Origin: a virus | Taxonomy: Duplodnaviria > Heunggongvirae > Uroviricota > Caudoviricetes | Length of the DNA: 49,037 bases | Virus record (IMG/VR): IMGVR_UViG_2778261529_000004 | Reading direction: 5' to 3' (one strand) | Part shown: positions 1 through 49,037 of the stretch, piece after piece | How the letters are laid out: every line of letters starts with the position of its first letter | Numbering within the stretch: the first letter of the stretch is position 1 | Made by a program: the position numbers and the translations under genes | The notes under the pieces: generated by a model | What the model was told of the DNA's origin: nothing | Database searches by the model: none | Seen by the model: the letters and a program-made list of their open reading frames with translations, nothing else

Positions 1-1236
1 CTACGATAACCGCGCATTCAACATGGCTATCTGTTCGTCGTTCATGTCATCAATCCACATACCGTAAATTTCATACACCATCTGCGCAGTTTCATGCCCC
101 ATTTGGCTGGCTATAAATGCCGGGTTCGCTCCTGCCGTCAACAGCCAGCAGGCAAAAGTATGCCGCGTATGGTACGGATTACGGCGGCGAATACCAGCAC
201 GTTTTACTGCTGCATTCCACCTTGCCCCCAAACTGCTTACCGAGTAATAAGGTTTCTGTTTTCCGTTACACACCCTTGGCATGAAAACAAAATGCAGTTT
301 TTGCTTTTCGGTTCTGCCGTACTCCCGATGATAAAAGGTGATTTCGCTTTTGCGATGATGCCCGGTCAGTTTGTATTGCTCCTTCAGTGCTTCAAGAGCA
401 GGCTGCAGTAATGTTACCGTCCGGATCCCGGCATTTGTTTTTGGGGGACCGAACATATCAAGTATCGTCAGGTTTCTTCTGACATTCACAATTCCCTTCT
501 CGAAATCCACATCCTCCCACGCCAGAGCTGCCAGTTCCCCGTGACGAAGCCCGGAGTAAACGGCAAATTTCCACAAGTTTTGGCTCTGTCCTTTTTCACT
601 TTCCATTAATGCATTGAATTCTGTTTTAGATAACGGGTCAGGCTTTATTCTGTTTCGCTGTAATTTTTTTACTCCTTCAAATGGTTTGGTTGATATAAAT
701 CCCGACTGATACGCAAAACGTAACAGCGAACAGAGCAGGGCGATATAGTTATCAACTGTGCGCACGGTTCTTCCTTTTTTGTTGGATCTTGGATTATCCA
801 GGTAAAGCGTTTCTCCATGCAGCAGTTCATTCCGGTAGTTTAAGATATCGCTATAACGAATATATGATATCGGGGTACTTTCACAAATTATTATTCTGAG
901 TGTTTTTAATTGTGATTTCGTTTTCTTCATTGTGTTTGTTGTTAACTCTGTCTCTTTAATTTTTGTCCAGATATCACAAAGCTCCCCGAACGTTTTTATG
1001 ACTCTCGTTGTCACCATTTTTGCCCCAGTGCTGGACTGGGGAAAACGTCTTAAATACTCAAATTCACCGGAGTTTATTTCATGAACTATCAGCGCTCTTA
1101 AATTTCCGGCCTTTTTAATATTACTGTTTGTAATCTCCCAGCCTTTTAATGTTTCCCGACATCGTTTTCCTCGAAACATGAACCAGATGCGAATGTTTCT
1201 ACCTCTAATCTCGACACCTGTTGGTAATTTAGACAT
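1..1236 (-). CDS. intR: Tyrosine-type phage integrase (Rac IntR-like), 411 aa
   Basis: Complete ORF ending at window edge; C-terminal catalytic region with HTRHT...Y motifs typical of tyrosine recombinases; sits at the prophage end next to an excisionase-like gene. Attachment site lies outside the window. Confidence 0.85.
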   Translation of the reverse strand: MSKLPTGVEIRGRNIRIWFMFRGKRCRETLKGWEITNSNIKKAGNLRALIVHEINSGEFEYLRRFPQSSTGAKMVTTRVIKTFGELCDIWTKIKETELTTNTMKKTKSQLKTLRIIICESTPISYIRYSDILNYRNELLHGETLYLDNPRSNKKGRTVRTVDNYIALLCSLLRFAYQSGFISTKPFEGVKKLQRNRIKPDPLSKTEFNALMESEKGQSQNLWKFAVYSGLRHGELAALAWEDVDFEKGIVNVRRNLTILDMFGPPKTNAGIRTVTLLQPALEALKEQYKLTGHHRKSEITFYHREYGRTEKQKLHFVFMPRVCNGKQKPYYSVSSLGARWNAAVKRAGIRRRNPYHTRHTFACWLLTAGANPAFIASQMGHETAQMVYEIYGMWIDDMNDEQIAMLNARLS

Positions 1237-1237
1237 A

Positions 1238-1477
1238 TCATGAGTCTTTGATAAACTGATTTATCTTTGGATAGTTGTACCAGATAATCCCTCGTTTGCT
1301 GTCTGGCTTACCTAAAGGAGATACTCGTTTGAAGTGGAAGCCCTCCACCCAACAGTTCTGGCGGTATGCTTCAATTTGTCTGGCCCCCAGACCAGTGCGA
1401 AGCATCAGGCCGTATTCAACCATCCACTCTTCATTAAAGATTACTTGTGCCATCGCATCACCTCTGGCAGGCGCCAA
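1238..1477 (-). CDS. Excisionase-like small DNA-binding protein (ydaQ/xis position), 79 aa
   Basis: Small ORF immediately upstream of and co-oriented with the integrase, stop 2 nt from the integrase start; position matches xis in Rac-like prophages. Confidence 0.6.
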
Positions 1478-1552
1478 TGTTAGACTGAAATTGACGCCTG
1501 ATGTTGATTATTAATAATCAGCTATGAAGTTATAATTTGGATATAATGCAAC

Positions 1553-1741
1553 TCACGAGGGCCGAAGTTTCTCGCAATTAAAATTTATCAGCTTTACTTT
1601 CTGCTCTCTGGAAACGCCTGCTTCTTTTTTCCCCGAGAGCATTTTTTCGCATTCTGATTTAGTTAGTTTAGATTTTGAATATCTTGTCCAGTTAGTAGGA
1701 GTGCCACCTTCCTTTTCAATAGTGGCGGTAATTTTATACAT
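1553..1741 (-). CDS. Hypothetical small protein (ydaC position)
   Basis: Track ORF 1553..1813; preferred start at the internal ATG preceded by GGAGG a few nt after the Lar stop. Start is uncertain. Confidence 0.45.
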   Translation of the reverse strand: MYKITATIEKEGGTPTNWTRYSKSKLTKSECEKMLSGKKEAGVSREQKVKLINFNCEKLRPS

Positions 1742-1928
1742 GAACACCTCCATTATTATTTCCAGTGGTTCGTTTATTCCATCGTTCGAGTGCTTCTTTT
1801 TCACTTCCACCATAGCCGGTTCGGGATTCGCATCCGTTACACTTCGCGCGGTAATATCCTGAAATGGCTTTCACCGTTACTGATGGACAACCACAAAAAG
1901 GGCATGGTTTGACTTTTTCATACCGCAT
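1734..1928 (-). CDS. ralR: Restriction alleviation protein Lar/RalR family
   Basis: Translation MRYEKVKPCPFCGCPSVTVKAISGYYRAKCNGCESRTGYGG... has the Cys-rich zinc-finger core remembered for Rac RalR; lies between recT and xis as in Rac. Track ORF extends to 1943; start chosen by remembered homology. Confidence 0.7.
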   Translation of the reverse strand: MRYEKVKPCPFCGCPSVTVKAISGYYRAKCNGCESRTGYGGSEKEALERWNKRTTGNNNGGVHV

Positions 1929-1991
1929 TGTCTTTTCTCTCATATAATAAAGTTTTGTGATGGCGGTGAGGCTACACCGCCAAAGTCAATA

Positions 1992-3095
1992 TCAGGAGCC
2001 GATATATTCTGGTTTCATATCTGTCAGTGTCGTTTTATACGCCTCATATAATTCACCCAGATGTGGTCGTGCAGCATTCAGCGTATTTTCCAGAGCAGTA
2101 AATTTTTGTTCTGCTTCTGGATCACCTGATGAAGGCAGGTCATTTATCATCTTCTCGATACTGGCAATAGCATTGAGACGGTGATGACGCCGAACCACTT
2201 TTCCTTTAAGCTCGGCAAAGAATTCGCCGATCTGGTTTTTCTGATCCTCTATCTCTTGGCGTAATGCAGTGGTTTCCTCAGTCGTGGCCGCGCTTTCTAT
2301 ACGCTGCCGGAATTCATCAATCCACGCTTCGTCAATACGCTGTTCGATGGTTTCTGTTCGCTGCTCGCTTACCTCGCTATAATTCTGTACCGACACAGGA
2401 TTGATGATTTTTTCCTGTGGCTCTTCCAGTTCGTCCGGGGTATACACGCCCAGGATGACGTCAGGACAATAAAGGCGAGCCCAGTATTTCAACGCCAGAT
2501 AGGCGAGCTGTTGTTTCGGGTTTGAGGTCCATAAAGGAGAATTACGCGTAATCACGCTGGAAAGAAACACCGGTTCTCCCCAGGTAATCTCACTTTCACC
2601 GCGAAGAACTGCACCAACTCGAACTGAGAGACCATACTCATCTTCACTGGTCCAACATGGGATCGTTTCTTTTTTCTCATAGATTCCGCCTCCTTTGGCC
2701 GTTTTCTTAACGATCTCCACTCGGGTGCGAGAGCATTTCTCCCAGTCTCCCTCGTACTTGTAATGGAAGCGACCTACAATTGCACTTGAGCTAGAGATCA
2801 CAGCGTTAACCAGTTGTGCTTCATAACCCAGAACTCCGTTTACCAGGTGTGTTTTCTGAGCCACAGCGTAGGGGTTCATGCCCCATTGCATAGCTTGCAT
2901 GATGATTGCCATGCAGTCGGCAGGATTTCCGCGAAGGTGATCGGGAACTGTGACGGTGGCCTGTGCCATCAACCCGGCTACTGCCTGAAGTTGCGTCAAC
3001 GCCTGAACGTTAAAAATAGTGTTACTGGCAGAAATGGTATTTGGTGTCTGCTCTGTCGTGATGATATTGGTATTTTGCATGGTCAGGTTCTCCAT
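1992..3095 (-). CDS. recT: RecT/Red-beta family single-strand annealing protein, 367 aa
   Basis: Motifs resembling lambda Bet/RecT (QWGMNPY... and SNPKQQLAYLALKYWARLY); immediately downstream of and overlapping a RecE-like exonuclease gene. Confidence 0.7.
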   Translation of the reverse strand: MENLTMQNTNIITTEQTPNTISASNTIFNVQALTQLQAVAGLMAQATVTVPDHLRGNPADCMAIIMQAMQWGMNPYAVAQKTHLVNGVLGYEAQLVNAVISSSSAIVGRFHYKYEGDWEKCSRTRVEIVKKTAKGGGIYEKKETIPCWTSEDEYGLSVRVGAVLRGESEITWGEPVFLSSVITRNSPLWTSNPKQQLAYLALKYWARLYCPDVILGVYTPDELEEPQEKIINPVSVQNYSEVSEQRTETIEQRIDEAWIDEFRQRIESAATTEETTALRQEIEDQKNQIGEFFAELKGKVVRRHHRLNAIASIEKMINDLPSSGDPEAEQKFTALENTLNAARPHLGELYEAYKTTLTDMKPEYIGS

Positions 3096-6000
3096 TAAGC
3101 CAGATGCAGTGCTTCAAGACGACGAAGATCAAAGTCGTTTAATTCGTCGGTATAACTTTCGGTAATCGGTGCTGGCCAGTTGTTTGTCTCTAGAGCTTCG
3201 TTTATCTGGCGTAGCGTCCGGCGATATTCCTGTCGACCAAGTTCAAGGAGTTCCTGCGAGGCTTCCACGACTGCCACCCAGTGATAGCCAGCATCTTTGT
3301 TGACGAAGATCCAGAAAAATTTGTCCAGGTTTGCCACATCGCAATACATTGCGGCGCTGAGGTGATAATCACGCTCAATAATTTCACGGTGCAGGCGATC
3401 TTTAAGTCGTTCCTGCCGCACATAACCGAGGCTGACTGACTTCACGTCAGCGCAAATGCTTTCGTATGGCAGCCGGATTTCGATATCAGGACGGACCCTG
3501 ATTTCCAGCCCGGTTTCTTCATCAAACCCGAAATAGCTGATTTCAGATTTGCGATCCGGGTGGTTGAGTAGCCTTGCTGCATCGGTATTGTTTTGCAGTG
3601 CCGCGTGAATATTTTTTGCCTGTTCATACATATCCGGACTGATAAACGTTTTCCCGGCGTTTTCTTCTTGCTGGCGTTTTTGCCAGTCCTCCAGTGTCAC
3701 CAGTTCCGGGCGAATTTTCCGTGCGATTTCGGTTAATTGCTCTTTTGTGCCACTGATGTTGTAAGGCAAAGATTTAGCACGTTCTTTTTTTGCCAGTTCT
3801 GGATCTACAGTTTCAATTTGATCCAGAAGCTGCTCCCGTGCTCCACTGGTTTTCAACAGAGGAGGGAGGCTTGCGTTGTATTCTTTAATACAGGCTTTCA
3901 TTGCTGATGCTGTGTGTTTTTCCCCCTCAGGAATACGCCGAAATTCCACCGGAAGCGAACCGTAAAGGATGCCTGTTTCTTCGGCCCCAGCACTTACAGA
4001 CAGTGGCTGTATAAGAGTGCTGTTGTAGCTTTCGATCCACTCTTTCATCTGCTCTGGTGTCATCAGTGCTGGCAGACTGGCATTGTGTTTTTTAATGATG
4101 GCGATCAGTTCGTTAGAAGTAGTAACCACATATTCAGGAACCGGTACCGGAATGGCATATTCATCTGCGAATTTATCCGTTTCCAGAACATAGCTGTGAA
4201 TGATCCGCCCACGCAGCAGTGCATCACTTTCCTCGTTCGGAATAGTTCCGGCAATGTGCCGCCCGTGGTAATACATCAGGCTGATACGGGCATCCTTCAG
4301 CATCGTGCTGCTTATTCCGTTGGCGGAGTGATAAACCTCGTTCGGGAGGTTTTCATAGCGGCCTGGCTCGAAATATGACGGCCACATGATTTCAGTTGCT
4401 ACAGGAGCTGACGCTTCGCCAGTTTCATCACTGCAATTGCGATGCGGATCGCTGTCAGCATTCTCATTGTGCTGATGTTCAGCGCCTTCCATTTCCTCCG
4501 GATCTTTTTCCAGAGATTCATCCAGATTTTCTTCATTAAATGTTTCCTGATACGTTGCGTCGCCCATCGCCGCGCCACAATCAGGGCAGTTGCCCCCACC
4601 GCTCTGACCGCAGGCGGTGCAGACTTTTTCCGGTTCTTGTTGCTCTTCTGGTTCAGGCTGTTTCGTTTCTGGCTCGTTTTGTTGCGTATTTGGGCTGTTT
4701 TGTTCCGCTTTCTTGTCGTTCTGTTCCGTTTCTTGCTGGTTCTGGTTCACAGAGTCGAGGGTTTCAATCCCCTTAACCCATTTCGGATCGTTCGGGTCGC
4801 TAATCCCTTCAACAAATTCTCCGCGAGAGGCAGCCAGTAATTTGTCTGCATCGACAGGATTTTTGGGCGGAATGTTTTTCCGGGCTTCATGGAGTTCTGC
4901 CCGCAGTTTCTGATATTTCGCATCAACAGAATTTACCTGTGACTGAGCATCCAGCGGCTGCGTGTTCTGATGATGTTCAGTTGCATTCGGTTCCACTGTT
5001 TCAGCCGTTGCCTGTTCATCTGCCATTGCGCCAGATGGTTGTGGTTTTTCTTCATCGTCCTGTTTTCCTTCTTCTGTTACTCGCTGCGGCATCGGGGCAG
5101 AGGAGCGACCGCAGGCAATATCCACGATTTCCGGATCAGGGTTGGCATGATCGGTTTCAGTCAGTACTTTGTTCAGATATTCAGTGACGTGTGCGGGGAT
5201 GACCTCGATCCCAATTGGTGCTTCTTTCACGGACGCAACCACGATGGCGCGGGAATAATCCAGCCCGCCAGGCATGGTGATGAATTTGTCGCGGAAAACA
5301 GAAAAGGGTGGTTTATTTTCAGCGATAATTTCCTCAATGCGTTTAGCGTGTGCCGGATGAAGGTTATAGATGTCCACGTCCATTGAACGGGCCAGTACGC
5401 CAGTGGCTACATCGCGCGCCAGTGACGTCAGATCGTGGACGAAACCTTCGCCGCGATCGGTGAGGTTCCCGCCGCCAGCATTAGCACCAGAAGCCGTGCG
5501 AGTGATGCGTGAAACACGATTCCCTTTTCGCCATTCTTTTGTCAGAAGACCGCGATCAATGTGTTCGGTATCCAGCCAGGCTGAAATGAAATTCTTAAAT
5601 TCATAGGGCTGATGTTTTTTCGTGATAGAGAACACTGCCTTAATTGCATCAGTCAGGCGGAGCAGGGCGGCATTATCCAGAGTTGTCGGTTCTGCCATGC
5701 TGCGTATGGCCAACAGCAGATTCTGGACATAGCTGTTTTCCTGATCCATCTCAAGAGCAGTAATGTGTTTGCGTTGTTCACGGGTGGCATGATGCAGGTA
5801 TTTCCGATCCCCGGCTGCATACGTAAAAATGTGCAGAAGACGCTGTGTGAACCGCAAAGTGGCTACAGAGACTTCGCAATCCTGGCAATCCTCCTGGGCG
5901 TCTGCCTGCGCGTTTTCTTCCTGGCCTCCCGCCAGTTCTTTGGTTTCTTGAGCATTATCCTGGTGGTGAACGTCGTCTGGCGCTGCTCCCGGTTTTAGTT

Positions 6001-6262
6001 CCCAGGTCATGGAGTCTTTGCTGAGTTGATAGCGTTCACTCCAGGTAAAATCGATCTCACCTTCAGGGGGAAGGTCATTAACGACAGGAAAATTCGTGGC
6101 AACAGCTTTAAAATAGCTGCTCAGTTTTTTACCTGACTTAACGATCAGGTAGTCCAGAGTGGCACAGGTCGATTCAAAATCGTCGCTTGCCCACAGGACG
6201 ACGTCAGGTTCACCGGATGATTTTTTCGCTTTCCGTAACAGGAAGAGTGGTTTTGTGCTCAT
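3095..6262 (-). CDS. recE: RecE-like exonuclease VIII (PD-(D/E)xK C-terminal domain), 1055 aa
   Basis: Large ORF with a long acidic/Q-rich low-complexity middle, an internal CxxC...CxxC cluster ([19 protein letters not shown]) and a C-terminal nuclease-like domain; paired with recT. Confidence 0.65.
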
Positions 6263-6361
6263 TGTTTTTTAACCTCAACTCAGATTAAAATTACTGCGAG
6301 TGATGAATTAATGTCCCAGGTTCTTCACTCAGGCCTGCACACTGTGCAGGCTTTCTTTTTT

Positions 6362-6637
6362 TCAGATTTCACCGTTTAATTTCATTGCGATCAGAGTTGC
6401 CAGAAATCCGGCTTTTTTTTCTGCGGGCAGATTCTTTCCGATGTGAACCAGGCACATTTTTGTGACACCTTCATCAAGTGTTTTTACGTTGCCTGATGGA
6501 CCATCGATATCAACCACAGTGAATGGGGTTTCTTTATTTTCTGTTTTAATTACGTAGCCAATGCGCTTTCCTTCCAGATTCACCTCGTGAACAATGTCAT
6601 CGGTAGTTACAACAGTGGCTTCATAATTGGTAATCAT
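6362..6637 (-). CDS. racC: RacC-like protein
   Basis: Translation from MITNYEATVVTTDDIVHEVNLEGKRIGYVIKTENKETPF... matches remembered Rac RacC; track ORF extends upstream to 6685. Confidence 0.6.
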   Translation of the reverse strand: MITNYEATVVTTDDIVHEVNLEGKRIGYVIKTENKETPFTVVDIDGPSGNVKTLDEGVTKMCLVHIGKNLPAEKKAGFLATLIAMKLNGEI

Positions 6638-6711
6638 GTTTTTCTCCTTAATTAAGGTTGAGCGAATCTCTACCATTTCTGGCATAAATTCAGTTTCGAA
6701 TAGTCAATTAA

Positions 6712-6882
6712 TTAAAGTTCGTGTGCCATCTGGTCTTTTTCGGCACAAGCTTCACTGCAATATTTTCTCGGTTCGTCTTTTGATAAAGTCCCGTGCATGA
6801 AGTGAAGCATTCTTTCAATAGCTTTGCTTTCTTCAACGTCTTTTTTGCAAAGGTGGTAAGCACATTTTATTTTCTTAGTCAT
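6712..6882 (-). CDS. ydaE: YdaE-like small zinc-binding protein, 56 aa
   Basis: Hand-translated ORF below the 60-aa track cut-off: [56 protein letters not shown]; start overlaps the kilR stop (TGATG). Confidence 0.5.
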   Translation of the reverse strand: MTKKIKCAYHLCKKDVEESKAIERMLHFMHGTLSKDEPRKYCSEACAEKDQMAHEL

Positions 6883-7103
6883 CACCATGACTCCGCCTTT
6901 ACAGGTAAACCATCACGACCGAGGAAGACTTTAATCATGCGGTCAGTAATGCATGTTTTTGTGGTCAGGTTACGAATATAAAGTTTTCGCTTTTTAATAT
7001 TGTTTGCCGAGGCAATATATGTCCGGCCTTCATGAAGAACATAGTCACCAGGAGTCACACACTGACGTGGTATTTCATCAGTTCCGAAGTGATGTGCAAT
7101 CAT
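6882..7103 (-). CDS. kilR: KilR-like cell-division inhibitor (host-killing protein of Rac)
   Basis: Translation [73 protein letters not shown] matches remembered KilR; track ORF starts 4 codons upstream. Confidence 0.65.
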
Positions 7104-7511
7104 AATTATCTCCATTTTTACAAATGAACTTTGTTGATGCGGTGCCTGGTGCCTCCAGGTGACGTTAACCAGTTAACAATTAACGCCGGATAATCCACCC
7201 ATAACACTGATGCTTTTAACTGTGCCGCGTGCGCTTAGCCGCATTCACCGCATCACAAAATTCACTTTAAAAAGGGGCGGCAGGGCAGCCACGGAGTAGA
7301 ACTGATGCCGCCAAAGACTACACACAGCAATGTCGTTATTTACAACCGGAGGCGCACTCCCACCATTTAAATTTAACAGACAAGACCGACTCTTTATGGA
7401 TATCGGAAATGCGCCTTCGTGTTGCGCCCGGTTTTATTTCACCACCTCCGGGCTTTGGTGGTTTCTGCTATACCCCTACAGCGAGAATATTGAATTAATC
7501 CAAATAATGGA

Positions 7512-7664
7512 TTAGCAAGTATTTCTGGCAAGCCAGCGACGTGCGCCCGTTTCAGTTTTGAATGTCTTGCTTTTGGTATAAGTCATGGCGGTGAACGTTC
7601 CATCCTGGTTGGGGAACACGCCGCACACCAGGGATTCGTTATTGCCGAGGTCGATTTTTTGCAT
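7512..7664 (-). CDS. ydaF: YdaF-like small protein (about 50 aa)
   Basis: Hand-translated minus-strand ORF MQKIDLGNNESLVCGVFPNQDGTFTAMTYTKSKTFKTETGARRWLARNTC; position matches Rac ydaF. Confidence 0.4.
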   Translation of the reverse strand: MQKIDLGNNESLVCGVFPNQDGTFTAMTYTKSKTFKTETGARRWLARNTC

Positions 7665-7674
7665 TTTTCGCACC

Positions 7675-7809
7675 TCACATTTTGTTGTTGCGGATAGAGG
7701 CTTCTGCCTGCCAGAGATCCCAGTCGTTGCTGCGTAAAGCCTGCACAGCCTGGTTGTAAGTGATACCGCAACAATCCATCAAATACTGAACTACTTCGTA
7801 ATGCACCAT
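7675..7809 (-). CDS. ydaG: YdaG-like small protein (44 aa)
   Basis: Hand-translated minus-strand ORF MVHYEVVQYLMDCCGITYNQAVQALRSNDWDLWQAEASIRNNKM preceded by GGAGAG; position matches Rac ydaG. Confidence 0.4.
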   Translation of the reverse strand: MVHYEVVQYLMDCCGITYNQAVQALRSNDWDLWQAEASIRNNKM

Positions 7810-8001
7810 CTTATCTCTCCCCTTAACGCCGGGTGGCGGAACTAAAACCTACAGCGCCGTGCTGTTCTTGATGGAAATATTAGTAATGCGGATATTTTAA
7901 GTCAACAGCATAGCGTATAATATTTTTGATTTGGTAACTATGTAAATGTTTTTTCAAGGGAAAAATATTAGTTATACAGCTGATTTGCAGAAGTTATGGC
8001 A

Positions 8002-8032
8002 CAAAAAAAACCGACTAAGACGTCGGTTTTTT
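8002..8032. terminator. Candidate bidirectional intrinsic terminator downstream of the repressor gene
   Basis: A-run, hairpin CCGAC-TAAGAC-GTCGG, then a T-run. Confidence 0.5.
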
Positions 8033-8059
8033 TGTTGTGGATGGGGTAGTGAGCGGTGG

Positions 8060-8521
8060 CTACTGGTTACGTTTCTTTAGTGCCAGCATGTTCTCGAAGG
8101 CTTCCTCGTAGAGCTTGTTTAGTCCACGTAGCTGGTTAAGGAGTTTGGCTTTTTCTGACGCAGGTAGAATCTCGAAGAGGTTAAGTAACTCTGCCTGTTC
8201 TTCATTGACCAGCCTCCATCCTTTGCCTGAAAAACTATCATCATAAGTATCTGATGATCTTACATAATTCATTAAGTCTTTAAGGTCTTCTCGAATGTCC
8301 TCTGGTTTTACCTTTAACAGAACCGCAAATTTTAGCGCAGCGTCGGTATTTACCGGTATCTTGCCGTTCAGATACTGGCTAACGGTGCCTTGAGATTCGA
8401 ATCCCAACAACTCAGCCGCCAGCTCTTGAGTCAGCTTCAGCTCTTTTTTTCTTGCATTCCATGCGGCTTTTAAATTCTTGCTCGCTTCTGGAGTTGCAAT
8501 CACTTCGCGTGTTTTTTTCAT
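8060..8521 (-). CDS. racR: RacR-like prophage repressor (XRE-family HTH), 153 aa
   Basis: HTH segment LTQELAAELLGFESQGTVSQYLNGK; divergent from a Cro-like gene across an AT-rich intergenic region. Confidence 0.65.
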   Translation of the reverse strand: MKKTREVIATPEASKNLKAAWNARKKELKLTQELAAELLGFESQGTVSQYLNGKIPVNTDAALKFAVLLKVKPEDIREDLKDLMNYVRSSDTYDDSFSGKGWRLVNEEQAELLNLFEILPASEKAKLLNQLRGLNKLYEEAFENMLALKKRNQ

Positions 8522-8622
8522 ACATAGAGTTTATTTGTTTTACCAATATTATCAAAGATAGTCTGACTATTGATCTTTAAAATTAGCGGAGCTAATATTT
8601 GCTCGAGGCATAACGTAGAAGG
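8522..8622. promoter_or_regulatory. Divergent promoter/operator region of the immunity switch
   Basis: About 100-bp AT-rich intergenic region between divergent repressor and Cro-like genes; contains AAAGAT...ATCTTT inverted elements. Exact operators not resolved. Confidence 0.4.
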
Positions 8623-8904
8623 TTGGCTATGAACTTAAGAGACTATTTAAAAGAGAAACATATCACCCAGCTACAGTTTGGGAAGCTAACGGGTTTATCT
8701 CAGGTGCATGTAAGTCGAGTGCTGGGGGGCTATGAAAGATTCAGCCCTGAAAAAGCATTACGTGTTGCTGAAGTAACGAATTTCGAGGTTACACCTCATG
8801 AACTCCGGCCTGATATCTACCCGAATCCGACCGATGGTTTACCTGTTGGATGTAAGGCTAACACACAAAATGCACAGGAGTTGATTCATGAAAATCAAGC
8901 ATGA
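8623..8904 (+). CDS. ydaS: YdaS-like Cro/HTH protein, 93 aa
   Basis: N-terminal HTH (ITQLQFGKLTGLSQVHVSRVLGG); divergent from the repressor. Confidence 0.6.
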   Translation: MAMNLRDYLKEKHITQLQFGKLTGLSQVHVSRVLGGYERFSPEKALRVAEVTNFEVTPHELRPDIYPNPTDGLPVGCKANTQNAQELIHENQA

Positions 8905-9310
8905 GCACATCGAATCAGTGTTGTTAGCCCTGGCTGCTGAAAAAGGGCAGGCATGGGTAGCCAGTGCAATTACTGAAGAATATCTGCGCCAGGGGGGCGG
9001 CGAATTGCCCCTGGTACCAGGCAAGGACTGGAATAATCAGCAGAACATCTATCACCGTTGGTTAAAAGGTGAAACGAAAGCGCAAAGGGAAAAAATTCAG
9101 AAACTGATCCCTGCGGTTCTGGCAATTCTTCCGCGCGAGCTGCGTCACCGACTCTGCATCTTCGATACCCTGGAACGCCGTGCATTACTGGCGGCGCAGG
9201 AAGCGTTGAGTACGGCAATTGATGCGCATGATGATGCAGTCCAGGCCGTTTACCGGAAAGCACATTTCAGCGGTGGTGGAGCGTCCGACGATTCTGTTGT
9301 TGTTCATTAA
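8888..9310 (+). CDS. ydaT: YdaT-like protein, 140 aa
   Basis: Overlaps the ydaS-like stop; position and length match Rac ydaT. Confidence 0.55.
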   Translation: MKIKHEHIESVLLALAAEKGQAWVASAITEEYLRQGGGELPLVPGKDWNNQQNIYHRWLKGETKAQREKIQKLIPAVLAILPRELRHRLCIFDTLERRALLAAQEALSTAIDAHDDAVQAVYRKAHFSGGGASDDSVVVH

Positions 9311-9316
9311 GGTGAT

Positions 9317-9619
9317 GTGGTGATGGAAAAATATGAACTGAAAAAATACCGACTTAAAACACTGGAAGGCGAAACATTGCTTCAGCGTATAGCCCGAAAT
9401 GTTGCCTGGTATGCCATACGACTCTCTCTGCATCGCCATCTTGTTAACGGGTATCCCTCGTCAACGCTGTTGTTCATCAATATCAAAGATAAAGAAAAAG
9501 CCGCAGAACACATTCGGTGGATGGAACTGGCGCAGGGACAAGCTCTTGATATTGAGTATGGCGATGAGATCGACTACAGCAAAGCTCAACCGCTGCGCCA
9601 CGTAATTTTTAGGGGGTGA
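9317..9619 (+). CDS. Hypothetical protein, about 100 aa
   Basis: ORF in the early-right operon; no recognisable motif. Confidence 0.45.
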   Translation: MVMEKYELKKYRLKTLEGETLLQRIARNVAWYAIRLSLHRHLVNGYPSSTLLFINIKDKEKAAEHIRWMELAQGQALDIEYGDEIDYSKAQPLRHVIFRG

Positions 9620-9871
9620 TTATGACATCTTTTCTTTTAGCTTTTGTAGGGCAACGATCAGTTCATCAATTTGGGTTGCATCCATTATCAACTCTAGTTT
9701 GTGATAAGCCCCGTAATTTAGCTCCTGTGTGTGGAATTCCTGGGCAAGTATTTTTACTCCTCCGCGATTGAGCATTCCTGAGGTGCTAAAAATTTTTGAC
9801 TCGGTTCCAGTAATACTGTCCACCCAAAATTTTTGGGGGAATGGAGCAGACTTATCAAATGTAAAAGACAT
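9620..9871 (-). CDS. Hypothetical protein on the opposite strand, 83 aa
   Basis: Strong RBS (AAAGGAGG then 7 nt then ATG) on the minus strand; convergent with flanking plus-strand genes. Confidence 0.5.
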   Translation of the reverse strand: MSFTFDKSAPFPQKFWVDSITGTESKIFSTSGMLNRGGVKILAQEFHTQELNYGAYHKLELIMDATQIDELIVALQKLKEKMS

Positions 9872-9950
9872 GTCGAACCTCCTTTGGTTCTGTTGATTGG
9901 GGAATCACAGATTATATCCGGAGGAAGGTTCGACACCAGATGAGGCAATT

Positions 9951-11075
9951 ATGGTTAAGGCTAAAAATATGCCAAATCCCATGCCAAAAACTAAGGCAAA
10001 CAATGAGCCTTATCGCAAGGTAAAAATAACGATATGGGATGATCCCAAATTTAGGGCGTTATCTCCTCTGCCTCCAAGTGGACAGAGTTTGTTTATTTAT
10101 CTGCTGACCAGTCCATTTACCGGGATTATTCCTGGGTTGTTTAAAGCCGGGCGGGCAGCAATGGCTGAAGAGTTGGGGTGGGATATCGAAGCCTTTGACT
10201 TAGCCTTAGGCGAAGCCATGAATCTTGGCATGGTGAAAGCAGATATCAAAGCCAGAGTTTTTTGGCTCCCGAATGCTGCGAAACACAATCCGCCAAACTC
10301 GATAAATGTCATTAAATCTTGGGCAAAGGCATTCGCTTTAATTCCTGATTGTCCTCTCAAATGGGAGGCCAGGGAATCGCTGAGAGCCGCGTCCTATGGG
10401 GTTTCTGAGGCTTTGGGGATGGCATTCGATAAGGCAATCCCTTTGCCTGAGGATAAGCCTAAGGATAAGGCTAACGCTTTGTCATGCGGTATCCAGATAA
10501 CAGATAACAGATATATAAACCCCACACATAACGCGCGCGTGCGCGAGAGTGCTCCGGCCAGTGAGGCAAATGGCGTGCCGTTGCAGACAGCGGAACCTGA
10601 TTACCTGGAAGGCCTGAACGAACCCATCGGGAAATTTCCGATGACTGATGGCTGGCATCCGTCGCTGGATTTTCGACGGCGGGCAGCTCTGTGGGGAGTG
10701 GCTCTGCCGGAGCCGGAATTTACACCAGCTGAACTTGCCGCCTTCCGGGACTACTGGGCAGCGGAGGGGAAAGTTTTCACGCAGGTTCAGTGGGAGCAGA
10801 AATTCGCCCGTCACGTAAATCACGTCAGGGCGCAGGTTAAACCAGTCAGCAAGGGGGTGAACCATGCAGCAGCACCAGGTGGCACCGCATCACGGGCAGT
10901 TCAGGAAATTCGGGCAGCACGTGAGCAGTGGGAACGTGAAAACGGATTTATCAGCGACGGAAACGGCCTGGAAGTTGTGGGAACTCATGGGGGAGGTTTA
11001 TTCGAACCGCTGGACCCAGAAGAACGGGGCCGCACCTTCGAAGCTCTGGATTGCACAGATTGGTGCGATGACTGA
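9951..11075 (+). CDS. Putative replication initiation/replisome-organiser protein
   Basis: First large gene after the immunity region; carries iteron-like direct repeats in its middle (as lambda O does); start chosen at the ATG after TGAGG (track ORF from 9897). Confidence 0.45.
10449..10520. repeat. Iteron-like direct repeats followed by an AT-rich stretch (candidate origin)
   Basis: GAGGATAAGCCTAAGGATAAGGCTAAC followed by CCAGATAACAGATAACAGATATATAAA inside the putative replication gene. Confidence 0.35.
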
Positions 11076-11529
11076 GCAGCAAATCCGACAGGTCTGCCGC
11101 CAGTGCATGGACCGCTGCCGGACGGGTGAAACATGGCCTCCGGACCTGGCTGAGTTTGTGGCGCTGATTTCGGAAAGCGGGGCCAATCCATTCGGTCTGA
11201 CGGTGGATGCTGTGATGGAGGAGTACCGACGCTGGCGCAACAAGTCCTGGCGATACGACGGAAGCGATAAATACCCGTGGTCTCAGCCTGTGCTGTATCA
11301 CATTTGCCTTGAGATGCGCTCAAAGGGGATTGAGCGCCAGATGACCGAAGGGGAATTAAAACGGCTTGCAGAACGGCAGCTGACGAAATGGGCAAAGCAT
11401 GTTAGTAACGGCCTGAGCGTTCCGCCAGTCCGGCGACAACTGGCGGCACCCAAACGCCCGTCGGGGCCAACGCCAATTGAGTTACTGAAACAGGAATATG
11501 AACGCCGGAAAGCGGCTGGGTTTGTTTGA
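11068..11529 (+). CDS. Hypothetical protein, 153 aa
   Basis: ATG overlaps the upstream stop (ATGACTGA); track ORF extends to 10864 in a frame overlapping the upstream gene. Confidence 0.45.
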
Positions 11530-11561
11530 GTTGAGAAGTAATTTTTACTGGGAGGAAATTT

Positions 11562-12323
11562 ATGGAGACTGTTTTTGACGCACTGAAAGCGATGGGAAAA
11601 GCCACGTCGGTAGAGCTGGCTGCGCGACTTGATATCAGTCGTGAAGAAGTACTGAACGAGCTGTGGGAACTGAAAAAGGCTGGCTTCGTTGATAAAAGCG
11701 TATACACCTGGCGTGTGGCTGATAACAACGTTCAGCAGGAACAGCCAGCGCCAGAAGAACAGCCGGAAGAAACCACCACGGCGACAGTAGCGAAAATCTC
11801 AGAGTGCGATTTAACCGCGACGATTGAACAACGCGGACCACAAACGGCGGATGAACTGGCTACGCTGTTCGGTACAACATCCCGCAAAGTGGCTTCAACG
11901 CTGGCAATGGCAATCAGCAAAGGTCGTCTGATTTGTGTTAATCAGAACGGTAAATTTCGTTACTGCATGCCGGGCGGTAATTTACCAGCAGAGCCGAAAG
12001 CGGCATCGGTAGCGGAAACTGATGGTAAAGCCTTTCCTCAGCCAGCGGGGGTTGCGTTACCAGTACAGGAGGTTGCAACACAGGAAGATATTAAAACAGA
12101 AACTGTGGCGGACATTGTGCAGTCGCTGCCATCGTTTACCGAAACGCGTGCGAATGACCTGATTTTACCATCGCTGCACATGGCAAACCGCGAACTGCGT
12201 CGGGCGAAAAATCATGTCCGGAAGTGGGAGCGAGTCTGCGCGGCGCTGCGGGAGCTGAACAAGCACCGGGATATTGTCCGACAGATTACGGATTCTTCCC
12301 GCCGTGTTGCATCGGAAAAGTGA
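11562..12323 (+). CDS. Hypothetical protein with two HTH-like segments, 253 aa
   Basis: Two similar segments ([31 protein letters not shown] and [30 protein letters not shown]); RBS GGGAGG upstream. Confidence 0.5.
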
Positions 12324-12338
12324 TTGCCGGAGGCGCTT

Positions 12339-12761
12339 ATGGCAAAAGTATTTACACAAGAAGAGCGGGAAAAAATTAAAGGGCAGGTGGTTGAACTCGT
12401 GCGCCAGAGCGGTCGTGAGACGTTACAGCAACTGGAAGCTAAAACAGGTGCGACAAGATATCTGATGAGCGTTCTTGCCAGAGAGCTGGTTGCCAGTGGC
12501 GATGTATACAACTCTGGCTATGGGTTATTTCCCTCTGAACAGGCTCGTAAGGATTGGCAAAACGCCCGCAAAAAACTATCCAGGGCAAAGGTGAAAAAAA
12601 CGGTTGTGGTTGATCCTGACCTTATCTGGTCATTACCAGACGGAGAAATACGCCGCTATGACAGGCGTCTGAATATAATCTGTAGCGAGTGCCGGCAGAG
12701 TGAGGTTATGCAGCGTGTGCTGGCGTTCTATCAGGGTAATTATCAGGAGGTGATGCTGTGA
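12339..12761 (+). CDS. Hypothetical protein, about 140 aa
   Basis: ATG (MAKVFT...) preceded by GGAGG; track ORF begins 5 codons upstream at a TTG. Confidence 0.45.
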   Translation: MAKVFTQEEREKIKGQVVELVRQSGRETLQQLEAKTGATRYLMSVLARELVASGDVYNSGYGLFPSEQARKDWQNARKKLSRAKVKKTVVVDPDLIWSLPDGEIRRYDRRLNIICSECRQSEVMQRVLAFYQGNYQEVML

Positions 12762-13231
12762 GTACACCGGTAACCATTCTTGATATGTGCTGTGGCAGCC
12801 GTATGTTCTGGTTCGATAAGAATGACGACCGGGCGATATTTAGCGATATCAGAAAGGAAGAGCACACATTGTGTGATGGACGATGCCTGATTATCAGTCC
12901 TGATCTGATAGCTGATTTTCGTGCACTACCATTTGCAGACGCATCTTTTTCGATGGTTATATTCGACCCTCCGCATCTTGAGCGTGTTGGTGATAACGCC
13001 TGGATGGGAAAGAAATATGGACGGCTGAATAAAGATACCTGGCGTGATGATTTGCGGCAGGGATTTAAAGAAGCCTTTCGTGTGTTGCGTCCATCCGGCG
13101 TTCTGATTTTTAAATGGAATGAAACGCAAATACCTGTTCGCCAGATATTGGTGCTGACCGACAGAAAACCTGTTATCGGTCAACGAACAGGAAAAAACGA
13201 TAAAACCCACTGGATTATTTTTATGAAATAG
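12758..13231 (+). CDS. Small phage Dam-like DNA N6-adenine methyltransferase (putative), 157 aa
   Basis: Motif-I-like LDMCCGSRMF and DPPY-like VIFDPPH in a short protein lacking an obvious target-recognition domain. Confidence 0.5.
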   Translation: MSTPVTILDMCCGSRMFWFDKNDDRAIFSDIRKEEHTLCDGRCLIISPDLIADFRALPFADASFSMVIFDPPHLERVGDNAWMGKKYGRLNKDTWRDDLRQGFKEAFRVLRPSGVLIFKWNETQIPVRQILVLTDRKPVIGQRTGKNDKTHWIIFMK

Positions 13232-13351
13232 GCATCCAGTGAGTAGGTTAGTAAGGTTACAGATACGTATATCTGAATAATTAAATTCAGTTCTGTAAAT
13301 AAAATTTAATCCTTAACCGGAGGGATTTCTGCACCCTCAAATAATCAGGAG

Positions 13352-13369
13352 GCCGCCCAAAAGGGCGGC
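13352..13369. terminator. GC hairpin between convergent genes (weak terminator candidate)
   Basis: GCCGCCC-AAAA-GGGCGGC stem-loop; no clear U-tract. Confidence 0.3.
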
Positions 13370-13380
13370 TGTTCCGCTGT

Positions 13381-13935
13381 TCAATTATCTAAAATTGTGC
13401 TAAATCTTTTTATTACCATTAAGAACGTTATAACAGTGATAAAAAAGGATGTATAGGCTAAAAAGCTAACAATATATGCAGGTGCGCGAAAATACCATTT
13501 CATTAAATCCACTGCATTGTCAGGCAGGAAATATATTATCACTGAAAATATAACCAATACTATTGAAGTTAATATTGCATAAGCGACGTTGTGGCATAAC
13601 TGCTCATATATGGTTTTGTTAGTGTTTAATGATATCAATTTGTCTCGGGATTTGTTTCCTTCAATTATGTCTGATATCTTAGTGATGGTTTTTTGTTTTT
13701 GTTCATAAATCATTATTACTGCACTCATTAATAGTGCTGTTGTAATAGCCCCGAAGTTAACAAAGACGGAAGCAATTGCCGGTTTCATTATTCCGTATGT
13801 CCAGCACAGAACGAAAGAAAGAGATAACGGAACAATAAAATGTACGATAATGTCGCTCATCAACATTGTTCCACGCTGATCTGACATTGTTTTGTAGTGT
13901 TTTATTATTACACCCAGTACATTTATTTTATTCAT
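13381..13935 (-). CDS. Small integral membrane protein with four predicted TM helices (candidate effector), 184 aa
   Basis: Four long hydrophobic segments (IIVHFIVPLSLSFVLCWTYGI, FGAITTALLMSAVIMIY, VAYAILTSIVLVIFSVIIYFL, YIVSFLAYTSFFITVITFLMVI); ATG overlaps the upstream stop (ATGA); markedly AT-rich. Confidence 0.7.
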   Translation of the reverse strand: MNKINVLGVIIKHYKTMSDQRGTMLMSDIIVHFIVPLSLSFVLCWTYGIMKPAIASVFVNFGAITTALLMSAVIMIYEQKQKTITKISDIIEGNKSRDKLISLNTNKTIYEQLCHNVAYAILTSIVLVIFSVIIYFLPDNAVDLMKWYFRAPAYIVSFLAYTSFFITVITFLMVIKRFSTILDN

Positions 13936-14864
13936 ATAATCACCCCTTTGTTTCCGCTATGCAGTTCTAACAATATATCATTAGAAAGGTTTTTTATCGT
14001 GTCATGAAGTGCTGTTAGATCAGGTATGCCTGTTAATGGGTCGATTTTTAGATCATTATCATCTAACTCTGCGGAAATTCCTTTTTTTAGTATGGTATCA
14101 TAATTGAAAACGACAGTCCGACTGCCGAGTTGTAAGCTTACTTTTATTGCATCACATTTATCTTCAATAATCTCAATGATGTTTCCTATATTCTTGTTTC
14201 TTAAATCTCTGAAACTTCCGAACATGCCATCGTTTGCTTTTATTATTAAGTCTGTCTTGATGTTTGTTTTGTTTTGACCAAAGGAATCAGCAATGTCTTT
14301 TGGTGCTTTATATCCTTGAGCCTTAATTTGTTTTAATTCGGAATTGAGAATATATTGAGGGATTTTCTTATGATGTAATGGATTGATTCTTGCTTCGAGT
14401 TGAAATTTGTTTTTTAGATATTCAGTGATAGAATCAGAAAGGACACCTCGAGCAGAAATATTATCGCAAGAGTGGAATGCAATAATTCCTTCTTCAAGGG
14501 CGTCTGGTAGGTATATTAAAATATAACGTTCTTTGAGTGTTACATCATAAGCAGTTGTCCTATAGTGGATTTTTTTGAGTTTTACATCTTTTATTTCACT
14601 GCTTTCTCCATATTTCCCAACTTTTATATAACCATATATAATTTTTTTTGAGTTATCAAAGTGAAGTTTAGCGTGTTGTTCCAGAGATATTTTAGTTTTG
14701 GATACGCCAAACTCGATGGGGGTGTTTTTATATAGAGTAAAATAATCAACAAAAAGTTCATATGCCGTTTTTTTATTACTTAAACCCAATTCATTAAGTT
14801 TTTTGCTGGCTCGACTGCCTTTATGGGTCAAGACGCGGAATGAATAGAAATTAACGCTGTGCAT
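13932..14864 (-). CDS. Hypothetical soluble protein (candidate sensor), 310 aa
   Basis: Lys/Ile/Asn-rich AT-rich ORF, first gene of a two-gene minus-strand operon inside a plus-strand gene block; RBS AAGGA upstream of ATG. Confidence 0.7.
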   Translation of the reverse strand: MHSVNFYSFRVLTHKGSRASKKLNELGLSNKKTAYELFVDYFTLYKNTPIEFGVSKTKISLEQHAKLHFDNSKKIIYGYIKVGKYGESSEIKDVKLKKIHYRTTAYDVTLKERYILIYLPDALEEGIIAFHSCDNISARGVLSDSITEYLKNKFQLEARINPLHHKKIPQYILNSELKQIKAQGYKAPKDIADSFGQNKTNIKTDLIIKANDGMFGSFRDLRNKNIGNIIEIIEDKCDAIKVSLQLGSRTVVFNYDTILKKGISAELDDNDLKIDPLTGIPDLTALHDTIKNLSNDILLELHSGNKGVII

Positions 14865-14882
14865 GAAAAGTCCTTTTGAACA

Positions 14883-14915
14883 TATAGGAATATACTAGAA
14901 CATAAATAGATGCAA
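14883..14915 (-). promoter_or_regulatory. Candidate sigma70-like promoter for the two-gene cassette
   Basis: On the minus strand TTGCAT, about 15 nt spacer, TATATT, then RBS and ATG; weak and not validated. Confidence 0.25.
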
Positions 14916-15267
14916 TGCATAAAGGAAAAGCTACCGCAGGGCGAACTCACCCACCGATAGCTCTTAACTGGTTGTTTGTAAAAGATAATACATAAATTGG
15001 GGGCTGTGTAAAGAGGTAAGCATCGTCAGGGCAAGGGAGATGTGTTAGGCGATATTGGTAAAATTTTCGTTGAGGATAAAAACGGTTTGCGGGAAAAGGA
15101 GAGTTAAGTAGAATTGCTGCGGGTGCTTGAGGCTATCTGCCTCGGGCATGAACACCAACGGCAGATAGATAAAAGCCCCACCCGACTATAAATCGAAGTG
15201 AGGCCCCTATATGCTCGTCACATATAGATTGCCTCTTACTGACCGAAAGGTCAAGGAGAAGCAGGCT

Positions 15268-15423
15268 ATGAAGCAGCAAAAGGCGATGTTAATCGCCCTG
15301 ATCGTCATCTGTTTAACCGTCATAGTGACGGCACTGGTAACGAGGAAAGACCTCTGCGAGGTACGAATCCGAACCGGGCAGACGGAGGTCGCTGTCTTCA
15401 CAGCTTACGAACCTGAGGAGTAA
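15268..15423 (+). CDS. Hok/Gef-family type I toxin (51 aa)
   Basis: MKQQKAMLIALIVICLTVIVTALVTRKDLCEVRIRTGQTEVAVFTAYEPEE resembles Hok-family toxins (single TM, RK.LCE.R motif, AAF.AYE C-terminus); the in-frame track ORF extends upstream to 15211. Confidence 0.7.
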   Translation: MKQQKAMLIALIVICLTVIVTALVTRKDLCEVRIRTGQTEVAVFTAYEPEE

Positions 15424-15493
15424 GAGACCTGGCGGGGGAGAAATCTCCCGCCACCTCTGATGTGTCAGGCATCCTCAATGCACCCACACTTAA

Positions 15494-15517
15494 CCCGCTT
15501 CGGCGGGTTTTTGTTTT
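15494..15517 (+). terminator. Intrinsic terminator after the hok-like gene
   Basis: CCCGC-TTCG-GCGGG hairpin followed by a T-run. Confidence 0.6.
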
Positions 15518-15643
15518 TATTTTCAACGCGTTTGAAGTTTTGGATAGTGCCGGAATAGAATCAAAAATACTTAAGTAGCGTGCAGGGAGAAGAGGGATGG
15601 ACCCCGAACAGGGGAGTGCTATTTATCTGGAAGGATTCTGTTG

Positions 15644-15817
15644 ATGAAAATCGAAGAATTACGTGAAATTTTTAGTGAAGATGGCCTCTATGCTGTGCGC
15701 GTTGAGAATGGAGAAGTTATCTACACAACGTTAATTCCTGATGATCATGTGATTTTATCTATCGAGGCATTCATTGAATACCTGGAAAGGCTCGGTTTCA
15801 AGGTGGTTCGGGAATGA
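15644..15817 (+). CDS. Hypothetical small protein (57 aa)
   Basis: Hand-translated ORF MKIEELREIFSEDGLYAVRVENGEVIYTTLIPDDHVILSIEAFIEYLERLGFKVVRE with upstream GGAAGGA; below the track cut-off. Confidence 0.3.
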   Translation: MKIEELREIFSEDGLYAVRVENGEVIYTTLIPDDHVILSIEAFIEYLERLGFKVVRE

Positions 15818-15876
15818 GTTATAATTCGTAAGCCAGCCTGAACAACTGGCAACCTACAGCGCCATTGGAGATAGCA

Positions 15877-16476
15877 ATGGCGCATATACAACTGGTCAAA
15901 CAAACCTCTTCCGGATTACTTCTCCCGGCGACGCCGGAGAGTTGCGATTTTCTGCATCAAATCAAAATAGGTGAGTGGATACACGCAGACTTTAAGCGTG
16001 TGCGTAACTACGCATTCCACAAGCGTTTTTTCAAACTCCTGCAACTGGGTTTCGATTACTGGACTCCGGTCGGTGGGGCGATCACGCCTCGCGAACGAAA
16101 ACTGGTGTCCGGTTTCGTTGATTACCTGTGTGAATCAGTAGGCCGGGAACATACGCCAGCTCTGAGCGAAGCCGCAGAGCAATATCTGAATACAGTTGCG
16201 ACACACAGAACCCGTGATACGGCATTGCTAAAGTCGTTTGAGGCTTTCCGCGAGTGGGTAACCATTCAGGCCGGATTTTACACCGAGCATATTTATCCGG
16301 ACGGTAGTCGTGGGCGTCGGGCGAAATCCATCGCGTTTGCGAATATGGACGAAACCGAGTTTCAGCAGGTTTATAAATCTGTACTGAATGTGCTGTGGAA
16401 CTGGATTCTGTTCCGTAAATTTTCCTCTCCGGAACAAGTCGAAAATGTGGCCGCGCAGCTACTGGAGTTTGCGTAA
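15877..16476 (+). CDS. nin-region hypothetical protein (about 199 aa)
   Basis: ORF preceding ybcO-like and Q-like genes; start chosen at the ATG after GGAGATAG. Confidence 0.5.
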   Translation: MAHIQLVKQTSSGLLLPATPESCDFLHQIKIGEWIHADFKRVRNYAFHKRFFKLLQLGFDYWTPVGGAITPRERKLVSGFVDYLCESVGREHTPALSEAAEQYLNTVATHRTRDTALLKSFEAFREWVTIQAGFYTEHIYPDGSRGRRAKSIAFANMDETEFQQVYKSVLNVLWNWILFRKFSSPEQVENVAAQLLEFA

Positions 16477-16766
16477 TGGTGGATTTACGTAAAGCGGCGC
16501 GGGGCCAGATGTGCCAGGTCAGAATCCCTGGCTACTGCAATCACAATCCCGAAACTTCTGTGCTGGCGCATTACAGGTTGGCGGGAACGTGCGGAACGGC
16601 GATAAAGCCACACGATATGCAGGCAGCGATTGCCTGTAGCTCGTGCCACGATTTAATCGACGGGCGGGTAAAAACAAGCGATTACACCAAAGAAGAATTA
16701 CGCCTGATGCATGCAGAAGGTGTTTTTCGCACGCAAGAAATCTGGAGAAAGGAAGGTTATTTATGA
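16476..16766 (+). CDS. YbcO-like nin-region protein with Cys/His cluster, 96 aa
   Basis: MVDLRKAARGQMCQVRIPGYCNHNPETSVLAHYRLAGTCG...CSSCHDLIDGR resembles the remembered DLP12 YbcO. Confidence 0.55.
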   Translation: MVDLRKAARGQMCQVRIPGYCNHNPETSVLAHYRLAGTCGTAIKPHDMQAAIACSSCHDLIDGRVKTSDYTKEELRLMHAEGVFRTQEIWRKEGYL

Positions 16767-17305
16767 TTTACCCAACAAATACAGGCAAAAGCGGGGAACA
16801 CCTTCGTCTCACCACGCTGGAAAGTGTCTGGATTCAGGGAAAACTGCGCATGTGGGGGCGCTGGTCGTATATTGGCGGCGGTAAGACGGGGAATATGTTC
16901 AACCAGTTGTTGGCCTCTAAAAAGCTGACAAAAACGGCAATTAACGAGGCGCTCCGGAGGATGAAAAAAGCAGGTCTGAACAAGTCTGAACTTGAGGCTT
17001 TTTTGCGGGATATGATTAACGGTAAGCAAAAGAGCTGGCTGGCGCATTGTACTGATGCAGAGGCGTTATGTATTGATCGGGTCATAAGTGAGGTGCTGGC
17101 AGAGCATCCAGGATTGATTAGCGTCCTTCGTCAACGGTATGAGGGGCGGGGGATGACCAAACGCAAAATGGCTGAATTGCTAAATGATGCACACCCAGAG
17201 TGGTGTTTTAGCACATGCGAAAAGCGAATTGCTAATTGGTTGGCCGTTGCTGAGTATGCGCTATACATTCCTATGCGAGAATCATTCGCTCAAAAAACGG
17301 CTTGA
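16763..17305 (+). CDS. Late-gene antiterminator Q-like protein (about 180 aa)
   Basis: ATG overlaps the upstream stop (ATGA) with AAGGAAGG upstream; RMWGRWSYIGGG motif resembles Q-family antiterminators; sits just upstream of terminator and lysis genes. Confidence 0.55.
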   Translation: MIYPTNTGKSGEHLRLTTLESVWIQGKLRMWGRWSYIGGGKTGNMFNQLLASKKLTKTAINEALRRMKKAGLNKSELEAFLRDMINGKQKSWLAHCTDAEALCIDRVISEVLAEHPGLISVLRQRYEGRGMTKRKMAELLNDAHPEWCFSTCEKRIANWLAVAEYALYIPMRESFAQKTA

Positions 17306-17389
17306 TTTTTTACGCATAAACCGCTTCAATTTTGCTAAGCTTCGCAAAGCTGTATCGCGAGGTGAACCAAGCGCATGAACTTTGATACA

Positions 17390-17412
17390 ACCCGCCATTG
17401 AGCGGGTTTTTT
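17390..17412 (+). terminator. Intrinsic terminator downstream of Q (tR'-like)
   Basis: A-CCCGC-CATTGA-GCGGG-T hairpin followed by TTTTTT, about 85 nt after the Q-like stop. Confidence 0.55.
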
Positions 17413-17534
17413 ATGTCCGAAAAACGGCAGAGAACATAAAACGTGCTGGTGGTTGCGAATACTGGTCTTTCGGCTTGTATTTTTGTAAATCGATATATAC
17501 TTATCTTGTGACCAGTAATGTCAGGGCAATTGAT

Positions 17535-18278
17535 ATGAATGAAGCCTGTTCTGTTGTTTTTGTTCATTCCCCGTTTGTTGTGCTCTTTGAAGGAAAAGAG
17601 CTCTCTCTTGAAAGTGGTAGTGCACTTCTTGTCAGGGGGGGAGCTGGATCGTTATTGCCCTTTTCGGAATGTTTTCGGCGAATAAGTCTCAGTGAATCGA
17701 CAATTAGCCGTTACCTGTTGTGTGGAGACGAAAAACAGGATGTAGTTTTAGTCCGGCAAATACCACGATATCTTTGCGTGAGTTTTCCGAAGGCAGAATT
17801 GATGGGCATCCTGATTGATTATCTTTGTGAGGAAAAGATTCATACGGACAATTTAGCGGAAATGCTTTCCTTTTCGTGTCTGGCGTTTTTCTCATCAGAG
17901 AAGATGTTTTCGTCGTTTCTGACCGCGTGTATTAGCAATATTAGTGACAGGCTTAGTGCATTGTTTCGTACGGACATTGCAGCAAACTGGACTCTGAGAG
18001 ATGTGTCTTCGCGGTTATGTATCAGTGAAAGTTTGTTAAAAAAAAGACTGAAAGAAGAAGGCACCTGTTTCAGTGAGTTGTTGCTTACAGAGAGAATGAG
18101 AATGGCAGCAATGCTGTTGAATCAATCTCGTTGCGCCATCAACAGAATCGCTGCTCAGTGCGGCTATAATTTTACATCTTATTTTATCAGCGTATTCAGG
18201 AGTTATTTTGGTGTTACACCGGCAGGTTACAGGATGGCTGCATTCAATGAGATGAGTTTAAGTGTTACTCAAGAATAA
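17535..18278 (+). CDS. AraC/XylS-family transcriptional regulator (moron), about 247 aa
   Basis: C-terminal AraC-type HTH (WTLRDVSSRLCISESLLKKRLKEEG ... INRIAAQCGYNFTSYFISVFRSYFGVTPAGYR); start chosen at MNEACSV; relatively AT-rich. Confidence 0.75.
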   Translation: MNEACSVVFVHSPFVVLFEGKELSLESGSALLVRGGAGSLLPFSECFRRISLSESTISRYLLCGDEKQDVVLVRQIPRYLCVSFPKAELMGILIDYLCEEKIHTDNLAEMLSFSCLAFFSSEKMFSSFLTACISNISDRLSALFRTDIAANWTLRDVSSRLCISESLLKKRLKEEGTCFSELLLTERMRMAAMLLNQSRCAINRIAAQCGYNFTSYFISVFRSYFGVTPAGYRMAAFNEMSLSVTQE

Positions 18279-18412
18279 TTGAATTTTGCACTCATTGAAA
18301 ACAGGCTCGCTGCGGCGGGCCTTTTTCATATCCGCGCCGCGCCCGGCGCACATCACATCAGATAACACCACACAAAAGGCATCTGCGGGTGCCTTTGACA
18401 GGGTGTTTTTAC

Positions 18413-18434
18413 GGGCCGCTGGAGGCCCTTTTTT
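18413..18434 (+). terminator. Hairpin plus T-run just upstream of the holin RBS
   Basis: GGGCC-GCTGGA-GGCCC followed by TTTTTT; a second hairpin (AAAGGCA...TGCCTTT) lies just upstream. Confidence 0.45.
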
Positions 18435-18453
18435 ATTTGTGGGAGGAAAAAGC

Positions 18454-18846
18454 ATGTCTGAACCCTTATCCGGTTCCGGTACGGCTGTGGCGCTCGGCGG
18501 GGCGACGGTATTCGGGCTGTTTACCGGAACGGATTTCGGGATTGTGTTTGGTGCGTTCGCCGGGGCGTTATTTGTGGCAACGATGCCGCAGGCGCTTTCA
18601 GCCTGGCGTGTGGCGGCGCATTTTCTGGTGTCGTTCATTATCGGCGTGCTGGGCGCAGAGGTTCTGGCATCCTGGCTGGTAAAGCATACAGGGTTTGACG
18701 GTGCGCCTGTCGACGCACTGTGTGCAGTGCTGGTGTCAGTGGTGTCGGTGAAGATTCTCTCGTTCATCCACCAGCAGGATATTGCATCACTGGTGTCCGG
18801 CCTGTTCTCCCGTCTGCGGGGTGGAGGAGGCGGCAATGTTAAGTAA
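18454..18846 (+). CDS. Putative holin (three hydrophobic segments), 130 aa
   Basis: RBS GGGAGG then 7 nt then ATG; hydrophobic segments and a charged Gly-rich C-terminus; directly upstream of the endolysin. Confidence 0.55.
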   Translation: MSEPLSGSGTAVALGGATVFGLFTGTDFGIVFGAFAGALFVATMPQALSAWRVAAHFLVSFIIGVLGAEVLASWLVKHTGFDGAPVDALCAVLVSVVSVKILSFIHQQDIASLVSGLFSRLRGGGGGNVK

Positions 18847-19111
18847 CCTTCCCGGATTGCTGAATGTAGCGTTATGCACGGTTATCGTGCTGACGCTCTT
18901 TTTTTATCGTCGCCGTGATTCCAGACATAAACCGCTGATGTCATGGCTGGCGTGGCTGCTGATGCTGCTGTATGCCTTTGCGCCCCTCAGCTATCTGTGT
19001 GGTCGCCCGTTAGCAACGGGCTGGCTGGAAGTGTTTTTTAACCTGCTGTTCTGCGTGCTGGTGATACGCGCACGCGGGAACGTCACAAAAATCTTTCCAT
19101 TGTTGAGGTGA
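18836..19111 (+). CDS. Second lysis-associated membrane protein (holin/antiholin-like), 91 aa
   Basis: Overlaps the holin stop; two to three hydrophobic segments; lies between holin and endolysin. Confidence 0.4.
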   Translation: MLSNLPGLLNVALCTVIVLTLFFYRRRDSRHKPLMSWLAWLLMLLYAFAPLSYLCGRPLATGWLEVFFNLLFCVLVIRARGNVTKIFPLLR

Positions 19112-19113
19112 AT

Positions 19114-19491
19114 ATGTCGGGTAAATTCAGATTCAGCCGTCGCAGTGAAAAAAATCTGGAGGGCGTTAAACCACAGCTGGTTGCTGTCGTTCGCCGTGCG
19201 CTGGAGCTGACGGAGGTTGATTTCGGTATTACGGAAGGGCTGCGCACGAAAGAACGCCAGAAACAGCTGGTCGCGGAAGGGAAAAGCCAGACCATGAACA
19301 GCCGCCACCTGACCGGTGATGCGGTGGATGTTGTTGCCTGGGTTGGCAGCCAGGTGTCATGGGACTGGCCTCTGTACGAGAAAATCGCGCAGGCATTTAA
19401 GAAGGCTGCCGCAGAGCTGGGAACTGCCATCGAATGGGGCGGGGACTGGAAAACACTGAAAGACGGGCCTCACTTTCAGTTGAAACTCTGA
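19114..19491 (+). CDS. Endolysin, peptidase M15-like (about 125 aa)
   Basis: Small enzyme-like ORF in the lysis position with His/Asp-containing motifs (SRHLTGDAVDV ... GGDW) resembling M15 peptidase endolysins; RBS GAGGTG upstream. Confidence 0.6.
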   Translation: MSGKFRFSRRSEKNLEGVKPQLVAVVRRALELTEVDFGITEGLRTKERQKQLVAEGKSQTMNSRHLTGDAVDVVAWVGSQVSWDWPLYEKIAQAFKKAAAELGTAIEWGGDWKTLKDGPHFQLKL

Positions 19492-19505
19492 TAACCAGGT
19501 GTGTT

Positions 19506-19724
19506 ATGAGCAGAAAACACTGGACACACAGAATGCCGCGAACGGCGGCGAAATGGGCACTGGTAGCGATACTGGTGCCTTTTTTCCTGGTGGGATGCGT
19601 TAGCCTGGATAAGGCGCGCCAGCTTTTCGATACGGCTTCTCAGGTCTGCGAAATTGTTGACGGTGTTCGGCAGTGTCTGCAGAACTTATCGCCTGTAAGA
19701 GCAGAATATTTTGCTGAAAAATGA
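19506..19724 (+). CDS. Putative lipoprotein (spanin-like or Bor-like), 72 aa
   Basis: Signal peptide with lipobox (LVPFFLVGC); immediately downstream of the endolysin. Confidence 0.45.
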   Translation: MSRKHWTHRMPRTAAKWALVAILVPFFLVGCVSLDKARQLFDTASQVCEIVDGVRQCLQNLSPVRAEYFAEK

Positions 19725-19859
19725 AGGATGCGCCATCGTCTGGAAAGCACGAAATTCTGTGTTTGTGGCTACTCAATAAAATAAATTCTTTCTTTCGCTG
19801 CGAATACTCAAATGTTGATCAGCGCCCGGTGCGGCGGCGGGCTTCGATATCAGGAGACG

Positions 19860-20159
19860 ATGATGGAAAAAACAAAAAACAAACCGATTGTAATTGGTGC
19901 TGATGCTGCTCCGTTTAAGTTTGAGTTGTCTCAACTGGTGGAGATGCGCATCAGTGATGAATGGGGGGAGGTTAAAGCCCGCGCGCAGTATGCGGATGGC
20001 GAAAACCAGTACTTGATCCACTACAAAGCAGCTGATGGTCGCGCCACGACGGAGTGGTTTGGTGAGTCAATGCTGGAAGCAACAGAAGATGATTGTCATC
20101 CTGGTTGTCCGGTATTTGCCGGTATGAAATTACCGGAAGGCGCAGTTGTTACTGAGTAA
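19860..20159 (+). CDS. Hypothetical protein (about 99 aa)
   Basis: ORF after the lysis genes; start chosen at MMEKTKNK after GGAGACG. Confidence 0.35.
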   Translation: MMEKTKNKPIVIGADAAPFKFELSQLVEMRISDEWGEVKARAQYADGENQYLIHYKAADGRATTEWFGESMLEATEDDCHPGCPVFAGMKLPEGAVVTE

Positions 20160-20282
20160 CAGGCATTACAGCAGCCCTTCAGTGTGAGGGGCTGCGATAA
20201 TGTCAAAGCTCGTTATCAGCACCCGCCGCGCACCCAGCGCACTGGCCGATAGCGGGCTTTTTTATTCATAAAGCGAGGCTGT

Positions 20283-21071
20283 ATGAGCGAGAAATTGAAG
20301 ATCGTCTATCGCCCGTTGCAAAAACTGTCTCCGTATGCGCACAACGCCAGGACACACAGCCCTGAGCAGGTGGCACAACTGGTAGAAAGCATTAAGCAAT
20401 TCGGCTGGACCAATCCGGTGCTGATTGACGAAAAGGGCGAAATTATTGCTGGTCACGGTCGCGTGATGGCGGCTGAGGTGCTCAAAATGGATTCTGTTCC
20501 GGTCATTGTTCTGTCTGGCCTGACGGATGATCAGAAAAAGGCGTACCGCCTGGCAGATAATCGCCTGCCGCTCAACGCTGGCTGGGATGAAGAACTGTTA
20601 CGGGTGGAACTGTCGGAGCTAATCAATGCTGATTTTGATATCTCCCTGACAGGATTCAGCCCAACAGAAATTGATGAACTGTTGATGGAAGTTTTGCCAG
20701 GTACCGGAAATGAGGAGGAGCAGTATACGACGAAAATTGATACGCCTGTTTATGAGCCGTCGGGCGATAAACCGGATATCAGTGAACTGTACGACGATAC
20801 GAAAACTCAGGAGCTGATCAGCCGGATACGTTCGGCGTCCCTTGAGCCTGATATCGAAAAATTCCTCCTGTGCGCGGCAGAACGCCACACGGTGTTTAAT
20901 TTCAGCAGAATTGCGGATTATTACGCTCACGCCCCCGCTGAAATTCAGCGCCTTTTTGAGGAGTCGGCGCTGGTGATCATTGATTATCAGCAGGCTATTG
21001 AAAATGGATTTGTCCGGATGACGCAGCACATGGTGGAGATCATGCATGGCGGGGAGGAGGAATATGCGTGA
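20283..21071 (+). CDS. ParB-like N-terminal nuclease-domain protein, 262 aa
   Basis: N-terminal ParB/Srx-type motifs (KIVYRPLQKLSPYAHNARTH ... IIAGHGRVMAA); upstream of the terminase genes. Confidence 0.7.
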   Translation: MSEKLKIVYRPLQKLSPYAHNARTHSPEQVAQLVESIKQFGWTNPVLIDEKGEIIAGHGRVMAAEVLKMDSVPVIVLSGLTDDQKKAYRLADNRLPLNAGWDEELLRVELSELINADFDISLTGFSPTEIDELLMEVLPGTGNEEEQYTTKIDTPVYEPSGDKPDISELYDDTKTQELISRIRSASLEPDIEKFLLCAAERHTVFNFSRIADYYAHAPAEIQRLFEESALVIIDYQQAIENGFVRMTQHMVEIMHGGEEEYA

Positions 21072-21996
21072 TGATTTTTGCGCCTTTATTCTGACTCACG
21101 GGCGACCGGACAAAGTTCTGACTTACCGGACGTTGCGTCGTGCTGGCTATACCGGGAAAATTTTTATCGTTGTTGATGATGAAGATAAGACACGGCATCA
21201 GTACATAGTTGAATTTGGTGAACAGGTGCTGGTGTTTTCCAAAGCCGATATAGCCAGTCGTTTTGACGAAGCCGATAATTTCGGTGATCGCCGCTCAATT
21301 TTTTACGCCCGTAATGCCTGTTTCGACCTGGCAAAACTGGTCGGGTGTAAATACTTCATTCAGCTCGATGATGATTATCACGAGTTCCAGTTTCGGGTGG
21401 ATCGCAACTATGACCAGGCCTATTTCCCGATAAGAAAACTGGATGCGATCCTTTCTGAAATGCTGGCGTACTACGAATCAATACCTGCGCTTTCCATCGC
21501 TATGTCGCAGGGCGGGGATTTTCTTGGTGACAATGGCGGCCATGCTTCGTGGGTGAAACGCAAGGCAATGAACAGCTTTATCTGTTCGGTTGATCGACCG
21601 TTCTCATTCATGGGGCGCATTAACGAGGATGTGAATACGTACACGAATCTCGGTCGCTGTGGTGAATTGTTTATGACGATCGGTGCTGTCCAGTTAGGGC
21701 AGAAACAGACGCAGAAAAACAGCGGCGGAATGACCGAGCTGTATCTGGATTCCGGAACCTACGTTAAAAGTTTTTACTCCGTCATGTATGCGCCCTCGTG
21801 CGTAAAAATCTCACTGATGGGGGCCAGCCATAAACGCATTCACCATCAGGTCACTTGGAACAACGCTGCAGTAAAAATCCTTCACGAAAAATACAGGAAG
21901 AAGACACCCTGCATATCAATGGGGGTGACAAATGATTCCGTATTCGAAAGTCGAGTCTCTGGCAGCGTGCCGGATGACTGCACAACAAATCGCTGA
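21064..21996 (+). CDS. Hypothetical protein with weak GT-A (family-2 glycosyltransferase)-like motifs, about 310 aa
   Basis: ATG overlaps the ParB-like stop (ATGCGTGA) after GGAGGAGG; motifs LTHGRPD and IVVDDED resemble GT2 N-terminal and DxD motifs; assignment is speculative. Confidence 0.45.
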   Translation: MRDDFCAFILTHGRPDKVLTYRTLRRAGYTGKIFIVVDDEDKTRHQYIVEFGEQVLVFSKADIASRFDEADNFGDRRSIFYARNACFDLAKLVGCKYFIQLDDDYHEFQFRVDRNYDQAYFPIRKLDAILSEMLAYYESIPALSIAMSQGGDFLGDNGGHASWVKRKAMNSFICSVDRPFSFMGRINEDVNTYTNLGRCGELFMTIGAVQLGQKQTQKNSGGMTELYLDSGTYVKSFYSVMYAPSCVKISLMGASHKRIHHQVTWNNAAVKILHEKYRKKTPCISMGVTNDSVFESRVSGSVPDDCTTNR

Positions 21997-22183
21997 CGTT
22001 CTGGATGTTGATCTGAACCGACTGAAAGAAAATCGGGAAGCAATGACAGATTTTTACGCATCCATCCGTAAGGGCAGAGCGAAAGGTGAAGCCGAACTAC
22101 GGGCGGCATTGTTTAAGCTTGCCAGAAAAGGGGATGCCTTTGCCCTGCGTGAACTACTCAGGGTGGATAAAAATCAGGACTAA
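21932..22183 (+). CDS. Small hypothetical protein, possible HTH (83 aa)
   Basis: ORF with GGGGG-spaced RBS; overlaps the 3' end of the upstream gene, so start is uncertain. Confidence 0.3.
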   Translation: MIPYSKVESLAACRMTAQQIADVLDVDLNRLKENREAMTDFYASIRKGRAKGEAELRAALFKLARKGDAFALRELLRVDKNQD

Positions 22184-22186
22184 CTA

Positions 22187-23278
22187 ATGAGCAGACCGGA
22201 CTGGGGGGCGTTGCAGCAGGAATATATTGCTGAATACACCCGCTCCGGTGTATCTCCGGTGGCATGGTGTGAGGCAAGGGGACTGAATTACGCAACAGCC
22301 CGTCGTTACATCAAAAAACCTCCGAAAAATGCGCAGACAGAAATGCGCAAAACTGCGCAACAAAGTGCGCAGAAAAAATCTGCGCAGACTGCGCAAAAGC
22401 GGAACGGAAAATCTCAGAAAAAAAAGCCAGTATCCGATGCGTGCCTGAATGAGGGCGACGCGGAGGAATTTTCGTTCTGCCCCGATGAATTCGGCATTTC
22501 TGACCAGCAGGCTAAGTTTGCGATGCTTGTTGCTCAGGGGAAAAAGCCGACAGAGGCATACCGACTGGCTGGTTATGAGGGGCAAGGTGCGACAGCTAAC
22601 AGCAACGCCAGCCGTATGCTTAGAAATGCCAGGGTTTATCGTGCTATCAGCTACTTCCGCAATCAGTATCAGAAACGCTATACCGCAGACCTGGATTTAC
22701 TGGTGAGTCAGTTGATGGCTATTGTCCAGGCCGACCCCAATCAGTTGGCACAATTTCGCCGTGTTAACTGCCGTTATTGCTGGGGCGAGAATCATCTCTA
22801 CCAGTGGCGTGATATTGCAGAATTCGATAAGGCAGCGGCACAGGCCTCCAGAGATGGCAAACCCGAGCCGGAATATGGAGGCCTCGGCTTTGTTGATAAC
22901 GCCATACCCAATCCGGATTGTCCGAAGTGCTGCGGTGAGGGAACGGGACAGCTTTATATGGCTGATACCACTCTGCTTGATGGGGATGCGCGACAATTAT
23001 ATGCAGGGGCAAAGCTCGGGAAATTTGGTGTTGAGATCCTGCTGGAGGATAAGGCTGCCGCCCGGCGCGAACTTATCAAGCTGATAATGGCGACGAAAGG
23101 AAGTTCTGCTGGTGGTGCAACTGACAGTCGCAATGATCTGGAGCTTGAAGGACTGAGGCTTCGCAACGAAAAGCTGCGCACTGAGATTGAAAACCTCAAA
23201 AAAGGCGTGGGTGGTGAGAATAACGAAATAATTATCCACAACTCTCTGCCGATGCCGGGAGTGGATAATGTCGATTGA
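22187..23278 (+). CDS. Terminase small subunit, 363 aa
   Basis: HTH-like segment (QQAKFAMLVAQGKKPTEAYRLAGYEG); immediately upstream of and overlapping the large terminase; contains a TGCGCA repeat cluster. Confidence 0.65.
   Translation: MSRPDWGALQQEYIAEYTRSGVSPVAWCEARGLNYATARRYIKKPPKNAQTEMRKTAQQSAQKKSAQTAQKRNGKSQKKKPVSDACLNEGDAEEFSFCPDEFGISDQQAKFAMLVAQGKKPTEAYRLAGYEGQGATANSNASRMLRNARVYRAISYFRNQYQKRYTADLDLLVSQLMAIVQADPNQLAQFRRVNCRYCWGENHLYQWRDIAEFDKAAAQASRDGKPEPEYGGLGFVDNAIPNPDCPKCCGEGTGQLYMADTTLLDGDARQLYAGAKLGKFGVEILLEDKAAARRELIKLIMATKGSSAGGATDSRNDLELEGLRLRNEKLRTEIENLKKGVGGENNEIIIHNSLPMPGVDNVD
22323..22397 (+). repeat. Cluster of six TGCGCA(A/G) direct repeats (candidate pac/terminase-binding site)
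   Basis: AATGCGCAGACAGAAATGCGCAAAACTGCGCAACAAAGTGCGCAGAAAAAATCTGCGCAGACTGCGCAAAAG within the small-terminase coding region. Confidence 0.4.
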
Positions 23279-24596
23279 AATCTACCTCCCAAAACCTCAT
23301 GAGGGGCAAATAGCTGCATGGACGGCGGCAATAGAGGAACGCTTCCACGCGGTATGCTGTGGTCGTCGCTGGGGTAAAACGGTGATGCTGGTAAACATCG
23401 CTACCAGTTTCGCTACGCGGAAATTTGCCGTTCCTACCACCGGGCAACTTATCGCGGGTAGGGTGGGGATTTTTACCGCACAATACCGCCAGTACCAGGA
23501 AATCTGGGATGAAATTAGCGCCGTTCTGCAACCGCTGATCCTCAGCCAGTCAAAAAATGAAAAGCGCATTATTCTCCGTAATGGGGGGCGCATCGACTTT
23601 TGGGTAACGGACAATAACAAACTGGCCGGGCGTGGGCGTAAATATCACGCTGTGCTGATTGATGAGGCCGCATTCACTAAATCGCCGGAAATGCTCGAGG
23701 AAATCTGGCCCCGCGCTATACGCCCGACGCTTGTTGATTACCGTGGCTGTGCGTGGGTATTTTCCACACCAAACGGTATCGACGAGAGCAATTTTTTCTA
23801 CGCGATATGCCACGATGAATCCCTGGGATTTGTCATGCACCATGCGCCAACTTCATCGAATCCGTATATTCCGAAAGAAGAACTGGAGGAAACGGAGAAG
23901 AAATCCGATCCGCGTGTCTGGCAGCAGGAATATCTTGCCGAGTTCGTGGACTGGTCCAAAGACGCGTTACTCGATGTCGATAAGCTGCTGGTGGACGGTC
24001 AGCCGATTGAGATGCCGCCGTACTGCGACATGATTTTCGCAGTGATGGATACGGCGCTGAAAGGCGGGACCGAAAATGATGGTACTGGCGTGTTGTATTT
24101 CGCTTATGAGTCAACGTATTCGGACGAGCCAAAACTGACGATTATTGACTGGGATGTGACGCAAATTAAAGCGTCATTGCTTCCTGAATATATCCCCGGC
24201 GTTTATGAAAACCTCGAGCGCCTCGCGAAATTATGCCGTCCGCGTCTGGGCTGCCAGGGAATTTTTATGGAAGACGCCGCGATGGGGGCAATCCTCAACC
24301 AGAAGGCGGAAACCGAAGGCTGGGATATGACGCCGATTAAATCGGCACTAACCAGCAAAGGTAAAGAAGAACGGGCGGTGATGGCATCCAGCTACCACTA
24401 TCAGGGGATGTGCAAAATCGTCCGGGAGGCTTACGACAAGACCGTTTCATTCAAACGTACCACCGCAAACCACCTCATTAAACAAATCGCCGGGTTCCAC
24501 CTGGCAGACAAAGACGCGCATAAACGTGCTGATGACCTTTTCGATTGTTATACCTATGGATTGATTATCGCGCACGGTAATTACGCGGCGTTGTAA
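23268..24596 (+). CDS. Terminase large subunit, 442 aa
   Basis: Walker A (CCGRRWGKT) and Walker B (HAVLIDEAA) motifs; overlaps the small terminase stop. Confidence 0.85.
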   Translation: MSIEIYLPKPHEGQIAAWTAAIEERFHAVCCGRRWGKTVMLVNIATSFATRKFAVPTTGQLIAGRVGIFTAQYRQYQEIWDEISAVLQPLILSQSKNEKRIILRNGGRIDFWVTDNNKLAGRGRKYHAVLIDEAAFTKSPEMLEEIWPRAIRPTLVDYRGCAWVFSTPNGIDESNFFYAICHDESLGFVMHHAPTSSNPYIPKEELEETEKKSDPRVWQQEYLAEFVDWSKDALLDVDKLLVDGQPIEMPPYCDMIFAVMDTALKGGTENDGTGVLYFAYESTYSDEPKLTIIDWDVTQIKASLLPEYIPGVYENLERLAKLCRPRLGCQGIFMEDAAMGAILNQKAETEGWDMTPIKSALTSKGKEERAVMASSYHYQGMCKIVREAYDKTVSFKRTTANHLIKQIAGFHLADKDAHKRADDLFDCYTYGLIIAHGNYAAL

Positions 24597-24614
24597 AAAA
24601 TCAGGATATTTTTG

Positions 24615-26051
24615 ATGGCAGAGATCGAGATTACTGGCGGCCTCGGTTCAGCACTGATGCATATTCTTGAGGCTGAAGAAATTCAGCCGGGAACCGACAT
24701 TGGCTATGAATTGTGTAAGCAGCTGTGGCAATTCCATCCTCTGGGCGGAAAACTTGTCGAAAAACCCATACTGATGGCGATGTGTAAGCCGCGCCAGTAT
24801 AACGTGGAGACAGACCCTGACGAGAGGGTTGTGAGGCGTTTTCAGGAGGTATGGGAACGCATGAAGGTCAACGAGAAGATTAAAAATCTGTTTTTTCTGT
24901 CTCGTTGCTACGGTGCTGCAGCGATCGGCGTGGGCACCGACAGCGTTCCATGTCGTGAACCGCTTCCGACGTTCGGACTGACAGAAGATGACGTGTATAT
25001 CAACGCGTGGGACCCGTTGAACGCTTCCGGTTCGATGGTGACTGACCAGAACCCCAACAGCCCGTTTTTCCAGGAAGCCAATAAAAAACTGAAGATTGGT
25101 GGGAAAGACTGGCATCCGTCACGCACACTGAAAATCTTCAACGGCACACCGATTTATCTGGAGTTTCAGAGTTCATCGTTCGGATTCACCGGACGTAGTG
25201 TGTTTCAGCGCGTTCTTTATTCCCTGAAATCCTATATCAACACGATGGAGGCGAATGATCTCGTCAGCCAGAAGGCGGGCGTACTGGTAGCTAAAGTTGT
25301 GCAGTACGGTTCGAAACTTGACGGGATCATGGCTGCCGCCACGGGACGAAAAAGGGAAAACGTCAAAGAGGCAAAAAATAAAGGTGTGCTTAGTATCGGG
25401 AAGGATGAGGACGTTACCTCGCTAAATCTACAAAACATCGATGGTGCGCTAAACGCTGCACGCGACAATATTATTTCCGATATTGCGTCAGGGAGTGACG
25501 TTCCGGCGATCCTCATCAAAGAGGAAGCCTTTTCGAATGGTTTCGGTGAGGGGACCGAAGATTCGAAAGCCATCAGCCAGTATATCGATGGTGTACGCCA
25601 GCAGATTGAACCCGTGATGGATTATTTCGAACGCCTGGTGCAGTACATCGCCTGGAACGAGGAATTTTATCAGTCGCTGAAAAATGATTACCCGGACATC
25701 ATAACTGATGACTATAAAACCACGTTTTACCAGTGGCGACGTGAATTTACCGCGACATGGCAGGAGCTGGTGGAGGAGTCGCCGGACAAACGCCGGGAAA
25801 GCGACAGTAAAGTGATTCAACAGGCGATAGCACTTTTCTCTGCCGTGTCGCCACAGGTTGATCCTGAAAACCGTGCCGCCGTCACTGAATGGCTGGCAAG
25901 CCTTGTTAATGCCACGCAAACCTATGGCGAAGCTCCACTCATCATTGATGTGGACGCGCTGGCGAATTATGAACCACCGAAGCAGGAGACGCCTGATGGC
26001 AATTTCCAGCCGGGCGGTGAGGAAGAAGAAACGGATCAGGACGCTATATGA
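24615..26051 (+). CDS. Portal protein (putative), about 478 aa
   Basis: Large ORF directly after the terminase with an acidic C-terminus; call is positional. Confidence 0.6.
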   Translation: MAEIEITGGLGSALMHILEAEEIQPGTDIGYELCKQLWQFHPLGGKLVEKPILMAMCKPRQYNVETDPDERVVRRFQEVWERMKVNEKIKNLFFLSRCYGAAAIGVGTDSVPCREPLPTFGLTEDDVYINAWDPLNASGSMVTDQNPNSPFFQEANKKLKIGGKDWHPSRTLKIFNGTPIYLEFQSSSFGFTGRSVFQRVLYSLKSYINTMEANDLVSQKAGVLVAKVVQYGSKLDGIMAAATGRKRENVKEAKNKGVLSIGKDEDVTSLNLQNIDGALNAARDNIISDIASGSDVPAILIKEEAFSNGFGEGTEDSKAISQYIDGVRQQIEPVMDYFERLVQYIAWNEEFYQSLKNDYPDIITDDYKTTFYQWRREFTATWQELVEESPDKRRESDSKVIQQAIALFSAVSPQVDPENRAAVTEWLASLVNATQTYGEAPLIIDVDALANYEPPKQETPDGNFQPGGEEEETDQDAI

Positions 26052-26829
26052 GGTTCTGACGGATGCCGTTAACTACTACGTAAATCACGGGTGGGATAGC
26101 GAAAAATCATTGCTCGAATGGTGCCGGAAACTCCGTGTAGCCGCTCAGCGAGAAACCCCTGATGATACCGTAGCCAGAAAACACCTCACCGCTATCTACA
26201 GCCGTCTTGTCATCGACGGCGGGGCATTACGGGATCAGCCTCCTGACGGCCCTAAAAAAATCACTGTTGAAAAACTGAAACCTGAGTTTCGCAAGGAACT
26301 AGACAGGCGAATTTTCGCCAGTGCCAACCTGATAAAACTCAACCGCGAACAGGCTATCGAGAAAACCATACAGCGTTTTCAGGGATGGGTTACGTCCATT
26401 CCGCCTGACGGGGTGAGCGAAATTGATCGCCGGGAAGTGAAGTCCGGTTTTCAGAAGTCCGTGAAGGATATGGATTTTATCAGTCGCCGGGTGGCAATTG
26501 ACCAGGGACATAAGCTGGCGAGCAACGTTAAGTATCTGCTGGCTGTTCAGAGTGGTGCGATTGCTCTGCGCTGGCATTCTAACTGGCGGCGTCCGGGCTA
26601 CAAATACCGACAGGACCACAAAGAGCGCGACGAGAAAATTTATCTCCTCCGCGATTCGTGGGCGCTGGAGCAGGGGCTTATTAAGCCCGTATATGGTTTT
26701 TATGACGAAATCACTGCTGCCGGGGAGGAGGTTTATTGCAGTTGCGATGCTCTGCCGATCTACGCCCCTCAGAAACTACCCGACGAATTTTTAACGGAGA
26801 AGGGCAAACGTGAGTTTAACCGAGCTTGA
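25996..26829 (+). CDS. Head morphogenesis protein (putative), about 277 aa
   Basis: Overlaps the portal 3' end; position between portal and protease/scaffold; start uncertain. Confidence 0.4.
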   Translation: MAISSRAVRKKKRIRTLYEVLTDAVNYYVNHGWDSEKSLLEWCRKLRVAAQRETPDDTVARKHLTAIYSRLVIDGGALRDQPPDGPKKITVEKLKPEFRKELDRRIFASANLIKLNREQAIEKTIQRFQGWVTSIPPDGVSEIDRREVKSGFQKSVKDMDFISRRVAIDQGHKLASNVKYLLAVQSGAIALRWHSNWRRPGYKYRQDHKERDEKIYLLRDSWALEQGLIKPVYGFYDEITAAGEEVYCSCDALPIYAPQKLPDEFLTEKGKREFNRA

Positions 26830-28132
26830 AGTGGCAGAACGCATCAGGGACGGAACCGTACCGTCTCCGGTGAAATTCTCCAACATGTGGTTGGTGAATT
26901 TGCGCATAACCGGAACCGGGCTTGCCTATCGCGCCGGGCTGAAAGAGCACGTCTGGCGTGATCCAAAGCTCTATCTGAACGAGGAGTTTTTAAGGCGATG
27001 CAATGGCCTTCCGGTTATCACAAACCATCCTGACGACGCAGTTCTGACGGAGGAGGATTTTAAATCGCGGATCGTCGGTAGCGTCATGCTGCCGTATATC
27101 CGGGGTGATGAGGTATGGGCGGTGTGCCGCGTTTACCTCCAGAGCATTGTTGAAGAAATCACTGAGGGGGATGTTTCGACAAGTCCGTCGGTGGTGTTCA
27201 ACAGCACATCAGGAAATGTGGAAGTACAGGAAGGTGACACCAATTTTTTAATCGAGGGCGTTCCTTTCCTGGTTGATCACATCGCCCTGGTGACGAAAGC
27301 CCACGGCTCGCTGGGTGTGTGGGATAAAGACCGGATCCCCGCAGGGGTTGAAGTGACAAACACAGGTGAAATCGAGATGGAAAAAGAAGAACTCCAGGCC
27401 CTGTTACAGGGGGTTGTGAGCGATGCCCTGCAAGGCATTAATCAGAAAATCGATGGTGTCGTTACGCGCATGGACTCACTGGAGCAGCGGGACAAAGCGC
27501 GGGCGGATGCCGAAGAACAGGCGAAAAAAGAGGCCGAAGAAAAGGCCAAAGCCGATGAAGCCGCAGAGGAACAACGTAAAGCTGATGAAGCTGCGGCAAA
27601 GGAGGCGGAAGAAAAAGCCAAAGCTGACGAGGCGGCAGCTAAAGACGCTGAGGAGAAAGCAAAGGCTGATTCCGAAGCGGAAGAACAGCGTAAGGCTGCC
27701 GAGGAGGCAGAAAAAGAACGCAATGACTCAGCCCTGGCAGAAGCACAGGCAAAAGCCGACTCCGCATTCAGTGCCTGCGGTAAAAACGCGCCAGCACCGT
27801 TTTCTGGTGAAAATGCGCTGGACTACCGCAAGCGTGCGCTAATCGCTATGCAGAAACACTCTCCGGCACATAAGGACGTCAATATTCGCGCGATTGCGGA
27901 TTCTGCAACGCTGGCTGTGCTTGAGGACGCAATTTTCAGTGCCGCCCGTCAGTCCATCGAAAAAGAAATGATGAGTACGCAGGGGCAACTGCATAAACGT
28001 ATCCGCAACGATGAAGCCGGACGTCGCATTACTGAATATCAGGGCGATCCGAACGTCTGGCTGAGTGCTTTCAAAATTCCGGGGCGTCGTCTGGCAAAAA
28101 TTAACACTCAAGGGAGCCTGAACAATGGCTGA
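26810..28132 (+). CDS. Prohead protease/scaffolding protein with central coiled-coil repeats (putative), 440 aa
   Basis: Globular N-terminal domain, then an EEKAKADEAA-type repeat region; position between portal and capsid genes. Confidence 0.45.
   Translation: MSLTELEVAERIRDGTVPSPVKFSNMWLVNLRITGTGLAYRAGLKEHVWRDPKLYLNEEFLRRCNGLPVITNHPDDAVLTEEDFKSRIVGSVMLPYIRGDEVWAVCRVYLQSIVEEITEGDVSTSPSVVFNSTSGNVEVQEGDTNFLIEGVPFLVDHIALVTKAHGSLGVWDKDRIPAGVEVTNTGEIEMEKEELQALLQGVVSDALQGINQKIDGVVTRMDSLEQRDKARADAEEQAKKEAEEKAKADEAAEEQRKADEAAAKEAEEKAKADEAAAKDAEEKAKADSEAEEQRKAAEEAEKERNDSALAEAQAKADSAFSACGKNAPAPFSGENALDYRKRALIAMQKHSPAHKDVNIRAIADSATLAVLEDAIFSAARQSIEKEMMSTQGQLHKRIRNDEAGRRITEYQGDPNVWLSAFKIPGRRLAKINTQGSLNNG
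27500..27720 (+). repeat. Imperfect tandem repeats encoding Ala/Glu/Lys-rich repeats
   Basis: Repeated GAAGAAAAAGCCAAAGCTGATGAAGC-like units inside the scaffold-like gene. Confidence 0.5.
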
Positions 28133-28742
28133 TATTAACTTTCATCCGTTTAAAAACCGTGGAGCATTTGGTGGCCTTTTTAACGTCGAATCCCGTGGGC
28201 TGATGCAGGGGGATGCGCAGGATGATCCGGCAATTCGTCTGCAACTTTGCTCCGGTCGACTGGACAGCAAAATCACTGAACCGGTATGGGGTGGCGTTGG
28301 AGTTATGGAGTGCATTGCTCCCGCGAAAGACAGCGTTAACGGCGCGGTAATTAAACAAGCCACGAATGACGCCTGTAACGCCTTTACTGTCTTTAATCAG
28401 GCATTTCATGGCATTACCACGCCGGATAATCCGGTGCCGTTATATCTCGCGGGTGGCTTTGTTCACTATTACCGCGTTGGCTCAGGTGCCCGCATTCCTC
28501 TCCCTGTCAGTGCAGAAGTTGTTGCGCTGGCTGATGGAAATAACACCGTTGCTGCCAGTGGTTTTGTGTGGGATCTGACGAAAAACATGGTTGATGTTTA
28601 TTCGGGATCACCCGGCGCTAATCCGAAAGTGGATATTAAGCTGCTGATGGTTTCAGTTGACGGAAACCTGACGGTGAAAAAAGAGGATGGCGGTAACGTT
28701 GTCTGGGAAATCGGCAAACCGTGCGGCCTGTTTTTAATTTAA
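28125..28742 (+). CDS. Hypothetical head protein, 205 aa
   Basis: RBS AGGGAG upstream of ATG; lies between scaffold and capsid genes. Confidence 0.45.
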   Translation: MADINFHPFKNRGAFGGLFNVESRGLMQGDAQDDPAIRLQLCSGRLDSKITEPVWGGVGVMECIAPAKDSVNGAVIKQATNDACNAFTVFNQAFHGITTPDNPVPLYLAGGFVHYYRVGSGARIPLPVSAEVVALADGNNTVAASGFVWDLTKNMVDVYSGSPGANPKVDIKLLMVSVDGNLTVKKEDGGNVVWEIGKPCGLFLI

Positions 28743-28756
28743 GGGGATATTAATTA

Positions 28757-29785
28757 ATGAGCGCATTTACTCCTGCGACTACTATTGTGTCGCCGTCAAT
28801 GGTGCTGCCGGAAATGATCGTGCAACAGAGCATGGCTTCCGGGGCGTTTGAAGTCCTGGCTGGTGGTGCTCCAGCGGTAAAAATCAGTTCCAGTGATTTG
28901 ATGGTCTATCAGAAATATCTGCGCATGACCTCGCAGGCGCAGGTCAGCCAGTCTCTGCCGGGTCAGTTACCGTCTTCCAGTATCTCTGGCGGCTATGACG
29001 GAATGATGACTTACCGAATTTCTTCCCGCTCGCAATACAGCTATCTCGATACTGATGCAGCAGATCGCTGGGGCTATTCTCTGATTGAAGGCCTGCGCCT
29101 GGCTAACCGTCAGGGACACGCTCAAATGTTGCGTAATATGCTGCTGTATGGCGTGAATGCAGCTAATAACGAGGGGATCACCAACTCACCGAACGCAGTG
29201 ACGCTGAATCTGGGCAACGACAGCAAAGGTAACGATTCGTACACCACCTGGGATTCCGGCGAGATGGCTAAATTTATGCTTGGCCTGATTGCTGACCAGA
29301 AAACCCGCATGTTGCTGCTGGGGCAGCCATTAACGACTGTTATTCTGAGCCCACAGCGATTCATGAAGGCGCTGGAGTGGACAGGAATTGTTGAGCTGAC
29401 CAGTTACCAGCGTCCTGGTGGTGGTACCGGAACGGTGGGAACGATGGTTAAAGACGTCGCCGATAAGGCGACAGGCGACGACATCATGTTCTGCCAGGAC
29501 GACACGCTGATCGGTAAAGGCGCTGGTGGTAATGACCTAATCATCGTTACGAACCCGACGATTGAGGTTCCGGAAGCGCGTCACACCATTAACACCAATA
29601 TTTTCTCCACGCTGGTACCTAACCAGCAGGCCGTCAACGTGATGTTCTGTGATATGGCAGCGCCGACGGAAATCCCGTCCCCTATGCCGGATGGCGGCCT
29701 GACCACGTTGTATACCATGCGCGCGACGCCGGGCTGGAACTTCCGCCCTGAGGGGATCACCCTGTTGTCTGCCAAATACGCATAA
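28757..29785 (+). CDS. Major capsid protein (putative), 342 aa
   Basis: Position after scaffold/decoration genes, size, and a strong terminator immediately downstream. Confidence 0.55.
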   Translation: MSAFTPATTIVSPSMVLPEMIVQQSMASGAFEVLAGGAPAVKISSSDLMVYQKYLRMTSQAQVSQSLPGQLPSSSISGGYDGMMTYRISSRSQYSYLDTDAADRWGYSLIEGLRLANRQGHAQMLRNMLLYGVNAANNEGITNSPNAVTLNLGNDSKGNDSYTTWDSGEMAKFMLGLIADQKTRMLLLGQPLTTVILSPQRFMKALEWTGIVELTSYQRPGGGTGTVGTMVKDVADKATGDDIMFCQDDTLIGKGAGGNDLIIVTNPTIEVPEARHTINTNIFSTLVPNQQAVNVMFCDMAAPTEIPSPMPDGGLTTLYTMRATPGWNFRPEGITLLSAKYA

Positions 29786-29804
29786 ACGTTCACTCTGATA
29801 ACGC

Positions 29805-29828
29805 GGGGAGCTAAATGCTCCCTTTTTT
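29805..29828 (+). terminator. Intrinsic terminator after the capsid gene
   Basis: GGGGAGC-TAAAT-GCTCCC hairpin followed by TTTTTT. Confidence 0.6.
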
Positions 29829-29841
29829 GTGGGAAAAATTT

Positions 29842-30312
29842 ATGAAGCTCTACATCGCTAACTGCTCACGTCAGCCGCACACGTTCAACTACAAACTCCC
29901 CGAAAAAACGCAGTCGTTCGGTGTGACAATTCCGTCCGGACGTCAGCATATGATCGAAAATCAGTCCGATATTATCGACCACATCATCCGACAGCATGAG
30001 CCTTACGGATTCCAGCGTTGTGACAAGGTGGACAAGAATTTTTCCGGTATCTGCTATTCCATCGATAAACCTGTGAGCGTCGGTCGCATTGAGGATTGCG
30101 CGGAGCAGAAAACGGAAAATCTGGAATCCCTGTCAGAAGAAATTCTCGCAGCCAGCGCCGTATCGCTGAATAACGCAGTGGATCAGGCAGTGATTCAGAG
30201 TGGCGAAAAACCTCAACCGGGTGGTATTGAAATGGAAATCACCGGGGAAGCGATTAACACTGAACAGGAAAATCCGCCCAGCACAAAGCGAAATATTAAG
30301 GTTAAAAAATAA
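29842..30312 (+). CDS. Hypothetical head-completion/connector protein
   Basis: ORF after the capsid terminator; start chosen at the ATG after the hairpin (track start lies inside it). Confidence 0.4.
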   Translation: MKLYIANCSRQPHTFNYKLPEKTQSFGVTIPSGRQHMIENQSDIIDHIIRQHEPYGFQRCDKVDKNFSGICYSIDKPVSVGRIEDCAEQKTENLESLSEEILAASAVSLNNAVDQAVIQSGEKPQPGGIEMEITGEAINTEQENPPSTKRNIKVKK

Positions 30313-30752
30313 TGACCTTGCGTCCGTCACTGGAGGGATTTATTCGCTTTGTTCGTGACGACATGAAAGTACCGGTTCATGCTATTGCTGACGATGATCC
30401 GACGCTGGAATGTTGCTTTCAGTCTGCGATGGAGCTAATCCCTCATGATCAGGGGCTGGAGCGTTTACCCATCATCTATGTGCGAACGGTTTATAACGCT
30501 GCCGCCTCATTTCTCCTGAATTTCGCTCCCGGCTCGTGGTTTGCCGACCTGAGAAAAAAACTCAACCTTGGGAAACTGGCTACCGGGCTTGTCAGCGCGG
30601 CAGCAGACCAGGGGACATCTGGTTCGATCACCATCAGCGACGCGCTGAGTAATCTGTCTTTGCTGGATTTGCAGATGTTACAGGATCCGTATGGACGACA
30701 GGTTGTTGCGGTGCTGATGCAGATGGGCACGGTATGGGGTTACACGCCATGA
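30312..30752 (+). CDS. Hypothetical head-tail joining protein, 146 aa
   Basis: Co-oriented, tightly packed ORF in the structural operon. Confidence 0.4.
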   Translation: MTLRPSLEGFIRFVRDDMKVPVHAIADDDPTLECCFQSAMELIPHDQGLERLPIIYVRTVYNAAASFLLNFAPGSWFADLRKKLNLGKLATGLVSAAADQGTSGSITISDALSNLSLLDLQMLQDPYGRQVVAVLMQMGTVWGYTP

Positions 30753-31189
30753 AACTTTGTTTTGGGGTTATCGACCAGCCGTATGACTACGGCGACGAAC
30801 TGGGAAAAACCACGTTTGACGTGGCCTGTGACCTCGAGGAGCGATACGAAATTTTTACGCACTTCTGGGAATTGCATAAGGACGAGATTATCCAGGAGGC
30901 AGGTACTGAACTGGCGTACCAGTTGGTCAATCACTTCAAGTATAAGGCTCCGCTACCTGGCGAGCATTTTCTGGAAGGGACCGGGAAGATTTTCCATATA
31001 TTTCTTGAAACCGAAGAAATGGCCGGAATGACGATCAACGGAAATCAGGTCCCAACCCAGGCTGCGTTACAGGGTGTTAACTCAAGGCTTAAGGACAAAT
31101 ATACCGGGGAGCGGCGCCCGTCATTCATAGATGGCGGCCTGTTTAAGGGCAGCTTTATAGCGTGGATAGATAACAATGCCGAGTCTTGA
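30749..31189 (+). CDS. Hypothetical structural protein (about 146 aa)
   Basis: ATG overlaps the upstream stop (ATGA). Confidence 0.4.
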   Translation: MKLCFGVIDQPYDYGDELGKTTFDVACDLEERYEIFTHFWELHKDEIIQEAGTELAYQLVNHFKYKAPLPGEHFLEGTGKIFHIFLETEEMAGMTINGNQVPTQAALQGVNSRLKDKYTGERRPSFIDGGLFKGSFIAWIDNNAES

Positions 31190-32120
31190 AGAATTAGCCG
31201 AACAGCACAGTTCGCAGCTCTCGTCCGTTCTTAAATCAGCAGTTGAAACCATCTCGTCAGACCAGGAAATCACGTTCAGGCTCTATGTCCGGCAGGTTCT
31301 GCCGCTGGATGGCTTTGTCTATTGGGTTAATGCGGAAATCATCAGTTGCGATGAACTGTGTCGTCTGAATATTGAGTCACCAACTCGTCTGAAAATCAAA
31401 GGCAGCCTGCATCGTCAGGTTATTGCGATTCAGGACGAGTCTGTCTCGAAGGATGTGAACAACATTATTTTCACGCCTGTTCAGCAGGTTGATGATTTTA
31501 ATGTGGAAAATCCCGATGCGATCTATCTCGGTGAGTACGGCGGCGTCCAGTTCGCTTTTTCTCGAATGGAGAGCCGCTATCAGCAGTCGGGTATTTTTCA
31601 TTATCGCGGCATGGCGATTTTGCCAACCATGCGTTCCCAGATTATCGACTGCGAGGAGGATATCAGCGACGAGCAGATCATATCCAACAGCATCCCGATC
31701 TGGCTGCAAATGAAAGATGCCGCGACCGTGTATCCGTCTTACTTGGTACCGCAGAACCTTCGCCCTCCGTATATCGCGGTGGATGTTCGCAACAGTATTC
31801 CGTTGCAGGTGGCTCCCGTTGTTTTCGGTGGTGAGCGATTCCAGCTCGTCCAGGATTCGGTTCGCCTGACGCTTTACGGATTCAGCAATAAAATGGCGCT
31901 GGATCTTGTCGACTCGGTGGTGAACAGGGCGCTGGAGGAGGAAAAGTTTGGTGTAACCAATATTCCGGTGGTTCAGGACGCAAAGTCGGGACAGGTTGAA
32001 ATCAACGCTCTGGCGAAGAAAAAGATTGTCGATTTTGACGTGAATTACTACCAGAGCACCGCCCGGGAAATATCCCGGCAGTTGATTGAAAAAGTCATTT
32101 GTAAATATGAGGTTAAATAA
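31176..32120 (+). CDS. Hypothetical structural protein, 314 aa
   Basis: Overlapping ORF in the structural operon immediately upstream of the sheath-like gene. Confidence 0.4.
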   Translation: MPSLEELAEQHSSQLSSVLKSAVETISSDQEITFRLYVRQVLPLDGFVYWVNAEIISCDELCRLNIESPTRLKIKGSLHRQVIAIQDESVSKDVNNIIFTPVQQVDDFNVENPDAIYLGEYGGVQFAFSRMESRYQQSGIFHYRGMAILPTMRSQIIDCEEDISDEQIISNSIPIWLQMKDAATVYPSYLVPQNLRPPYIAVDVRNSIPLQVAPVVFGGERFQLVQDSVRLTLYGFSNKMALDLVDSVVNRALEEEKFGVTNIPVVQDAKSGQVEINALAKKKIVDFDVNYYQSTAREISRQLIEKVICKYEVK

Positions 32121-33457
32121 TGGGGTTTAATATCGTCACGGTGAATGTGTCCCAGACCATCGGGGCCATTCCCTCGAATTCGCAGCAGATGTCCGCTGTT
32201 CTCTCGTTTGGCTCCACGACTCATGAGCCGGGAAAGCCTGTATTACTCACCCGTAATCAGGATATTAACGATCTGGTAAGAAATCCGATTGCTGCGTTGT
32301 CGGCGGCTGCTGCAGGAAAATCTGCGGCAAACGTCACCGTTACGATGACGCTTCCGGAAGGGAGCAACATCCGACGCGAAAACAGTTCTGAGGTGAAAAT
32401 TGTTGTTTCCGGGTGTTCGCCCGACGCGTGGAATGGCGAATATACTGCTACCGTCACGGATGAAAAAACACTGACTTGGACGATTGCTGATTCTCAGCTT
32501 TCCGGTTCGCCAGTGACACTGGGGCAGTTTTCCATTGTTGGCAGTGAAAATCTGGTGACGGCAGTAAACACGTTTTTTGCCCAGGGAAATTCAGTTGGGA
32601 TTTACCTGCTGGAGCTGGGAGTACAGAAAGGTGGAGTCAGTAAGGAAATCGCTGCACTGAAAGCTTATATGGAAGATCCGCTCCTGCGTTTTTATGCGTA
32701 TCTGGTGCCGCAGCCGTGGGATGGTGACGCAGAGTTTATCAGTCTGGCAAAACTCCACACCGCCAACGAAGCGATGCAGTATTTCTTCGTGCTGACGAAA
32801 ACGCCGGACGACACGAATTACGTTTCGCCTTATGCCGGTATTAAGTCGGTTATTGCAACGGCGGATGATACGTACCCGGCGACAAACGCGGCAGCAGCCG
32901 TAATGTGGAACTATGTTTCCGCATCACCTTCAGAAATCAACAAGGTGCCGCCGATGGCATTTCGCTATCTACAGGCGGTAAACGCCCACACGGGCAAAAA
33001 TTCAATTCTGGTCACGATGACGAAGCAGAATATTAACTACGTCGACACGGGGGCTGAGGGGGGAATTTCCAACACGATTCTGGTGAAAGGCGTTACCAGT
33101 GACGGTAACGATATGACGTACTGGTATTCCGTGGACTGGGTGCAGATTAATGTCGATATGCAGCTCGCCAACACGGTGATCAACGGCAGCAATAACTCAA
33201 TTAACCCGCTTTACTACAACCAGGACGGGATCGACCGTCTACAGCAGGTCGCACAGGCGGTGTTCAATACGGGCGTATCTTACGGCCTGGTCAACGGTCA
33301 GCCTGTCGTCGATGCAGTGCCTTTCCGCCAGTATATCAACACTAATCCCAATGATTACGGTATCGGGCGTTATGCAGGCCTTTCGGCCTCCTATACGCCG
33401 ATGCGCGGATTTGTCGAAATCATTTTTAACATCAATGTGACAATGCAGCTTTCGTGA
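32120..33457 (+). CDS. Tail sheath protein (putative), 445 aa
   Basis: Large ORF followed by a tube-sized ORF, a frameshifting chaperone pair and a tape-measure gene; order matches contractile-tail modules. Confidence 0.5.
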   Translation: MGFNIVTVNVSQTIGAIPSNSQQMSAVLSFGSTTHEPGKPVLLTRNQDINDLVRNPIAALSAAAAGKSAANVTVTMTLPEGSNIRRENSSEVKIVVSGCSPDAWNGEYTATVTDEKTLTWTIADSQLSGSPVTLGQFSIVGSENLVTAVNTFFAQGNSVGIYLLELGVQKGGVSKEIAALKAYMEDPLLRFYAYLVPQPWDGDAEFISLAKLHTANEAMQYFFVLTKTPDDTNYVSPYAGIKSVIATADDTYPATNAAAAVMWNYVSASPSEINKVPPMAFRYLQAVNAHTGKNSILVTMTKQNINYVDTGAEGGISNTILVKGVTSDGNDMTYWYSVDWVQINVDMQLANTVINGSNNSINPLYYNQDGIDRLQQVAQAVFNTGVSYGLVNGQPVVDAVPFRQYINTNPNDYGIGRYAGLSASYTPMRGFVEIIFNINVTMQLS

Positions 33458-33468
33458 GGGACTGAACC

Positions 33469-33912
33469 GTGCCTAATCCAATGATCCCCGTTGGCACCCT
33501 TAACCGGGTTCGCGCCAGCGTTAAATTCACCTCCCATTCTGAACTGAATGTGTCCGCCTCATTTCTGGCAAAAGAAGGCGTCGAATTGTCCTTTCAGGGC
33601 AATATCACGGAGTTTTTACCCGCTATGACGGGAGCCGTGCAGTCGCCGCAGCCATACATGATTTTACAGGCGCGTGTTCATCTGCTGCGTAGCCAGGCGC
33701 TGGGAAAACAATTCAAGGCGCAATGGGAAAAGAATGCCACGATCGGCGACGCAAAAGTGTATAGCGACAGCACGGTGTTCGGTGACTTCGATATCTATAA
33801 CACGGCGATCACCAACGTGCAGGATATGACCTTCGCCGGGGGCGAGCCGGGTGTGGCCATCACCATTACTGGTACGTATTACATCAACTCTGAAATGTGG
33901 GATCTGGTATGA
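33469..33912 (+). CDS. Tail tube protein (putative), 147 aa
   Basis: Size and position between sheath and chaperone genes. Confidence 0.5.
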   Translation: MPNPMIPVGTLNRVRASVKFTSHSELNVSASFLAKEGVELSFQGNITEFLPAMTGAVQSPQPYMILQARVHLLRSQALGKQFKAQWEKNATIGDAKVYSDSTVFGDFDIYNTAITNVQDMTFAGGEPGVAITITGTYYINSEMWDLV

Positions 33913-34526
33913 AAATCGCGCGAAATTTAAACCTGATTATTCCTGTCCGGACAGAAAAGGGTAATGGCTGGATCCATGCCACGCCGATCAGCAAAGAGGT
34001 GTTTAAAGAGCATTTCTTCATTCTGAGTAAAACTTTTTCTGCCATTTTTTCAGAAGGTCTTGGCGTCGTTGCGGGTCCGCGTATCGCTTTTTTGATGCTG
34101 GAGCGGATCTCGCGTGATTCTAATATCTGGGAAGGTGATAAAGGGGTCCGTAATACACTTGTTAATGAGGTCATTCGCCTGGCAAACCTTGTTTACCCAG
34201 TGGAGGGTAAAGGCTACGACACAATCCCTCTCGATATGGCGCTGGAGCGTGAAATCATTGATTTGGATGAAGTGGCGGGTGAGCTCATTTTTTTTACATG
34301 CGTCTCGTCGATAAATTCACCGGAGCAGGCGAAGGGGACTATGGATGTGGTCAATGGAGTATGGAGCACTCAATGCTCGTTATTGAATCTTACGGAATGG
34401 ATCGCTTCATTGCCGACATTGAAATCAGCCGCCAGTTCTGGCGCGACGGCGAACACGTCATCAGCGACATCCTCGACTACTCAGCCGGAGCCGGATTCAG
34501 AGACATCTGTGCAGATTCCGGCCTAA
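33909..34526 (+). CDS. Tail assembly chaperone (G-like, zero-frame product)
   Basis: Position between tube and tape measure; contains a T_TTT_TTT slippery heptamer at 34289-34295 where the -1 frame opens into ORF 34298..34591. Confidence 0.5.
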   Translation: MKIARNLNLIIPVRTEKGNGWIHATPISKEVFKEHFFILSKTFSAIFSEGLGVVAGPRIAFLMLERISRDSNIWEGDKGVRNTLVNEVIRLANLVYPVEGKGYDTIPLDMALEREIIDLDEVAGELIFFTCVSSINSPEQAKGTMDVVNGVWSTQCSLLNLTEWIASLPTLKSAASSGATANTSSATSSTTQPEPDSETSVQIPA

Positions 34527-34591
34527 ATGTAAAAACAGCAGCTCAGTTTCGTGAGCTGCTCAAATTCAAAAATCCCGCAGGAGTATTGTGA
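34289..34591 (+). other. Candidate programmed -1 frameshift site and extension frame (GT-like product)
   Basis: Slippery T_TTT_TTT in the zero frame; the -1 frame continues TAC ATG CGT... to a stop at 34589-34591, 1 nt before the tape-measure ATG. Confidence 0.45.
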
Positions 34592-36666
34592 TGGCTGGTA
34601 ACCAGATGCCAGTTCTGACGCTGGATGTTAATGAAGAACACCTCAGGCGGCTTGAGGCGATATTTGAAAAGTATCGCAACGGACTGATGATTGGCCCTGC
34701 CGGTACGCCGCTTAAAATACCTTCAAATACAGGTCCGGGAGGTGGCTCTTGGCAGACAACCACAGGCGGAGAAGCCAATCAGGCTCCCAGGAAACCATCT
34801 TCACCCGCGCCAGTTCTGGCTGCTTCCACTGATGGACGTTTAAGGGATGAAAAATGGCGCTTTGTTGGCAGCGGGAAAACACCTGATTCGCTGGTGAGCA
34901 ACTATAAAGGTCGCGGCGAAACGATGTTTGATAAGTACCTCAGCGGGCTGGGGAAAAAAGCCAAACAGACGCTGAAAACTTACAAGCAGATCAATTCTAC
35001 GCTACGGACGACCACTTCGAGATTAAACAACCTGTTTAAAACCACCGTATCGTGGGGGACAAAACTCGCGGTTATGGGCGTTGCCGGGCCGTTTGGCTTT
35101 GGCATGATGGCTCGTAATGTTGTAGAGAAACAGAAAAATGCTGATGAATTGCAGGCAACGCCAGGAGAGCTAAAGGCGGCAGAAAGCACTTATTCGCCTT
35201 ATTTTTCCGGTGTTGGTAATTTGCTCAATACACTGGCAGCCGCGCAAAATGACACTCAGCATCCTGCCTACAACGGGCTAATTGGATTAGGGATAAATCC
35301 TAAAAAAGGGGCAGCAGAAAATCTTCCTGTATTGTTAGAAAGAGTTGCTGCTCTTGCAAAGGAGTATGAGGGAACCGGACTTACTCAGAGCATGCTCAGA
35401 GGTCGTGGCCTTGGATGGGTAAATTTTGGTATTGCTAACCAGTTAGTCAAATATCAGGACAAAATACCTGAACTCAACAAAGAGTTTTTATCGCGAGCTT
35501 CTCAGAATGACTCGTTGCTCACCTCTGGACATACAAGCCAGTATCAGAATCTTACCAGCAACTTAGAAAATAACTGGGATCAACTTACCAGCGGATTTCA
35601 GGGGGCAATGTCGGGTAACTCTGTACAGCTAATTAGAATATCTAATGGTGTAAAGAATGCTGGTCTAAATTTCCTTAACGGTGAGAACTTTAAAAGAATT
35701 TTGACTGATGTTGAAACAGGTCTGGATAAACTTGGTAAGTATGTAAATGGCCCGCATTTTAATAACGACCTGAATAATTTTGCCGAAAATGTTGCAAAGG
35801 TTGTTAAGGCACTTAGCGGGTTTGTTGGTTTTGCGGTTGAACATCCCTGGCTTTTTGGGGCCGCAGTACTTGCTGGACCATCGAGAGTTGGTGCTGTGGC
35901 AGCCACAACGACCGGAGTTGCCGCCCGTGTTGTTGGTGGAAGTCTTCTTGGGGCTACAGCCGGAACAGTAGCTGGATTGGCTATTCCTACAAATGACACA
36001 CCTACCACCAGTGAGGAAATGAAAGGGCTGGAGGGGCGTTTCAACTTTGATTATTTTAACGAAGTGCAGGAGTGGCAAAAAAACAATCCGGGTAAGGTCT
36101 GGCCTGGAGGATTGCAGGGATTTTCAAATCAAGTAAACAGATCTGCATATTTATCCAGAGGGATCAGGAATAACAATCCCGGAAATCTTAATTTCGCAGG
36201 ACAAAAAGGGGCTACCCTGGAATCGGGGCCAAATGCCCGTTTTGCCAGCTTCCCGACGATGCTGGAAGGCATTGCTGCCTTAGATCGGCAAGTAATGCTA
36301 TACCTGAAACGCGGCAAAAATACGATTGATCAGATTATTGATATTTATGCCCCTTCATCTGATGGAAATAACACATCGTCCTATAAAAGCTATCTCTCTC
36401 AGTACACTGGATTAGGTGTTAAGGAGAAAATCGATGGTTCTAATTTTGAGATAATGAGAAAGCTAATTCAGGGCATTATTAACCATGAAAATGGGGACGC
36501 CGCTCGTGCAGTAAGTGGCGATGATGTGATGCGGGCGCTGGCAATGAACCGGGGGAAGGTATATTCACCAAATAATACTTCTCAGGTAATCAGGCTCGAC
36601 GTTCAACAAAAACCAGGTTCCGACATACTGGCACAACTCGCCGGAATGCAACAAATACCGGGGTAA
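34591..36666 (+). CDS. Tail tape measure protein (putative), about 691 aa
   Basis: Largest tail ORF immediately after the chaperone pair; Gly/Ala-rich hydrophobic stretch (GAAVLAGPSRVGAVAATTTGVAARVVGG); C-terminal globular region with NNPGNL motif. Confidence 0.55.
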   Translation: MAGNQMPVLTLDVNEEHLRRLEAIFEKYRNGLMIGPAGTPLKIPSNTGPGGGSWQTTTGGEANQAPRKPSSPAPVLAASTDGRLRDEKWRFVGSGKTPDSLVSNYKGRGETMFDKYLSGLGKKAKQTLKTYKQINSTLRTTTSRLNNLFKTTVSWGTKLAVMGVAGPFGFGMMARNVVEKQKNADELQATPGELKAAESTYSPYFSGVGNLLNTLAAAQNDTQHPAYNGLIGLGINPKKGAAENLPVLLERVAALAKEYEGTGLTQSMLRGRGLGWVNFGIANQLVKYQDKIPELNKEFLSRASQNDSLLTSGHTSQYQNLTSNLENNWDQLTSGFQGAMSGNSVQLIRISNGVKNAGLNFLNGENFKRILTDVETGLDKLGKYVNGPHFNNDLNNFAENVAKVVKALSGFVGFAVEHPWLFGAAVLAGPSRVGAVAATTTGVAARVVGGSLLGATAGTVAGLAIPTNDTPTTSEEMKGLEGRFNFDYFNEVQEWQKNNPGKVWPGGLQGFSNQVNRSAYLSRGIRNNNPGNLNFAGQKGATLESGPNARFASFPTMLEGIAALDRQVMLYLKRGKNTIDQIIDIYAPSSDGNNTSSYKSYLSQYTGLGVKEKIDGSNFEIMRKLIQGIINHENGDAARAVSGDDVMRALAMNRGKVYSPNNTSQVIRLDVQQKPGSDILAQLAGMQQIPG

Positions 36667-36669
36667 ACC

Positions 36670-37338
36670 ATGTCACTTAATTACTTTGGACAAGCTTTCA
36701 AACTGGCGTTTGAAGTATCGCCCATTCTTTTAGTTGATGGCATAGCGTCGAAAATTCCCGGCGGGGTGATGCCGATTGCTGTTTTGACCGAAGGCCTAAG
36801 CATTGTGAACGGTCTGCTGCATGGCGAGATTCGTACACGCTCGATGGCGGCATTTACCCCGATGGCGGGGACAACGTTGGTTCAGCAGGATATTTGCAAC
36901 CTGAATTTCTATAACCAGGTAACGGCAGCGAATGCGACCGTCAAGAAGCCTAACCGGGTAGTCATGCAGATGATCCGTCCGGCATCAACGGAGGACGGTG
37001 GCTACATCACTAAGGGGATGACATTCACGGCGCTGAAAATGGCGCTCGATATGCATAACCAGTATGGCGGTTGTTACACCGTAATGACGCCATCTTTCAT
37101 CTACACGCGCTGTCTGATGCGGTCGTTTATCGATACATCCGGTTTCTCTGAGCAGAACAAGCAGGTTCAGCACACCTGGCAGATTGAGTTTGAGCAACCA
37201 TTGTCGTCTGTCGAACAAACGGTAAAAACGCTGGCGAGCGTTCTGGATAAATTTGATAAAGGGATGCCGTCAGACGGGGCGCTATCGTGGTCAGGTATTA
37301 AGAACCAGGTCGTGCAGGAGTTTGGTTTTGGCTTATGA
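36670..37338 (+). CDS. Tail/baseplate protein (putative), 222 aa
   Basis: Positional, after the tape measure. Confidence 0.4.
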   Translation: MSLNYFGQAFKLAFEVSPILLVDGIASKIPGGVMPIAVLTEGLSIVNGLLHGEIRTRSMAAFTPMAGTTLVQQDICNLNFYNQVTAANATVKKPNRVVMQMIRPASTEDGGYITKGMTFTALKMALDMHNQYGGCYTVMTPSFIYTRCLMRSFIDTSGFSEQNKQVQHTWQIEFEQPLSSVEQTVKTLASVLDKFDKGMPSDGALSWSGIKNQVVQEFGFGL

Positions 37339-37601
37339 CAACGTTAATTCCTTTCAAACCTGACGGGCGAGGACCATTTCAGTTCACTGCCAGAATCGGA
37401 GAATATGAAACATTCGCCCGCGTTCCGTTTAATCTGTATGCAAATCGTTACTACCTGGAACTGAAAGACAGTTCAGGCGACGTGATTGTATACATGCCTT
37501 TGATCGCGTCACCTGACAGTTACGACATCAATCTGGCGCTGCCTTGCTCTCCGGGGAAACTTGTTTTTCGCGAAAGTACGAATCAGTTTGAGGTTTCGTA
37601 A
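37335..37601 (+). CDS. Small tail/baseplate protein, 88 aa
   Basis: Overlapping start/stop with neighbours in the baseplate block. Confidence 0.4.
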   Translation: MTTLIPFKPDGRGPFQFTARIGEYETFARVPFNLYANRYYLELKDSSGDVIVYMPLIASPDSYDINLALPCSPGKLVFRESTNQFEVS

Positions 37602-38608
37602 TGCGTTATTACCGACTGGAAATTATTAATCCTAAAACAGGCAAGCCGCCAGTGGATAGCAATGGAAAACCCATTGGACCTTTTGATACCAATGAAACAC
37701 CAGGATGTGGGTTGCATGTTGAATTTGACTTTGAAGTAACCGGCCTGGATGTAGTCTGTTCGGGTACGATGCTGACGATCTATGGATTACCAATTGACAT
37801 GCTGAAGCAAAGCGTAAGTTTGCAGGGTTGTCTGGTACGTATGAAAGCAGGCTTTGTTCAGGGGTTACCACTGGCAAATAAGGATCAACAGGGGGAGGTA
37901 ATCTATGGTGAAATTTATCTGGCCTATGCCAACTGGATCGGCACGAACCAGACTTTAAACCTGGTAATAAATCCAAGCATACGCAAAACCGATGACGGTA
38001 ACCCTTTTTCAATTGAGGGGCAGGGGGAAGCAGGGGAAAGGGTGGGTGATGTTTTAGTCCGCGCTTTGCAAAAAGCATATCCCAATAAACTTATTGATTG
38101 CACAGTCAGCGACAACCTGGTTTTGCCAGAGCCGTGGACGGGCAAATATACGGAGATTGGTTCGCTGGCTATGGTCGTAAAAAACGCCTCTATTGCGATG
38201 ATGCGTAATGAAAGGTATAGCGGAATCGCCATCAGTATTCTTTCCGACAGAATACGAATCTACGATAACGCATCGGCAAAGTGGGGTGAGCCAAAAACAA
38301 TTCATGCCCATGAACTGGTCGGGCAGCCGACATGGATAGCGCCGTTTACCGTCAGTTTCAAATGCCCTATGAGAGGCGATATCAGATGTGGTGATGTGGT
38401 TAAACTGCCGGAGGGGCTATATTCTGGCGCTGCGTCGATTGTGATGGCTAATACAACGGTACCCAGCGTTATCGCAAAAAATTCGACCACGTTCACCGGG
38501 AAATTTCTTGTGAAATCAGTCAGACACATTGGTTCGTATCTGACAGCCGATGGCGATGCCTGGGTGACGGTATTTGAGGCATATGCTGAGAACTGGGCGA
38601 GGGTGTAA
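37601..38608 (+). CDS. Baseplate hub-like protein (putative), 335 aa
   Basis: Position preceding the spike-like gene. Confidence 0.4.
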   Translation: MRYYRLEIINPKTGKPPVDSNGKPIGPFDTNETPGCGLHVEFDFEVTGLDVVCSGTMLTIYGLPIDMLKQSVSLQGCLVRMKAGFVQGLPLANKDQQGEVIYGEIYLAYANWIGTNQTLNLVINPSIRKTDDGNPFSIEGQGEAGERVGDVLVRALQKAYPNKLIDCTVSDNLVLPEPWTGKYTEIGSLAMVVKNASIAMMRNERYSGIAISILSDRIRIYDNASAKWGEPKTIHAHELVGQPTWIAPFTVSFKCPMRGDIRCGDVVKLPEGLYSGAASIVMANTTVPSVIAKNSTTFTGKFLVKSVRHIGSYLTADGDAWVTVFEAYAENWARV

Positions 38609-39321
38609 TGTCAAACGCTCAAAAATTACCGTTTCTCCGAACACTGTCGGAGATGATGACCAGTTCTGGTAACCAGCAAGCCGAGCTTAAAGGCCGCGAA
38701 TTGCCCTGCCATGTTGTCGATATCTGCGGGCAAATAGTGACAGTTCAGTTTGATATGCTGCCGGAGGGGATCAACTTCCCGCAGATAACAATCCCTGTCG
38801 CCACATTCCCGTATATCCGTTACCCGATACAGCCGGGCGATCGAGGAGTAACAATTGCCGCTGATGTATCACTGCGCGGTGTGTCCGGATTGGGAACCGG
38901 TATGGCAACGCTTTCTTACTCGATGTCGCTCACTCCCCTGTTTTTCGTGCCATTGGCAAACAAGGAGTGGTCCGACGAAGATCCGCAAAAAATCGTTTTG
39001 TACGGTCCGGATGGCGCGATCCTCAAAACAGAGGACGGCAGTAGCTCGGTAATGGTGGCTCTGGAAGAAATCAGGCAAAAGTCGAAAGCTGTTTACCTCG
39101 AGGCCGAAGATATTTTCCTGAACGGGAAAATTCACCTCAATGGACCGATCGTCCAGGACAAAGCCCAGATGAAGGATACAACCGCTTCGCTGATTGGTCC
39201 TCTTAATGTCGAGATGGATGCAGTTATCAACGGCGTGAGCGTCAGCGGCCACAGCCACGATGTGACTGGTGTTCAAAGCGGCAGCAGCACGATTACGTCG
39301 AAGAAACCAAATCCTGGTTAA
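38608..39321 (+). CDS. Baseplate central spike protein (gpV/Mu gp45-like, putative), 237 aa
   Basis: C-terminal HxH motif (SGHSHDVTG) as in iron-binding spike tips; position upstream of the J-like gene. Confidence 0.45.
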   Translation: MSNAQKLPFLRTLSEMMTSSGNQQAELKGRELPCHVVDICGQIVTVQFDMLPEGINFPQITIPVATFPYIRYPIQPGDRGVTIAADVSLRGVSGLGTGMATLSYSMSLTPLFFVPLANKEWSDEDPQKIVLYGPDGAILKTEDGSSSVMVALEEIRQKSKAVYLEAEDIFLNGKIHLNGPIVQDKAQMKDTTASLIGPLNVEMDAVINGVSVSGHSHDVTGVQSGSSTITSKKPNPG

Positions 39322-39356
39322 TACCGGTTCATTTCACTTTAAATTCTGACCATAAA

Positions 39357-39391
39357 ACGAAAACCCCGACTGTTGGCCCAGTCGGGGTTTT
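39357..39391. terminator. Strong hairpin terminator after the spike gene (possibly bidirectional)
   Basis: A-rich run, CCCCGACTG-TTGGCC-CAGTCGGGG hairpin, then TTTT. Confidence 0.55.
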
Positions 39392-39403
39392 CTGTTTCTC
39401 ACC

Positions 39404-39607
39404 TTGAATACGCAAGGGATGATTACGTATGTTTGGAGGTCTTCCGTGATTAATTTTAGCGGAGGAGACTGGATTGTGAAAGCCTTAAAATTAGTGGCAA
39501 AAAGCAATACCTTACGACGCATGTATTACACCGCTGCACTCGTAGCTTTAGCATTTGCCTTTTCACCAGTACTGACAGAGTTAGTTAAAGTGATGGGGGC
39601 ACGATGA
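39404..39607 (+). CDS. Small hypothetical protein with hydrophobic C-terminal segment
   Basis: Track ORF starting at TTG; alternative internal starts exist. Start is uncertain. Confidence 0.3.
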   Translation: MNTQGMITYVWRSSVINFSGGDWIVKALKLVAKSNTLRRMYYTAALVALAFAFSPVLTELVKVMGAR

Positions 39608-39951
39608 GAACATGGGGCCGCGTCACCGACGCGAACGGCAACAAAAAATGGGTTGCAGTAGAATCTGACGCCAACGGTGATTTCTCCTACGGCTGGCTGA
39701 CGACGCTCATTCAGACGTTAAAGCTGGGATTGGGGGAGTCGCCGTTTTACGCGAATTACGGTATTCCTGCACAGCAGTGCATCGTGCAGCAGATTTACCC
39801 AGACTACTATGTGAACATGGTTCAGCAACAGTTTGCTGGGTATTTTGCATCACTGGCAATTTCAAAGGTAGATGGAGCAGATAACCCCACCTATAACATC
39901 GATGTTGTGTTTTTTAATGGGACCAGTTACCGGACGCAGGTGCCGGTATGA
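39604..39951 (+). CDS. Hypothetical protein in the gpW/gp25-like position, 115 aa
   Basis: Start overlaps the upstream stop (ATGA); size and position match a baseplate wedge protein, but no motif recognised. Confidence 0.35.
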   Translation: MRTWGRVTDANGNKKWVAVESDANGDFSYGWLTTLIQTLKLGLGESPFYANYGIPAQQCIVQQIYPDYYVNMVQQQFAGYFASLAISKVDGADNPTYNIDVVFFNGTSYRTQVPV

Positions 39952-40100
39952 ATCACAGTTTTATGATAAAACTTTTACCTTGGTTTGGAGTGCTGTAGAG
40001 AGATATTTTAGGGGGGCGAGTAATTTTCTAAGCTGGAGCATATTGACATATATTATTTCGGATTTGCAAAATACATATTGTTACCATGGAGGAGACAAGC

Positions 40101-41261
40101 ATGGAAAATTTTGCAAATAAGTTAAAAATACACACAGAGCATGTTGCAAAAATGGGGGTGTTTTGTACAACTGAAGAAACGACAAAACAAGCACTCATTA
40201 TGCCATTACTAGATATTCTTGGTTTTACTCCGTATGATCCAAGAAAAGTCAAAGCTGAGTATAGTGCTGACTTCCCCGGGGTTAAGGCTAATGAACGGGT
40301 TGATTACGCTTTATTTTGTCATGATGTTCCTGTGATGTTCATTGAGGCGAAATCGTTTTCAGAACAAATTGATAATCACTGCCCACAGCTATCAAGATAT
40401 TTTAATTCAACACCGGAAGTTACTATATCAGCCATTACAAATGGTGTTGAATGGCGTTTTTTTACGGATTTGAAACAAAAAAACATAATGGATTCAACGC
40501 CGTTTTTAAAAATAAGAATGGATTCTCTAACTCACTCCGATATTACACAATTATTTCGTTTTCGTTATGATAAATTCAAACCAGAGGCTTTACGGACACT
40601 GGCTGAAGAAAGTGTTTATTTGAATTCATTTACTAAAACAATCAGTTCTAGTCTTCGTGAAGTTGATCTGGAGTTTGTTCGATATGTTGCTAGTCGTTCA
40701 AATATTGAGAGACAACTTAATCAGAGATTTCTTGAGTTCGTGACTCCATTAGTTAAACAGGCCGTTGAGCGCGCTGTTAGCGCAATGGTGGTTTCCGGGC
40801 TATCTACACAACCGGTAGAGCAAACTAAAGAAAATGATGCAACGGATACACAAGTTAATAACGCCATTGTTGATGAAGAAAACCCCAACATAATAACCAC
40901 AGCCAAAGAATTGGAGCTATTTGAAAGGGTAAAACAAATCATACAAACAGAAGATAATATAGAATATAAAGATACTGAGTCATATTTTGGTGTGCTATTG
41001 AATGGTAAAACTAATAGATGGCTGTTAAGATTTTATGATAAAAAATCTTCATTTATAACTTTACCTATTTCGCTTAGTGAAGTTCAGTTGAATGAAATAA
41101 GACGAGCTCGACTTGATACGGATGGTAAAAGGATACATATAACTAATCCGGAAGATATACTTCGCATATCTGGTTTGATTCTGGATTCATACGAGTATGT
41201 TAAAAATGATGATAATTTCCGCCGAGGGTCCAGAGTGAGCAGTTTAGAAGAGGTTGAATAA
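40101..41261 (+). CDS. PD-(D/E)xK nuclease-fold protein with HsdR-N-like domain (moron; candidate defence nuclease), about 386 aa
   Basis: N-terminal segment ETTKQALIMPLLDILGF ... VDYALFCHDVPVMFIEAKS ... ISAITNGVEWRFF matches the type I restriction R-subunit N-terminal nuclease-domain pattern (D...E.K, TNG..W); RBS GGAGG upstream of ATG; AT-rich; terminators on both sides. Confidence 0.6.
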   Translation: MENFANKLKIHTEHVAKMGVFCTTEETTKQALIMPLLDILGFTPYDPRKVKAEYSADFPGVKANERVDYALFCHDVPVMFIEAKSFSEQIDNHCPQLSRYFNSTPEVTISAITNGVEWRFFTDLKQKNIMDSTPFLKIRMDSLTHSDITQLFRFRYDKFKPEALRTLAEESVYLNSFTKTISSSLREVDLEFVRYVASRSNIERQLNQRFLEFVTPLVKQAVERAVSAMVVSGLSTQPVEQTKENDATDTQVNNAIVDEENPNIITTAKELELFERVKQIIQTEDNIEYKDTESYFGVLLNGKTNRWLLRFYDKKSSFITLPISLSEVQLNEIRRARLDTDGKRIHITNPEDILRISGLILDSYEYVKNDDNFRRGSRVSSLEEVE

Positions 41262-41264
41262 GTA

Positions 41265-41290
41265 AAAAACCCGCGAAAGCGGGTTTTTTT
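41265..41290 (+). terminator. Intrinsic terminator after the nuclease gene
   Basis: AAAAAACCCGCGAAAGCGGGTTTTTTT, a perfect hairpin with flanking A and T runs. Confidence 0.7.
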
Positions 41291-41302
41291 AATGGAGTAA
41301 AT

Positions 41303-42529
41303 ATGTCAGAAATACCAATTACTATGACCAGTGCGGGGGCGCAGCCTACGCCACCCAATGATTTGCTTGCAAATCTTATCATCAGAGTTGCTGAAAAAGT
41401 ACCTGGATATACAGCCAACCTTCCGGCGGGGCTTATTACTGACCTTGCCAGCACGGCAGTCGGGGCGCTGGCATTAATAGACCAGGCGCGGGTGGACCTT
41501 ATTAACTCCGTAAGCCCATACGGCGCAAATATTCCGTTACTGATGCAACTCGGAAACATTTATGGAGCACAGAAGGGATTAAGTACAAATACGGCGGTAT
41601 ACGTGGTATTTGAGGCGTTGCCGGGGTTTGGTATCCCTAAAGGATTTGTTGTCGGTGATGGCAACTACCAGTATGCAGTTTCCCGCGATACGGTGGTGCC
41701 GGAAAGTGGGCAGACTGAACCAGTCTACTGTGTGGCCACAACGTCAGGCTCATGGGCTGTACCGGAAGGGACTGTGACGCAGGTTATTACCTCAGTACCA
41801 AAAGACCAGCCTGTAAAATGCACGAACCTTACCGCAGGGATGCCAGGTCAGGAGGCGCAGACGTGGGCATCTTACCGCGCCGAAGTCATGGAGTCCGGTA
41901 TGTTTGGTGTGCAGGGAACACCGGATTGCTATAAAGCGATGCTCAAATCAGTAAGCGGTGTGCGAGAAAACCTGATTTCTTTCCGGCAGTCGTCGCTGGG
42001 GAAATGGGTTGCGGTTGTTGGTGGCGGTGATCCGTATGATGTGGCTTATGCGATTTACAAATCTGTACCGGATATTTCGAAACTGACCAACGATGTAAGC
42101 AATCCATCCGGTGCGGCAGTGGAAAAACGCACGGTTTCAATAACCGTTTCGCCGGACGTTTATCAGGTGCCGTTCGTTATCCCGTCATCACAAAACGTCA
42201 TGGTGCTAATCACCTGGAACATGGTGTCTGATGATTATGTTGATCCGGCGGGTATTGCTATGGCTGTGCAGCAAAACGTTGCTGATTACATCAATTCAAT
42301 TGAAGTCGGACACCCGATAAATCTTCTGCGTATCCAGGATATTTTTACCAGTTCTGTCAGGTTGCTGGTTGATGCGACGTTGATCTCAACAATCAGTGTG
42401 AGCATTGGCATTAATGGTCATATTGTTCTTCCGGCAAAAGACACAAGCCTGGTTTATGGCGATACCTATTCCTATTTTTCGACAGTGGCATCACAGGTTC
42501 AAGTTAACAAGTATGCAATATCTGACTGA
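41303..42529 (+). CDS. Baseplate J-like protein, 408 aa
   Basis: Size and position before I-like and fibre genes; Mu gp47/P2 gpJ-like context. Confidence 0.6.
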   Translation: MSEIPITMTSAGAQPTPPNDLLANLIIRVAEKVPGYTANLPAGLITDLASTAVGALALIDQARVDLINSVSPYGANIPLLMQLGNIYGAQKGLSTNTAVYVVFEALPGFGIPKGFVVGDGNYQYAVSRDTVVPESGQTEPVYCVATTSGSWAVPEGTVTQVITSVPKDQPVKCTNLTAGMPGQEAQTWASYRAEVMESGMFGVQGTPDCYKAMLKSVSGVRENLISFRQSSLGKWVAVVGGGDPYDVAYAIYKSVPDISKLTNDVSNPSGAAVEKRTVSITVSPDVYQVPFVIPSSQNVMVLITWNMVSDDYVDPAGIAMAVQQNVADYINSIEVGHPINLLRIQDIFTSSVRLLVDATLISTISVSIGINGHIVLPAKDTSLVYGDTYSYFSTVASQVQVNKYAISD

Positions 42530-43139
42530 AAAAATTCTCCCTGCTTATCCGTTTGTGCAGTACAGAGATGATCCGAATGTTGTTGCGTTCTTTGATGCAT
42601 ACAATGAAATTGCTCAGGAATACCTCGATTCACTCAACAATCTGGCATTGCCATGCTGGACATCGGAATCAATAACCGGGCAATTGCTGGACTGGATTGC
42701 TCTCGGGATTTATGGCGTTGAAAGGCCTTTACTACAGGTTTCCGAGGAGGCTATTGCACGCGGCGCATACGATACCATTGAATACAATACAATCCCTTAT
42801 GCGGCAATGCGGAATTATGTTCCGGGGCAGGCATCGTATGTTCCGGATGATTATTTCAAGCGAATATTAACTTGGAATTTTTATAAGGCTGACGGTTCGC
42901 ATTTCTGCATTGACTGGTTAAAGCGCCGTGTGGCACGGTTCATTCATGGGAAAAACGGAATAGACCCGCCGTTGCAGCACACTTTTGATGTGAGCGTGAC
43001 TGTGTCGGACAGTGTTTTTTCTATTCATATACCAGAATATGGTGATGGTATAGGCTATTTTCTGAAAGATGCCATTGACCAGAAATATGTAAAACTCCCT
43101 TTTATTTATTCTTATGCAACAACGGTGATTCAAAAATGA
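42513..43139 (+). CDS. Baseplate/tail protein I-like (about 208 aa)
   Basis: Overlaps the J-like stop; start chosen at MQYLTEK; track ORF starts upstream at 42405. Confidence 0.45.
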   Translation: MQYLTEKILPAYPFVQYRDDPNVVAFFDAYNEIAQEYLDSLNNLALPCWTSESITGQLLDWIALGIYGVERPLLQVSEEAIARGAYDTIEYNTIPYAAMRNYVPGQASYVPDDYFKRILTWNFYKADGSHFCIDWLKRRVARFIHGKNGIDPPLQHTFDVSVTVSDSVFSIHIPEYGDGIGYFLKDAIDQKYVKLPFIYSYATTVIQK

Positions 43140-44689
43140 TTCTTGGGTTCGGCAATAACGTTGTTTCAGCACTGGCTGGTGATATCACCACGATTCAGAC
43201 TGATATTCCGGTAATGCCCGGTACAGGGGCTAAATTTGCAAAATTGCTTTCTGCCGATTTTGAAAATAAATCGAACGGGCAACGCGTCTATGCAAAAATT
43301 ACGCTTACCGATAATAAAGAGTCTGCATTTGAGATTTGTCACTTGGTATCGGTAAGCGGTGATGTGTTGAAAGTCATTCGTGGGCAGGAAGGAACAACCG
43401 CGAAAGGTTGGTCCCTTAATGATGTTGTGGCTAACTTTGCCACGCGTGGTTCGGAAAACTATTTCGTACAAATAGCGCAGCTTCAGAGCGGTCATTATAT
43501 TGCGGGTGTTACTGGTGGCACTGCAAACGCACTGACGCTGGAACTTCCCTCGACGTTTTTTGTTAATGGAGGTACAGATTGGACGCTACGAACCCCGATT
43601 ATAGTTTTCCCCGTTCAGAACAATACCAACGCGGCGACACTTCAACTAACACTAGGCGGAAAGGTTCTTGGTACGTTCCCACTTTATAAGGGGAACAAGT
43701 CCGAGCTGGTAGCGAATGATATCATTAAGGGTATTCCTTTGATTTGCCTTCTTGATAGCGAGAAAAGCTATTTCAGTGTGATAAACCCCGGCAATATCTA
43801 TTCAGATTTTGATCTGCGATATGTAAAAAAATCTGGTGATTTGATGACCGGGGAGCTGAAAATACGTGGTGTTAATGCATTGAGGATTTTTAACGAGGCT
43901 TTTGGCCTTATTTTTCGCCGTTCTGAAGAGTGCCTGCACCTTATCCCTACTAGTGAAGGTCAGGGCGAGAATGGAGATATTGGTCCCCTGCGTCCGCTCA
44001 CCATTAATTTGCGGACAGGAGAGATATCCATGTCGCATAAAGTGTCTGTTGGCGGTGGTTCTCAGGTCAATGGTGCACTGGGTATCGGCGTTCAGAACGC
44101 GCTGGGCGGAAACTCAATTGCTTTCGGGGATAACGATACAGGTATAAAACAAAACGGCGACGGCATTCTGGATGTTTATGCGAATGGACAGCATGTATTT
44201 CGTTTCCAGAATGGTGTGGCGATAGCGTTAAAAAATATTCAGGCCGGGGATAGTAAAAAATTCACGCTATCCAGCTCCAACAGCTCCACGAAGAACGTAG
44301 GGTTTAATTTATGGGGTAATCCATCCAGACCTGTAGTTGCAGAACTTGGTGATGATTCCGGTTGGCATTTCTACAGCCAGAGAAATACCGATGGCAGTAT
44401 CACATTCGCTGTAAACGGACAGATGACCCCATCAAACTATGGAAATTTCGATGCCCGTTACCAGCAGCGAAATGGCGGCGTGCAGGATGTGCGCTATGGT
44501 TCCGAAATGTATTACAACCCTGGCAGCAATGTAATCTCCTGGACATATCACGCTCCTGCGGGACACGGATTGTCAGGGATATCGATATCGGATACTGGTA
44601 AAAATTCAGCGGATAACGTCAACGGCGTGTATTACCGACCTCTTCAGAAACTGATTAATGGCACCTGGTATAACGTGGCGAGTGTTTAA
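43136..44689 (+). CDS. Tail fibre protein, 517 aa
   Basis: Gly/Asn/Ser-rich repeats (GGGSQVNGALGIGVQNALGGNSIAFGDNDTG); followed by a tail-fibre assembly chaperone. Confidence 0.6.
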   Translation: MILGFGNNVVSALAGDITTIQTDIPVMPGTGAKFAKLLSADFENKSNGQRVYAKITLTDNKESAFEICHLVSVSGDVLKVIRGQEGTTAKGWSLNDVVANFATRGSENYFVQIAQLQSGHYIAGVTGGTANALTLELPSTFFVNGGTDWTLRTPIIVFPVQNNTNAATLQLTLGGKVLGTFPLYKGNKSELVANDIIKGIPLICLLDSEKSYFSVINPGNIYSDFDLRYVKKSGDLMTGELKIRGVNALRIFNEAFGLIFRRSEECLHLIPTSEGQGENGDIGPLRPLTINLRTGEISMSHKVSVGGGSQVNGALGIGVQNALGGNSIAFGDNDTGIKQNGDGILDVYANGQHVFRFQNGVAIALKNIQAGDSKKFTLSSSNSSTKNVGFNLWGNPSRPVVAELGDDSGWHFYSQRNTDGSITFAVNGQMTPSNYGNFDARYQQRNGGVQDVRYGSEMYYNPGSNVISWTYHAPAGHGLSGISISDTGKNSADNVNGVYYRPLQKLINGTWYNVASV

Positions 44690-44691
44690 CA

Positions 44692-45237
44692 ATGTTGCAT
44701 TTAAAAAATATTACTGCGGGTAATCCGAAAACCGCAGAACAATACCAGATGACAAAAAAATATGATGTCACCTGGCTTTTTTCGGAAGATGACCAAAACT
44801 GGTATGAAGAGCTGAAAAATTTTGCCAGTGACACCATAAAAATGGTTTACACCGGAGACGGGCGCGTGGTATGGGTCGGTAAGGATGTGACAGGCATTGA
44901 ACCCCGTAACGCCAGTGTTATTGAAGTTCCTGATATTACCGCTAACCGCCGTATTACCGTGCCTGGTTACTGGTTTTACCGCGACGATAAATTTGTCTTC
45001 GACTACAAACTTAAAGCGGAAGATGAGCGCGATGCCCTGTTAAAACAGGTCAGCATCATGACCAGCGAATGGGAAAAAGACCTGCTGCTGGGATTAATCA
45101 GTGACGAAGACAGGGAAAAACTGAAAGTGTACCGCATTTACGCGAAATCGCTGCAGACGATGGATTTCAGCCCCATCACTGATAAAGCCTCATATAACGC
45201 CATTGAATGGCCCGTCTCTCCGGAAGCCTCTTCCTGA
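44692..45237 (+). CDS. Tail fibre assembly chaperone, 181 aa
   Basis: Immediately downstream of the fibre gene; C-terminal region typical of Tfa-family chaperones. Confidence 0.55.
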   Translation: MLHLKNITAGNPKTAEQYQMTKKYDVTWLFSEDDQNWYEELKNFASDTIKMVYTGDGRVVWVGKDVTGIEPRNASVIEVPDITANRRITVPGYWFYRDDKFVFDYKLKAEDERDALLKQVSIMTSEWEKDLLLGLISDEDREKLKVYRIYAKSLQTMDFSPITDKASYNAIEWPVSPEASS

Positions 45238-45260
45238 TTTAATTTATCGCGAGAAAAACT

Positions 45261-47540
45261 ATGTCTGTAGTGATATCAGGTGCGCTGATTGATGGCGCAG
45301 GCATCCCTATGTCCGGATGCCACATAATTCTGAAATCCCGGGTAAACACCTCAGAAGTGGTGATGCGCACAGTTGCCGACGTGGTGACAGGAAACTGTGG
45401 CGAGTACTGTTTTAAGGCGCAGACCGGAAAATATTGCGTATATCTGAAACAGGACTGGCGCGACGAGTACTGTGTTGGCGACATTGCTGTATACGACGAC
45501 TCAAAGCCCGGCACGCTGAACGACTTTCTGACTGCCCTTGATGAAGGCGATTTAAAGCCGGATGTAGTGAAACGCTTTGAGGAAATGGTGGCGCAGGCGC
45601 AGCAGAGCGCGGAATCGGCAGCGGAAAGCGAGCGACAGGCCGGGCAACATGTCGCTGATGCGCAACAAATTAAGAGCGACTGCAAGACGTTTGCGGATAA
45701 CGTACAGCAGAATGCAGAAGCTGTTGCCGAAGATAAAAAGCAGGTGGCGCTGCTGGCATCATCTGCCACACAGGATGCGGCCCGCGCAGAGCAGGCTGTC
45801 AAGGATGCTGACGCGATAGTCCAGAAAGCGGTCGATAAACTTGCTGATGCCGCAACGCTGACCGGTGAGGCAAAAGCCAGCGCCGAAGCGGCTGCAAAAA
45901 GCGAGCAGAACGCAAAAAGTCACGCCGATAATGCAGCCGGAAGCGCACAACAGACTGCACAGGATGTGACAGCAACCGAAACGGCCCGTGATGACGCAGA
46001 GCGTTTTGCGAATGAGGCAGAAAACAGCGCACAGACATCAGGGACAGCGCGGGATGAATCAGTTGATGCAGCCGAACGCGCCAGCCAGCATAAGGAAGCC
46101 GCGTCTTCGGCTGCGACCAGTGCAGAAAATGCGGCAAATGTTGCGCTGGGCCATGAAAATAACGCTGCCGAATATGCCCGGCAGGCGAAGGCCAGTCAGG
46201 ATGCGAGCGAAGGCAATGCGCAGGAAGCGAAACGGTGCAGGGACGAGGCGCAGCAGATTGTTGATGACCTGAAGGGAAGTAATGCCACCACGACAGAAAA
46301 AGGCCTGGTGCAACTCTGTAGTGACACGGATAACGACAGCGAAGAACTGGCGGTCACACCAAAAGCCGTCAAAGTTGTCATGGACGAGACGAATACAAAA
46401 GCGCCTCTGGACAGCCCGGCGTTCACCGGCACGCCCACCACACCAACCCCGCCGGACGATGCGACCGGGCTGGAGATGGCGAACGCGGCGTTTGTCCGCA
46501 GACTGCTCGCTGCACTGGTTGACTCGTCACCGGAAGCCCTGGACACACTGAACGAGCTGGCAGCGGCGCTGGGTAATGACCCGAACTTTGCGACAACGGT
46601 TACTAAAGCACTGGCAGGTAAACAGCCGCTTAATGATGTGTTAACGGCTGTCAGCCAGATAATACCGGAAGAAAACACGCTGCCTTATTTCAGTGCAGAG
46701 GGCCGGATTTTACTGGCGCAGCTGTCAGAAAAGGCCCGCGCATTACTGGCACTGGACACACCTGAAGCCATGCGCACGGAGCTTGAACTGAAAGCGGCTG
46801 GGACAATGGACCCCCAGAGCGATATCCGCGACCGCACACCAGGCAGGCTGGCACTGCCGGGTGCCTTCGGCTTTGGTTATGCGTTCAGCCAATCTGAACG
46901 CCTTGATTTTAATTCCGATGAAAAATTCCTTGAGTGGGTAAAAAACGCCACGGAGGGACGTTATTTTATTTATTCATACAATTCAAAAATATTTCCGGAC
47001 CGTAATTCTTTTACCGGGATTGTCGACGTGAATCTTTTTCCATCCGGGAGCAGTAACGGTAATCCGGCAAAAACCGACAAGGGGTTATTTTTTTACAGCA
47101 GATATCAGCCAGATTCTGAACAGTCTGTTTTTTATGTACAGTACAGCTCGGTATATGCTGACGGGGTGGTGACGTGGGGGCTGACTTCAGTCAGAAATCT
47201 GTCTCTGACGTCAAAGATGTTAAGCGAGTATCTGTCGTCCACGGCAGGAGCGGGGACTTATTTTCAGTACCCGGGTATTGGCGTTCCGGTACTGGCGGTT
47301 TACCGGGGAACGGCTGCCGGAGACAACGAAATCAGGATTGGTCTGGGTGATGTGGTTCATGGTTCGTGCCTGGGGTCAGTAAACATAACCTGCTTAATAG
47401 GCGCAACGGGTGTTTATTCGTCTACTCCACGAGTTGGCGCGTCGGCGTACTCTTTTCCCGGACGCTATATGGCGATATCCGGCGACCGCGGTTCTTACGG
47501 GGATGAAGGTCACATTTGCCTGTTTGTGCGCATCGAGTAA
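45261..47540 (+). CDS. Side tail fibre protein (lambda Stf-like), 759 aa
   Basis: Conserved Stf-like blocks (YDDSKPGTLNDFL; TTEKGLVQLCSDTDNDSEELAVTPKAVKVVMDETNTKAPLDSPAFTGTPT; DTLNELAAALGNDPNFATTVTKALAGKQP) and an Ala-rich central region. Confidence 0.75.
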   Translation: MSVVISGALIDGAGIPMSGCHIILKSRVNTSEVVMRTVADVVTGNCGEYCFKAQTGKYCVYLKQDWRDEYCVGDIAVYDDSKPGTLNDFLTALDEGDLKPDVVKRFEEMVAQAQQSAESAAESERQAGQHVADAQQIKSDCKTFADNVQQNAEAVAEDKKQVALLASSATQDAARAEQAVKDADAIVQKAVDKLADAATLTGEAKASAEAAAKSEQNAKSHADNAAGSAQQTAQDVTATETARDDAERFANEAENSAQTSGTARDESVDAAERASQHKEAASSAATSAENAANVALGHENNAAEYARQAKASQDASEGNAQEAKRCRDEAQQIVDDLKGSNATTTEKGLVQLCSDTDNDSEELAVTPKAVKVVMDETNTKAPLDSPAFTGTPTTPTPPDDATGLEMANAAFVRRLLAALVDSSPEALDTLNELAAALGNDPNFATTVTKALAGKQPLNDVLTAVSQIIPEENTLPYFSAEGRILLAQLSEKARALLALDTPEAMRTELELKAAGTMDPQSDIRDRTPGRLALPGAFGFGYAFSQSERLDFNSDEKFLEWVKNATEGRYFIYSYNSKIFPDRNSFTGIVDVNLFPSGSSNGNPAKTDKGLFFYSRYQPDSEQSVFYVQYSSVYADGVVTWGLTSVRNLSLTSKMLSEYLSSTAGAGTYFQYPGIGVPVLAVYRGTAAGDNEIRIGLGDVVHGSCLGSVNITCLIGATGVYSSTPRVGASAYSFPGRYMAISGDRGSYGDEGHICLFVRIE

Positions 47541-47553
47541 CGGGGAATAAAAC

Positions 47554-48126
47554 ATGAAAATCAGAGCGGTAAAGGGCATCAGAAACGCCCATTATCTTGA
47601 AAATGGTGCGGTTGACTGCGAGGTGTTATTTGAAGGTGAAACGGAATTCGTCCCGTATACCGCCATGCAGGATGATACCGCACCGACAGGCCAGCGCATC
47701 TGGGAAGAGTTACAGAGCGGCAAATGGGGCGAAATCGCCCCGTTCACCGTCACGCCGGAACTTATCGCTGCGGCAAAAGATGCCAAAAAGCGGGAAATCG
47801 AGGTGTGGCGTACAGAACAGGAAGCACTGCCGTTCACGTTCGAATGGAACGGTCGCACCTGGAACGCTGGCCCCGACTCAATGGCCCGTCTTTATCCGGT
47901 AGTAATGGCGGCGAAATCCGATACGGCACGAACCACCCTTGCGTGGGGTGATGCCGATAATCAACAGGTGCAACTGTCGATGCCGGAACTGGAAGAACTG
48001 GCGGCAGCAATGGCGCAGGCTGTTGTTGAACGCAATGACGAGATTTATCGCCGTCAGCGAGAGAGGAAAGAAGCGTTAGACGCTCTGGAGGATTTAGATG
48101 CGATACGAGCATTTAATGTTGAGTAA
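47554..48126 (+). CDS. Tail fibre assembly protein (Tfa-like), 190 aa
   Basis: Immediately downstream of the Stf-like gene; call is positional. Confidence 0.55.
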   Translation: MKIRAVKGIRNAHYLENGAVDCEVLFEGETEFVPYTAMQDDTAPTGQRIWEELQSGKWGEIAPFTVTPELIAAAKDAKKREIEVWRTEQEALPFTFEWNGRTWNAGPDSMARLYPVVMAAKSDTARTTLAWGDADNQQVQLSMPELEELAAAMAQAVVERNDEIYRRQRERKEALDALEDLDAIRAFNVE

Positions 48127-48305
48127 CGAATAGGTCGCAGTGAGTCGTTCTGGTATCTGAAGAATGAGGCTCCGGTTGCTGGCTGCAGTCGGAGGTTTAT
48201 GATGTGTACTCTCACATTGTTGAAGAAATCAACTGCGCAATTGGAGAGCAGGAACGTAAGAAAACAAGAGAAAGTCTACAATCGCTTGCAGGGGGGGGGC
48301 ACTTC

Positions 48306-48335
48306 TTGATTTTTGCATAAATTTTATGATAAAAT
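48306..48335 (+). promoter_or_regulatory. Candidate sigma70 promoter with extended -10 for the right-end cargo gene
   Basis: TTGATT, 15 nt, TG, ATAAAAT upstream of RBS GGGAGA and ATG at 48366. Confidence 0.35.
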
Positions 48336-48365
48336 CATGAAGTAAAAGTGATGGGAGAAACTTTC

Positions 48366-49037
48366 ATGAATATGCCTCATTGTGTTCTGCATACAGGAAT
48401 TGATTCGGATTTTGTACTTAGTAAACTGGGCTTTACAGAAAATGATATTCGCGATGCGTTAATGTCTGCTTTATACGAGCGACGCAAATCCAGTAAGCTC
48501 CACCCTAAAGTGGATGCTGGATTCCGCTTTTGGAGTGAGATGGTTGCCGCGCTTCGCCGTATTCTGATTGGTAAGGGTAACGGCTGGTCTTCTGAAGTAG
48601 TCAATCGCATGGAAATGGTCGTTAATTCAAGCAAAGGGGTTAATCTGATTATTACCTCAGGTGACGGACATACCGGGCGTCCTGATGGATTGCCTAAAAC
48701 CAAAAATGCAAAGGGAGAGGCAACTCGCTCGATTGTTCACAACAATCCGGGTACATTCGATATGTTCCAAGCAGATACCTTACATTCAGGCAAAGCTGAG
48801 ATCACGCCGATAGATAGCACCCGAACTTATATCGTTCTGTATTATTATGATGCGGCAAATAAAGAAATTCGCTGTGAGGTGTCGTATCCGGTAGGGATGG
48901 TGAATCAGGACGGATTTGCCAGAGTAAGCGCGTGGAGTGAGCGAATTATTTTAGCTCCTCTGCAATTTGAAGGTGCGGATATTTTCCCTGAACAGGATTT
49001 TGATGATGACATATCAATTTCAGTTGAAAGCAAATGA
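48366..49037 (+). CDS. Hypothetical cargo protein at the prophage right end (about 223 aa)
   Basis: Complete ORF (stop at last window base) with its own promoter-like sequence and RBS, separated from tail genes by an intergenic region; no recognisable motif. Confidence 0.5.
   Translation: MNMPHCVLHTGIDSDFVLSKLGFTENDIRDALMSALYERRKSSKLHPKVDAGFRFWSEMVAALRRILIGKGNGWSSEVVNRMEMVVNSSKGVNLIITSGDGHTGRPDGLPKTKNAKGEATRSIVHNNPGTFDMFQADTLHSGKAEITPIDSTRTYIVLYYYDAANKEIRCEVSYPVGMVNQDGFARVSAWSERIILAPLQFEGADIFPEQDFDDDISISVESK

Follow-up and report, generated by a model that had tools for sequence, protein, structure and literature searches.

An Optional AraC-Type Regulator Gene Between the Q-Like Antiterminator and the Lysis Genes of a Rac-Type Lambdoid Prophage of Escherichia coli

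An intact gene for an AraC/XylS-family regulator was found between the Q-like antiterminator gene and the lysis genes of a Rac-type lambdoid prophage of E. coli, in a stretch of 49,037 nucleotides (hereafter, the window). The gene is optional cargo that is kept under purifying selection, and its product, as judged from sequence comparison, represents a new subfamily of its own within the YdeO/GadW/AppY/PatE/PsrA clade. Morons are Hendrix-type extra genes, and the AraC-type gene is probably one of them: insulated by terminators, transcribed from a weak promoter of its own, read through by Q-modified polymerase on induction and acting in trans on host promoters. By analogy with its relatives, the GAD/hdeA regulon is plausibly the host target.

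Position and Integrity of the Gene

The interval 17306-18453 ran exactly from the stop codon of the Q-like gene to the ATG of the first holin gene (18454), and the features of the region are listed in Table 1. The first-pass annotation had described an intact AraC/XylS regulator downstream of a Q-like gene and a tR'-like terminator and upstream of the lysis cassette, and every element of this arrangement was recovered. The reading frame was free of internal stops over 247 residues, its Pfam scores exceeded the cut-offs, a stem with a T-run followed the Q-like gene, and two holin genes and an M15 endolysin gene lay downstream. The product matched the WP_001405091.1 protein of strain A17 with 100% identity, and the PGAP annotation of that strain picks the same ATG start (17535). 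A TTG start at 17382, given by the mechanical ORF of 298 aa, was rejected because the extension would cross the terminator and the A17 protein is annotated from the ATG.

The upstream gene was the last of the nin region, past the DUF1367 and YbcO genes. It matched DUF1133 at 357 bits and passed the Phage_antitermQ model (PF06530) marginally (27.1 bits; cut-off 26). It also matched PHROG 753 (E 1e-79), which is labelled "anti-termination protein Q-like", and in a PDB sequence search its N-terminal part faintly resembled Q21 (structure 6P18, E 0.27). These matches identified the gene as a Q antiterminator; the single-sequence AlphaFold model had a pLDDT of 43 and gave no structural confirmation as Q.

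Within the interval 17306-18453, no tRNAs were detected, and Rfam returned nothing at the gathering score, just chance-level matches with E values of at least 0.1. The regulator gave no match to a defence system in PADLOC. A literature search returned no paper naming the 247-aa regulator and no expression or binding data for its subfamily.

Table 1. Features of the region between the Q-like antiterminator gene and the lysis genes (window coordinates).
Feature	Coordinates	Strand	Evidence or remarks
Q-like late antiterminator gene, DUF1133 family	16763-17305	+	Pfam; PHROG 753
Candidate late promoter pR'	17302-17341	+	Conservation in DUF1133-type loci
tR'-type intrinsic terminator	17389-17412	+	7-bp GC-rich stem and T-run; 5' cassette junction
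AT-rich region upstream of the AraC-type gene	17413-17534	+	-10-like TATACT at 17496-17501
AraC/XylS-family regulator gene	17535-18278	+	247 aa; Pfam HTH_18 and HTH_AraC; match to 3MKL
Strong intrinsic terminator	18303-18327	+	8-bp stem with 6 GC pairs and T-run; 3' cassette junction
Weaker terminator-like hairpin just 5' of the holin gene	18413-18434	+	5 GC pairs and T6; z -0.9
Holin gene	18454-18846	+	Pfam Phage_holin_8/Phage_holin_3_7 across the cassette; PHROG holin
Second holin gene	18836-19111	+	Pfam Phage_holin_8/Phage_holin_3_7 across the cassette; PHROG holin
M15 endolysin gene	19108-19491	+	Pfam Peptidase_M15_4; PHROG endolysin

Family Placement and Structure of the Regulator

The C-terminal part of the regulator carried the two-HTH DNA-binding domain (about 100 aa) of the AraC/XylS family. 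Residues 158-233 matched HTH_18 at 50.9 bits (cut-off 33.6) and HTH_AraC at 50.0 bits (cut-off 26.6). The structure of the GadX DNA-binding domain (3MKL) was matched with an E value of 1.7e-22, and the modelled domain (pLDDT 80-95) superposed on it with a TM score of 0.91 and an rmsd of 0.9 Å. In PHROGs, the regulator belonged to phrog_1450, for which the function label is unknown.

The clade of YdeO, GadW, AppY, PatE and PsrA comprises small enterobacterial AraC regulators of about 240-250 aa that belong to the acid-resistance circuit. Full-length homology and the signature motifs of the clade (the M-x-x-x-CSV start, SESLLKK and CGY..SYFI) were found in the regulator. Its identity to the clade members was 35-41%, except for 28% to AppY, and outside the clade it fell to 26% for GadX and EnvY and 22% for YbcM. 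In the comparison by domain, the DNA-binding domain was 40-54% identical and the N-terminal domain 20-32%; the recognition helices SESLLKKRLKE and TSYFISVFRSYF were near the clade consensus.

The regulator formed a separate branch inside this clade in both the neighbour-joining tree and the identity matrix, and identities within its own branch were 76-100%. Among the NCBIfam models, YdeO gave the best full-length match, covering residues 2-230 at 148 bits; the equivalog cut-off is 348 bits, and the regulator is hence not a YdeO orthologue. The GadX model scored 98 bits against a cut-off of 500. No named, characterised clade member was an orthologue, the best identity being 37-39%.

The first-pass annotation had also suggested kinship to prophage AraC-like regulators, and the homology search bore this out: PsrA, which occupies the same slot, was 36% identical, and the PatE-like ECs_0287 37-39%. 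An action on host genes, which it had likewise proposed, may be expected by analogy with relatives that are 35-41% identical. Because of this level of identity, and of 20-32% in the N-terminal domain, the targets could differ from those of the relatives.

The best full-length structural matches were the virulence regulators Rns, CsvR and ToxT (Foldseek E about 1e-11), in which a helical linker likewise joins a beta-rich N-terminal domain to a two-HTH domain; the sequence identity was about 20%. The TM score was 0.40 and the rmsd 17-18 Å, owing to the low confidence of the model in its N-terminal half (pLDDT 35-58, from an alignment of eight sequences). On these values, the Rns/ToxT matches carry no information on a ligand pocket, and no sign of a fatty-acid pocket was seen.

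Terminators, Promoter Candidates and Expression

Nine terminator-like sites were counted in the region, compared with 2.8 ± 1.8 in shuffled sequences. The tR'-like stem AACCCGC/GCGGGTT (17389-17408) was followed by a T-run, and the hairpin AACCCGCCAYYGAGCGGGTTTTTT also occurred about 50 nt past the canonical pR'/pause elements in lambda-type-Q loci with the AraC cassette. The AraC-type gene had, moreover, a downstream terminator of its own, as morons do. This terminator began 25 nt past the stop codon, and its stability (-20 kcal/mol, z -4.2) was equalled in none of 200 shuffles. It had been overlooked in the first-pass annotation, which named the hairpin next to the holin gene instead; that hairpin was present but weak. 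It is part of the holin module: the Stx2k phage shared positions 18409-18900 at 94% identity, and phage SerU-LTIIb shared positions 18316-18900 at 87-89%.

The candidate pR' consisted of a -35 element TTGATT (17302-17307), a 17-bp spacer and a -10 element TTCAAT (17325-17330), with a second -10-like element TAAGCT (17336-17341) 5 nt past TTCAAT. In seven DUF1133-type loci, whose Q genes differed by up to about 20%, the TTG, the whole of TTCAAT and T-A-n-G-C-T were invariant. The layout resembled that of lambda pR' (TAAATT, 6 nt, AACGAT) and of pR' in the lambda-type-Q loci bearing the same AraC cassette. This conservation points to a late promoter in the DUF1133 loci.

The TATACT element in the AT-rich region lay 33 nt before the ATG, and TATACTTA around it was kept in all AraC alleles. 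In the paralogues compared, namely P0012, PatE-like, ev099, Lambda_2G7a, PsrA, the Stx2k-phage gene and GadW, a hexamer that agreed with TATAAT at 5 or all 6 positions, T1, A2 and T6 among them, had an equal or almost equal offset from the ATG. A strict sigma-70 consensus scan of 16700-18900 gave no promoters against 2.6 expected, so that it is the conserved hexamer that suggests a candidate promoter for the AraC-type gene. A -10-like element combined with a strong 3' terminator is the classic layout of a self-contained moron.

These elements would fit the following course of expression. In a lysogen, pR' would fire constitutively and its transcript would halt at tR', as in lambda and Stx phages, for which pR' is known to be constitutively active but terminated in lysogens (PMC7547250). 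The AraC-type gene would be transcribed from its own weak promoter, which is probably condition-dependent and silenced by H-NS, and the transcript would end at the strong terminator, so that the holin gene would stay silent. On induction, the Q-modified RNA polymerase would pass all three terminators, and hence the AraC-type gene would also be highly expressed with the late operon. The regulator would bind AT-rich host promoters through its two HTH motifs and activate or de-silence them, most plausibly at acid-resistance genes of the gadE/hdeA type, as for its relatives. Q-dependent expression, as first proposed, is thus probably only half of the story, because a conserved -10-like element precedes the gene and a strong terminator lies directly behind it.

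Alternatively, the regulator might be made in the lytic phase only, by Q read-through of tR' and with no promoter of its own, and reprogramme the host in the late or induced subpopulation. This reading agrees with the empty consensus scan and with the placement of the gene, which was the first past tR' in most loci and followed four unrelated Q types (DUF1133, a 273-aa Antiterm protein, a 250-aa Antiterm protein and a 121-aa Q-family protein). The paralogous lineages PsrA/Stx2k-phage and P0012/Lambda_2G7a likewise lay between Q and holin. However, the offset of TATACT was conserved even where the upstream DNA of the paralogues could not be aligned, and also in chromosomal gadW. The strong 3' terminator would be of no use unless transcription began within the AraC cassette, which counts against expression in the lytic phase only. 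Furthermore, genes on the reverse strand separated Q from the cassette in strains A19 and W13-16, and PsrA, whose gene occupies the same slot, is made and works without induction (PMC13502914; PMC10877973). Expression confined to the lytic phase is therefore unlikely on balance.

There is also a slim chance that the position behind tR' was selected for the coupling to Q itself, which would make the regulator an effector of the late phase, redirecting the transcription of the host in cells undergoing induction. This idea stems from the YdeO-like regulators of at least three paralogous lineages behind tR' and from the four unrelated Q families. Such an effector could, for example, turn on stress or acid-resistance genes or de-silence genes, and thereby sustain phage production or aid sibling lysogens. 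If so, it would be a "late host-takeover transcription factor" of the phage and not a lysogenic-conversion gene. Related to this idea, the 65-78-nt leader from pR' to tR' might serve beside it as an StxS-like regulatory sRNA.

Selection, Distribution and Cargo Status

Five alleles were compared, and the dN/dS of the AraC-type gene was 0.14-0.42; none of the 10 pairs came near 1, and dS values were as high as 0.28. The gene is under purifying selection and its function is retained. Full length was kept across the subfamily down to 76% identity, and about 90% of the genome copies, among the matches listed, were annotated as one full-length ORF. A truncated or inactive pseudogene, the outcome that would have overturned the earlier proposal, was dropped for the copy in the window on account of the intact ORF and the dN/dS below 1. 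For a regulator, a dN/dS of about 0.3 indicates relaxed constraint.

A further reading takes the gene as a horizontally acquired ORF that is silenced by H-NS, is decaying and has no present role. The AT-richness and rarity of the gene are in keeping with it, as are the relaxed constraint, with values reaching the upper end of the range above, and the disrupted alleles, which were frameshifted or truncated in strains C41 and C7/C3 and included a 158-aa cluster of 61 members. The intact copy in the window, the predominance of full-length ORFs, the dN/dS values, the length kept across the subfamily and the conserved DNA-binding helices all argue against decay, and a passenger with no present role is rather improbable.

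The coding sequence was present in 65 of 5426 complete E. coli genomes (1.2%), whereas the same Q/leader/terminator region occurred in at least 1261 genomes. Behind an identical or similar Q, other prophages carried tRNA-Thr/Gly, a 189-aa hypothetical protein, or tRNA-Ile/Arg and TerB in this slot. The edges of the AraC cassette coincided with the terminator hairpins (17386-17410 and 18304-18329): homology with loci of other Q types began at 17386-17389, and homology with same-Q loci without the AraC-type gene stopped at 17410. In strains C41 and W13-16, the sequence 18304-18329 was duplicated and flanked tRNA inserts. The cassette was paired with at least two endolysin types, and phage SerU-LTIIb carried the same holin cassette without the AraC-type gene. 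The GC content was 0.40-0.46 across the gene (about 0.41), compared with 0.47-0.54 upstream and 0.55-0.585 downstream. Presence or absence among related phages at a fixed site between modules, and a composition unlike that of the flanking phage genes, are both marks of a moron. Such cargo, in the variable slot from tR' to holin, would be dispensable for phage growth.

A scan of GTDB species representatives found no member of the subfamily, the best matches being paralogues of 36-38% identity in Escherichia, then Citrobacter and Salmonella; the subfamily is strain-level accessory DNA. In sequenced phage records, no member was found at the DNA level, and tblastn gave paralogues of at most 41% identity alone.

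That the regulator serves phage promoters (lysis timing, late genes or immunity) and not host genes is the least probable reading: a regulator gene inside the late operon beside the lysis genes and a phage family in PHROGs would suit it, but most prophages with the same Q, leader and terminator lack the gene, as does SerU-LTIIb despite its holin cassette, the cassette pairs freely with Q and endolysin types, its composition is foreign to the flanks, and all characterised clade members act on host regulons.

Comparison With Known Systems

Prophage AraC-like links into host acid-resistance and virulence circuitry are established for PsrA, PsrB, PatE and AppY. PsrA and PsrB are prophage-encoded secretion regulators of EHEC O157:H7, and psrA is z1789. 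PsrA belonged to the same AraC/XylS clade as the regulator of the window and could be aligned with it from end to end, with the CSV motif of the N-terminus included, at 36% identity (47% in the DNA-binding and 28% in the N-terminal domain), yet on a separate branch. PsrA is encoded by ecs1087 in prophage Sp4 of O157 Sakai (PMC13502914). The gene came after the antiterminator ECs_1084 and directly preceded the ileZ-argN-argO tRNAs; Sakai Sp6 was also examined for psrA and held no AraC gene. As in the window, psrA was preceded by a terminator and a -10-like element. PsrA activates gadE/yhiF and represses type III secretion, and PsrA, PsrB and PatE act on gadE/hdeA (PMC10877973).

The PatE-like ECs_0287 of Sakai Sp1, a protein of the same clade and the same 247 aa, was 37-39% identical over 232 residues, and its gene carried the -10-like TATACT at an ATG offset identical to that in the window. 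From its island, we assume ECs_0287 to be PatE (z0321, OI-8/CP-933H). PatE-type genes lay at the tail-fibre or attachment end beside an IS remnant, whereas the gene of the window occupied the slot from Q to lysis.

YdeO, GadW and AppY all feed the gadE/AR2 acid-resistance circuit. YdeO and GadW of K-12 and AppY of DLP12 had the clade membership and architecture of the regulator, at identities of 35% for YdeO and GadW and 28% for AppY, but differed in setting: YdeO and GadW are chromosomal and AppY is found at the right end of DLP12, whereas the gene of the window lies between Q and lysis. AppY acts likewise on gadE/hdeA in the acid-resistance circuit (PMC10057817).

The first-pass annotation had likened the position to that of the Stx genes, and the comparison held. 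Stx genes share both slot and strand with the AraC-type gene, which lay on the late strand 3' of pR'-tR' and 5' of holin. In phage phiSTEC1575-Stx2k, the lysis cassette was 94% identical to that of the window, and the interval from Q to lysis held an AraC paralogue, tRNAs and stx2k. Unlike the Stx toxin, the product is a transcription factor, so that it acts in the cell and needs no lysis for release, and a promoter and terminator of its own are apparent, the promoter being a candidate. Other cargo in this slot of lambdoid phages included tRNAs, a methyltransferase, nanS-p/TerB and, in DLP12, nmpC. A regulator in the interval from Q to lysis is an arrangement already known, because PsrA of Sakai and the Stx2k-phage paralogue occupy the same interval.

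The gene of the window adds a fourth, uncharacterised subfamily to the prophage-borne AraC-like regulators, and the proposed mechanism opens no new kind of biology. The comparison shows the interval from Q to holin to be a general docking site for such regulators, beyond toxins, with cargo cassettes exchanged at conserved terminator hairpins. If the GAD system or colonisation genes were controlled by it, the regulator would determine gut fitness in a simple and transferable way.

The carriers of the AraC-type gene were mainly E. coli of cattle and pigs (ETEC, O139) and food-animal STEC, for which acid resistance governs stomach passage and transmission. This subfamily was mostly found in livestock and ETEC isolates, whereas PsrA and PsrB belong to LEE-positive EHEC. 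At the DNA level, the hairpin of the window and about 70 nt past it were 76% homologous to Sp4.

Genomic context and identity of the regulator gene

RalA, DicF and sok RNAs mark the window, a Rac-type prophage, as a Rac/Qin-like lambdoid element. In strain A17, which carries a 100%-identical copy of the regulator gene, the identical region adjoins ttcA, with intR/xisR. The gap of 17306-18453 extends exactly from the stop codon of the Q-like gene to the holin start (18454). The first-pass annotation had placed an AraC/XylS-type regulator between the Q-like gene and the lysis genes, and this arrangement was confirmed: the 247-aa reading frame is intact, its protein passed Pfam HTH_18 and HTH_AraC, and two holins and an M15 endolysin (Pfam, PHROGs) lie on its 3' side. 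A longer mechanical ORF from TTG 17382 was rejected, as it crosses a terminator and the PGAP start in the A17 copy differs. The Q-like gene narrowly passed Pfam Phage_antitermQ (27.1 bits, cut-off 26) and is the last gene of a typical nin region (DUF1367/NinB-like, then YbcO).

Terminator-like sites were enriched (9 observed versus 2.8 +/- 1.8 in shuffles). The tR'-like terminator proposed earlier at 17390-17412 proved to be a real hairpin. The second proposed hairpin exists but is weak, and a stronger terminator between it and the regulator had been overlooked.

Features of the window, in window positions
Feature	Position	Strand	Remarks
RalA antitoxin sRNA	1557-1735	+	Above Rfam gathering threshold
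DicF sRNA	7275-7326	-	Above Rfam gathering threshold
Overlapping ORF pair	13381-14864	-	AT-rich; 184 aa and 310 aa, 4-nt overlap
sok antisense RNA	15121-15270	+	Above Rfam gathering threshold; hok-type ORF at 15211-15423
Q-like gene	16763-17305	+	DUF1133; PHROG 753 'anti-termination protein Q-like', E 1e-79
Predicted pR'-to-tR' leader	17302-17412		Near-palindrome AAGCTTCGCAAAGCT
tR'-like hairpin	17389-17412	+	Terminator scan
-10-like TATACT	17496-17501		33 nt 5' of start codon
AraC-type regulator	17535 (ATG) to 18278 (TAA)	+	Zero internal stops; sole real gene in 17306-18453
Stronger terminator	18303-18327	+	25 nt past regulator stop codon; -20 kcal/mol, z -4.2
Weak hairpin	18413-18434	+	z -0.9

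Family placement and predicted function

Characterised relatives were taken from K-12 and O157 Sakai records, aligned with MAFFT and placed in a neighbour-joining tree, in which the regulator formed a separate branch within the YdeO/GadW/AppY/PatE/PsrA clade. Among the known prophage AraC-like regulators, with which the first-pass annotation had suggested a comparison, identity was 37% to the PatE-like ECs_0287 and 36% to PsrA. The values were 35% for both GadW and YdeO, and AppY (28%), GadX (26%), EnvY (26%) and YbcM (22%) were more distant. The top full-length curated model was YdeO, with 148 bits over residues 2-230, a score well short of the equivalog cut-off (348 bits). The DNA-binding domain was 40-54% identical to clade members, with recognition helices SESLLKKRLKE and TSYFISVFRSYF near the clade consensus, whereas the N-terminal domain was just 20-32% identical. 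The AlphaFold model was confident in the DNA-binding domain alone (pLDDT 80-95), which superposed on GadX 3MKL with a TM of 0.91 at 0.9 A. For the N-terminal half (pLDDT 35-58), the model showed a beta-then-alpha pattern as in Rns/CsvR/ToxT, which were also the top full-length Foldseek matches, at TM 0.40. The PHROGs family, phrog_1450, is of unknown function, and a literature search found the regulator accession numbers in no paper.

Judged by homology, the most likely action of the regulator is to activate or de-silence host promoters that are AT-rich. The example set by the clade is gadE/hdeA and the AR2 circuit, with LEE repression as a secondary effect in EHEC (PMC10877973; PMC10057817). 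Given 35-41% identity, its targets may differ from those of its relatives. The earlier reading of a prophage-borne regulator that could act on host genes is supported as far as sequence allows testing.

Truncation or decay to a pseudogene was observed only in other copies: the C41 copy is frameshifted near codon 24-35 and annotated as 158 aa, the matches in strains C7 and C3 are 2 bp shorter with split annotation, and a truncated 158-aa cluster has 61 member sequences. The dN/dS values were 0.14-0.42 in all 10 pairs of five alleles (dS up to 0.28), and full-length subfamily members reach down to 76% identity. The substitution pattern indicates that the regulator gene is maintained.

Exchange of the regulator gene as a cassette

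The regulator gene is optional cargo swapped as a cassette. Of 5426 complete E. coli genomes, 65 carried its CDS, which was chromosomal in every case, and at least 1261 carried the Q gene together with the leader and terminator that follow it. Cattle, pigs (including many ETEC and O139:H1), sheep meat or farm environments were the source of about three quarters of the carrier genomes listed. Where the DUF1133 gene was the same or similar, other cargo was found in the slot: tRNA-Thr/Gly (strains FFFEB2 and APEC O1), a 189-aa hypothetical protein (G12), or a set of tRNA-Ile/Arg, TerB and a sialate esterase (2013C-3277). Conversely, copies of the AraC gene (83-99% amino-acid identity) were found behind four Q types, namely DUF1133 (window, A17, C41 and A19), a 273-aa PF03589 protein (CEA224S, STEC307 and the P0004 locus), a PF03589 protein of 250 aa (the P0002 locus) and a 121-aa Q-family protein (O139:H1 W13-16). 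GC content was 0.40-0.46 in the regulator gene versus 0.47-0.54 and 0.55-0.585 in the flanks.

Cassette boundaries were set by local BLAST, and the junction comparison covered the window and loci L002, L003, L016, L018, L021 and L022. At the 5' edge, homology to other-Q-type loci starts at 17386-17389 and homology to same-Q loci lacking the AraC gene stops at 17410; therefore, the tR' hairpin is the shared junction. This hairpin is common to loci of four unrelated Q families. The 3' junction is 18304-18329, duplicated and flanking tRNA inserts on both sides in C41 and W13-16, and in STEC307 the AraC cassette is separated from the holin module by an inserted methyltransferase. Cargo cassettes recombine at the terminator hairpins (17389-17412; 18303-18329), which serve as their junctions.

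The same interval in other phages

The Q-to-lysis arrangement with an AraC-type gene is already known, and the suggested likeness to the Stx position held: psrA in Sakai prophage Sp4, where it is ecs1087 (PMC13502914), and a PsrA-like gene with stx2k in phage phiSTEC1575-Stx2k occupy this interval. In Sp4 (L015 26715-29668), psrA lies downstream of antiterminator ECs_1084 and directly upstream of ileZ-argN-argO, the Stx-type slot. In phiSTEC1575-Stx2k (L012 2485-9619), the PsrA-like gene is flanked by Q on one side and by the tRNAs plus stx2k on the other, and the holin-holin-M15 lysis cassette is 94% identical to that of the window. The hairpin and ~70 nt past it are also kept in both. Another paralogue immediately precedes the holin in Lambda_2G7a-type phages, and the P0012 paralogue (42% identical) lies behind a lambda-type Q. 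In contrast, the PatE-type genes ECs_0287, ev099 and PhiR70_1, like appY of DLP12, are at the tail-fibre/att end. The regulator belongs to a known type of prophage cargo, of which it is a new and uncharacterised member, and its slot is one that a characterised relative, PsrA, already occupies.

A 58-bp homologue of the terminator region at 18304-18361 was observed just upstream of stx2kA in phiSTEC1575-Stx2k. The LT-IIb phage SerU-LTIIb (L004 1882-4181) had two copies of the window's holin-upstream region plus holin (87-89% identity); its Q-to-holin slot is filled by tRNA genes, and its enterotoxin genes lie past the endolysin, a different cargo position.

Predicted expression

In lambda-type-Q loci, the order after Q was -35, -10 (TAAATT or TAAGAT), 6 nt and AACGAT/GAAGAT-GGG, which matches the layout of lambda pR', the late promoter, with its sigma-dependent pause element. 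The hairpin AACCCGCCAYYGAGCGGGTTTTTT was assigned as tR' because it lies ~50 nt downstream of this lambda-like pR'/pause layout. The equivalent 100 nt were strongly conserved in seven DUF1133 loci, which shared the same tandem -10/-10-like layout; TTG (17302-17304), TTCAAT (17325-17330) and T-A-n-G-C-T (17336-17341) were invariant. A leader of 65-78 nt ending at tR' is predicted. Such a leader is constitutively made in Stx phages and functions as the sRNA StxS (PMC7547250); by analogy, the leader predicted here could likewise be a regulatory sRNA that is produced constitutively. The pR'-to-tR' region is highly conserved in DUF1133-type prophages, and no Rfam family was found for it.

The -10-like TATACT lies between tR' and the ATG, and a TATAAT-like hexamer (5 or 6 of 6) occurs at an identical or almost identical offset in P0012, the PatE-like gene, ev099, Lambda_2G7a, PsrA, the Stx2k-phage gene and gadW. 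No full consensus promoter was called by the promoter scan of the regulator region. With the strong terminator behind the gene, this element probably makes up a classic promoter-gene-terminator moron, for which we infer the following steps. In a lysogen, regulator transcription would be insulated from the holin by that terminator; upon induction, Q-modified polymerase would read through the moron.

Neighbouring ORF pair

The two overlapping ORFs have the replication/nin genes on one side and hok/sok on the other. Pfam and PADLOC gave no match for the pair, and the larger ORF belongs to phrog_15676 (function unknown). In related Rac-type prophages, the same position holds defence or defence-like genes (KwaB-like, S8 peptidase IteS, DUF6414, ATPase or KilA-N), and the pair may be an uncharacterised defence pair.

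What the first reader, a model, noticed from the sequence alone, without database searches (positions are those of the whole stretch)
20283..21996. ParB-like nuclease-domain protein translationally coupled to a GT-A-like protein upstream of the terminase
The two genes overlap (ATGCGTGA) and sit immediately before the packaging genes. The second protein shows motifs reminiscent of family-2 glycosyltransferases (THGRPD, IVVDDED) but no TM segments, so it is unlikely to be a GtrB-type seroconversion enzyme. The pair could be a DNA-modification or anti-restriction module, or a packaging accessory; the function is open.
Basis: inference. Interest (0 to 1): 0.45.

Follow-up and report, generated by a model that had tools for sequence, protein, structure and literature searches.

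The report
ParB-partnered phage glycosyltransferase cassette before terminase
Two overlapping late genes of an E. coli Rac-like prophage encode a ParB-type nucleotide-binding protein and its dedicated sugar-transferring enzyme of the phage DNA-glycosylating (TAGT) family; the pair recurs just before the packaging genes in viruses of many bacteria and one archaeon, yet the phage lacks the enzymes that normally make the DNA base such enzymes decorate.

Summary
ORF1 (20283-21071, 262 aa) has a ParB/Srx-fold N-terminal domain. ORF2 (21064-21996, 310 aa) overlaps it by 8 nt (ATGCGTGA), has no TM segment and models as a GT-A glycosyltransferase. It sits two genes upstream of TerL.

ORF2 is not a generic family-2 GT. 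It belongs to Pfam PF20691, 'TET-associated glycosyltransferase' (TAGT), the family of the T2/T6 beta-glucosyl-HMC-alpha-glucosyltransferase.

The pair is a conserved two-gene cassette:
- In 56 of 60 genome loci from many phyla, and in 32 of 32 viral contigs fetched through the ParB domain alone, this TAGT clade follows a protein with the same C-terminal domain (CTD) and Tyr-rich linear motif.
- 50 of 55 junctions overlap, by 8 or 11 nt.
- Tandem CTD-TAGT duplications and a natural TAGT::ParB::CTD fusion exist.
- The closest relatives of the ParB domain are fused to N6/N4 DNA methyltransferases.

No ORF in the 49-kb prophage is a TET/JBP, thymidylate-synthase-like or C5-methyltransferase enzyme.

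Best reading (about 0.5): a ParB-assisted, post-replicative DNA glycosyltransferase acting before packaging, with an unknown acceptor. Main rival: protein glycosylation. I rate it a new variant of a known kind, of moderate to high interest.

The parts
20283..21071 (+). ParB-like partner gene (262 aa). It corresponds to the full-length version of E. coli K-12 YnaK. The protein is acidic (pI 4.6, net charge -23).
   Evidence: ORF. Pfam ParB_N and phrog_620. pI. K-12 ynaK matches only window 20239-20536, at 91% nt identity.
20283..20687 (+). ParB/Srx-fold nucleotide-binding domain (NBD, residues ~1-135). It carries N21-A-R23-T-H25 (nt 20343-20357) and A-G-H-G-R60 (nt 20448-20462) in place of the canonical GERR box II. 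No HTH DNA-binding domain was detected.
   Evidence: The profile aligns to Noc/ParB, with IIAGHGR over IIAGERR. Foldseek hits Noc, ParB, PadC, KorB, Srx and SerK over about 135 columns.
20724..20795 (+). Conserved Tyr-rich linear motif in a predicted disordered linker: Y148-T-x-K-I-x-x-P-x-Y157-E-P ... L-Y170-D.
   Evidence: Y148 and Y157 are at least 90% conserved across 49 partner proteins from many phyla. Y148, T149, K151, P155, Y157, P159 and Y170 are invariant in the alignment. The linker has pLDDT below 45. The motif is retained in CTD-only proteins such as P0302.
20793..21068 (+). Helical C-terminal domain (CTD, residues ~171-262), the part that always accompanies this TAGT clade. It matches no Pfam family and no PDB structure.
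   Evidence: The CTD is conserved at 40-57% identity across phyla, more than the NBD in distant hosts. It lies immediately upstream of the TAGT in 56/60 genome loci and in 32/32 viral loci. It forms 1201 clusters in 1.84e9 representatives. It is not covered by Foldseek hits.
21051..21071 (+). Coupling junction: an SD-like GGAGGAGGAA (21051-21060), the ATG of the TAGT gene (21064) and the TGA of the partner gene (21069-21071). The overlap is 8 nt.
   Evidence: Sequence. The -8 nt (19x) and -11 nt (24x) overlaps recur in 55 junctions.
21064..21996 (+). Soluble GT-A glycosyltransferase of the TAGT family (310 aa). Invariant R14 (nt 21103-21105), D38/D41 within the DDED motif, residues 38-41 (nt 21175-21186), D102-D103-D104-Y105 (nt 21367-21378), N187-E188-D189...Y193 (nt 21622-21642), GGMT 221-224 and H260-H261. 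The last ~25 residues are an E. coli-specific disordered extension.
   Evidence: PF20691 at E 2.2e-34 and 119.6 bits (cutoff 27.5), and phrog_842 at 2e-102. Alignment A1. AF2 pTM 0.73. Foldseek PDB hits are GT-A enzymes. BFVD hits are TAGT-domain proteins at E 9e-24.
21932..22183 (+). Small basic ORF (83 aa; PGAP calls a 69-aa version). It overlaps the 3' end of the TAGT gene and resembles part of a small terminase subunit. It marks the start of the packaging module, and its membership of the cassette is not shown.
   Evidence: phrog_309 'terminase small subunit', E 1.7e-22. PGAP CDS.
22187..24596 (+). TerS (22187..23278) and TerL (23268..24596), the invariable downstream context of the cassette.
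   Evidence: Terminase_2 and Terminase_6N. TerL genes of four different Pfam families lie within three genes downstream in the related loci.

Best explanation
The two genes form one functional unit, expressed from the late operon of a Rac-like lambdoid prophage.

Components:
- A glycosyltransferase of the TAGT family (GT-A fold, DxD-type catalytic centre), which uses a nucleotide-activated sugar.
- An acidic ParB/Srx-fold protein that is its dedicated partner. The partner has an NTP-binding domain, no DNA-binding HTH, a Tyr-rich linear motif and a helical CTD.

Proposed mechanism:
1. The partner's motif and CTD bind the transferase (inferred).
2. The ParB domain acts as an NTP-gated module that licenses or holds the enzyme on double-stranded phage DNA. 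This is by analogy with ParB176, which is required for the phage thymine dioxygenase 5mYOX176 to act on dsDNA.
3. The DNA is thereby glycosylated after replication and before or during packaging, which protects the genome from nucleases in the next host (inferred).

The phage has no enzyme that makes 5-hydroxymethyl-pyrimidines. The acceptor is therefore not the usual 5hmC, 5hmU or glucosyl-5hmC made by the phage, and it remains unknown.

Shown here: family membership, fold, obligate genetic pairing, conserved overlap, natural fusions, absence of an hm-base pathway, and shared ancestry of the ParB domain with DNA methyltransferase fusions.

Inferred: physical complex, DNA as acceptor, timing, and the protective role.
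For: Enzyme identity:
- PF20691 and phrog_842 hits.
- Invariant R14, DDD 102-104 and ED 188-189...Y193. These match the R...DDD...EDY/F signature reported for phage GT-A enzymes that glycosylate 5hmC in DNA and for the trypanosome base-J glucosyltransferase JGT (bioRxiv 10.1101/2023.12.21.572611, read).
- GT-A fold.

Pairing:
- A homologue of the partner lies directly upstream of the TAGT in 56/60 genome loci spanning Proteobacteria, Bacteroidota, Firmicutes, Planctomycetota, Acidobacteriota and others.
- In isolated phages the pair occurs in Lactobacillus phages and in Haloarcula hispanica tailed virus 2, where the two genes are annotated side by side.
- An independent sample fetched through ParB-domain peptides only gave 32/32 CTD-bearing proteins with this TAGT and 0/48 CTD-less relatives with it.
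- 50/55 junctions overlap.
- L047 carries CTD-TAGT-CTD-TAGT, and L027 carries TAGT-CTD-TAGT.
- A TAGT::ParB-NBD::motif::CTD fusion (P0389) occurs on three independent metagenome contigs, followed by a second TAGT and TerL.

DNA as target:
- The closest NBD relatives (51-66% identity, same invariant residues) are fused to N6_N4 DNA methyltransferases in 30/48 loci.
- A ParB-like protein with NBD and CTD but no DNA-binding domain is an experimentally proven activator of a DNA-modifying enzyme on dsDNA (PMC13229309).
- The TAGT is basic (pI 8.0-8.6) and the partner acidic.

Sugar donor:
- Some relatives insert a His_Phos_1 + cytidylyltransferase-like gene between the two genes.
- Others add a second TAGT, and one locus has a TAGT fused to a methyltransferase domain.
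- Epimerase and NTP_transferase genes occur nearby in a few loci.

Position and expression:
- The pair lies after the lysis genes and before TerS/TerL in the window.
- In related loci it sits upstream of TerL genes of four Pfam families.

Self-sufficiency:
- No TET_JBP, thymidylate-synthase-like or C5-MTase protein occurs among all 65 ORFs of the window.
- None is annotated in the sister prophage or in the complete 38-kb and 32-kb genomes of phages phi jlb1 and c5.
Against: - No canonical DNA base offers the hydroxyl group that every characterised DNA glycosyltransferase uses, so a DNA acceptor would need chemistry with no precedent.
- One member of PF20691 (GREB1) glycosylates a protein (PMC7968844).
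- The ParB domain is missing from five loci that still have CTD and TAGT (L010, L021, L027, L032, L047), so DNA delivery by ParB cannot be essential everywhere.
- The partner is strongly acidic and has no recognisable DNA-binding domain.
- Mutating the NTP-site residues did not abolish activity in the only studied ParB-activator system, and no stable complex was trapped there.
- The model of the partner is poor (pLDDT 61), and no complex model could be evaluated.
Confidence: 0.5

Rival explanations
1. Protein glycosylation. The TAGT transfers sugar to a protein rather than to DNA. The acceptor would most plausibly be the conserved Tyr/Thr motif (Y148-T-x-K-I-x-x-P-x-Y157-E-P) in the disordered linker of its own partner, in a glycogenin-like or GREB1-like way. 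A packaging or virion protein is the other candidate.
For: - GREB1, a PF20691 member, O-GlcNAcylates ER-alpha (PMC7968844).
- The only features that invariably accompany this TAGT clade are the partner's motif and CTD.
- The motif lies in a disordered segment, as modification sites often do.
- The ParB NBD is dispensable in five loci.
- Each duplicated TAGT in L047 has its own CTD.
- Glycogenin is among the Foldseek hits, although only as a generic GT-A.
Against: - A conserved linear motif in a linker fits a docking peptide equally well.
- The closest NBD relatives are fused to DNA methyltransferases.
- The catalytic signature matches the DNA-acting phage GT-A enzymes and JGT.
- No rationale is known for glycosylating a ParB-like protein next to the terminase.
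- Translational coupling and enzyme-partner fusions more often mark stoichiometric complexes.
Confidence: 0.2
2. Classical TAGT chemistry on a pre-existing hydroxymethyl-pyrimidine or glucosyl-5hmC. The base would be supplied by something outside the cassette, such as an unrecognised dioxygenase, a host activity or the DNA of a co-infecting T-even-like phage.
For: - All biochemically characterised phage members of the family act on 5hmC or on glucosyl-5hmC (PMC13216743 and PMC13390438; preprint).
- The PHROG family name is beta-glucosyl-HMC-alpha-glucosyltransferase.
- ParB annotations are reported as associated specifically with either 5mYOX or ThyS pathways.
Against: - No TET_JBP, ThyA-like or C5-MTase domain occurs in any of the 65 ORFs of the window.
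- None is annotated in the sister prophage or in two complete small phage genomes.
- No such family recurs among four upstream and three downstream genes in about 40-50 diverse loci.
- The hosts range from E. coli to Haloarcula, with no shared hm-base.
- Similarity to the T-even-type enzyme is remote: 14% identity and Foldseek E 1e-6, and no T2/T6 hit in tblastn at 1e-10.
Confidence: 0.08
3. The pair has a non-modification role tied to packaging or to small molecules. One version is a ParB-like (nuclease or site-marking) accessory of the terminase, with the GT acting on a nucleotide or sugar metabolite, for example by consuming UDP-sugars or altering a signalling nucleotide. Another is a structural role without catalysis.
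For: - The cassette always abuts TerS/TerL.
- In phiP27 the same slot holds an HNH endonuclease next to cos.
- In phage c5 the pair lies about 80 nt from cos.
- The ParB/Srx fold includes small-molecule kinases (SerK) and sulfiredoxin.
- A cytidylyltransferase-like gene is inserted in three loci.
Against: - The cassette accompanies terminases of four different Pfam families. That argues for a shared genomic slot rather than a specific terminase partnership.
- The catalytic residues of the GT are invariant across phyla, so catalysis is under selection.
- No nuclease motif was identified.
- The link between the NBD and DNA methyltransferases points to DNA modification.
Confidence: 0.1
4. GtrB-like seroconversion or cell-envelope glycosyltransferase that modifies O-antigen or teichoic acid.
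For: Prophage-encoded GT-A enzymes such as TarP and GtrB exist. TarP was the best PDB match for related phage GT-A enzymes in the preprint read.
Against: - There is no TM segment and no GtrA/GtrC or flippase neighbours.
- The gene is in the late operon.
- The same pair, at 43-60% identity, occurs in Gram-negative, Gram-positive and archaeal viruses, whose hosts share no envelope polymer.
Confidence: 0.02

Closest known systems
TAGT family (Pfam PF20691): T2/T6 beta-glucosyl-HMC-alpha-glucosyltransferase and the GT-A DNA glycosyltransferases of phage C5-MT/5mYOX (TET) gene clusters (Iyer et al. 2013; Pyle et al. 2024)
   Same: - Clear Pfam membership (119.6 bits) and GT-A fold.
- The R...DDD...ED..Y catalytic signature.
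- Phage-encoded, soluble, and sometimes present as two successive paralogues.
   Different: - No 5mYOX/TET, thymidylate-synthase-like enzyme, alpha-GT or beta-GT in the genome.
- It forms a separate, unusually conserved clade: 45-60% identity across phyla, but only about 14% to a T-even-type enzyme.
- It is obligately preceded by a ParB-like/CTD partner and abuts the terminase.
- Its acceptor is unknown.
ParB-dependent phage thymine dioxygenases (5mYOX176/ParB176; PNAS 2026, PMC13229309)
   Same: - A ParB-like protein with an NTP-binding domain, an unstructured linker and a C-terminal domain, but no DNA-binding domain.
- It is encoded next to a DNA-modifying enzyme. In that system it is needed for action on dsDNA and is specific for its cognate enzyme.
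- The N-x-R and G-x-x-R site layout resembles that of the window protein.
   Different: - The partnered enzyme here is a glycosyltransferase, not an Fe/2OG dioxygenase.
- Sequence homology between the two CTDs could not be tested because the ParB176 sequence is not held.
- No biochemical data exist for this pair.
ParB_N::N6_N4 DNA methyltransferase fusion proteins of phages and prophages (PHROG 498; PNAS 2025, PMC12704722)
   Same: - The N-terminal ~135 residues are close homologues: 51-66% identity with the same invariant N21, R23, H25, G57-H-G-R60 and D92-N93.
- They are enriched in prophages.
   Different: - There the effector is fused and methylates canonical A or C.
- Here the effector is a separate glycosyltransferase, linked through the motif and CTD and through translational coupling.
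GREB1 (animal protein with a TAGT-type domain)
   Same: Same Pfam family. PGAP even names the window protein 'GREB1-related protein'.
   Different: GREB1 is a 1949-aa eukaryotic cytoplasmic protein shown to O-GlcNAcylate ER-alpha. It has no ParB partner and no link to DNA packaging.
Other ParB/Srx-fold partners of DNA-modifying enzymes: DpdB with DpdA (7-deazaguanine insertion), DndB, IbrB with IbrA (cited from my own knowledge, not tested here)
   Same: Same general logic: a ParB-fold NTPase encoded beside a DNA-modification enzyme.
   Different: The effector enzymes are unrelated and the ParB subfamilies differ. None involves a glycosyltransferase.
E. coli K-12 YnaK (Rac cryptic prophage, b1365)
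   Same: YnaK is the first ~85 residues of this very gene (91% nt identity, window 20239-20536) at the same prophage position.
   Different: K-12 keeps only that fragment. The CTD and the TAGT gene are deleted, and the neighbouring ydaY is unrelated to the TAGT.

Membership tests
TAGT (Pfam PF20691, TET-associated glycosyltransferase) | Significant match to the family profile above the curated threshold | tested here: met
   E 2.2e-34, 119.6 bits against a 27.5-bit cutoff, covering residues 8-222. phrog_842 at E 2e-102 over residues 1-298.
TAGT (Pfam PF20691, TET-associated glycosyltransferase) | GT-A (nucleotide-diphospho-sugar transferase) fold | tested here: met
   AF2 model has pTM 0.73, and residues 1-150 have mostly pLDDT above 88. 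All top Foldseek PDB hits are GT-A enzymes such as GpgS, K4CP, ColGalT1 and SpsA. BFVD top hits are TAGT-domain proteins with TM 0.74-0.81.
TAGT (Pfam PF20691, TET-associated glycosyltransferase) | Catalytic signature R...DDD...ED-Y/F described for phage GT-A DNA glycosyltransferases and JGT | tested here: met
   R14, D102-D103-D104, E188-D189 and Y193 are invariant in 30 homologues. The motif is as described in the preprint read. The correspondence was judged by inspection, not by a joint alignment with the published enzymes.
TAGT (Pfam PF20691, TET-associated glycosyltransferase) | Genomic association with a TET/JBP (5mYOX) dioxygenase, or with hmC synthesis plus an alpha- or beta-GT | tested here: not met
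   None of the 65 ORFs of the window has a TET_JBP, thymidylate-synthase or C5-MTase domain. None is annotated in the sister prophage or in phages phi jlb1 and c5. None recurs in the flanks of about 40-50 diverse loci. Published surveys also report many 'solitary' TAGTs, so this feature names the family rather than strictly defining it.
TAGT (Pfam PF20691, TET-associated glycosyltransferase) | Transfers a sugar to 5hmC, 5hmU or glucosyl-5hmC in DNA | not testable with these tools
   This needs enzyme assays or nucleoside LC-MS.
ParB/Srx superfamily (Pfam PF02195 ParB_N) | ParB N-terminal NTP-binding fold with a box II arginine | tested here: met
   PF02195 at 28.8 bits against a 26.3-bit cutoff. 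The profile aligns to Noc and ParB structures with AGHGR over AGERR. Foldseek hits Noc, ParB, PadC, KorB and Srx at E 3e-6.
Canonical partition ParB (ParABS) | Central HTH DNA-binding domain, an N-terminal ParA-binding motif and a neighbouring parA gene | tested here: not met
   No HTH family was detected in the protein. TIGR00180 scores 36.7 bits, below its 58.45-bit cutoff. No ParA-type ATPase occurs among the window ORFs. Foldseek covers only about 135 columns.
ParB-type activators of phage DNA-modifying enzymes (as ParB176 for 5mYOX176) | NBD plus linker plus C-terminal domain, no DNA-binding domain, encoded next to the cognate enzyme | tested here: met
   Domain layout. Adjacency and overlap. 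The class is as described in PMC13229309.
ParB-type activators of phage DNA-modifying enzymes (as ParB176 for 5mYOX176) | Required for the enzyme's activity on dsDNA, with cognate specificity | not testable with these tools
   Only genetic proxies are available: 1:1 CTD-TAGT pairing in the tandem duplication of L047, and a natural fusion.
ParB-type activators of phage DNA-modifying enzymes (as ParB176 for 5mYOX176) | Sequence homology of the CTD to 5mYOX-associated ParBs | not tested
GtrB-type seroconversion glycosyltransferase | Membrane anchoring (TM helices) and gtrA/gtrC neighbours | tested here: not met
   Maximum KD19 hydropathy is 1.08. The neighbours are lysis and terminase genes.

The most novel reading that the evidence does not exclude
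This clade of TAGT enzymes, together with its ParB-like/CTD partner, glycosylates DNA that contains only canonical bases, without a hydroxymethyl-pyrimidine intermediate. That would be a previously unknown kind of DNA modification. It would be made by a self-sufficient two-gene cassette carried by prophages in about a quarter of complete E. coli genomes and by viruses of many bacterial phyla and of haloarchaea.
Probability: 0.25. Interest if true: 0.85.

Novelty: new variant of a known kind. Interest (0 to 1): 0.6.

Why it matters
Every DNA glycosyltransferase characterised so far needs a hydroxymethylated pyrimidine made by another phage enzyme. This cassette belongs to the same enzyme family and has the same catalytic signature, but it comes with a dedicated ParB-type partner and no such pathway.

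If it modifies DNA, it defines either a new acceptor chemistry or a new way of recruiting a sugar transferase to DNA. It would also extend the newly discovered role of ParB-fold proteins as activators of DNA-modifying enzymes from dioxygenases to glycosyltransferases. If it instead glycosylates its partner protein, it would be a bacterial-virus counterpart of GREB1.

Either answer is cheap to obtain:
- The genes are in about 29% of complete E. coli genomes (16% full-length).
- They are the full-length form of the unexplained K-12 gene ynaK.
- They occur in small, culturable phages such as Lactobacillus c5 and phi jlb1.

Published surveys have noted 'solitary' TAGTs and GT genes next to ParB-like and terminase genes. 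They left both observations unexplained.

Tried and rejected
- GtrB/seroconversion reading: rejected because there is no TM segment, the neighbours are wrong, and the pair is found in archaeal and Gram-positive viruses.
- K-12 ydaY as the remnant of the TAGT gene: I assumed this at first. BLAST shows that only ynaK matches the window (20239-20536), and the YdaY protein sequence bears no resemblance to the TAGT.
- Search for a hidden hm-base pathway: all 65 picked ORFs of the window were scanned with Pfam and none was found.
- Search for a recurrent third gene: Pfam scans of 150 upstream and 146 downstream neighbour proteins found none apart from terminase and portal genes.
- NCBIfam: no family for the TAGT, the small ORF or the neighbouring unknowns.
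- PDB by sequence: no solved TAGT relative.
- Foldseek of the partner model: only the NBD matched. The CTD stays unassigned, and that model is weak (pLDDT 61).
- The afdb50 fold library was not available.
- Iyer et al. 2013, the paper that defined TAGT, is not held.
- ParB176 sequences are not in the held text or in the listed supplementary tables, which I did not open, so CTD homology to 5mYOX-associated ParBs is untested.
- A fused-chain complex prediction was considered and dropped. The tool returns no inter-residue confidence, so an interface could not have been judged.
- The promoter/terminator scan of 19400-22400 gave nothing specific to the cassette.

Caveats on the locus statistics:
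- My gene calls in related loci are simple longest-ORF picks.
- The genome loci were fetched through TAGT peptides of this clade, so they say nothing about other TAGT clades.


Full report
**Setting.**
The window is a complete Rac-like lambdoid prophage of E. coli. Its gene order is as follows.

| Coordinates | Gene or function |
|---|---|
| 1..1236 (-) | integrase |
| 1992..6262 (-) | RecT and RecE |
| about 8060 | repressor region |
| 9897..11529 | DnaT/P-type replication genes |
| 16643..17305 | Q-like protein |
| 17382..18278 | AraC-type regulator |
| 18286..19491 | holins and M15 endolysin |
| 20283..21996 | the two genes of the finding |
| 22187 onward | TerS, TerL, portal, head and contractile-tail genes |

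A sister prophage annotated by PGAP carries intR, xisR, ralR, recET, kilR and ydaT.

**The observation.**
- ORF1 is 20283..21071 (262 aa). ORF2 begins at the ATG at 21064, inside ATGCGTGA, whose TGA ends ORF1. ORF2 runs to 21996 (310 aa).
- A GGAGGAGGAA run lies 4 nt upstream of that ATG, and homologues start at the same MRDDF.

**What the two proteins are: ORF2.**
- ORF2 matches Pfam PF20691, 'TET-associated glycosyltransferase', at 119.6 bits (threshold 27.5), and PHROG 842 at 2e-102.
- PF20691 is the family of the T2/T6 beta-glucosyl-HMC-alpha-glucosyltransferase. It is predicted to have a GT-A fold and to be a sister group of GT2 (PMC13216743; PMC13390438).
- The AlphaFold2 model (pTM 0.73; mostly above pLDDT 88 for residues 1-150) retrieves only GT-A enzymes from the PDB. 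From the viral structure library it retrieves TAGT-domain proteins at E 9e-24. A T-even-type enzyme appears only at E 1e-6 and 14% identity.
- Thirty homologues share invariant R14, D102-D104, E188-D189 and Y193. This is the R...DDD...ED-Y/F signature reported for phage GT-A enzymes that glycosylate 5hmC in DNA and for the trypanosome base-J glucosyltransferase JGT.

**What the two proteins are: ORF1.**
- ORF1 has a ParB/Srx-fold N-terminal domain (NBD). Its box II reads AGHGR where partition ParBs have GERR.
- It has no HTH domain, and the phage has no ParA.
- After the NBD come a disordered acidic linker and a helical C-terminal domain (CTD) with no Pfam or PDB match.

**The pair is a conserved cassette: occurrence.**
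- Megablast finds the 1.7-kb segment in 1566 of 5426 complete E. coli genomes, full-length in 889.
- PGAP names the genes 'ynaK: ParB/Srx family N-terminal domain-containing protein' and 'GREB1-related protein'.
- K-12 ynaK is the first ~85 codons of ORF1. K-12 has lost the rest.

**The pair is a conserved cassette: genome loci.**
- Scanning one genome per species with TAGT peptides gave 60 loci. They come from Proteobacteria, Bacteroidota, Firmicutes, Planctomycetota, Acidobacteriota, Saccharibacteria and others, at 45-60% identity outside the Enterobacterales. That is unusually high for a phage gene.
- With local HMMs, the CTD lies immediately upstream of the TAGT in 56 of them. The four exceptions are two contig ends and two truncated TAGT copies.
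- The CTD is better conserved than the NBD in distant hosts.
- A linear motif in the linker, Y148-T-x-K-I-x-x-P-x-Y157-E-P...L-Y170-D, is nearly invariant.
- Five loci lack the NBD altogether but keep the motif and CTD.

**The pair is a conserved cassette: variants.**
- L047 has two tandem CTD-TAGT units, L027 has TAGT-CTD-TAGT, and L043 has two TAGTs after one partner.
- L045 has a TAGT fused to a methyltransferase domain plus a second TAGT.
- A phmmer search of 1.84 billion representatives with the CTD found 1201 clusters. Among the 150 listed, most are 250-300-aa proteins with the CTD at the C-terminus.
- One of the listed proteins, P0389, is a TAGT::ParB-NBD::motif::CTD fusion. It was seen on three independent metagenome contigs, and on the one 16.6-kb contig that extends beyond it it is followed by a second TAGT, TerL and a portal gene.

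**The pair is a conserved cassette: junction and an independent test.**
- 50 of 55 junctions overlap, 24 by 11 nt and 19 by 8 nt.
- As an independent test I fetched 80 viral contigs through two NBD peptides only.
- All 32 whose NBD protein carries the CTD have this TAGT downstream. In 29 it is adjacent.
- In the other 3 a histidine-phosphatase + cytidylyltransferase-like gene is inserted between the two genes.
- None of the 48 CTD-less relatives has it. One of them has a distant TAGT clade.

**Context.**
- Within three genes downstream lie TerL genes of four Pfam families (Terminase_6N 23 hits, Terminase_3 13, TerL_ATPase 3, GpA 2), together with TerS and portal genes.
- No family recurs among the four upstream genes.
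- In the cos phage c5 the pair is ORF1/ORF2, about 80 nt from cos. In phi jlb1 it precedes terS.
- In phiP27, which shares the upstream ORF with the window, the same slot holds an HNH endonuclease and cos.
- Only 34 of 50,697 isolated-phage records carry this clade. They include Haloarcula hispanica tailed virus 2, where the two genes are annotated side by side.

**The missing acceptor pathway.**
- All 65 ORFs picked in the window were scanned with Pfam. None has TET_JBP, a thymidylate-synthase-like domain, a C5-methyltransferase or a second glycosyltransferase.
- None is annotated in the sister prophage or in the complete genomes of phi jlb1 (38 kb) and c5 (32 kb).
- The cassette therefore works without a phage-made hydroxymethyl-pyrimidine.
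- A 2026 survey counted 288 of 753 GT-encoding phage genomes with 'solitary' TAGT homologues and left their function undefined.
- The NEB survey noted GT genes beside ParB-like and terminase genes without following this up.

**Why DNA is still the favoured target.**
- The nearest relatives of the NBD (51-66% identity, same invariant residues) are fused to N6/N4 DNA methyltransferases in 30 of 48 loci. This NBD subfamily is therefore a module that accompanies DNA-modifying enzymes.
- A 2026 study showed that a phage ParB-like protein of the same layout (NBD, linker, CTD, no DNA-binding domain) is required for its neighbouring thymine dioxygenase to act on dsDNA, with cognate specificity (PMC13229309).
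- The catalytic signature is that of the DNA-acting GT-A enzymes.
- Late expression next to the packaging genes fits post-replicative marking of progeny DNA (inference).
- Extra TAGT paralogues and inserted nucleotide-sugar-type genes fit the building of a glycan.

**Why this is not settled.**
- Canonical DNA has no hydroxyl acceptor of the kind used by every known DNA glycosyltransferase.
- GREB1, a family member, glycosylates a protein.
- The only constant companions of this TAGT are the partner's disordered Tyr/Thr motif and CTD. They could form a docking element or the acceptor itself.
- The ParB domain is dispensable in some phages.
- The partner is strongly acidic (pI 4.6), while the TAGT is basic (pI 8.0-8.6).
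- I could not evaluate a complex model, and the partner model is weak.

**Probabilities.**

| Reading | Probability |
|---|---|
| ParB-assisted DNA glycosylation | about 0.5 |
| Protein glycosylation | about 0.2 |
| Packaging or small-molecule role | about 0.1 |
| Dependence on an external hm-base | about 0.08 |
| Envelope glycosylation | about 0.02 |

**Comparison with what is known.**
- The enzyme is a member of PF20691 by sequence, fold and motifs. It fails the contextual feature that named the family.
- The partner is a member of the ParB/Srx superfamily but not a partition ParB.
- The pair works like the ParB-dependent 5mYOX systems in genetic logic, but with a different enzyme class.

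**Verdict.**
I rate this a new variant of a known kind: a ParB-partnered TAGT cassette that is self-sufficient and has an unknown acceptor. It is widespread and easy to test. Interest: 0.6.

Noticed in passing
window 22330-22395 (inside the 5' part of terS, 22187..23278): Six copies of TGCGCA lie within 66 nt, spaced 9-15 nt apart. That is 6 of the 23 copies in the whole 49-kb window. The array could be a TerS-binding or pac-type site.
   Followed up: partly
window 40086-41261 (+): A 391-aa ORF with a type I restriction enzyme R-subunit N-terminal domain (HSDR_N) sits in the middle of the baseplate and tail-fibre genes. PGAP names it 'type I restriction endonuclease' in the sister prophage. 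It looks like a moron or defence gene.
   Followed up: partly
window 17382-18278 (+): An AraC-family regulator lies between the Q-like antiterminator and the holin. This is the slot where phiP27 carries stx2e and tRNA genes, so it is probably a lysogenic-conversion cargo gene.
   Followed up: no
window 20100-20282: A roughly 160-nt stretch spanning the 3' end of ORF 19812..20159 and the intergenic region before the cassette is 91-98% identical in phiP27, phage cdtI, phi458 and an Actinobacillus phage. It contains GC-rich hairpins followed by a T-run (GCGGGCTTTTTT at about 20253-20264), so it may be a terminator or conserved late-operon element.
   Followed up: no
window 21932-21996 and L001 6001-6258: The E. 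coli TAGT has a disordered C-terminal extension of about 25 residues, absent from homologues, that overlaps the next ORF by 65 nt. Separately, PGAP annotates the intact 262-aa ParB-like gene as a truncated 'ynaK' pseudogene in at least one genome, NZ_AP045177.1. This is probably an artefact of naming after the K-12 fragment.
   Followed up: partly
window 13381-14864 (-) and 12758-13231 (+): Two overlapping minus-strand ORFs (184 and 310 aa) have no Pfam or NCBIfam match. They sit where the sister prophage carries 'beta family protein' and 'sce7726 family protein', so they may be a swapped defence cassette. The adjacent 157-aa ORF has only weak SAM-methyltransferase similarity.
   Followed up: partly
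L092 1419-2387, L093 2942-3895, L095 6734-7690 (viral contigs): A ~320-aa gene with a histidine phosphatase domain and a cytidylyltransferase-like domain is inserted between the ParB-like partner and the TAGT. This suggests that some phages make a special nucleotide-activated donor for this enzyme.
   Followed up: partly
L101 6001-7396 (viral contig): A short ParB NBD protein without the CTD is followed directly by a TAGT of a different clade (PF20691 at E 2e-47, but only 4e-15 to my clade HMM). ParB-TAGT pairing may therefore extend beyond the clade studied here.
   Followed up: no
window 15211-15420 (+): A hok/gef-family toxin ORF (hokD-like) lies in the nin-like region of the prophage.
   Followed up: no

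What the first reader, a model, noticed from the sequence alone, without database searches (positions are those of the whole stretch)
33909..34591. Programmed -1 ribosomal frameshift in the tail assembly chaperone
Between tube and tape-measure genes, a T_TTT_TTT heptamer (34289-34295) lies in the zero frame of the chaperone ORF exactly where the -1 frame opens (TAC ATG CGT...) and runs to a stop 1 nt before the tape-measure start. This is the conserved G/GT-type frameshift architecture, here with an unusual all-T slippery site.
Basis: seen in the sequence. Interest (0 to 1): 0.45.

Follow-up and report, generated by a model that had tools for sequence, protein, structure and literature searches.

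The report
Tail chaperone frameshift, mid-gene slip site
This E. coli prophage almost certainly makes two tail-assembly chaperone proteins from one start codon by a -1 ribosomal slip on T_TTT_TTT; this is a well-known phage trick, here found in a family where nobody has annotated it and placed unusually far from the end of the gene.

Summary
T_TTT_TTT (34289-34295) is in zero-frame register in the ORF that starts at 33909. The -1 frame is closed by TGA at 34280-34282. It then runs 98 codons to TGA at 34589-34591, which shares one base with the tape-measure ATG.

The frameshift reading is strongly supported by comparison. Of 239 mapped related loci (140 non-redundant, down to about 32% identity, GC 36-65%), 236 carry the in-register heptamer. 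In 36 divergent lineages both Phe codons are TTT (72 to 0, against 71 TTT to 74 TTC elsewhere). The preceding codon always ends in T although it encodes five different amino acids. Most distant relatives have no ATG near the start of the -1 ORF, and many have none at all. The window's ATG at 34298 has no usable Shine-Dalgarno. No conserved downstream RNA structure exists, as in P2.

Both arms are conserved. G (205 aa) and GT (227 aa) therefore share only 129 residues and then diverge.

The proteins match no known chaperone family by sequence or fold. GenBank and RefSeq annotate no frameshift. This is a new member of a known kind, of moderate interest.

The parts
33909..34526 (+). Zero-frame ORF, the 'G' chaperone form. 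It is 205 aa with stop TAA at 34524-34526. Residues 1-167 are predicted to fold and 170-205 to be disordered.
   Evidence: ORF list. phrog_11810 matches full length at E 1.9e-89. The AF2 model has pLDDT 88 with the fold covering residues 1-167. It is annotated as a hypothetical protein in pPE4, Rac-SA53 and RefSeq.
34289..34295 (+). Slippery heptamer T_TTT_TTT in zero-frame register. The P-site codon is TTT 34290-34292 and the A-site codon is TTT 34293-34295. It encodes F128 and F129.
   Evidence: It is conserved in 236 of 239 related loci. F128 and F129 are invariant in protein alignments at 30-43% identity.
34280..34282 (+). TGA that closes the -1 frame 6 nt upstream of the heptamer, so the -1 frame opens only at the slip site.
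   Evidence: In nearly all relatives the -1 frame is closed 4-13 codons upstream of the heptamer.
34295..34591 (+). The -1 frame arm, the 'T' part. It has 98 codons (YMRLVDK...PAGVL) plus TGA at 34589-34591, and reaches the tape-measure start.
   Evidence: phrog_14324 matches at E 1.8e-62. The conserved core is ELYG..F..DIDR.R.FWRDG..VS..LD..A.EGF....AHEFRQR. Substitutions are at the third position of the -1 frame from about nt 540 of the gene onward.
33909..34591 (+). Predicted frameshift product 'GT', 227 aa: residues 1-129 from 33909-34295, then 98 residues from 34295-34588.
   Evidence: The junction ...ELIFF|YMRLV... appears as a continuous ORF in rare T9 variants: P0001 on 6 contigs, and loci L021 and L078. 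The AF2 model shows an N-terminal domain, a disordered linker at 139-150, and a helical C-terminal part, with pLDDT 75.
34296..34526 (+). Dual-coding overlap of 231 nt (77 zero-frame codons including the stop), read in both the zero and the -1 frame.
   Evidence: The phase of sequence diversity switches from the zero-frame pattern (to about nt 510 of the gene) to the -1 pattern (from about nt 540). Both frames are open in 36 of 36 lineages, although synonymous resampling gives about 0.14 and 0.06 per lineage. Both arms are conserved as proteins.
34298..34300 (+). ATG in the -1 frame 2 nt after the heptamer. It is probably just a Met codon of GT, not a start codon.
   Evidence: The best anti-SD pairing is -3.8 kcal/mol and lies 16 nt upstream. 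Neighbouring genes have -6.2 to -6.9 kcal/mol at 4-8 nt. The ATG is absent at this position in distant relatives, many of which have no ATG anywhere in the -1 ORF.
32120..33457 (+). Tail sheath gene (context).
   Evidence: phrog_205 'tail sheath', E 4.7e-53.
33469..33912 (+). Gene in the tail-tube position, 147 aa (context). Its stop overlaps the chaperone ATG (ATGA).
   Evidence: phrog_6566, function unnamed. The same position is kept in RothC, Chronis and PdC23. The tube identity is inferred from position only.
34591..36666 (+). Tape-measure-position gene with a C-terminal lytic transglycosylase region (context).
   Evidence: phrog_7694 matches full length and phrog_2276 'tail length tape measure protein' matches residues 498-639. 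It is annotated as a lytic transglycosylase or tape measure protein in relatives. A baseplate hub gene (phrog_196) lies at 37601-38608.

Best explanation
Gene 33909-34526 encodes a tail assembly chaperone of a contractile-tailed prophage.

Most ribosomes read straight through and make G (205 aa). A small fraction slips when the two tRNA-Phe occupy UUU(P) and UUU(A) on U_UUU_UUU. Both tRNAs re-pair one base back, which is perfect re-pairing. The next codon read is then UAC at 34295, and translation continues in the -1 frame to the UGA that abuts the tape-measure start. The result is GT (227 aa).

G and GT share residues 1-129. G then finishes its own fold (residues 130-167) and ends in a disordered Ser/Thr-rich tail. 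GT instead carries a variable linker and a helical 'T' domain.

By analogy with lambda G/GT and P2 E/E+E', the shared part would coat the tape-measure protein, and the T domain of the rare GT would recruit the tube subunit.

No RNA stimulator is present, so efficiency is probably low (a few percent or less), giving a large G to GT ratio.

Shown here: the sequence anatomy, the conservation, dual coding, and the lack of an independent start. Inferred: that slippage occurs on the ribosome, its efficiency, and the chaperone function.
For: - Anatomy.
- Heptamer register: the in-register heptamer is conserved in 236 of 239 loci. In many lineages the run is exactly 7 T because the preceding codon is ACT, GCT or TGT, so the conserved unit is the heptamer and not a long run.
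- Frozen synonymous sites: slip-site Phe codons are TTT 72 to TTC 0, against 71 to 74 elsewhere. The codon before ends in T in 36 of 36 lineages across five amino acids. GC ranges from 36 to 65%.
- Frame opening: the -1 frame is closed just upstream and open for 97-116 codons downstream in all lineages.
- No independent start: the -1 ORF has no ATG in RothC, Chronis, PdC23 and many metagenomic relatives. The window's ATG has no SD.
- Both arms are real proteins: both are conserved, and open frames in both arms cannot be explained by chance.
- Gene order: sheath, tube-position gene, this gene, tape-measure gene, baseplate hub.
- End of the -1 arm: it ends on the tape-measure start, as in lambda and P2.
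- Precedent: P2 uses TTTTTTG without a stimulatory structure. UUY codons and homogeneous motifs are shift-prone in E. coli.
Against: - No protein product has been observed.
- U_UUU_UUU without a stimulator is a weak shifter in E. coli reporters.
- The slip site lies mid-gene, unlike the paradigms.
- A single-U insertion by RNA polymerase would give the same protein.
Confidence: 0.85

Rival explanations
1. Transcriptional slippage. RNA polymerase stutters on the T8 (A8 template) tract and adds one U to a fraction of mRNAs. Standard translation of those mRNAs then yields the same 227-aa GT protein.
For: The tract is a homopolymer of 8 in the window. UUUUUUU is under-represented in all three frames of enterobacterial genes, possibly because of slippage. 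T9 DNA variants encode exactly the fused protein, so a +1 U transcript would work.
Against: Productive bacterial slippage is described on runs of 9 A or T. Here the run is 8, and in many lineages only 7. What is conserved is the exact X_XXY_YYZ register, down to the third base of a variable preceding codon. Polymerase slippage has no need for that register. No lineage has lengthened the run, although that would favour slippage.
Confidence: 0.08
2. Two separate overlapping genes. The 97-aa ORF is translated on its own from ATG 34298. The T run would then be only a U-rich leader or a coincidence of Val/Ile-Phe-Phe codons.
For: In the window's clade an ATG follows the run by 2 nt and is conserved there. 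PHROGs holds the 97-aa ORF as a family of its own, phrog_14324.
Against: There is no Shine-Dalgarno in range (-3.8 kcal/mol at 16 nt). Distant relatives keep the T domain and the heptamer but have no ATG at that place, and often none in the whole -1 ORF. Frozen synonymous sites in the heptamer are not explained by zero-frame coding. The residue after the junction is an invariant Tyr encoded upstream of the ATG.
Confidence: 0.04
3. Artefact or decay. A homopolymer sequencing error or a frameshift mutation has split a single 227-aa gene.
For: A few database entries have a continuous 227-aa ORF with T9: P0001, L021 and L078.
Against: The T8 form, with its exact 205-aa protein, is on more than 1000 contigs and in 92 complete E. 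coli genomes. The split form is the rule across 140 non-redundant loci from many environments. The zero-frame extension is itself a conserved, confidently folded protein segment. The T9 contig L078 still keeps the other arm open.
Confidence: 0.02

Closest known systems
Phage lambda gpG / gpGT (programmed -1 frameshift at G_GGA_AAG; Levin et al. 1993, Xu et al. 2004, as summarised in PMC5009743)
   Same: The gene lies directly upstream of the tape-measure gene. Two products come from one start codon. A -1 shift occurs on an X_XXY_YYZ heptamer. The downstream arm ends on the tape-measure start: lambda T ends at 10549 and H starts at 10542, while here the stop at 34591 shares a base with the ATG at 34591. 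The expected outcome is a low shift frequency and a large G to GT ratio.
   Different: In lambda the slip site is about 6 codons before the G stop (G is 9711-10133 and T is annotated from 10115), so GT contains nearly all of G. Here it is 77 codons before the stop, so GT lacks 76 residues of G. Lambda is a siphovirus and this is a sheath-bearing tail. The heptamer differs. No sequence or fold similarity was detected.
Phage P2 gpE / gpE+E' (-1 frameshift at TTTTTTG; Christie et al. 2002, cited in PMC3091744)
   Same: Both have a contractile tail and a gene between the tube gene (FII) and the tape-measure gene (T). The U-rich heptamer differs only in its last base. There is no downstream stimulatory structure. 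The shifted product overlaps the tape-measure start.
   Different: The P2 slip site at 19685 is about 6-7 codons before the E stop at 19705. E is 91 aa and E+E' 142 aa, against 205 and 227 aa here. There is no Pfam Phage_E-type or other chaperone-family match.
Unannotated homologues: Escherichia phage Rac-SA53 rac52, 'Actinobacillus' phage vB_Apl-pPE4 gp55, Klebsiella phages Chronis gp13 and RothC, Pantoea phage PdC23 pdc_014 (genus Certevirus)
   Same: They share the gene family, the gene order, the T_TTT_TTT site and the two arms.
   Different: All are annotated as a single hypothetical protein with no slippage. The distant ones lack the ATG after the heptamer and have a shorter zero-frame arm of 62-68 codons.

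Membership tests
G/GT-type tail assembly chaperone recoding (lambda G/GT, P2 E/E+E'; Xu et al. 2004 criteria) | The gene pair lies between the major tail or tube gene and the tape-measure gene. | tested here: met
   The order is sheath (phrog_205), a tube-position gene, this gene, a tape-measure-position gene (phrog_7694 and phrog_2276) and a baseplate hub (phrog_196). Relatives keep the same order.
G/GT-type tail assembly chaperone recoding (lambda G/GT, P2 E/E+E'; Xu et al. 2004 criteria) | The second ORF is in the -1 frame and is joined to the first through an in-register X_XXY_YYZ slippery heptamer. | tested here: met
   T_TTT_TTT at 34289-34295 is in zero-frame register, and the -1 frame opens at 34283.
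G/GT-type tail assembly chaperone recoding (lambda G/GT, P2 E/E+E'; Xu et al. 2004 criteria) | The slip site and the two-frame arrangement are conserved among divergent relatives. | tested here: met
   236 of 239 loci carry the heptamer. Synonymous sites are frozen in 36 lineages with under 70% identity.
G/GT-type tail assembly chaperone recoding (lambda G/GT, P2 E/E+E'; Xu et al. 2004 criteria) | The downstream ORF has no translation start of its own. | tested here: met
   Across the family there is no ATG near the 5' end, and often none at all. In the window an ATG is present but has no SD.
G/GT-type tail assembly chaperone recoding (lambda G/GT, P2 E/E+E'; Xu et al. 2004 criteria) | The slip site lies a few codons before the stop of the upstream ORF, so the long form contains almost all of the short form. 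| tested here: not met
   The distance is 77 codons here and 58-76 across the family. It is about 6 codons in lambda and P2. Only 129 of the 205 residues of G are shared.
G/GT-type tail assembly chaperone recoding (lambda G/GT, P2 E/E+E'; Xu et al. 2004 criteria) | Sequence or fold homology to a recognised chaperone family (gpG/gpT, P2 E, Pfam Phage_TAC families). | tested here: not met
G/GT-type tail assembly chaperone recoding (lambda G/GT, P2 E/E+E'; Xu et al. 2004 criteria) | Two N-terminally identical products are detected, both are needed for tail assembly, and neither is in the virion. | not testable with these tools
   This needs proteomics and genetics.
Productive transcriptional slippage sites | A homopolymer run of about 9 or more A or T, independent of codon register. 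| tested here: not met
   The run is 8 in the window and 7 in many relatives. The register is strictly conserved. The figure of 9 comes from the review.
PHROG families phrog_11810 (zero-frame protein) and phrog_14324 (-1 ORF) | A full-length profile match. | tested here: met
   E 1.9e-89 over residues 1-200 of a 201-position profile, and E 1.8e-62 over 97 of 97 positions. Both families are listed as 'unknown function'.

The most novel reading that the evidence does not exclude
This may be a distinct, widespread chaperone architecture in which the recoding site sits inside the chaperone fold. AF2 places it in helix 119-135. The two products would then bifurcate rather than nest.

G would complete its fold with 38 residues and a disordered tail. 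GT would swap these for a linker and a helical T domain. Both arms are encoded by a 180-230-nt dual-coding stretch that is maintained from enterobacterial prophages to phages in freshwater, peat and soil metagenomes. The constrained part of each frame lies over the unconstrained part of the other.

If the G-only segment has its own role, such as oligomerisation or release from the tape measure, the G to GT division of labour would differ from the lambda model.
Probability: 0.5. Interest if true: 0.5.

Novelty: new member of a known kind. Interest (0 to 1): 0.35.

Why it matters
Tail chaperone frameshifting is textbook biology, so the mechanism adds no new principle. The practical value is in three places.

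- Annotation: a prophage family present in about 2% of complete E. coli genomes, and its relatives (Chronis/Roth Klebsiella phages, Pantoea Certevirus, many environmental phages), lacks the GT product in every record examined. The T domain is either unannotated or called as an orphan ORF.
- Mechanism of chaperone action: the 230-nt overlap, with both arms conserved, is a clean natural example of dual coding built around a recoding site. It offers a way to test which part of a chaperone is needed in the abundant form and which in the rare form.

Tried and rejected
- Downstream stimulator: folding of 34289-34400 gives z = +0.6. RNAalifold on 36 lineages over 110 nt finds 0 pairs. I conclude there is no conserved structure.
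- Upstream SD-like stimulator: the GGN-GAR (Gly-Glu) sequence 5 nt upstream varies at its synonymous sites and disappears in distant relatives. Rejected.
- 'Rosetta-stone' fused homologues: 227-263-aa proteins in the representative library looked like natural fusions. The one contig I could retrieve has a T9 run with the other arm still intact. I therefore treat them as homopolymer variants or errors, not as independent evidence.
A scan with P0169 returned nothing. A shallower 11-sequence alignment was used instead, so the GT model is only moderate, at pLDDT 75.
- Christie et al. 2002 (PMC135442) is not held. P2 coordinates were taken from the GenBank record instead.
- The chance frequency of T7 runs in the window is not significant on its own.

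Full report
**1. What is in the sequence**

The ORF starting at ATG 33909 overlaps the stop of the preceding 147-aa gene as ATGA. In its own frame it reads ...G E L I F F T C V... across 34278-34330. The T run is 8 nt long (34288-34295). The codons are ATT TTT TTT, so T_TTT_TTT at 34289-34295 is an X_XXY_YYZ heptamer in zero-frame register.

In the -1 frame there is a TGA at 34280-34282, followed by A H F F Y M R L V D K. From TAC at 34295 this frame stays open for 98 codons to TGA at 34589-34591. The final A of that stop is the A of the tape-measure ATG at 34591.

It continues for 77 more codons to TAA at 34524-34526, giving a 205-aa protein. T7 runs as such are not rare in the window, with 33 found against 26 +/- 7 expected. 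The motif alone therefore proves nothing.

**2. Context**

The upstream genes are a tail sheath (phrog_205, E 5e-53) and a 147-aa gene in the tube position. Downstream lies a 691-aa protein in the tape-measure position with a C-terminal lytic transglycosylase region. Two small genes and a baseplate hub (phrog_196) follow. This is the tail module of a contractile-tailed phage.

The zero-frame protein and the -1 ORF each match a PHROG of unknown function over their full length. They match nothing in Pfam or NCBIfam.

**3. Not an error**

- The exact 205-aa protein occurs on more than 1000 contigs (P0012).
- The region is in 92 of 5426 complete E. coli genomes.
- Close phage records (Rac-SA53, vB_Apl-pPE4) and RefSeq annotate only the 205-aa CDS and no slippage.
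- A few database proteins of 227 aa carry exactly the predicted junction ...IFF|YMR.... Where DNA was available they have a T9 run (L021, L078), and the other arm is still open. I read these as homopolymer variants or errors.

**4. Comparative test of the slip site**

I collected 242 related loci from viral, genome and metagenome collections. Of these, 140 are non-redundant, and identity to the window's protein runs from 100% down to about 32%.

The codons aligned to F128-F129, together with the preceding base, read TTTTTTT in 236 of 239 mapped loci. The exceptions are TTTTTTC, CTTTTTT and one truncated contig.

In 36 lineages with less than 70% identity in the -1 arm (GC 36-65%):
- Slip-site Phe codons are TTT 72 to TTC 0, while other Phe codons of the same genes are TTT 71 to TTC 74.
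- The preceding codon is GTT, ATT, TGT, ACT or GCT. That is five different amino acids, always ending in T, against 24% T at third positions overall.
- In many lineages the run is therefore exactly 7 T.

What is conserved is the in-register heptamer, not a long homopolymer. The next base is invariably A.

**5. The -1 arm has no start of its own**

In nearly all lineages the -1 frame is closed 4-13 codons upstream of the heptamer and open for 97-116 codons after it.

The window's clade has an ATG 2 nt after the run. Its best anti-SD pairing is -3.8 kcal/mol and lies 16 nt upstream. Neighbouring genes have -6.2 to -6.9 kcal/mol at 4-8 nt.

In distant relatives that ATG is absent. RothC, Chronis, PdC23 and many metagenomic loci have no ATG anywhere in the -1 ORF. 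The Tyr codon that precedes the window's ATG is invariant in the fused alignment.

**6. Both arms are real coding sequence**

- Among close relatives, nucleotide diversity peaks at the zero-frame third position up to the slip site. It still does so at nt 387-420 and 480-510 of the gene, where overall diversity is very low. From about nt 540 the peak switches to the -1 frame third position.
- At 30-43% identity the zero-frame arm keeps the motif FF..x.S...K....L.....LW....TSL..TE...SL.
- The -1 arm keeps FFY.RL, then about 25 variable residues, then ELYG...F..DIDR.R.FWRDG...VS..LD..A.EGF....AHEFRQR.
- Resampling synonymous codons of one arm leaves the other frame open with probability of only about 0.14 (zero frame) or 0.06 (-1 frame) per lineage. 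All 36 lineages have both frames open.
- AF2 with 36 homologues folds G confidently (pLDDT 88). Residues 1-167 form one domain, and helix 119-135 runs straight through the slip site. Residues 130-167 score 94-96, and residues 170-205 are disordered.
- The GT model used a shallow alignment (pLDDT 75). It shows the same N-terminal domain, a disordered linker at 139-150 and a helical C-terminal part.

The structured part of each arm thus lies over the unconstrained part of the other.

**7. Mechanism**

The best explanation is tandem -1 slippage of two tRNA-Phe on U_UUU_UUU, yielding G (205 aa) and GT (227 aa).

There is no downstream structure in the window (z = +0.6). There is no conserved pairing in 36 lineages. 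There is no conserved upstream SD-like element. This matches P2, whose TTTTTTG site also lacks a stimulator.

UUY A-site codons and pyrimidine-homogeneous heptamers are among the more shift-prone motifs in E. coli. Without stimulators the levels are low, and U_UUU_UUU is much weaker than A_AAA_AAG. That fits the need for a rare long form, about 30 to 1 in lambda.

Transcriptional slippage would give the same protein. It is disfavoured because described productive sites use runs of 9, whereas this family conserves 7 in strict register.

**8. Comparison with known systems**

This locus works like lambda G/GT and P2 E/E+E'. It shares their genomic position, the single start codon, the -1 heptamer, and a long form that ends on the tape-measure start.

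It differs in two ways:
- In lambda and P2 the site is about 6 codons before the short form's stop (G is 9711-10133 with T annotated from 10115; E is 19430-19705 with the shift at 19685). Here it is 77 codons, and 58-76 across the family. GT therefore lacks 76 residues of G, 38 of which belong to its predicted fold.

The chaperone function is therefore inferred from position and architecture, not from homology.

**9. Verdict**

The case is an unannotated member of a very well-known class, with a mid-gene slip site and a long conserved dual-coding overlap as its distinctive features. Interest is moderate. The direct test is detection of the junction peptide EIIDLDEVAGELIFFYMR in induced lysogens.

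Noticed in passing
L021/L136 (IMGVR_UViG_2896595138_000001), L074, L078; proteins P0001-P0004: Rare database variants have a T9 run, or other indels, that fuse the two arms into one 226-233-aa ORF. In L078 the displaced arm is still an intact conserved ORF. They are probably homopolymer sequencing errors, but genuine T8/T9 length polymorphism in phage populations is not excluded.
   Followed up: partly
L001 (PP818812.1, 'Actinobacillus phage vB_Apl-pPE4'): A phage recorded with Actinobacillus pleuropneumoniae as host is 93% identical at the DNA level to this E. coli, Shigella and Salmonella prophage family over the tail module. The host assignment looks doubtful, or the phage may come from a contaminating or co-resident enterobacterium.
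   Followed up: no
window 34591-36666: The tape-measure-position protein carries a lytic transglycosylase-like region at residues ~500-650 (phrog_2276, phrog_873, phrog_7182). Relatives annotate the whole protein simply as 'lytic transglycosylase'.
   Followed up: partly
window 34296; alignment A4 column 8: The base after the heptamer is A in all 36 divergent lineages (TTTTTTTA[C/T]). This gives an invariant Tyr (TAY) as the first -1 codon and Thr, Ile or Met in the zero frame. It could reflect dual-coding constraint or a 3' context effect on slippage.
   Followed up: no
window 34518-34529 and the homologous site in L001/L002: The zero-frame stop (TAA, or TGA in relatives) is embedded in a conserved Leu-Asn pair of the -1 frame (CTA AAT, TTG AAT or CTG AAT). 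In more distant lineages the zero frame stops about 17 codons earlier, after a recurring ...S-[VIL]-P-[SHA] C-terminus. Whether that C-terminal motif is selected or merely a by-product of the -1 frame motif H-[IV]-V-S was not resolved.
   Followed up: partly
window 32120-33912: The sheath gene has no Pfam sheath-domain hit (only phrog_205). The 147-aa tube-position protein belongs to a PHROG of unknown function and has no PDB sequence relative. The whole tail module is a poorly characterised lineage.
   Followed up: partly
E. coli genome search: The locus occurs in 92 of 5426 complete E. coli genomes, always on the chromosome, at up to 4 places in one genome. Identities span 80-100%, so several related prophages can coexist in one strain.
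   Followed up: no

Follow-up and report, generated by a model that had tools for sequence, protein, structure and literature searches.

Why does the tail module of a Rac-like E. coli prophage carry, directly before a baseplate gene, a solitary gene for a protein with a restriction-type nuclease domain, and what might this protein do for the prophage? The window analysed here is the whole stretch of 49,037 nucleotides of this viral record. A sequence-only reading of it had proposed that the gene is a moron, inserted in the baseplate operon, bracketed by terminators and possibly devoted to defence. The elements of the locus are listed below, with positions counted from the first letter of the window.

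39359-39392 (39355-39397 as folded), both strands: terminator hairpin of the phage backbone, behind the gene for a spike-like protein (gpV/bppV-like) (folding, conservation)
39404-39607, plus strand: 67-aa ORF with a hydrophobic stretch (ORF list)
39604-39951, plus strand: conserved 115-aa tail-module gene, rac59-like, phrog_7986 (full-length PHROG match, 1.6e-64)
39963-41294, plus strand: inserted cargo segment (moron), approximately 1.33 kb, 35.7% GC (blastn breakpoints and junction alignments against Rac-SA53 and pPE4)
40043-40072, plus strand: candidate sigma-70 promoter, TTGACA-18 nt-CAAAAT (predicted)
40089-40095, plus strand: Shine-Dalgarno sequence GGAGGAG, 5 nt from the ATG at 40101 (read from the sequence)
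40101-41261 including the stop codon, plus strand: cargo gene for a 386-aa protein, WP_000426902.1, PHROG 4225 (ORF list, RefSeq)
41264-41290, plus strand: intrinsic terminator of the cargo gene, within the insert, ending 12 nt 5' of the baseplate-J start codon
41303-42529, plus strand: Baseplate J-like gene, the right edge of the cargo slot (Pfam Baseplate_J, 1.1e-8; phrog_6, baseplate wedge)

The AT-rich ORF of roughly 386 aa and its GGAGG ribosome-binding site, both described in the sequence-only reading, proved to be real. The ORF is open from position 40086, and the ATG at 40101 is the start assigned by RefSeq to WP_000426902.1, which matches the window protein at 100% and occurs, identical in sequence, on at least 1000 contigs. 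The G + C content of the ORF is 35.6% (0.357 for the whole insert), compared with 0.47-0.49 (about 48%) in the flanking tail genes. Upstream of the Shine-Dalgarno sequence, the candidate promoter matches the consensus at 10 of 12 positions, with a weak -10 element, and has the highest promoter-like score in the region.

Both of the hairpins that were said to bracket the gene exist, and they differ in their relation to the insert. The upstream one is highly stable (dG -26.8 on the plus strand and -29.9 on the minus strand, z -6.3 to -6.4) and terminator-like in both directions. It is retained in Rac-SA53 and vB_Apl-pPE4, neither of which carries the nuclease gene, with a compensatory A-U to G-C change in the stem, and thus belongs to the phage backbone outside the insert. 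It lies 700 bp away, behind two ORFs, so that the gene is bracketed by terminators only in part: the downstream terminator, a hairpin with a GAAA tetraloop and a run of U behind it (dG -15.8, z -4.9), is indeed part of the insert, and it was not found at the same junction in Rac-SA53 and pPE4. With regard to the two intervening ORFs, homology to the relatives is lost in a locally variable stretch (39418-39589), where these have an unrelated small hydrophobic ORF (rac58) in place of the 67-aa ORF; searches of Pfam, PHROG and PADLOC with the latter gave no match. The 115-aa gene shows 94.6% nucleotide identity to Rac-SA53 and pPE4, and its stop codon forms the left edge of the cargo slot. On the right, similarity to the relatives restarts at about 41295. 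The junction alignments therefore show an insert with sharp edges, lying exactly between conserved genes.

When the conserved flanks were used as the query, the tail module was found in about 100 E. coli genomes, only 25 of which carry the nuclease gene at this position. Elsewhere the slot is taken up by genes for an antirepressor, an LprI-family protein or Rha, by IS1 or by hypothetical genes, most of these lying on the opposite strand, and other cargo is likewise present at this junction in Rac-SA53 and vB_Apl-pPE4. The slot was occupied in every relative examined and never empty, and it is thus a cargo-exchange site rather than a site of simple insertion; this documents a hot spot of cargo exchange within the tail cluster of Rac-SA53-like prophages. 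A copy of the gene with 78% nucleotide identity resides at another cargo site, between Q and the methylase and stx2 genes of an Stx2 prophage, and the similarity between the two copies covers the ORF alone, without flanks.

The moron concept stems from the work of Juhala and Hendrix on HK97 and HK022. As in the lambdoid morons, the extra gene lies between genes that are adjacent in relatives and has its own terminator, a promoter-like site and a deviant base composition; unlike them, it occupies a slot that is never empty in the relatives examined. The comparison with related prophages that the sequence-only reading had called for sets the limits of the insert at 39963-41294, and it also shows that the gene is not a constant structural component of such phages, as about three quarters of the sister prophages do without it. 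Patchy presence at a single junction, other cargo in the remaining prophages, an own terminator and a foreign G + C content support its identification as a true moron, and this is strengthened by the copy at a different site in the Stx2 prophage and by the position of distant copies behind repressor genes of many unrelated prophages (see below).

The protein itself can be divided into four parts, given here with the key codons of the first part.

40101-40520, plus strand: HsdR-type PD-(D/E)xK nuclease domain, aa 1-140 (Pfam HSDR_N, HSDR_N_2)
40302-40304 (D68), 40344-40346 (E82), 40350-40352 (K84), 40386-40388 (Q96) and 40398-40400 (Y100), plus strand: key codons, together with that of E25
40521-40808, plus strand: helical region, aa 141-236 (AF2 secondary structure, pLDDT 55-83)
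40809-40874, plus strand: variable acidic linker, predicted to be disordered, aa 237-258 (pLDDT below 50 at aa 225-254)
40875-41216, plus strand: alpha/beta domain with a double-wing / CyaY-like fold, aa 259-372, a putative DNA-binding module (AF2 model)

The PD-(D/E)xK pattern noticed earlier in the N-terminus was substantiated by two Pfam families above their gathering thresholds, HSDR_N (PF04313; 5.1e-14, 53 bits, cut-off 25.1) and HSDR_N_2 (PF13588; 2.3e-9, 37.8 bits, cut-off 25), the former of which was also matched by all 40 diverse homologues. The catalytic residues that had been singled out, D68 in RVDYALF and E82 and K84 in FIEAK, are invariant across 33 close homologues; among the 40 homologues with 26-50% identity, D68, K84 and Y100 are invariant, while 90% or more retain E82 and Q96. 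Judged from the sequence, the active site is complete (E25, D68, E82-x-K84 and Q96xxxY100), and it includes the QxxxY motif, which has been defined and found functionally important in EcoR124I (PMC2475608). Structure prediction, in which the nuclease fold might have been absent, returned a restriction-endonuclease-like alpha/beta fold.

The remainder of the protein is less easily classified. The helical region, whose model is of moderate confidence, is highly conserved in sequence, has no family in Pfam, and might serve as a spacer or in oligomerisation, although this is a guess. The linker differs in both length and sequence among aligned close homologues. The C-terminal domain was modelled with confidence and has conserved residues at K290, D291, Y295, K303, R306, W307, R310 and R335. 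The profile searches proposed by the sequence-only reading left the C-terminal half outside all Pfam families: aa 255-386, at E-values up to 10, gave noise only and neither PF04237 nor DUF1801, and no family was assigned to this part in any of the 40 diverse homologues. Sequence searches of the PDB, whether with the protein itself or with profiles of the family and of the C-domain, produced chance-level matches at best. On the basis of the model, the C-terminal domain is a member of the double-wing fold class, similar to YdhG, YjbR and the C-terminal domain of T4 MotA. Its relatives by fold are the YdhG-like proteins (DUF1801, 9t2w), MmcQ/YjbR (PF04237; 2fki, 2a1v, 2kfp) and the MotA C-terminal domain (5jlt); identities to these fold neighbours are 7-13%, and at the level of sequence nothing links the domain to YjbR or DUF1801. 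Among YdhG, YjbR and MotA, DNA binding has been demonstrated for MotA only, and the DNA-binding function of the C-terminal domain is accordingly putative. An indirect link through the fold neighbourhood also leads, via YjbR and YktB, to McrB-N. YjbR and the MotA C-terminal domain have been described as DNA-binding double-wing folds that are found fused to nucleases (PMC7641849).

For the N-terminal domain, the closest known counterpart is the nuclease domain of type I HsdR (EcoR124I HsdR, 2w00; a Vibrio HsdR fragment, 3h1t; PF04313/PF13588). The window protein differs from HsdR in having 386 rather than about 1000 aa, in lacking the SF2 translocase/helicase as well as HsdM and HsdS, and in its unrelated C-terminal half, so that ATP-driven translocation and collision are impossible for it. 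Identity as an HsdR subunit, as implied by the RefSeq name, was rejected on account of the length of the protein and because Pfam finds the N-terminal nuclease domain only; an arrangement with adjacent hsdM and hsdS was also rejected, the neighbours being tail genes. The N-terminal nuclease domains of type IIG/IIL enzymes (BpuSI, 3s1s; DrdV, 7lo5; MmeI-like) are among the closest known as well. In contrast to these, no methyltransferase/target-recognition domain is fused to the window protein, and recognition would fall to the double-wing domain. A further comparison is with restriction nucleases that are solitary and borne by prophages or are of type IV: McrA of prophage e14, Mrr, and McrBC with its McrB-N reader. 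The window protein resembles type IV enzymes in that the window encodes no cognate methyltransferase: a methylase gene was found neither among the window ORFs scanned nor in the PGAP annotation of a 99%-identical late region. In PADLOC-DB v2.0.0, no model matches the nuclease protein or its two small neighbours, and the 40 homologues gave weak matches of the nuclease domain only, to the type IIG, Cas4 and mad2 models.

The distribution of the homologues is informative with respect to function. The family comprises 3369 clusters at 50% identity, mostly of 345-410 aa, is conserved over its full length across phyla, and includes proteins named "prophage Lp2 protein 6". An IMG/VR scan with the alignment of close homologues as the query showed, at 51 of 54 non-identical loci, an upstream ORF in the same orientation that ends 9-173 bp away. 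These upstream ORFs fall into 17 distinct types, and 15 of the 17 contain repressor domains (Peptidase_S24 in 12, HTH_3 in 12 and Arc in 1). In prophages of Citrobacter, Providencia, Salmonella and Enterobacter, the homologue lies 10-40 bp behind a co-oriented CI-like or HTH repressor. A Mu-like Salmonella prophage has it behind a CI-like repressor, and in a Yersinia myovirus it is found in the tail cluster, preceded by an Arc/Mnt-like repressor. Repressor adjacency was observed in 6 of the 7 genomic contexts inspected. In a Firmicute-type prophage, a homologue with 35% identity is located in the lysogeny module (HTH, CI-like, serine integrase), and a Gilliamella homologue is situated among housekeeping genes without phage context. 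The copy in the window is not linked to a repressor, the RacR-like repressor being encoded at 8060-8521 on the opposite strand. Searching for a conserved partner gene, we found that the downstream neighbours vary from locus to locus, which argues for a single-gene unit.

In lambda, RexAB are exclusion genes of the cI operon that are expressed in the lysogen. Most homologues of the nuclease gene share this position directly behind a co-oriented prophage repressor, which the window copy does not, and by analogy with rexAB the position implies expression of the homologues in the lysogen. The proteins are unrelated to RexAB and presumably act by another mechanism (a nuclease as opposed to membrane depolarisation). 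A RexAB-type system is discussed in PMC12894663.

Several alternative explanations have to be weighed against a role in defence. The nuclease might serve the phage itself, during lytic growth or in the control of lysogeny, in degradation of host DNA, processing of recombination or replication intermediates, attack on a competing element or counter-defence, and be expressed by read-through with the tail operon. The gene does lie between late genes in the same direction, so that late read-through expression is possible, and PHROGs places the family in DNA/RNA metabolism as "endonuclease". Moreover, late transcription has to pass the backbone hairpin and the cargo terminator to reach J and the fibre genes, which suggests a terminator-resistant transcription that would cover the nuclease gene too. 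However, the gene is dispensable, as its absence from most sister prophages indicates, and has a ribosome-binding site, a terminator and a promoter-like site of its own; in addition, 51 of the 54 other viral loci place it behind a co-oriented gene, a repressor in nearly every type checked, and such a repressor-operon position is active in lysogens and silent during lytic growth. We consider a function for the phage's own needs unlikely. A functionless remnant of a type I R subunit, for which one could cite the RefSeq/UniRef name "type I restriction endonuclease" and a weak NCBIfam match, to the type I endonuclease equivalog alone, is highly improbable: that match reaches 19 bits against a cut-off of 729, no helicase domain and no hsdM or hsdS are present in the window, the catalytic residues are invariant or nearly so, thousands of sequences preserve the 386-aa architecture with its non-HsdR C-terminal domain, and the identical sequence is found on the contigs mentioned above.

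The gene could also be a selfish or addictive element. It might encode a free-standing homing-type endonuclease, which inserts its gene between the genes of related phages, or a toxin-like nuclease, by which the prophage is stabilised or the cell killed (abortive infection), instead of a restriction-like enzyme directed at invading DNA. The precise intergenic boundaries of the insert, the sharing of the ORF without its flanks with the Stx2 prophage, and the solitary nature of the gene, with neither an immunity nor a methylase partner, would be in keeping with this. On the other hand, copies occur at many unrelated sites with unrelated flanks, which leaves no common target site; the same slot accepts non-nuclease cargo, as expected of a general recombination hot spot; and the linkage to many types of repressor suggests that selection has acted on when the gene is expressed rather than on a homing site, in a family that is conserved at full length across phyla. 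Such an element is a quite unlikely explanation in our estimation. The abortive-infection variant of it is indistinguishable from the defence hypothesis on these data.

The explanation that we favour, with moderate confidence, is that a horizontally acquired, self-contained cargo gene provides the prophage with a single-gene, restriction-like defence nuclease. A defence role is inferred from where the gene lies and which domains its product has, and since homologues are linked to repressors, the protein is probably a weapon of the resident prophage against incoming DNA. The cargo unit consists of the candidate promoter, a strong ribosome-binding site, one ORF and its own terminator, placed in the variable slot between the 115-aa gene and baseplate J. 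The lysogen would produce the protein from the promoter of the cargo gene itself, the upstream backbone hairpin would shield the gene from the silent tail operon, and the terminator would stop transcription from entering gene J. In the proposed design, an HsdR/type IIG-type nuclease is joined to the double-wing domain by the helical segment and the flexible acidic linker; the double-wing domain would bind DNA and the nuclease domain would cut it, with no need for ATP, a motor or partner subunits. Following a logic similar to that of a type IIS or type IV restriction enzyme, superinfecting phages or other incoming DNA may be restricted. As a constitutive nuclease without a cognate methylase needs a mechanism for sparing its own DNA, cleavage may depend on DNA modification or another phage-specific feature (type IV-like), a housekeeping host methylase may give protection, or the nuclease may be activated only upon infection.

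A broader reading, which we offer tentatively and regard as rather doubtful at present, is that the window protein represents a large family of single-polypeptide, ATP-independent restriction-like enzymes whose double-wing reader is aimed at modified or phage-specific DNA, and which would stand in for RexAB in the repressor operons of temperate phages, from Proteobacteria to Firmicutes. If so, a widespread prophage immunity module would be missing from current defence catalogues, and the window would show its capture in a second kind of cargo slot, the antirepressor/immI-like site of the tail cluster.

If the favoured prediction of a defence nuclease holds, a compact (1.2 kb) one-gene nuclease system would join the prophage-encoded defences, and a function would be found for a protein that is very common in E. 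coli, Salmonella and many other genomes, where it goes under the wrong name of "type I restriction endonuclease". A recognition-plus-cleavage design in which an HsdR-type nuclease is combined with a double-wing domain is undescribed in any restriction class, and it could reveal a new way of discriminating self from foreign DNA without a cognate methylase. The linkage to repressors provides a clear and cheap entry point for experiments. If the prediction fails, the gene remains an ordinary, correctly recognised moron. The literature searched contains no mention of PHROG 4225, WP_000426902 or WP_032188582, and Rac-SA53 is named in a single paper, which is unrelated to the nuclease gene; the accessible part of the DefensePredictor supplements has no entry for WP_000426902.1. 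In the DefensePredictor paper, 13 new PD-(D/E)xK systems were validated, and the nuclease family may thus be among those validated earlier.

Some minor features of the homologous loci may be added. When the longer family members were searched for fused domains, a partial TerD fusion was the single finding. Unrelated methylases occur near the homologues in some prophages, and in the prophages of Salmonella and Providencia the 110-aa ORFs that come after the nuclease gene may be N-like.

The window represents a Rac-like E. coli prophage, in which IntR, XisR, RecET, KilR, a RacR-like repressor and replication genes are followed by a myovirus-type late region that is 99.2% identical to that of the E. 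coli EC11 prophage and 93-96% identical to those of Rac-SA53 and vB_Apl-pPE4. The genes surrounding the nuclease gene are arranged as follows.

38608-39321, spike-like gene, with a weak GpV apex motif and the RefSeq name "phage baseplate protein"
39404-39607, + strand, 67-aa ORF, from the ORF list
39604-39951, + strand, 115-aa ORF, phrog_7986
40101-41261, + strand, nuclease ORF, 386 aa
41303-42529, + strand, baseplate J gene (Pfam Baseplate_J, 1.1e-8)

The sequence-only reading had placed an AT-rich ORF with its own ribosome-binding site between the spike-like and J genes. The 386-aa ORF was found there, but it is not alone, as three plus-strand ORFs occupy the interval. Its G + C content is indeed low (0.356 vs 0.47-0.49 in the flanking tail genes), GGAGGAG can be read 5 nt 5' of the ATG, and this ATG, at 40101, is the start chosen by RefSeq for the identical protein WP_000426902.1, whose sequence recurs unchanged in at least 1000 contigs.

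Alignment with Rac-SA53 and pPE4 revealed unbroken homology over 38600-39417, including the upstream hairpin, no homology over 39418-39589, and restored homology over 39590-39962, corresponding to the 115-aa gene. A second gap extends from just past the stop codon of this gene to approximately 41295, a few bases 5' of the J start. These breaks define the insert as 39963-41294, which holds a promoter-like site, the ribosome-binding site, the ORF and the downstream terminator. The short segment 39418-39589 is a separate micro-mosaic beside the main slot: the 67-aa ORF, with its hydrophobic stretch, sits there, relatives carry an unrelated 45-aa hydrophobic ORF (rac58), and the O169:H41 nuclease carriers also diverge across it. 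Over the tail module, vB_Apl-pPE4 (PP818812.1), a record filed under Actinobacillus pleuropneumoniae, shares 95.6% identity with E. coli Rac-like prophages; the Actinobacillus host attribution looks doubtful.

Folding against shuffled controls supported hairpins at both 39355-39397 (dG -26.8, z -6.4) and 41264-41290 (dG -15.8, z -4.9). The proposal that terminators bracket the gene holds only in part, as the downstream hairpin lies within the insert and the upstream one outside it. The latter (39359-39392) is scored as terminator-like in either orientation, is retained in Rac-SA53 and pPE4 with a compensatory stem substitution, and may also halt leftward transcription from the minus-strand cargo of relatives. 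It is a strong bidirectional terminator placed midway through the tail/baseplate operon. As the J and fibre genes lie past both this hairpin and the cargo terminator, late transcription must read through the two, which implies that it is terminator-resistant.

When the two conserved flanks were joined and used as a query against 5426 complete E. coli genomes, the tail module was detected in approximately 100, only 25 of which carried the nuclease gene; in the remainder, the slot contained antA/AntB or Ant antirepressors, LprI-family proteins, Rha, IS1 or hypothetical genes. The slot, the junction between the 115-aa gene and J, is a cargo-exchange site. These data agree with the earlier view of the gene as a moron and contradict an always-present structural component. 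The flanks of nuclease carriers were the most similar (97.8-100% vs 91-96% in others), in keeping with a single acquisition within one sub-lineage. In addition, the Stx2 prophage of E. coli JNEC-KY177 (locus L003, 6002-7159) shares the ORF, but not its flanks, at 78% identity; this copy lies between the Q antiterminator and a DNA methyltransferase/tRNA/stx2AB block and is oriented against its neighbours, so that in some Stx2 phages this cargo gene adjoins the Shiga toxin locus.

Residues 25-128 of the protein matched Pfam HSDR_N (5.1e-14) and HSDR_N_2 (2.3e-9), and the full length matched PHROG 4225, "endonuclease" (4.5e-149). Across 33 homologues of 63-87% identity, D68, E82, K84, Q96 and Y100 do not vary; across 40 homologues of 26-50% identity, the same holds for E25, K29, D68, Y69, K84 and Y100, with E82 and Q96 retained in at least 90%. 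The PD-(D/E)xK pattern suspected at the N-terminus is borne out by the profile matches and the conserved D68/E82/K84, and the nuclease fold is not absent. Q96xxxY100 corresponds to the QxxxY motif of RecB-family nucleases and HsdR, which matters for cleavage in EcoR124I (PMC2475608). No helicase domain was found in the 386 residues and no hsdM or hsdS among the neighbours, and the NCBIfam type I equivalog reached 19 bits, its cut-off being 729; in naming the protein "type I restriction endonuclease", the databases mislabel it on the strength of one domain. A helical, highly conserved region (141-236, moderate model confidence) and a variable acidic linker (237-258, pLDDT <50) precede a compact alpha/beta domain (259-372), the putative DNA-binding double-wing domain, which modelled alone gave pLDDT 84 and pTM 0.75.

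Most informative was the usual genomic location of the family. With 1356 matches in the 90% clusters and 3369 clusters at 50% identity, this is a large family, most members of which measure 345-410 aa and can be aligned along their full length. Seven homologues were inspected in context. Those of Citrobacter and Providencia lie 3' of a CI (HTH_3 + Peptidase_S24) gene, with gaps of 10-22 bp; those of Salmonella and Enterobacter 3' of an HTH repressor gene transcribed divergently from cro (32-40 bp); that of a Salmonella Mu-like prophage 3' of a CI-like repressor (250 bp); and that of a Yersinia myovirus 3' of an Arc/Mnt-like repressor within a tail cluster (37 bp). The Gilliamella homologue lies amid housekeeping genes, with neither phage context nor repressor. 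An IMG/VR scan yielded 205 relatives, and in 51 of the 54 retained loci not of the window type, an upstream ORF of 70 aa or more in the same orientation ended 9-173 bp before the nuclease gene. The upstream proteins comprised 17 distinct types, 12 with Peptidase_S24, 12 with HTH_3, one Arc and two with weak HTH matches. A 35%-identical homologue was also found in a Firmicute-type prophage lysogeny module, alongside genes for an HTH protein, a CI-like protein and a serine integrase. The downstream neighbours differ between loci, indicating that the nuclease gene acts as a single-gene unit. In lambda, rexAB occupies the same position next to the repressor, and the location of these homologues, directly 3' of and co-oriented with a repressor, implies co-expression with it in lysogens. 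The tail-cluster sites of the Yersinia homologue and the window copy are both tied to Arc/Mnt or Ant-type (immI-like) genes. No description of a systematic repressor linkage was found in the literature and databases searched.

Taken together, we consider it fairly probable that the protein is a lysogen-expressed, restriction-like defence nuclease. In the lysogen, the gene would be transcribed from its own promoter, a candidate being TTGACA-18-CAAAAT at 40043-40072; the transcript would stop at the cargo terminator and not run on into J, and the backbone hairpin would screen the gene from upstream transcription. The double-wing domain would bind DNA and the HsdR-type domain cut it, with neither ATP nor partner subunits, and incoming phage or plasmid DNA would be restricted. 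No methylase was seen among the scanned ORFs of the window or in the annotation of the near-identical EC11 late region, so another mechanism must keep self DNA intact: dependence on DNA modification or another phage-specific feature, shielding by a housekeeping methylase of the host, or activation triggered by infection. The first, type IV-like option can be advanced at most tentatively and is rather doubtful. Some prophages do carry a Dam-like (MethyltransfD12) methylase gene near the nuclease gene (L016-L018, 6230-7000; L106/L107, 2529-3227), convergent and 63 bp away in the Salmonella Mu-like case; the association is not general and bears on how self DNA is spared.

Alternatively, the nuclease might serve the phage itself, in lytic growth or lysogeny control, which is unlikely; less likely still is a selfish homing or addiction element, and a dead HsdR remnant is very improbable. 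The family, functionally uncharacterised, already has entries in PHROG (4225) and RefSeq, and PADLOC v2 does not contain it. No experimental paper on it was found in the literature searched, the coverage of which is incomplete, and earlier validation is possible. An HsdR-type nuclease joined to a double-wing domain, as the fold is predicted, fits no described restriction class. As a prophage-borne solitary restriction-like nuclease, the protein is unsurprising in kind; it makes a well-founded defence candidate that is easy to test.

A 509-aa distant member (P0164) has a partial TerD domain fused to the nuclease N-terminus, and YjbR-type domains have been reported in fusions with TerB (PMC7641849); from these fusions, the family may be linked to tellurite-resistance-type stress or defence modules. 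Elsewhere in the window, a second AT-rich cargo region (12752-15239, G + C approximately 0.33) contains overlapping minus-strand ORFs, 13381-13935 (184 aa) and 13932-14864 (310 aa), neither with a Pfam or PADLOC match. In the same slot, the otherwise related EC11 prophage carries genes for an ATP-dependent nuclease and a DNA cytosine methyltransferase together with a hypothetical gene, and the region looks like another defence-type hot spot with a two-gene cargo. Directly past the terminase genes lies the 479-aa ORF 24612-26051; in the EC11 prophage, which is 99% identical, PGAP names it "anti-CBASS protein Acb1 family protein", which is unexpected at what is normally the portal position.

What the first reader, a model, noticed from the sequence alone, without database searches (positions are those of the whole stretch)
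48306..49037. Promoter-equipped cargo gene at the prophage right end, after the tail-fibre chaperone
Downstream of the last tail-fibre assembly gene there is an intergenic gap, a sigma70-like promoter with extended -10, an RBS and a complete 223-aa ORF with no recognisable motif, more AT-rich than the tail genes. The region between tail fibres and the attachment site is a recurrent hotspot for defence genes and morons. The window ends at its stop codon, so any partner genes are unseen.
Basis: partly seen in the sequence, partly recalled or inferred. Interest (0 to 1): 0.55.

Follow-up and report, generated by a model that had tools for sequence, protein, structure and literature searches.

The report
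RosmerTA toxin gene at prophage end
The 223-codon gene after the tail-fibre genes is the toxin half (rmrT) of a RosmerTA toxin-antitoxin anti-phage defence pair carried as cargo by a Rac-type E. coli prophage; it is a real but already known kind of system, and its partner gene starts in the last four bases of the window.

Summary
After the last tail-fibre accessory gene (DUF4376, 47554-48126) comes a 239-bp gap, one sigma70-like promoter with a TG-extended -10 (48306-48335), an RBS, and a complete 223-aa ORF (48366-49037) that is more AT-rich than its neighbours.

The ORF has no Pfam, PHROG or NCBIfam match. It does match the PADLOC model for RmrT, the toxin of RosmerTA (E=1.4e-59). The experimentally verified E. 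coli OLC-716 RmrT hits the same model and is 29% identical.

The window's last four bases, ATGA, are the overlapping start of the partner gene. In eight complete E. coli genomes that carry this DNA (the toxin protein was compared in one and is identical), the two loci examined show a 368-aa HTH + M78 Zn-peptidase protein (RmrA, E=5.6e-143) next, then the apparent attR, then uspF.

Two points go beyond the database label:
- The promoter lies inside a 43-bp palindrome whose arms are invariant across E. coli, Rouxiella, Yersinia, Serratia and Pantoea loci, while the flanks are unalignable. This is probably the RmrA operator.
- The toxin model weakly resembles restriction-endonuclease folds but has no canonical catalytic motif.

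This is a new member of a known kind, of modest interest.

The parts
47554..48126 (+). Last tail-module gene: a 190-aa DUF4376 protein, the tail-fibre accessory or chaperone-like gene. Context only, not part of the defence module.
   Evidence: Pfam DUF4376 E=1.8e-16. PHROG 1141 'tail fiber protein' E=8e-88.
48127..48365 (+). 239-bp intergenic region separating the late tail operon from the cargo operon. 98-99% identical in the two related E. coli loci aligned.
48170..48194 (+). Terminator-like hairpin (10 pairs, 6 G-C) with a poor T-tail. Possibly the end of the late transcript. Weak evidence.
   Evidence: 4 such sites found against 2.4 +/- 1.4 in shuffles, so not significant on its own.
48301..48343 (.). 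43-bp imperfect palindrome ACTTCTTGATTTTTGCATAAA-T-TTTATGATAAAATCATGAAGT that encloses the -35 and -10. Putative operator for the RmrA HTH, giving autorepression.
   Evidence: Inverted repeat with 21-nt arms, 86% complementary. The arms are invariant in 8 loci from 4 genera while the flanks are unalignable. 0 matches expected by chance in the window. All 3 exact pattern hits in 185,579 species genomes lie about 23 nt upstream of an rmrT homologue. The RmrA HTH segment is almost invariant in the same loci.
48306..48335 (+). Sigma70-type promoter: -35 TTGATT (48306-48311), 18-nt spacer, TG (48327-48328), -10 TAAAAT (48330-48335).
   Evidence: Conserved across genera.
48353..48358 (+). Ribosome-binding site GGGAGA, 7 nt upstream of the ATG.
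   Evidence: Purine-rich equivalents sit at the same place in relatives.
48366..49037 (+). rmrT: the 223-aa RosmerTA toxin. Soluble and acidic, with no transmembrane segment.
   Evidence: PADLOC RmrT PDLC03935 E=1.4e-59. 29% identity, E=4e-19, to the verified OLC-716 RmrT, which hits the same model at 1.1e-52. 100% identical to WP_001057015.1. Max KD(19)=0.76, pI 5.7.
49034..49037 (+). ATGA: the start codon of rmrA (antitoxin, HTH + M78 peptidase) overlapping the rmrT stop. The gene is cut off by the end of the window.
   Evidence: In L001 and L002 the same ATGA opens a 368-aa ORF. For the L001 copy: PADLOC RmrA E=5.6e-143, Pfam Peptidase_M78 4.5e-21 plus HTH_3 1.8e-09.

Best explanation
The ORF is rmrT, the toxin gene of a two-gene RosmerTA toxin-antitoxin anti-phage defence module. 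A Rac-site lambdoid prophage of E. coli carries it as terminal cargo between its tail-fibre genes and attR.

Shown here:
- rmrT is transcribed from its own promoter and not as part of the tail operon.
- It is followed, with a 4-base ATGA overlap that suggests translational coupling, by rmrA. RmrA has an N-terminal XRE-type HTH, an M78/ImmA-type Zn-peptidase domain with an intact HEXXH, and a C-terminal region.
- The toxin-then-HTH/M78 pairing was kept in every relative examined, in prophages, integrative elements and defence islands.

Inferred:
- RmrA neutralises RmrT and, through its HTH, binds the conserved 43-bp palindrome that covers the -35 and -10. The operon would then be autorepressed and expressed at a low level in the lysogen.
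- Infection by another phage disturbs RmrA (trigger unknown; probably sensed through the peptidase domain, with ClpXP proteolysis influencing the balance). RmrT is released and arrests or kills the cell before the invader completes its cycle.

Weakly inferred:
- RmrT acts in the cytoplasm, possibly on nucleic acid. It has no membrane segment, and its model resembles restriction-endonuclease-like alpha/beta folds.
- Candidate functional residues are the family-invariant E171 and R193, plus R169, K116 and D162 (each at least 81% conserved).
For: Family assignment:
- PADLOC RmrT PDLC03935, E=1.4e-59, over residues 12-223.
- The verified OLC-716 RmrT (Millman et al., bioRxiv 10.1101/2022.05.11.491447, Tables S2 and S11) hits the same model at 1.1e-52. 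It aligns to this protein over residues 7-200 at 29% identity, E=4e-19.

Partner gene:
- Eight complete E. coli genomes hold this DNA at 98.9-99.1% identity. The toxin protein, compared in L001, is 100% identical.
- In L001 and L002 a 368-aa gene overlaps the stop by ATGA.
- The L001 copy is RmrA (PDLC03949, E=5.6e-143), with Peptidase_M78 and HTH_3 domains. It is 44% identical to the verified RmrA, E=8e-106.
- HEXXH (H207-E208-x-x-H211) is invariant.

Conserved pairing in other contexts:
- Cupriavidus, a metagenome bin, Rouxiella, Yersinia, three Serratia-type prophages and S. fonticola all show the toxin first and an HTH+M78 gene immediately after.
- In Rouxiella, Yersinia and S. fonticola the pair sits beside other defence-type genes: OLD-TOPRIM + UvrD and type I R-M, SIR2-nSTAND, DO-GTPase/GASH/GAAD. 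In the Serratia-type prophages it sits in the replication/nin region.

Promoter and operator. The HTH of RmrA is co-conserved.

Prophage position:
- Integrase at 1-1236(-), RecT and RecE beside it.
- In the related genome, int abuts ttcA.
- A 15-bp repeat ATACAATCTGAACAA is shared by the ttcA 5' region and the spacer about 330 bp after rmrA, ahead of uspF.

Literature:
- A delta-rmrA mutant could not be transformed, and the system defends when expressed from its native promoter.
- An HTH/peptidase TA of prophage origin makes clpP essential in E. coli E101.

Toxin model:
- AF2 pLDDT 81.2, pTM 0.79.
- No hydrophobic segment.
Against: - rmrA itself is not in the window. Only its ATG is, so the pairing is inferred from other genomes (toxin identity checked in one).
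- This member has no experimental data. The verified homologue is only 29% identical.
- Defence as opposed to mere prophage addiction is not distinguishable by sequence.
- The promoter match alone is no better than chance.
- The only characterised RmrT activity in the literature, for phage Kita RmrT_D5, is membrane depolarisation by an unrelated toxin family.
Confidence: 0.82

Rival explanations
1. The pair is a plain addiction or stabilisation toxin-antitoxin module. It keeps the prophage in the chromosome through post-segregational killing on loss and has no real role against other phages.
For: - The architecture is that of a type II TA operon with an operator-like palindrome over its promoter.
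- It sits at the very end of a mobile element.
- Relatives are also on plasmids.
- The related E101 module was found through a fitness effect and not through defence.
Against: - The same HMM family includes a system shown to protect against phages from its native promoter.
- Relatives lie next to Gabija-like genes, type I R-M, SIR2-nSTAND and GTPase conflict systems, a defence-island signature.
- In E101, clones that had excised the prophage were viable, which argues against strong addiction.
- The two roles are not mutually exclusive.
Confidence: 0.12
2. The ORF is a virion or tail-assembly component, such as a further fibre chaperone or a receptor-binding accessory, expressed with the late genes.
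For: It lies directly downstream of two fibre/chaperone pairs on the same strand.
Against: - No PHROG match at all.
- It has its own conserved promoter after a 239-bp gap.
- Composition differs from the adjacent fibre genes.
- Homologues occur in non-phage islands, on plasmids and in the replication/nin region of other prophages, always with an HTH-peptidase gene and never with fibre genes.
Confidence: 0.02
3. The gene is an inert remnant or a chance ORF with no function.
For: It is annotated only as 'hypothetical protein' everywhere.
Against: - The exact protein is seen on 394 contigs, and a close variant on 842 Salmonella contigs.
- A profile search finds 1485 cluster representatives at E<=1e-3, and the 150 best listed are nearly all full length at 208-257 aa.
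- Residues are invariant across the family, and synteny with rmrA is conserved.
Confidence: 0.02

Closest known systems
RosmerTA (RmrT/RmrA) of E. coli OLC-716, verified by Millman et al. 2022 (bioRxiv 10.1101/2022.05.11.491447)
   Same: - Same PADLOC toxin model (PDLC03935) and the same RmrA family.
- Toxin first, then a roughly 370-aa HTH + Zn-peptidase antitoxin.
- Similar toxin lengths (223 vs 239 aa), colinear over about 200 residues, including the HP, G-D/C-x-TG, P-x-x-x-x-KG and LLY/R-x-E-L-S motifs.
   Different: - The toxin is only 29% identical and the antitoxin 44%.
- The operator sequence differs: the OLC-716 upstream region has its own CCTCAAATGAGG palindrome (read from the construct sequence).
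- This member is untested, and its genomic site, the right end of a Rac-site prophage, is specific to it.
Prophage TA of E. coli E101 (E101_02645/02644) that makes clpP essential (Rousset et al., bioRxiv 10.1101/2020.05.25.114553); later cited as RosmerTA-type
   Same: A prophage-borne pair of a hypothetical toxin followed by an antidote, with toxicity that depends on host proteolysis.
   Different: The E101 sequences could not be retrieved here, so homology to this RmrT is not established.
RmrT_D5/RmrA of Gordonia phage Kita (NetFlax, PMC10440598)
   Same: A phage-encoded RosmerTA with an ImmA-type protease antitoxin and narrow anti-phage defence.
   Different: The Kita toxin is an unrelated family with a membrane-targeted C-terminus that depolarises the membrane. 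The present RmrT has no hydrophobic segment.
ImmR/ImmA (ICEBs1) and IrrE/DdrO-type HTH + M78 peptidase switches
   Same: An M78 HEXXH peptidase is coupled to an XRE-type HTH that controls a promoter.
   Different: There the protease and repressor are separate proteins that control element induction or the DNA-damage response. Here both domains are in one antitoxin, paired with a toxin. Cleavage has not been shown.
PD-(D/E)XK type II restriction endonucleases (NaeI, ThaI, BglI, SfiI, SwaI) and RecU
   Different: - Foldseek is negative.
- No canonical catalytic motif. The invariant residues lie mainly in the 99-117 loop and the C-terminal strands.

Membership tests
RosmerTA defence system | Toxin matches an RmrT family profile | tested here: met
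   PDLC03935 E=1.4e-59, near full length. The verified RmrT hits the same model.
RosmerTA defence system | Adjacent antitoxin RmrA with an HTH and a Zn-peptidase (M78/ImmA) domain | tested here: met
   Only the ATG of the next gene is in the window. In L001 and L002 the next gene is a 368-aa ORF. The L001 copy is RmrA E=5.6e-143 with Peptidase_M78 + HTH_3. HEXXH is invariant.
RosmerTA defence system | Two genes form one operon and the pairing is conserved across taxa | tested here: met
   ATGA overlap. The same order and adjacency occur in 11 further loci from Cupriavidus, Rouxiella, Yersinia, Serratia and metagenomes.
RosmerTA defence system | RmrT is toxic and RmrA neutralises it | not testable with these tools
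   Literature only, for the 29%-identical homologue: a delta-rmrA mutant could not be transformed.
RosmerTA defence system | Protects against phage infection | not testable with these tools
   Shown for OLC-716 and the Kita systems. For this member there is only defence-island context of relatives.
Autoregulated type II toxin-antitoxin operon | Palindromic operator overlapping the promoter, bound by the antitoxin's DNA-binding domain | tested here: inconclusive
   The palindrome is present, conserved, and specific to rmrT upstream regions, and the HTH is co-conserved. Binding and repression could not be tested.
PD-(D/E)XK nuclease superfamily | Restriction-endonuclease-like alpha/beta/alpha core fold | tested here: inconclusive
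   [not shown]
PD-(D/E)XK nuclease superfamily | Conserved catalytic D...(D/E)xK motif on strands 2 and 3 of the core | tested here: not met
   Strands 82-87 and 92-99 carry no conserved acidic-x-K. D100 is D in only 70% of members and N in others. The invariant residues are W74, G99, G117, E171, W190 and R193. This was judged from the sequence and the predicted secondary structure only, because model coordinates could not be superposed.
Phage tail / tail-fibre assembly proteins | Similarity to a tail family (PHROGs, Pfam Caudo_TAP, DUF4376) | tested here: not met
   No PHROG or Pfam hit for the ORF, while its three upstream neighbours hit tail families.

The most novel reading that the evidence does not exclude
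This RmrT family has about 1500 cluster representatives, no Pfam domain and no solved relative. It could be a previously unrecognised, highly diverged restriction-endonuclease-like effector with a non-canonical active site built from E171, R169, R193, K116 and the G99-D100/T103-G104 loop. Its conserved acidic, disordered C-terminal tail (196-223) could be the handle through which the RmrA peptidase or ClpXP controls it. The invariant 43-bp operator would make the module a self-contained, portable 'promoter + sensor + effector' cassette.
Probability: 0.2. Interest if true: 0.5.

Novelty: new member of a known kind. Interest (0 to 1): 0.3.

Why it matters
It shows that this Rac-type prophage carries an anti-phage toxin-antitoxin module at its attR-proximal end. 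That supports the view that the stretch between tail fibres and attR in lambdoid prophages is a cargo slot for defence genes.

Practically, it corrects 'hypothetical protein' annotations seen on hundreds of E. coli and Salmonella contigs.

It also gives two testable handles on a system whose mechanism is still unknown:
- a sharply defined, cross-genus conserved operator for RmrA;
- a short list of invariant residues, plus a soluble nuclease-like fold hypothesis, for the toxin family that includes the experimentally verified RosmerTA.

It does not reveal a new kind of system.

Tried and rejected
- Pfam, PHROGs and NCBIfam on the ORF gave nothing. The NCBIfam DfrD hit at E=0.12 is noise.
- Pfam on 61 family members at E<=5 gave only singleton noise.
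- Foldseek against PDB had no hit below E=0.05. Histidine-kinase hits have TM about 0.15, and Hje has probability 0.33.
- The AFDB50 library was unavailable.
- I tried to place a PD-(D/E)XK motif on the predicted strands and failed.
- Megablast against the phage collection found no match. tblastn found only two Acinetobacter phage records at 28% identity.
- Rfam on 47500-49037 gave nothing near any gathering score.
- The terminator-like hairpin at 48170-48194 is not above chance.
- Rousset 2021 is not held by PubMed id, so I used the preprint. The E101 toxin sequence could not be obtained, so its relation to this family stays open (one search did not list its accession).
- PADLOC gave no hit for the other odd ORFs in the window: the 391-aa HSDR_N protein, the 115-aa ORF, RecT and RecE.

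Full report
**1. The observation**

- The last tail-module gene, 47554-48126, encodes a 190-aa DUF4376 protein (Pfam E=1.8e-16; PHROG 1141 'tail fiber protein' E=8e-88).
- A 239-bp gap follows.
- The consensus scan finds exactly one sigma70-like site in 47000-49037: TTGATT (48306-48311), an 18-nt spacer, and TAAAAT (48330-48335) preceded by TG. Shuffles give 2.8 such sites per region, so this match alone proves nothing.
- GGGAGA (48353-48358) lies 7 nt before the ATG at 48366, which opens a 223-codon ORF ending with the window at 49037.
- An upstream GTG (48348) is possible, but only the ATG and the N-terminus M-x-x-P-x-C are conserved in relatives.
- The ORF has GC 0.439 and GC3 0.384, against 0.534/0.545 and 0.542/0.546 for the two genes before it.

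**2. What the gene is**

Pfam, PHROGs and NCBIfam return nothing. PADLOC returns RmrT (PDLC03935), E=1.4e-59, over residues 12-223.

RmrT is the toxin of RosmerTA, one of the defence systems reported by Millman et al. [quoted passage not shown] Its delta-rmrA mutant could not be transformed, and it was tested under its native promoter.

The supplementary tables of that paper give the verified system, from E. coli OLC-716, with its sequences.
- Its RmrT hits the same PADLOC model (E=1.1e-52).
- It aligns with the window protein over residues 7-200 at 29% identity, E=4e-19.

**3. The unseen partner**

The window's last four bases are ATGA. The DNA of 48127-49037 occurs at 98.9-99.1% identity in eight of 5,426 complete E. 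coli genomes, always on the chromosome.
- The toxin protein in PapRG-04-4 (L001) is 100% identical.
- In PapRG-04-4 and OkiPb01675, the ATGA opens a 368-aa gene annotated 'helix-turn-helix domain-containing protein'.
- The PapRG-04-4 copy is RmrA: PDLC03949 E=5.6e-143, and Pfam Peptidase_M78 4.5e-21 plus HTH_3 1.8e-09.
- It is 44% identical to the verified RmrA, E=8e-106, and its HEXXH (H207-E208-x-x-H211) is invariant.

So the finding is the first gene of an rmrT-rmrA operon that the window boundary cuts in two.

**4. Where it sits**

The window begins with a tyrosine integrase (1-1236, minus strand), followed by RecT and RecE homologues. In the related genome the integrase abuts ttcA, the Rac attachment locus, with xisR, ralR, kilR and ydaSTUV-type genes alongside.

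On the right side, rmrA is followed by about 550 bp and then uspF, ompN and nifJ. A 15-bp repeat, ATACAATCTGAACAA, is shared between the 5' region of ttcA and a site about 330 bp after rmrA. It is the likely att core, though I did not pursue it further.

The module is therefore the last cargo before attR of a Rac-site lambdoid prophage. It lies immediately after two tail-fibre/chaperone pairs (43136-45237 and 45261-48126).

**5. Breadth and context of the family**

Close relatives (at least 52% identity) are few: 19 clusters, from E. coli, Serratia, Yersinia and Rouxiella. A profile search of 1.84 billion representatives finds 1485 proteins at E<=1e-3 and 690 at E<=1e-10. The 150 best listed are nearly all full length at 208-257 aa. 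The exact protein is on 394 contigs, and a variant is on 842 Salmonella contigs, all named 'hypothetical'.

Every relative whose context I fetched has the toxin first and an HTH+M78 gene directly after:

| Locus | Source | Neighbourhood |
|---|---|---|
| L004 | Cupriavidus | phage portal and CbiA/AAA_31 ATPase genes upstream; acetyltransferase and AraC-type regulator genes downstream |
| L005, L006 | metagenome bin | mostly unannotated ORFs |
| L007 | Rouxiella | between OLD-TOPRIM + UvrD (Gabija-like) genes and a type I R-M system |
| L008, L009 | Yersinia | integrative element next to a SIR2-nSTAND protein |
| L012 | S. fonticola | next to DO-GTPase/GASH/GAAD genes and an integrase |
| L010, L011, L013, L014 | Serratia-type lambdoid prophages | between DnaB and the nin/Q region |

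Plasmids also carry the family; sequenced phages rarely do. The pair behaves as a portable cassette that lands in different cargo slots.

**6. Promoter and operator (new here)**

The promoter lies inside a 43-bp imperfect palindrome, ACTTCTTGATTTTTGCATAAA-T-TTTATGATAAAATCATGAAGT (48301-48343; 21-nt arms, 86% complementary).
- I aligned the 120 nt upstream of rmrT from eight loci (E. coli, Rouxiella, Yersinia, Serratia). Their toxins are 52-58% identical to this one. The flanks are unalignable, but ACTTCTTGATTT...CAT...TTATG..AAAATCATGAAGT is invariant, including the -35, the TG and xAAAAT.
- The pattern is not expected by chance: 0 matches in 100 shuffles, and it matches itself on the other strand with 2 mismatches.
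- A scan of one genome per species (185,579 species) found three exact hits, in a Pantoea MAG, Yersinia ruckeri and S. fonticola. Each lies about 23 nt upstream of an rmrT homologue. In the two loci that extend far enough, rmrA follows.
- The RmrA proteins of the aligned loci are 68-70% identical overall to the E. coli one, but almost invariant through the HTH (residues 11-52).

This is a phylogenetic footprint of a promoter-overlapping operator. I infer, but cannot show, that RmrA binds it and autorepresses the operon, as in classical type II TA systems.

**7. How the toxin might act**

The protein is soluble: max Kyte-Doolittle(19) is 0.76 and pI is 5.7. It has an acidic tail at 196-223 that is predicted disordered.

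Two AF2 models were made: 18 sequences giving pLDDT 69.6, and 36 sequences giving pLDDT 81.2 and pTM 0.79. Both show three N-terminal helices, a three-stranded meander (74-99), a conserved loop (99-117), a helix, and three long C-terminal strands.

Structure searches:
- Foldseek finds nothing significant.
- A profile search of PDB sequences gives only a marginal hit to BfiI (E=0.098).

Residue conservation:
- Invariant across the family: W74, G99, G117, E171, W190, R193.
- At least 90% conserved in the 61-sequence alignment: G52, R64, T103, G104, P110, K116, N127, D162, R169, S173, P175.
- D100 is D in only 70% of members.

I could not place a canonical D...(D/E)xK on the expected strands. I therefore do not file the toxin as a PD-(D/E)XK nuclease. 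I keep 'cytoplasmic, possibly nucleic-acid-directed effector' as a lead, at about 0.3 confidence. It is clearly unlike the membrane-depolarising RmrT_D5 of phage Kita.

**8. Mechanism proposed**

Shown:
- The toxin-antitoxin gene pair with overlapping stop and start codons.
- Its own conserved promoter and palindrome.
- An intact peptidase motif.
- Homology to a verified defence system.

Inferred:
- RmrA neutralises RmrT and represses the operon.
- Infection perturbs RmrA and frees RmrT, causing abortive infection.
- ClpXP influences the balance, by analogy with prophage modules that make clpP or clpX essential.

The trigger and the toxin's target are unknown.

**9. Rivals**

- A pure addiction role cannot be excluded by sequence (confidence 0.12). 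The defence-island neighbourhoods, and the verified defence by a member of the same HMM family, argue for defence.
- A tail function is contradicted.
- A non-functional ORF is contradicted by conservation.

**10. Novelty and verdict**

However, PADLOC names the system directly, and RosmerTA has been known since 2022. This is a new, untested and fairly divergent member of a known kind, sitting in an expected place.

The conserved operator and the residue and fold leads are modest additions. Interest is 0.3.

Noticed in passing
window 48291-48299: A run of nine G (GCAGGGGGGGGGCAC) lies directly 5' of the operator palindrome. The two related E. coli loci aligned have GGGTGT at this position, 3 nt shorter. 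It could be a sequencing or assembly artefact, or a slippage-prone tract next to the -35.
   Followed up: partly
window 40086-41261 (+), with the 115-aa ORF at 39604-39951: A 391-aa protein has only the N-terminal HSDR_N/HSDR_N_2 domain of type I restriction R subunits. RefSeq annotates it as 'type I restriction endonuclease'. It is inserted between the baseplate genes, preceded by a small ORF with no matches. It has no PADLOC hit. It may be a second moron inside the tail module.
   Followed up: partly
window 43136-48126: There are two successive fibre + accessory pairs: a 517-aa protein + Caudo_TAP, then a 759-aa phage_tail_N fibre + DUF4376. The second fibre is 759 aa here, 474 aa in PapRG-04-4, and reduced to a fragment in OkiPb01675. 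Window 45652-47569 has no match in L001. This indicates modular exchange of the receptor-binding part.
   Followed up: no
window 1-6262: The window starts exactly at the stop codon of a 411-aa integrase and ends exactly at the rmrT stop. It looks like a gene-boundary-delimited prophage call that cut the rmrTA operon in two. RecT (1992-3095) and a 1055-aa RecE (3095-6262) mark the element as Rac-like. The related prophage in PapRG-04-4 also carries Gam, Bet and lambda exonuclease genes, alongside a RecE pseudogene.
   Followed up: partly
window 48230-48243: A short palindrome, CAACTGCGCAATTG, lies in the intergenic region upstream of the promoter. It is a perfect CAATTGCGCAATTG in the related genomes. 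Its function is unknown.
   Followed up: no
L007 2145-12681; L008 7961-10477; L012 561-4715: Close rmrTA relatives lie beside other conflict systems. In Rouxiella: OLD-TOPRIM ATPase + UvrD helicase (Gabija-like) and a type I R-M system with an FRG-domain gene. In Yersinia: an 838-aa SIR2 + nSTAND NTPase. In S. fonticola: a DO-GTPase1/2-GASH-GAAD/metallophosphatase cluster.
   Followed up: no
L003 17987-19423 (about window 24600-26050): RefSeq annotates the 478-aa gene next to the terminase in the related prophage as 'anti-CBASS protein Acb1 family protein'. By its position this may be a portal-associated protein. I did not check it in the window.
   Followed up: no
L010 5001-6781 vs L011 5001-6781: In one Serratia marcescens assembly the rmrA gene call starts 72 nt after the rmrT stop and lacks the HTH (343 aa). 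The near-identical locus in another assembly has the usual 368-aa, 4-nt-overlapping gene. This may be a frameshift or start-site difference in rmrA.
   Followed up: no
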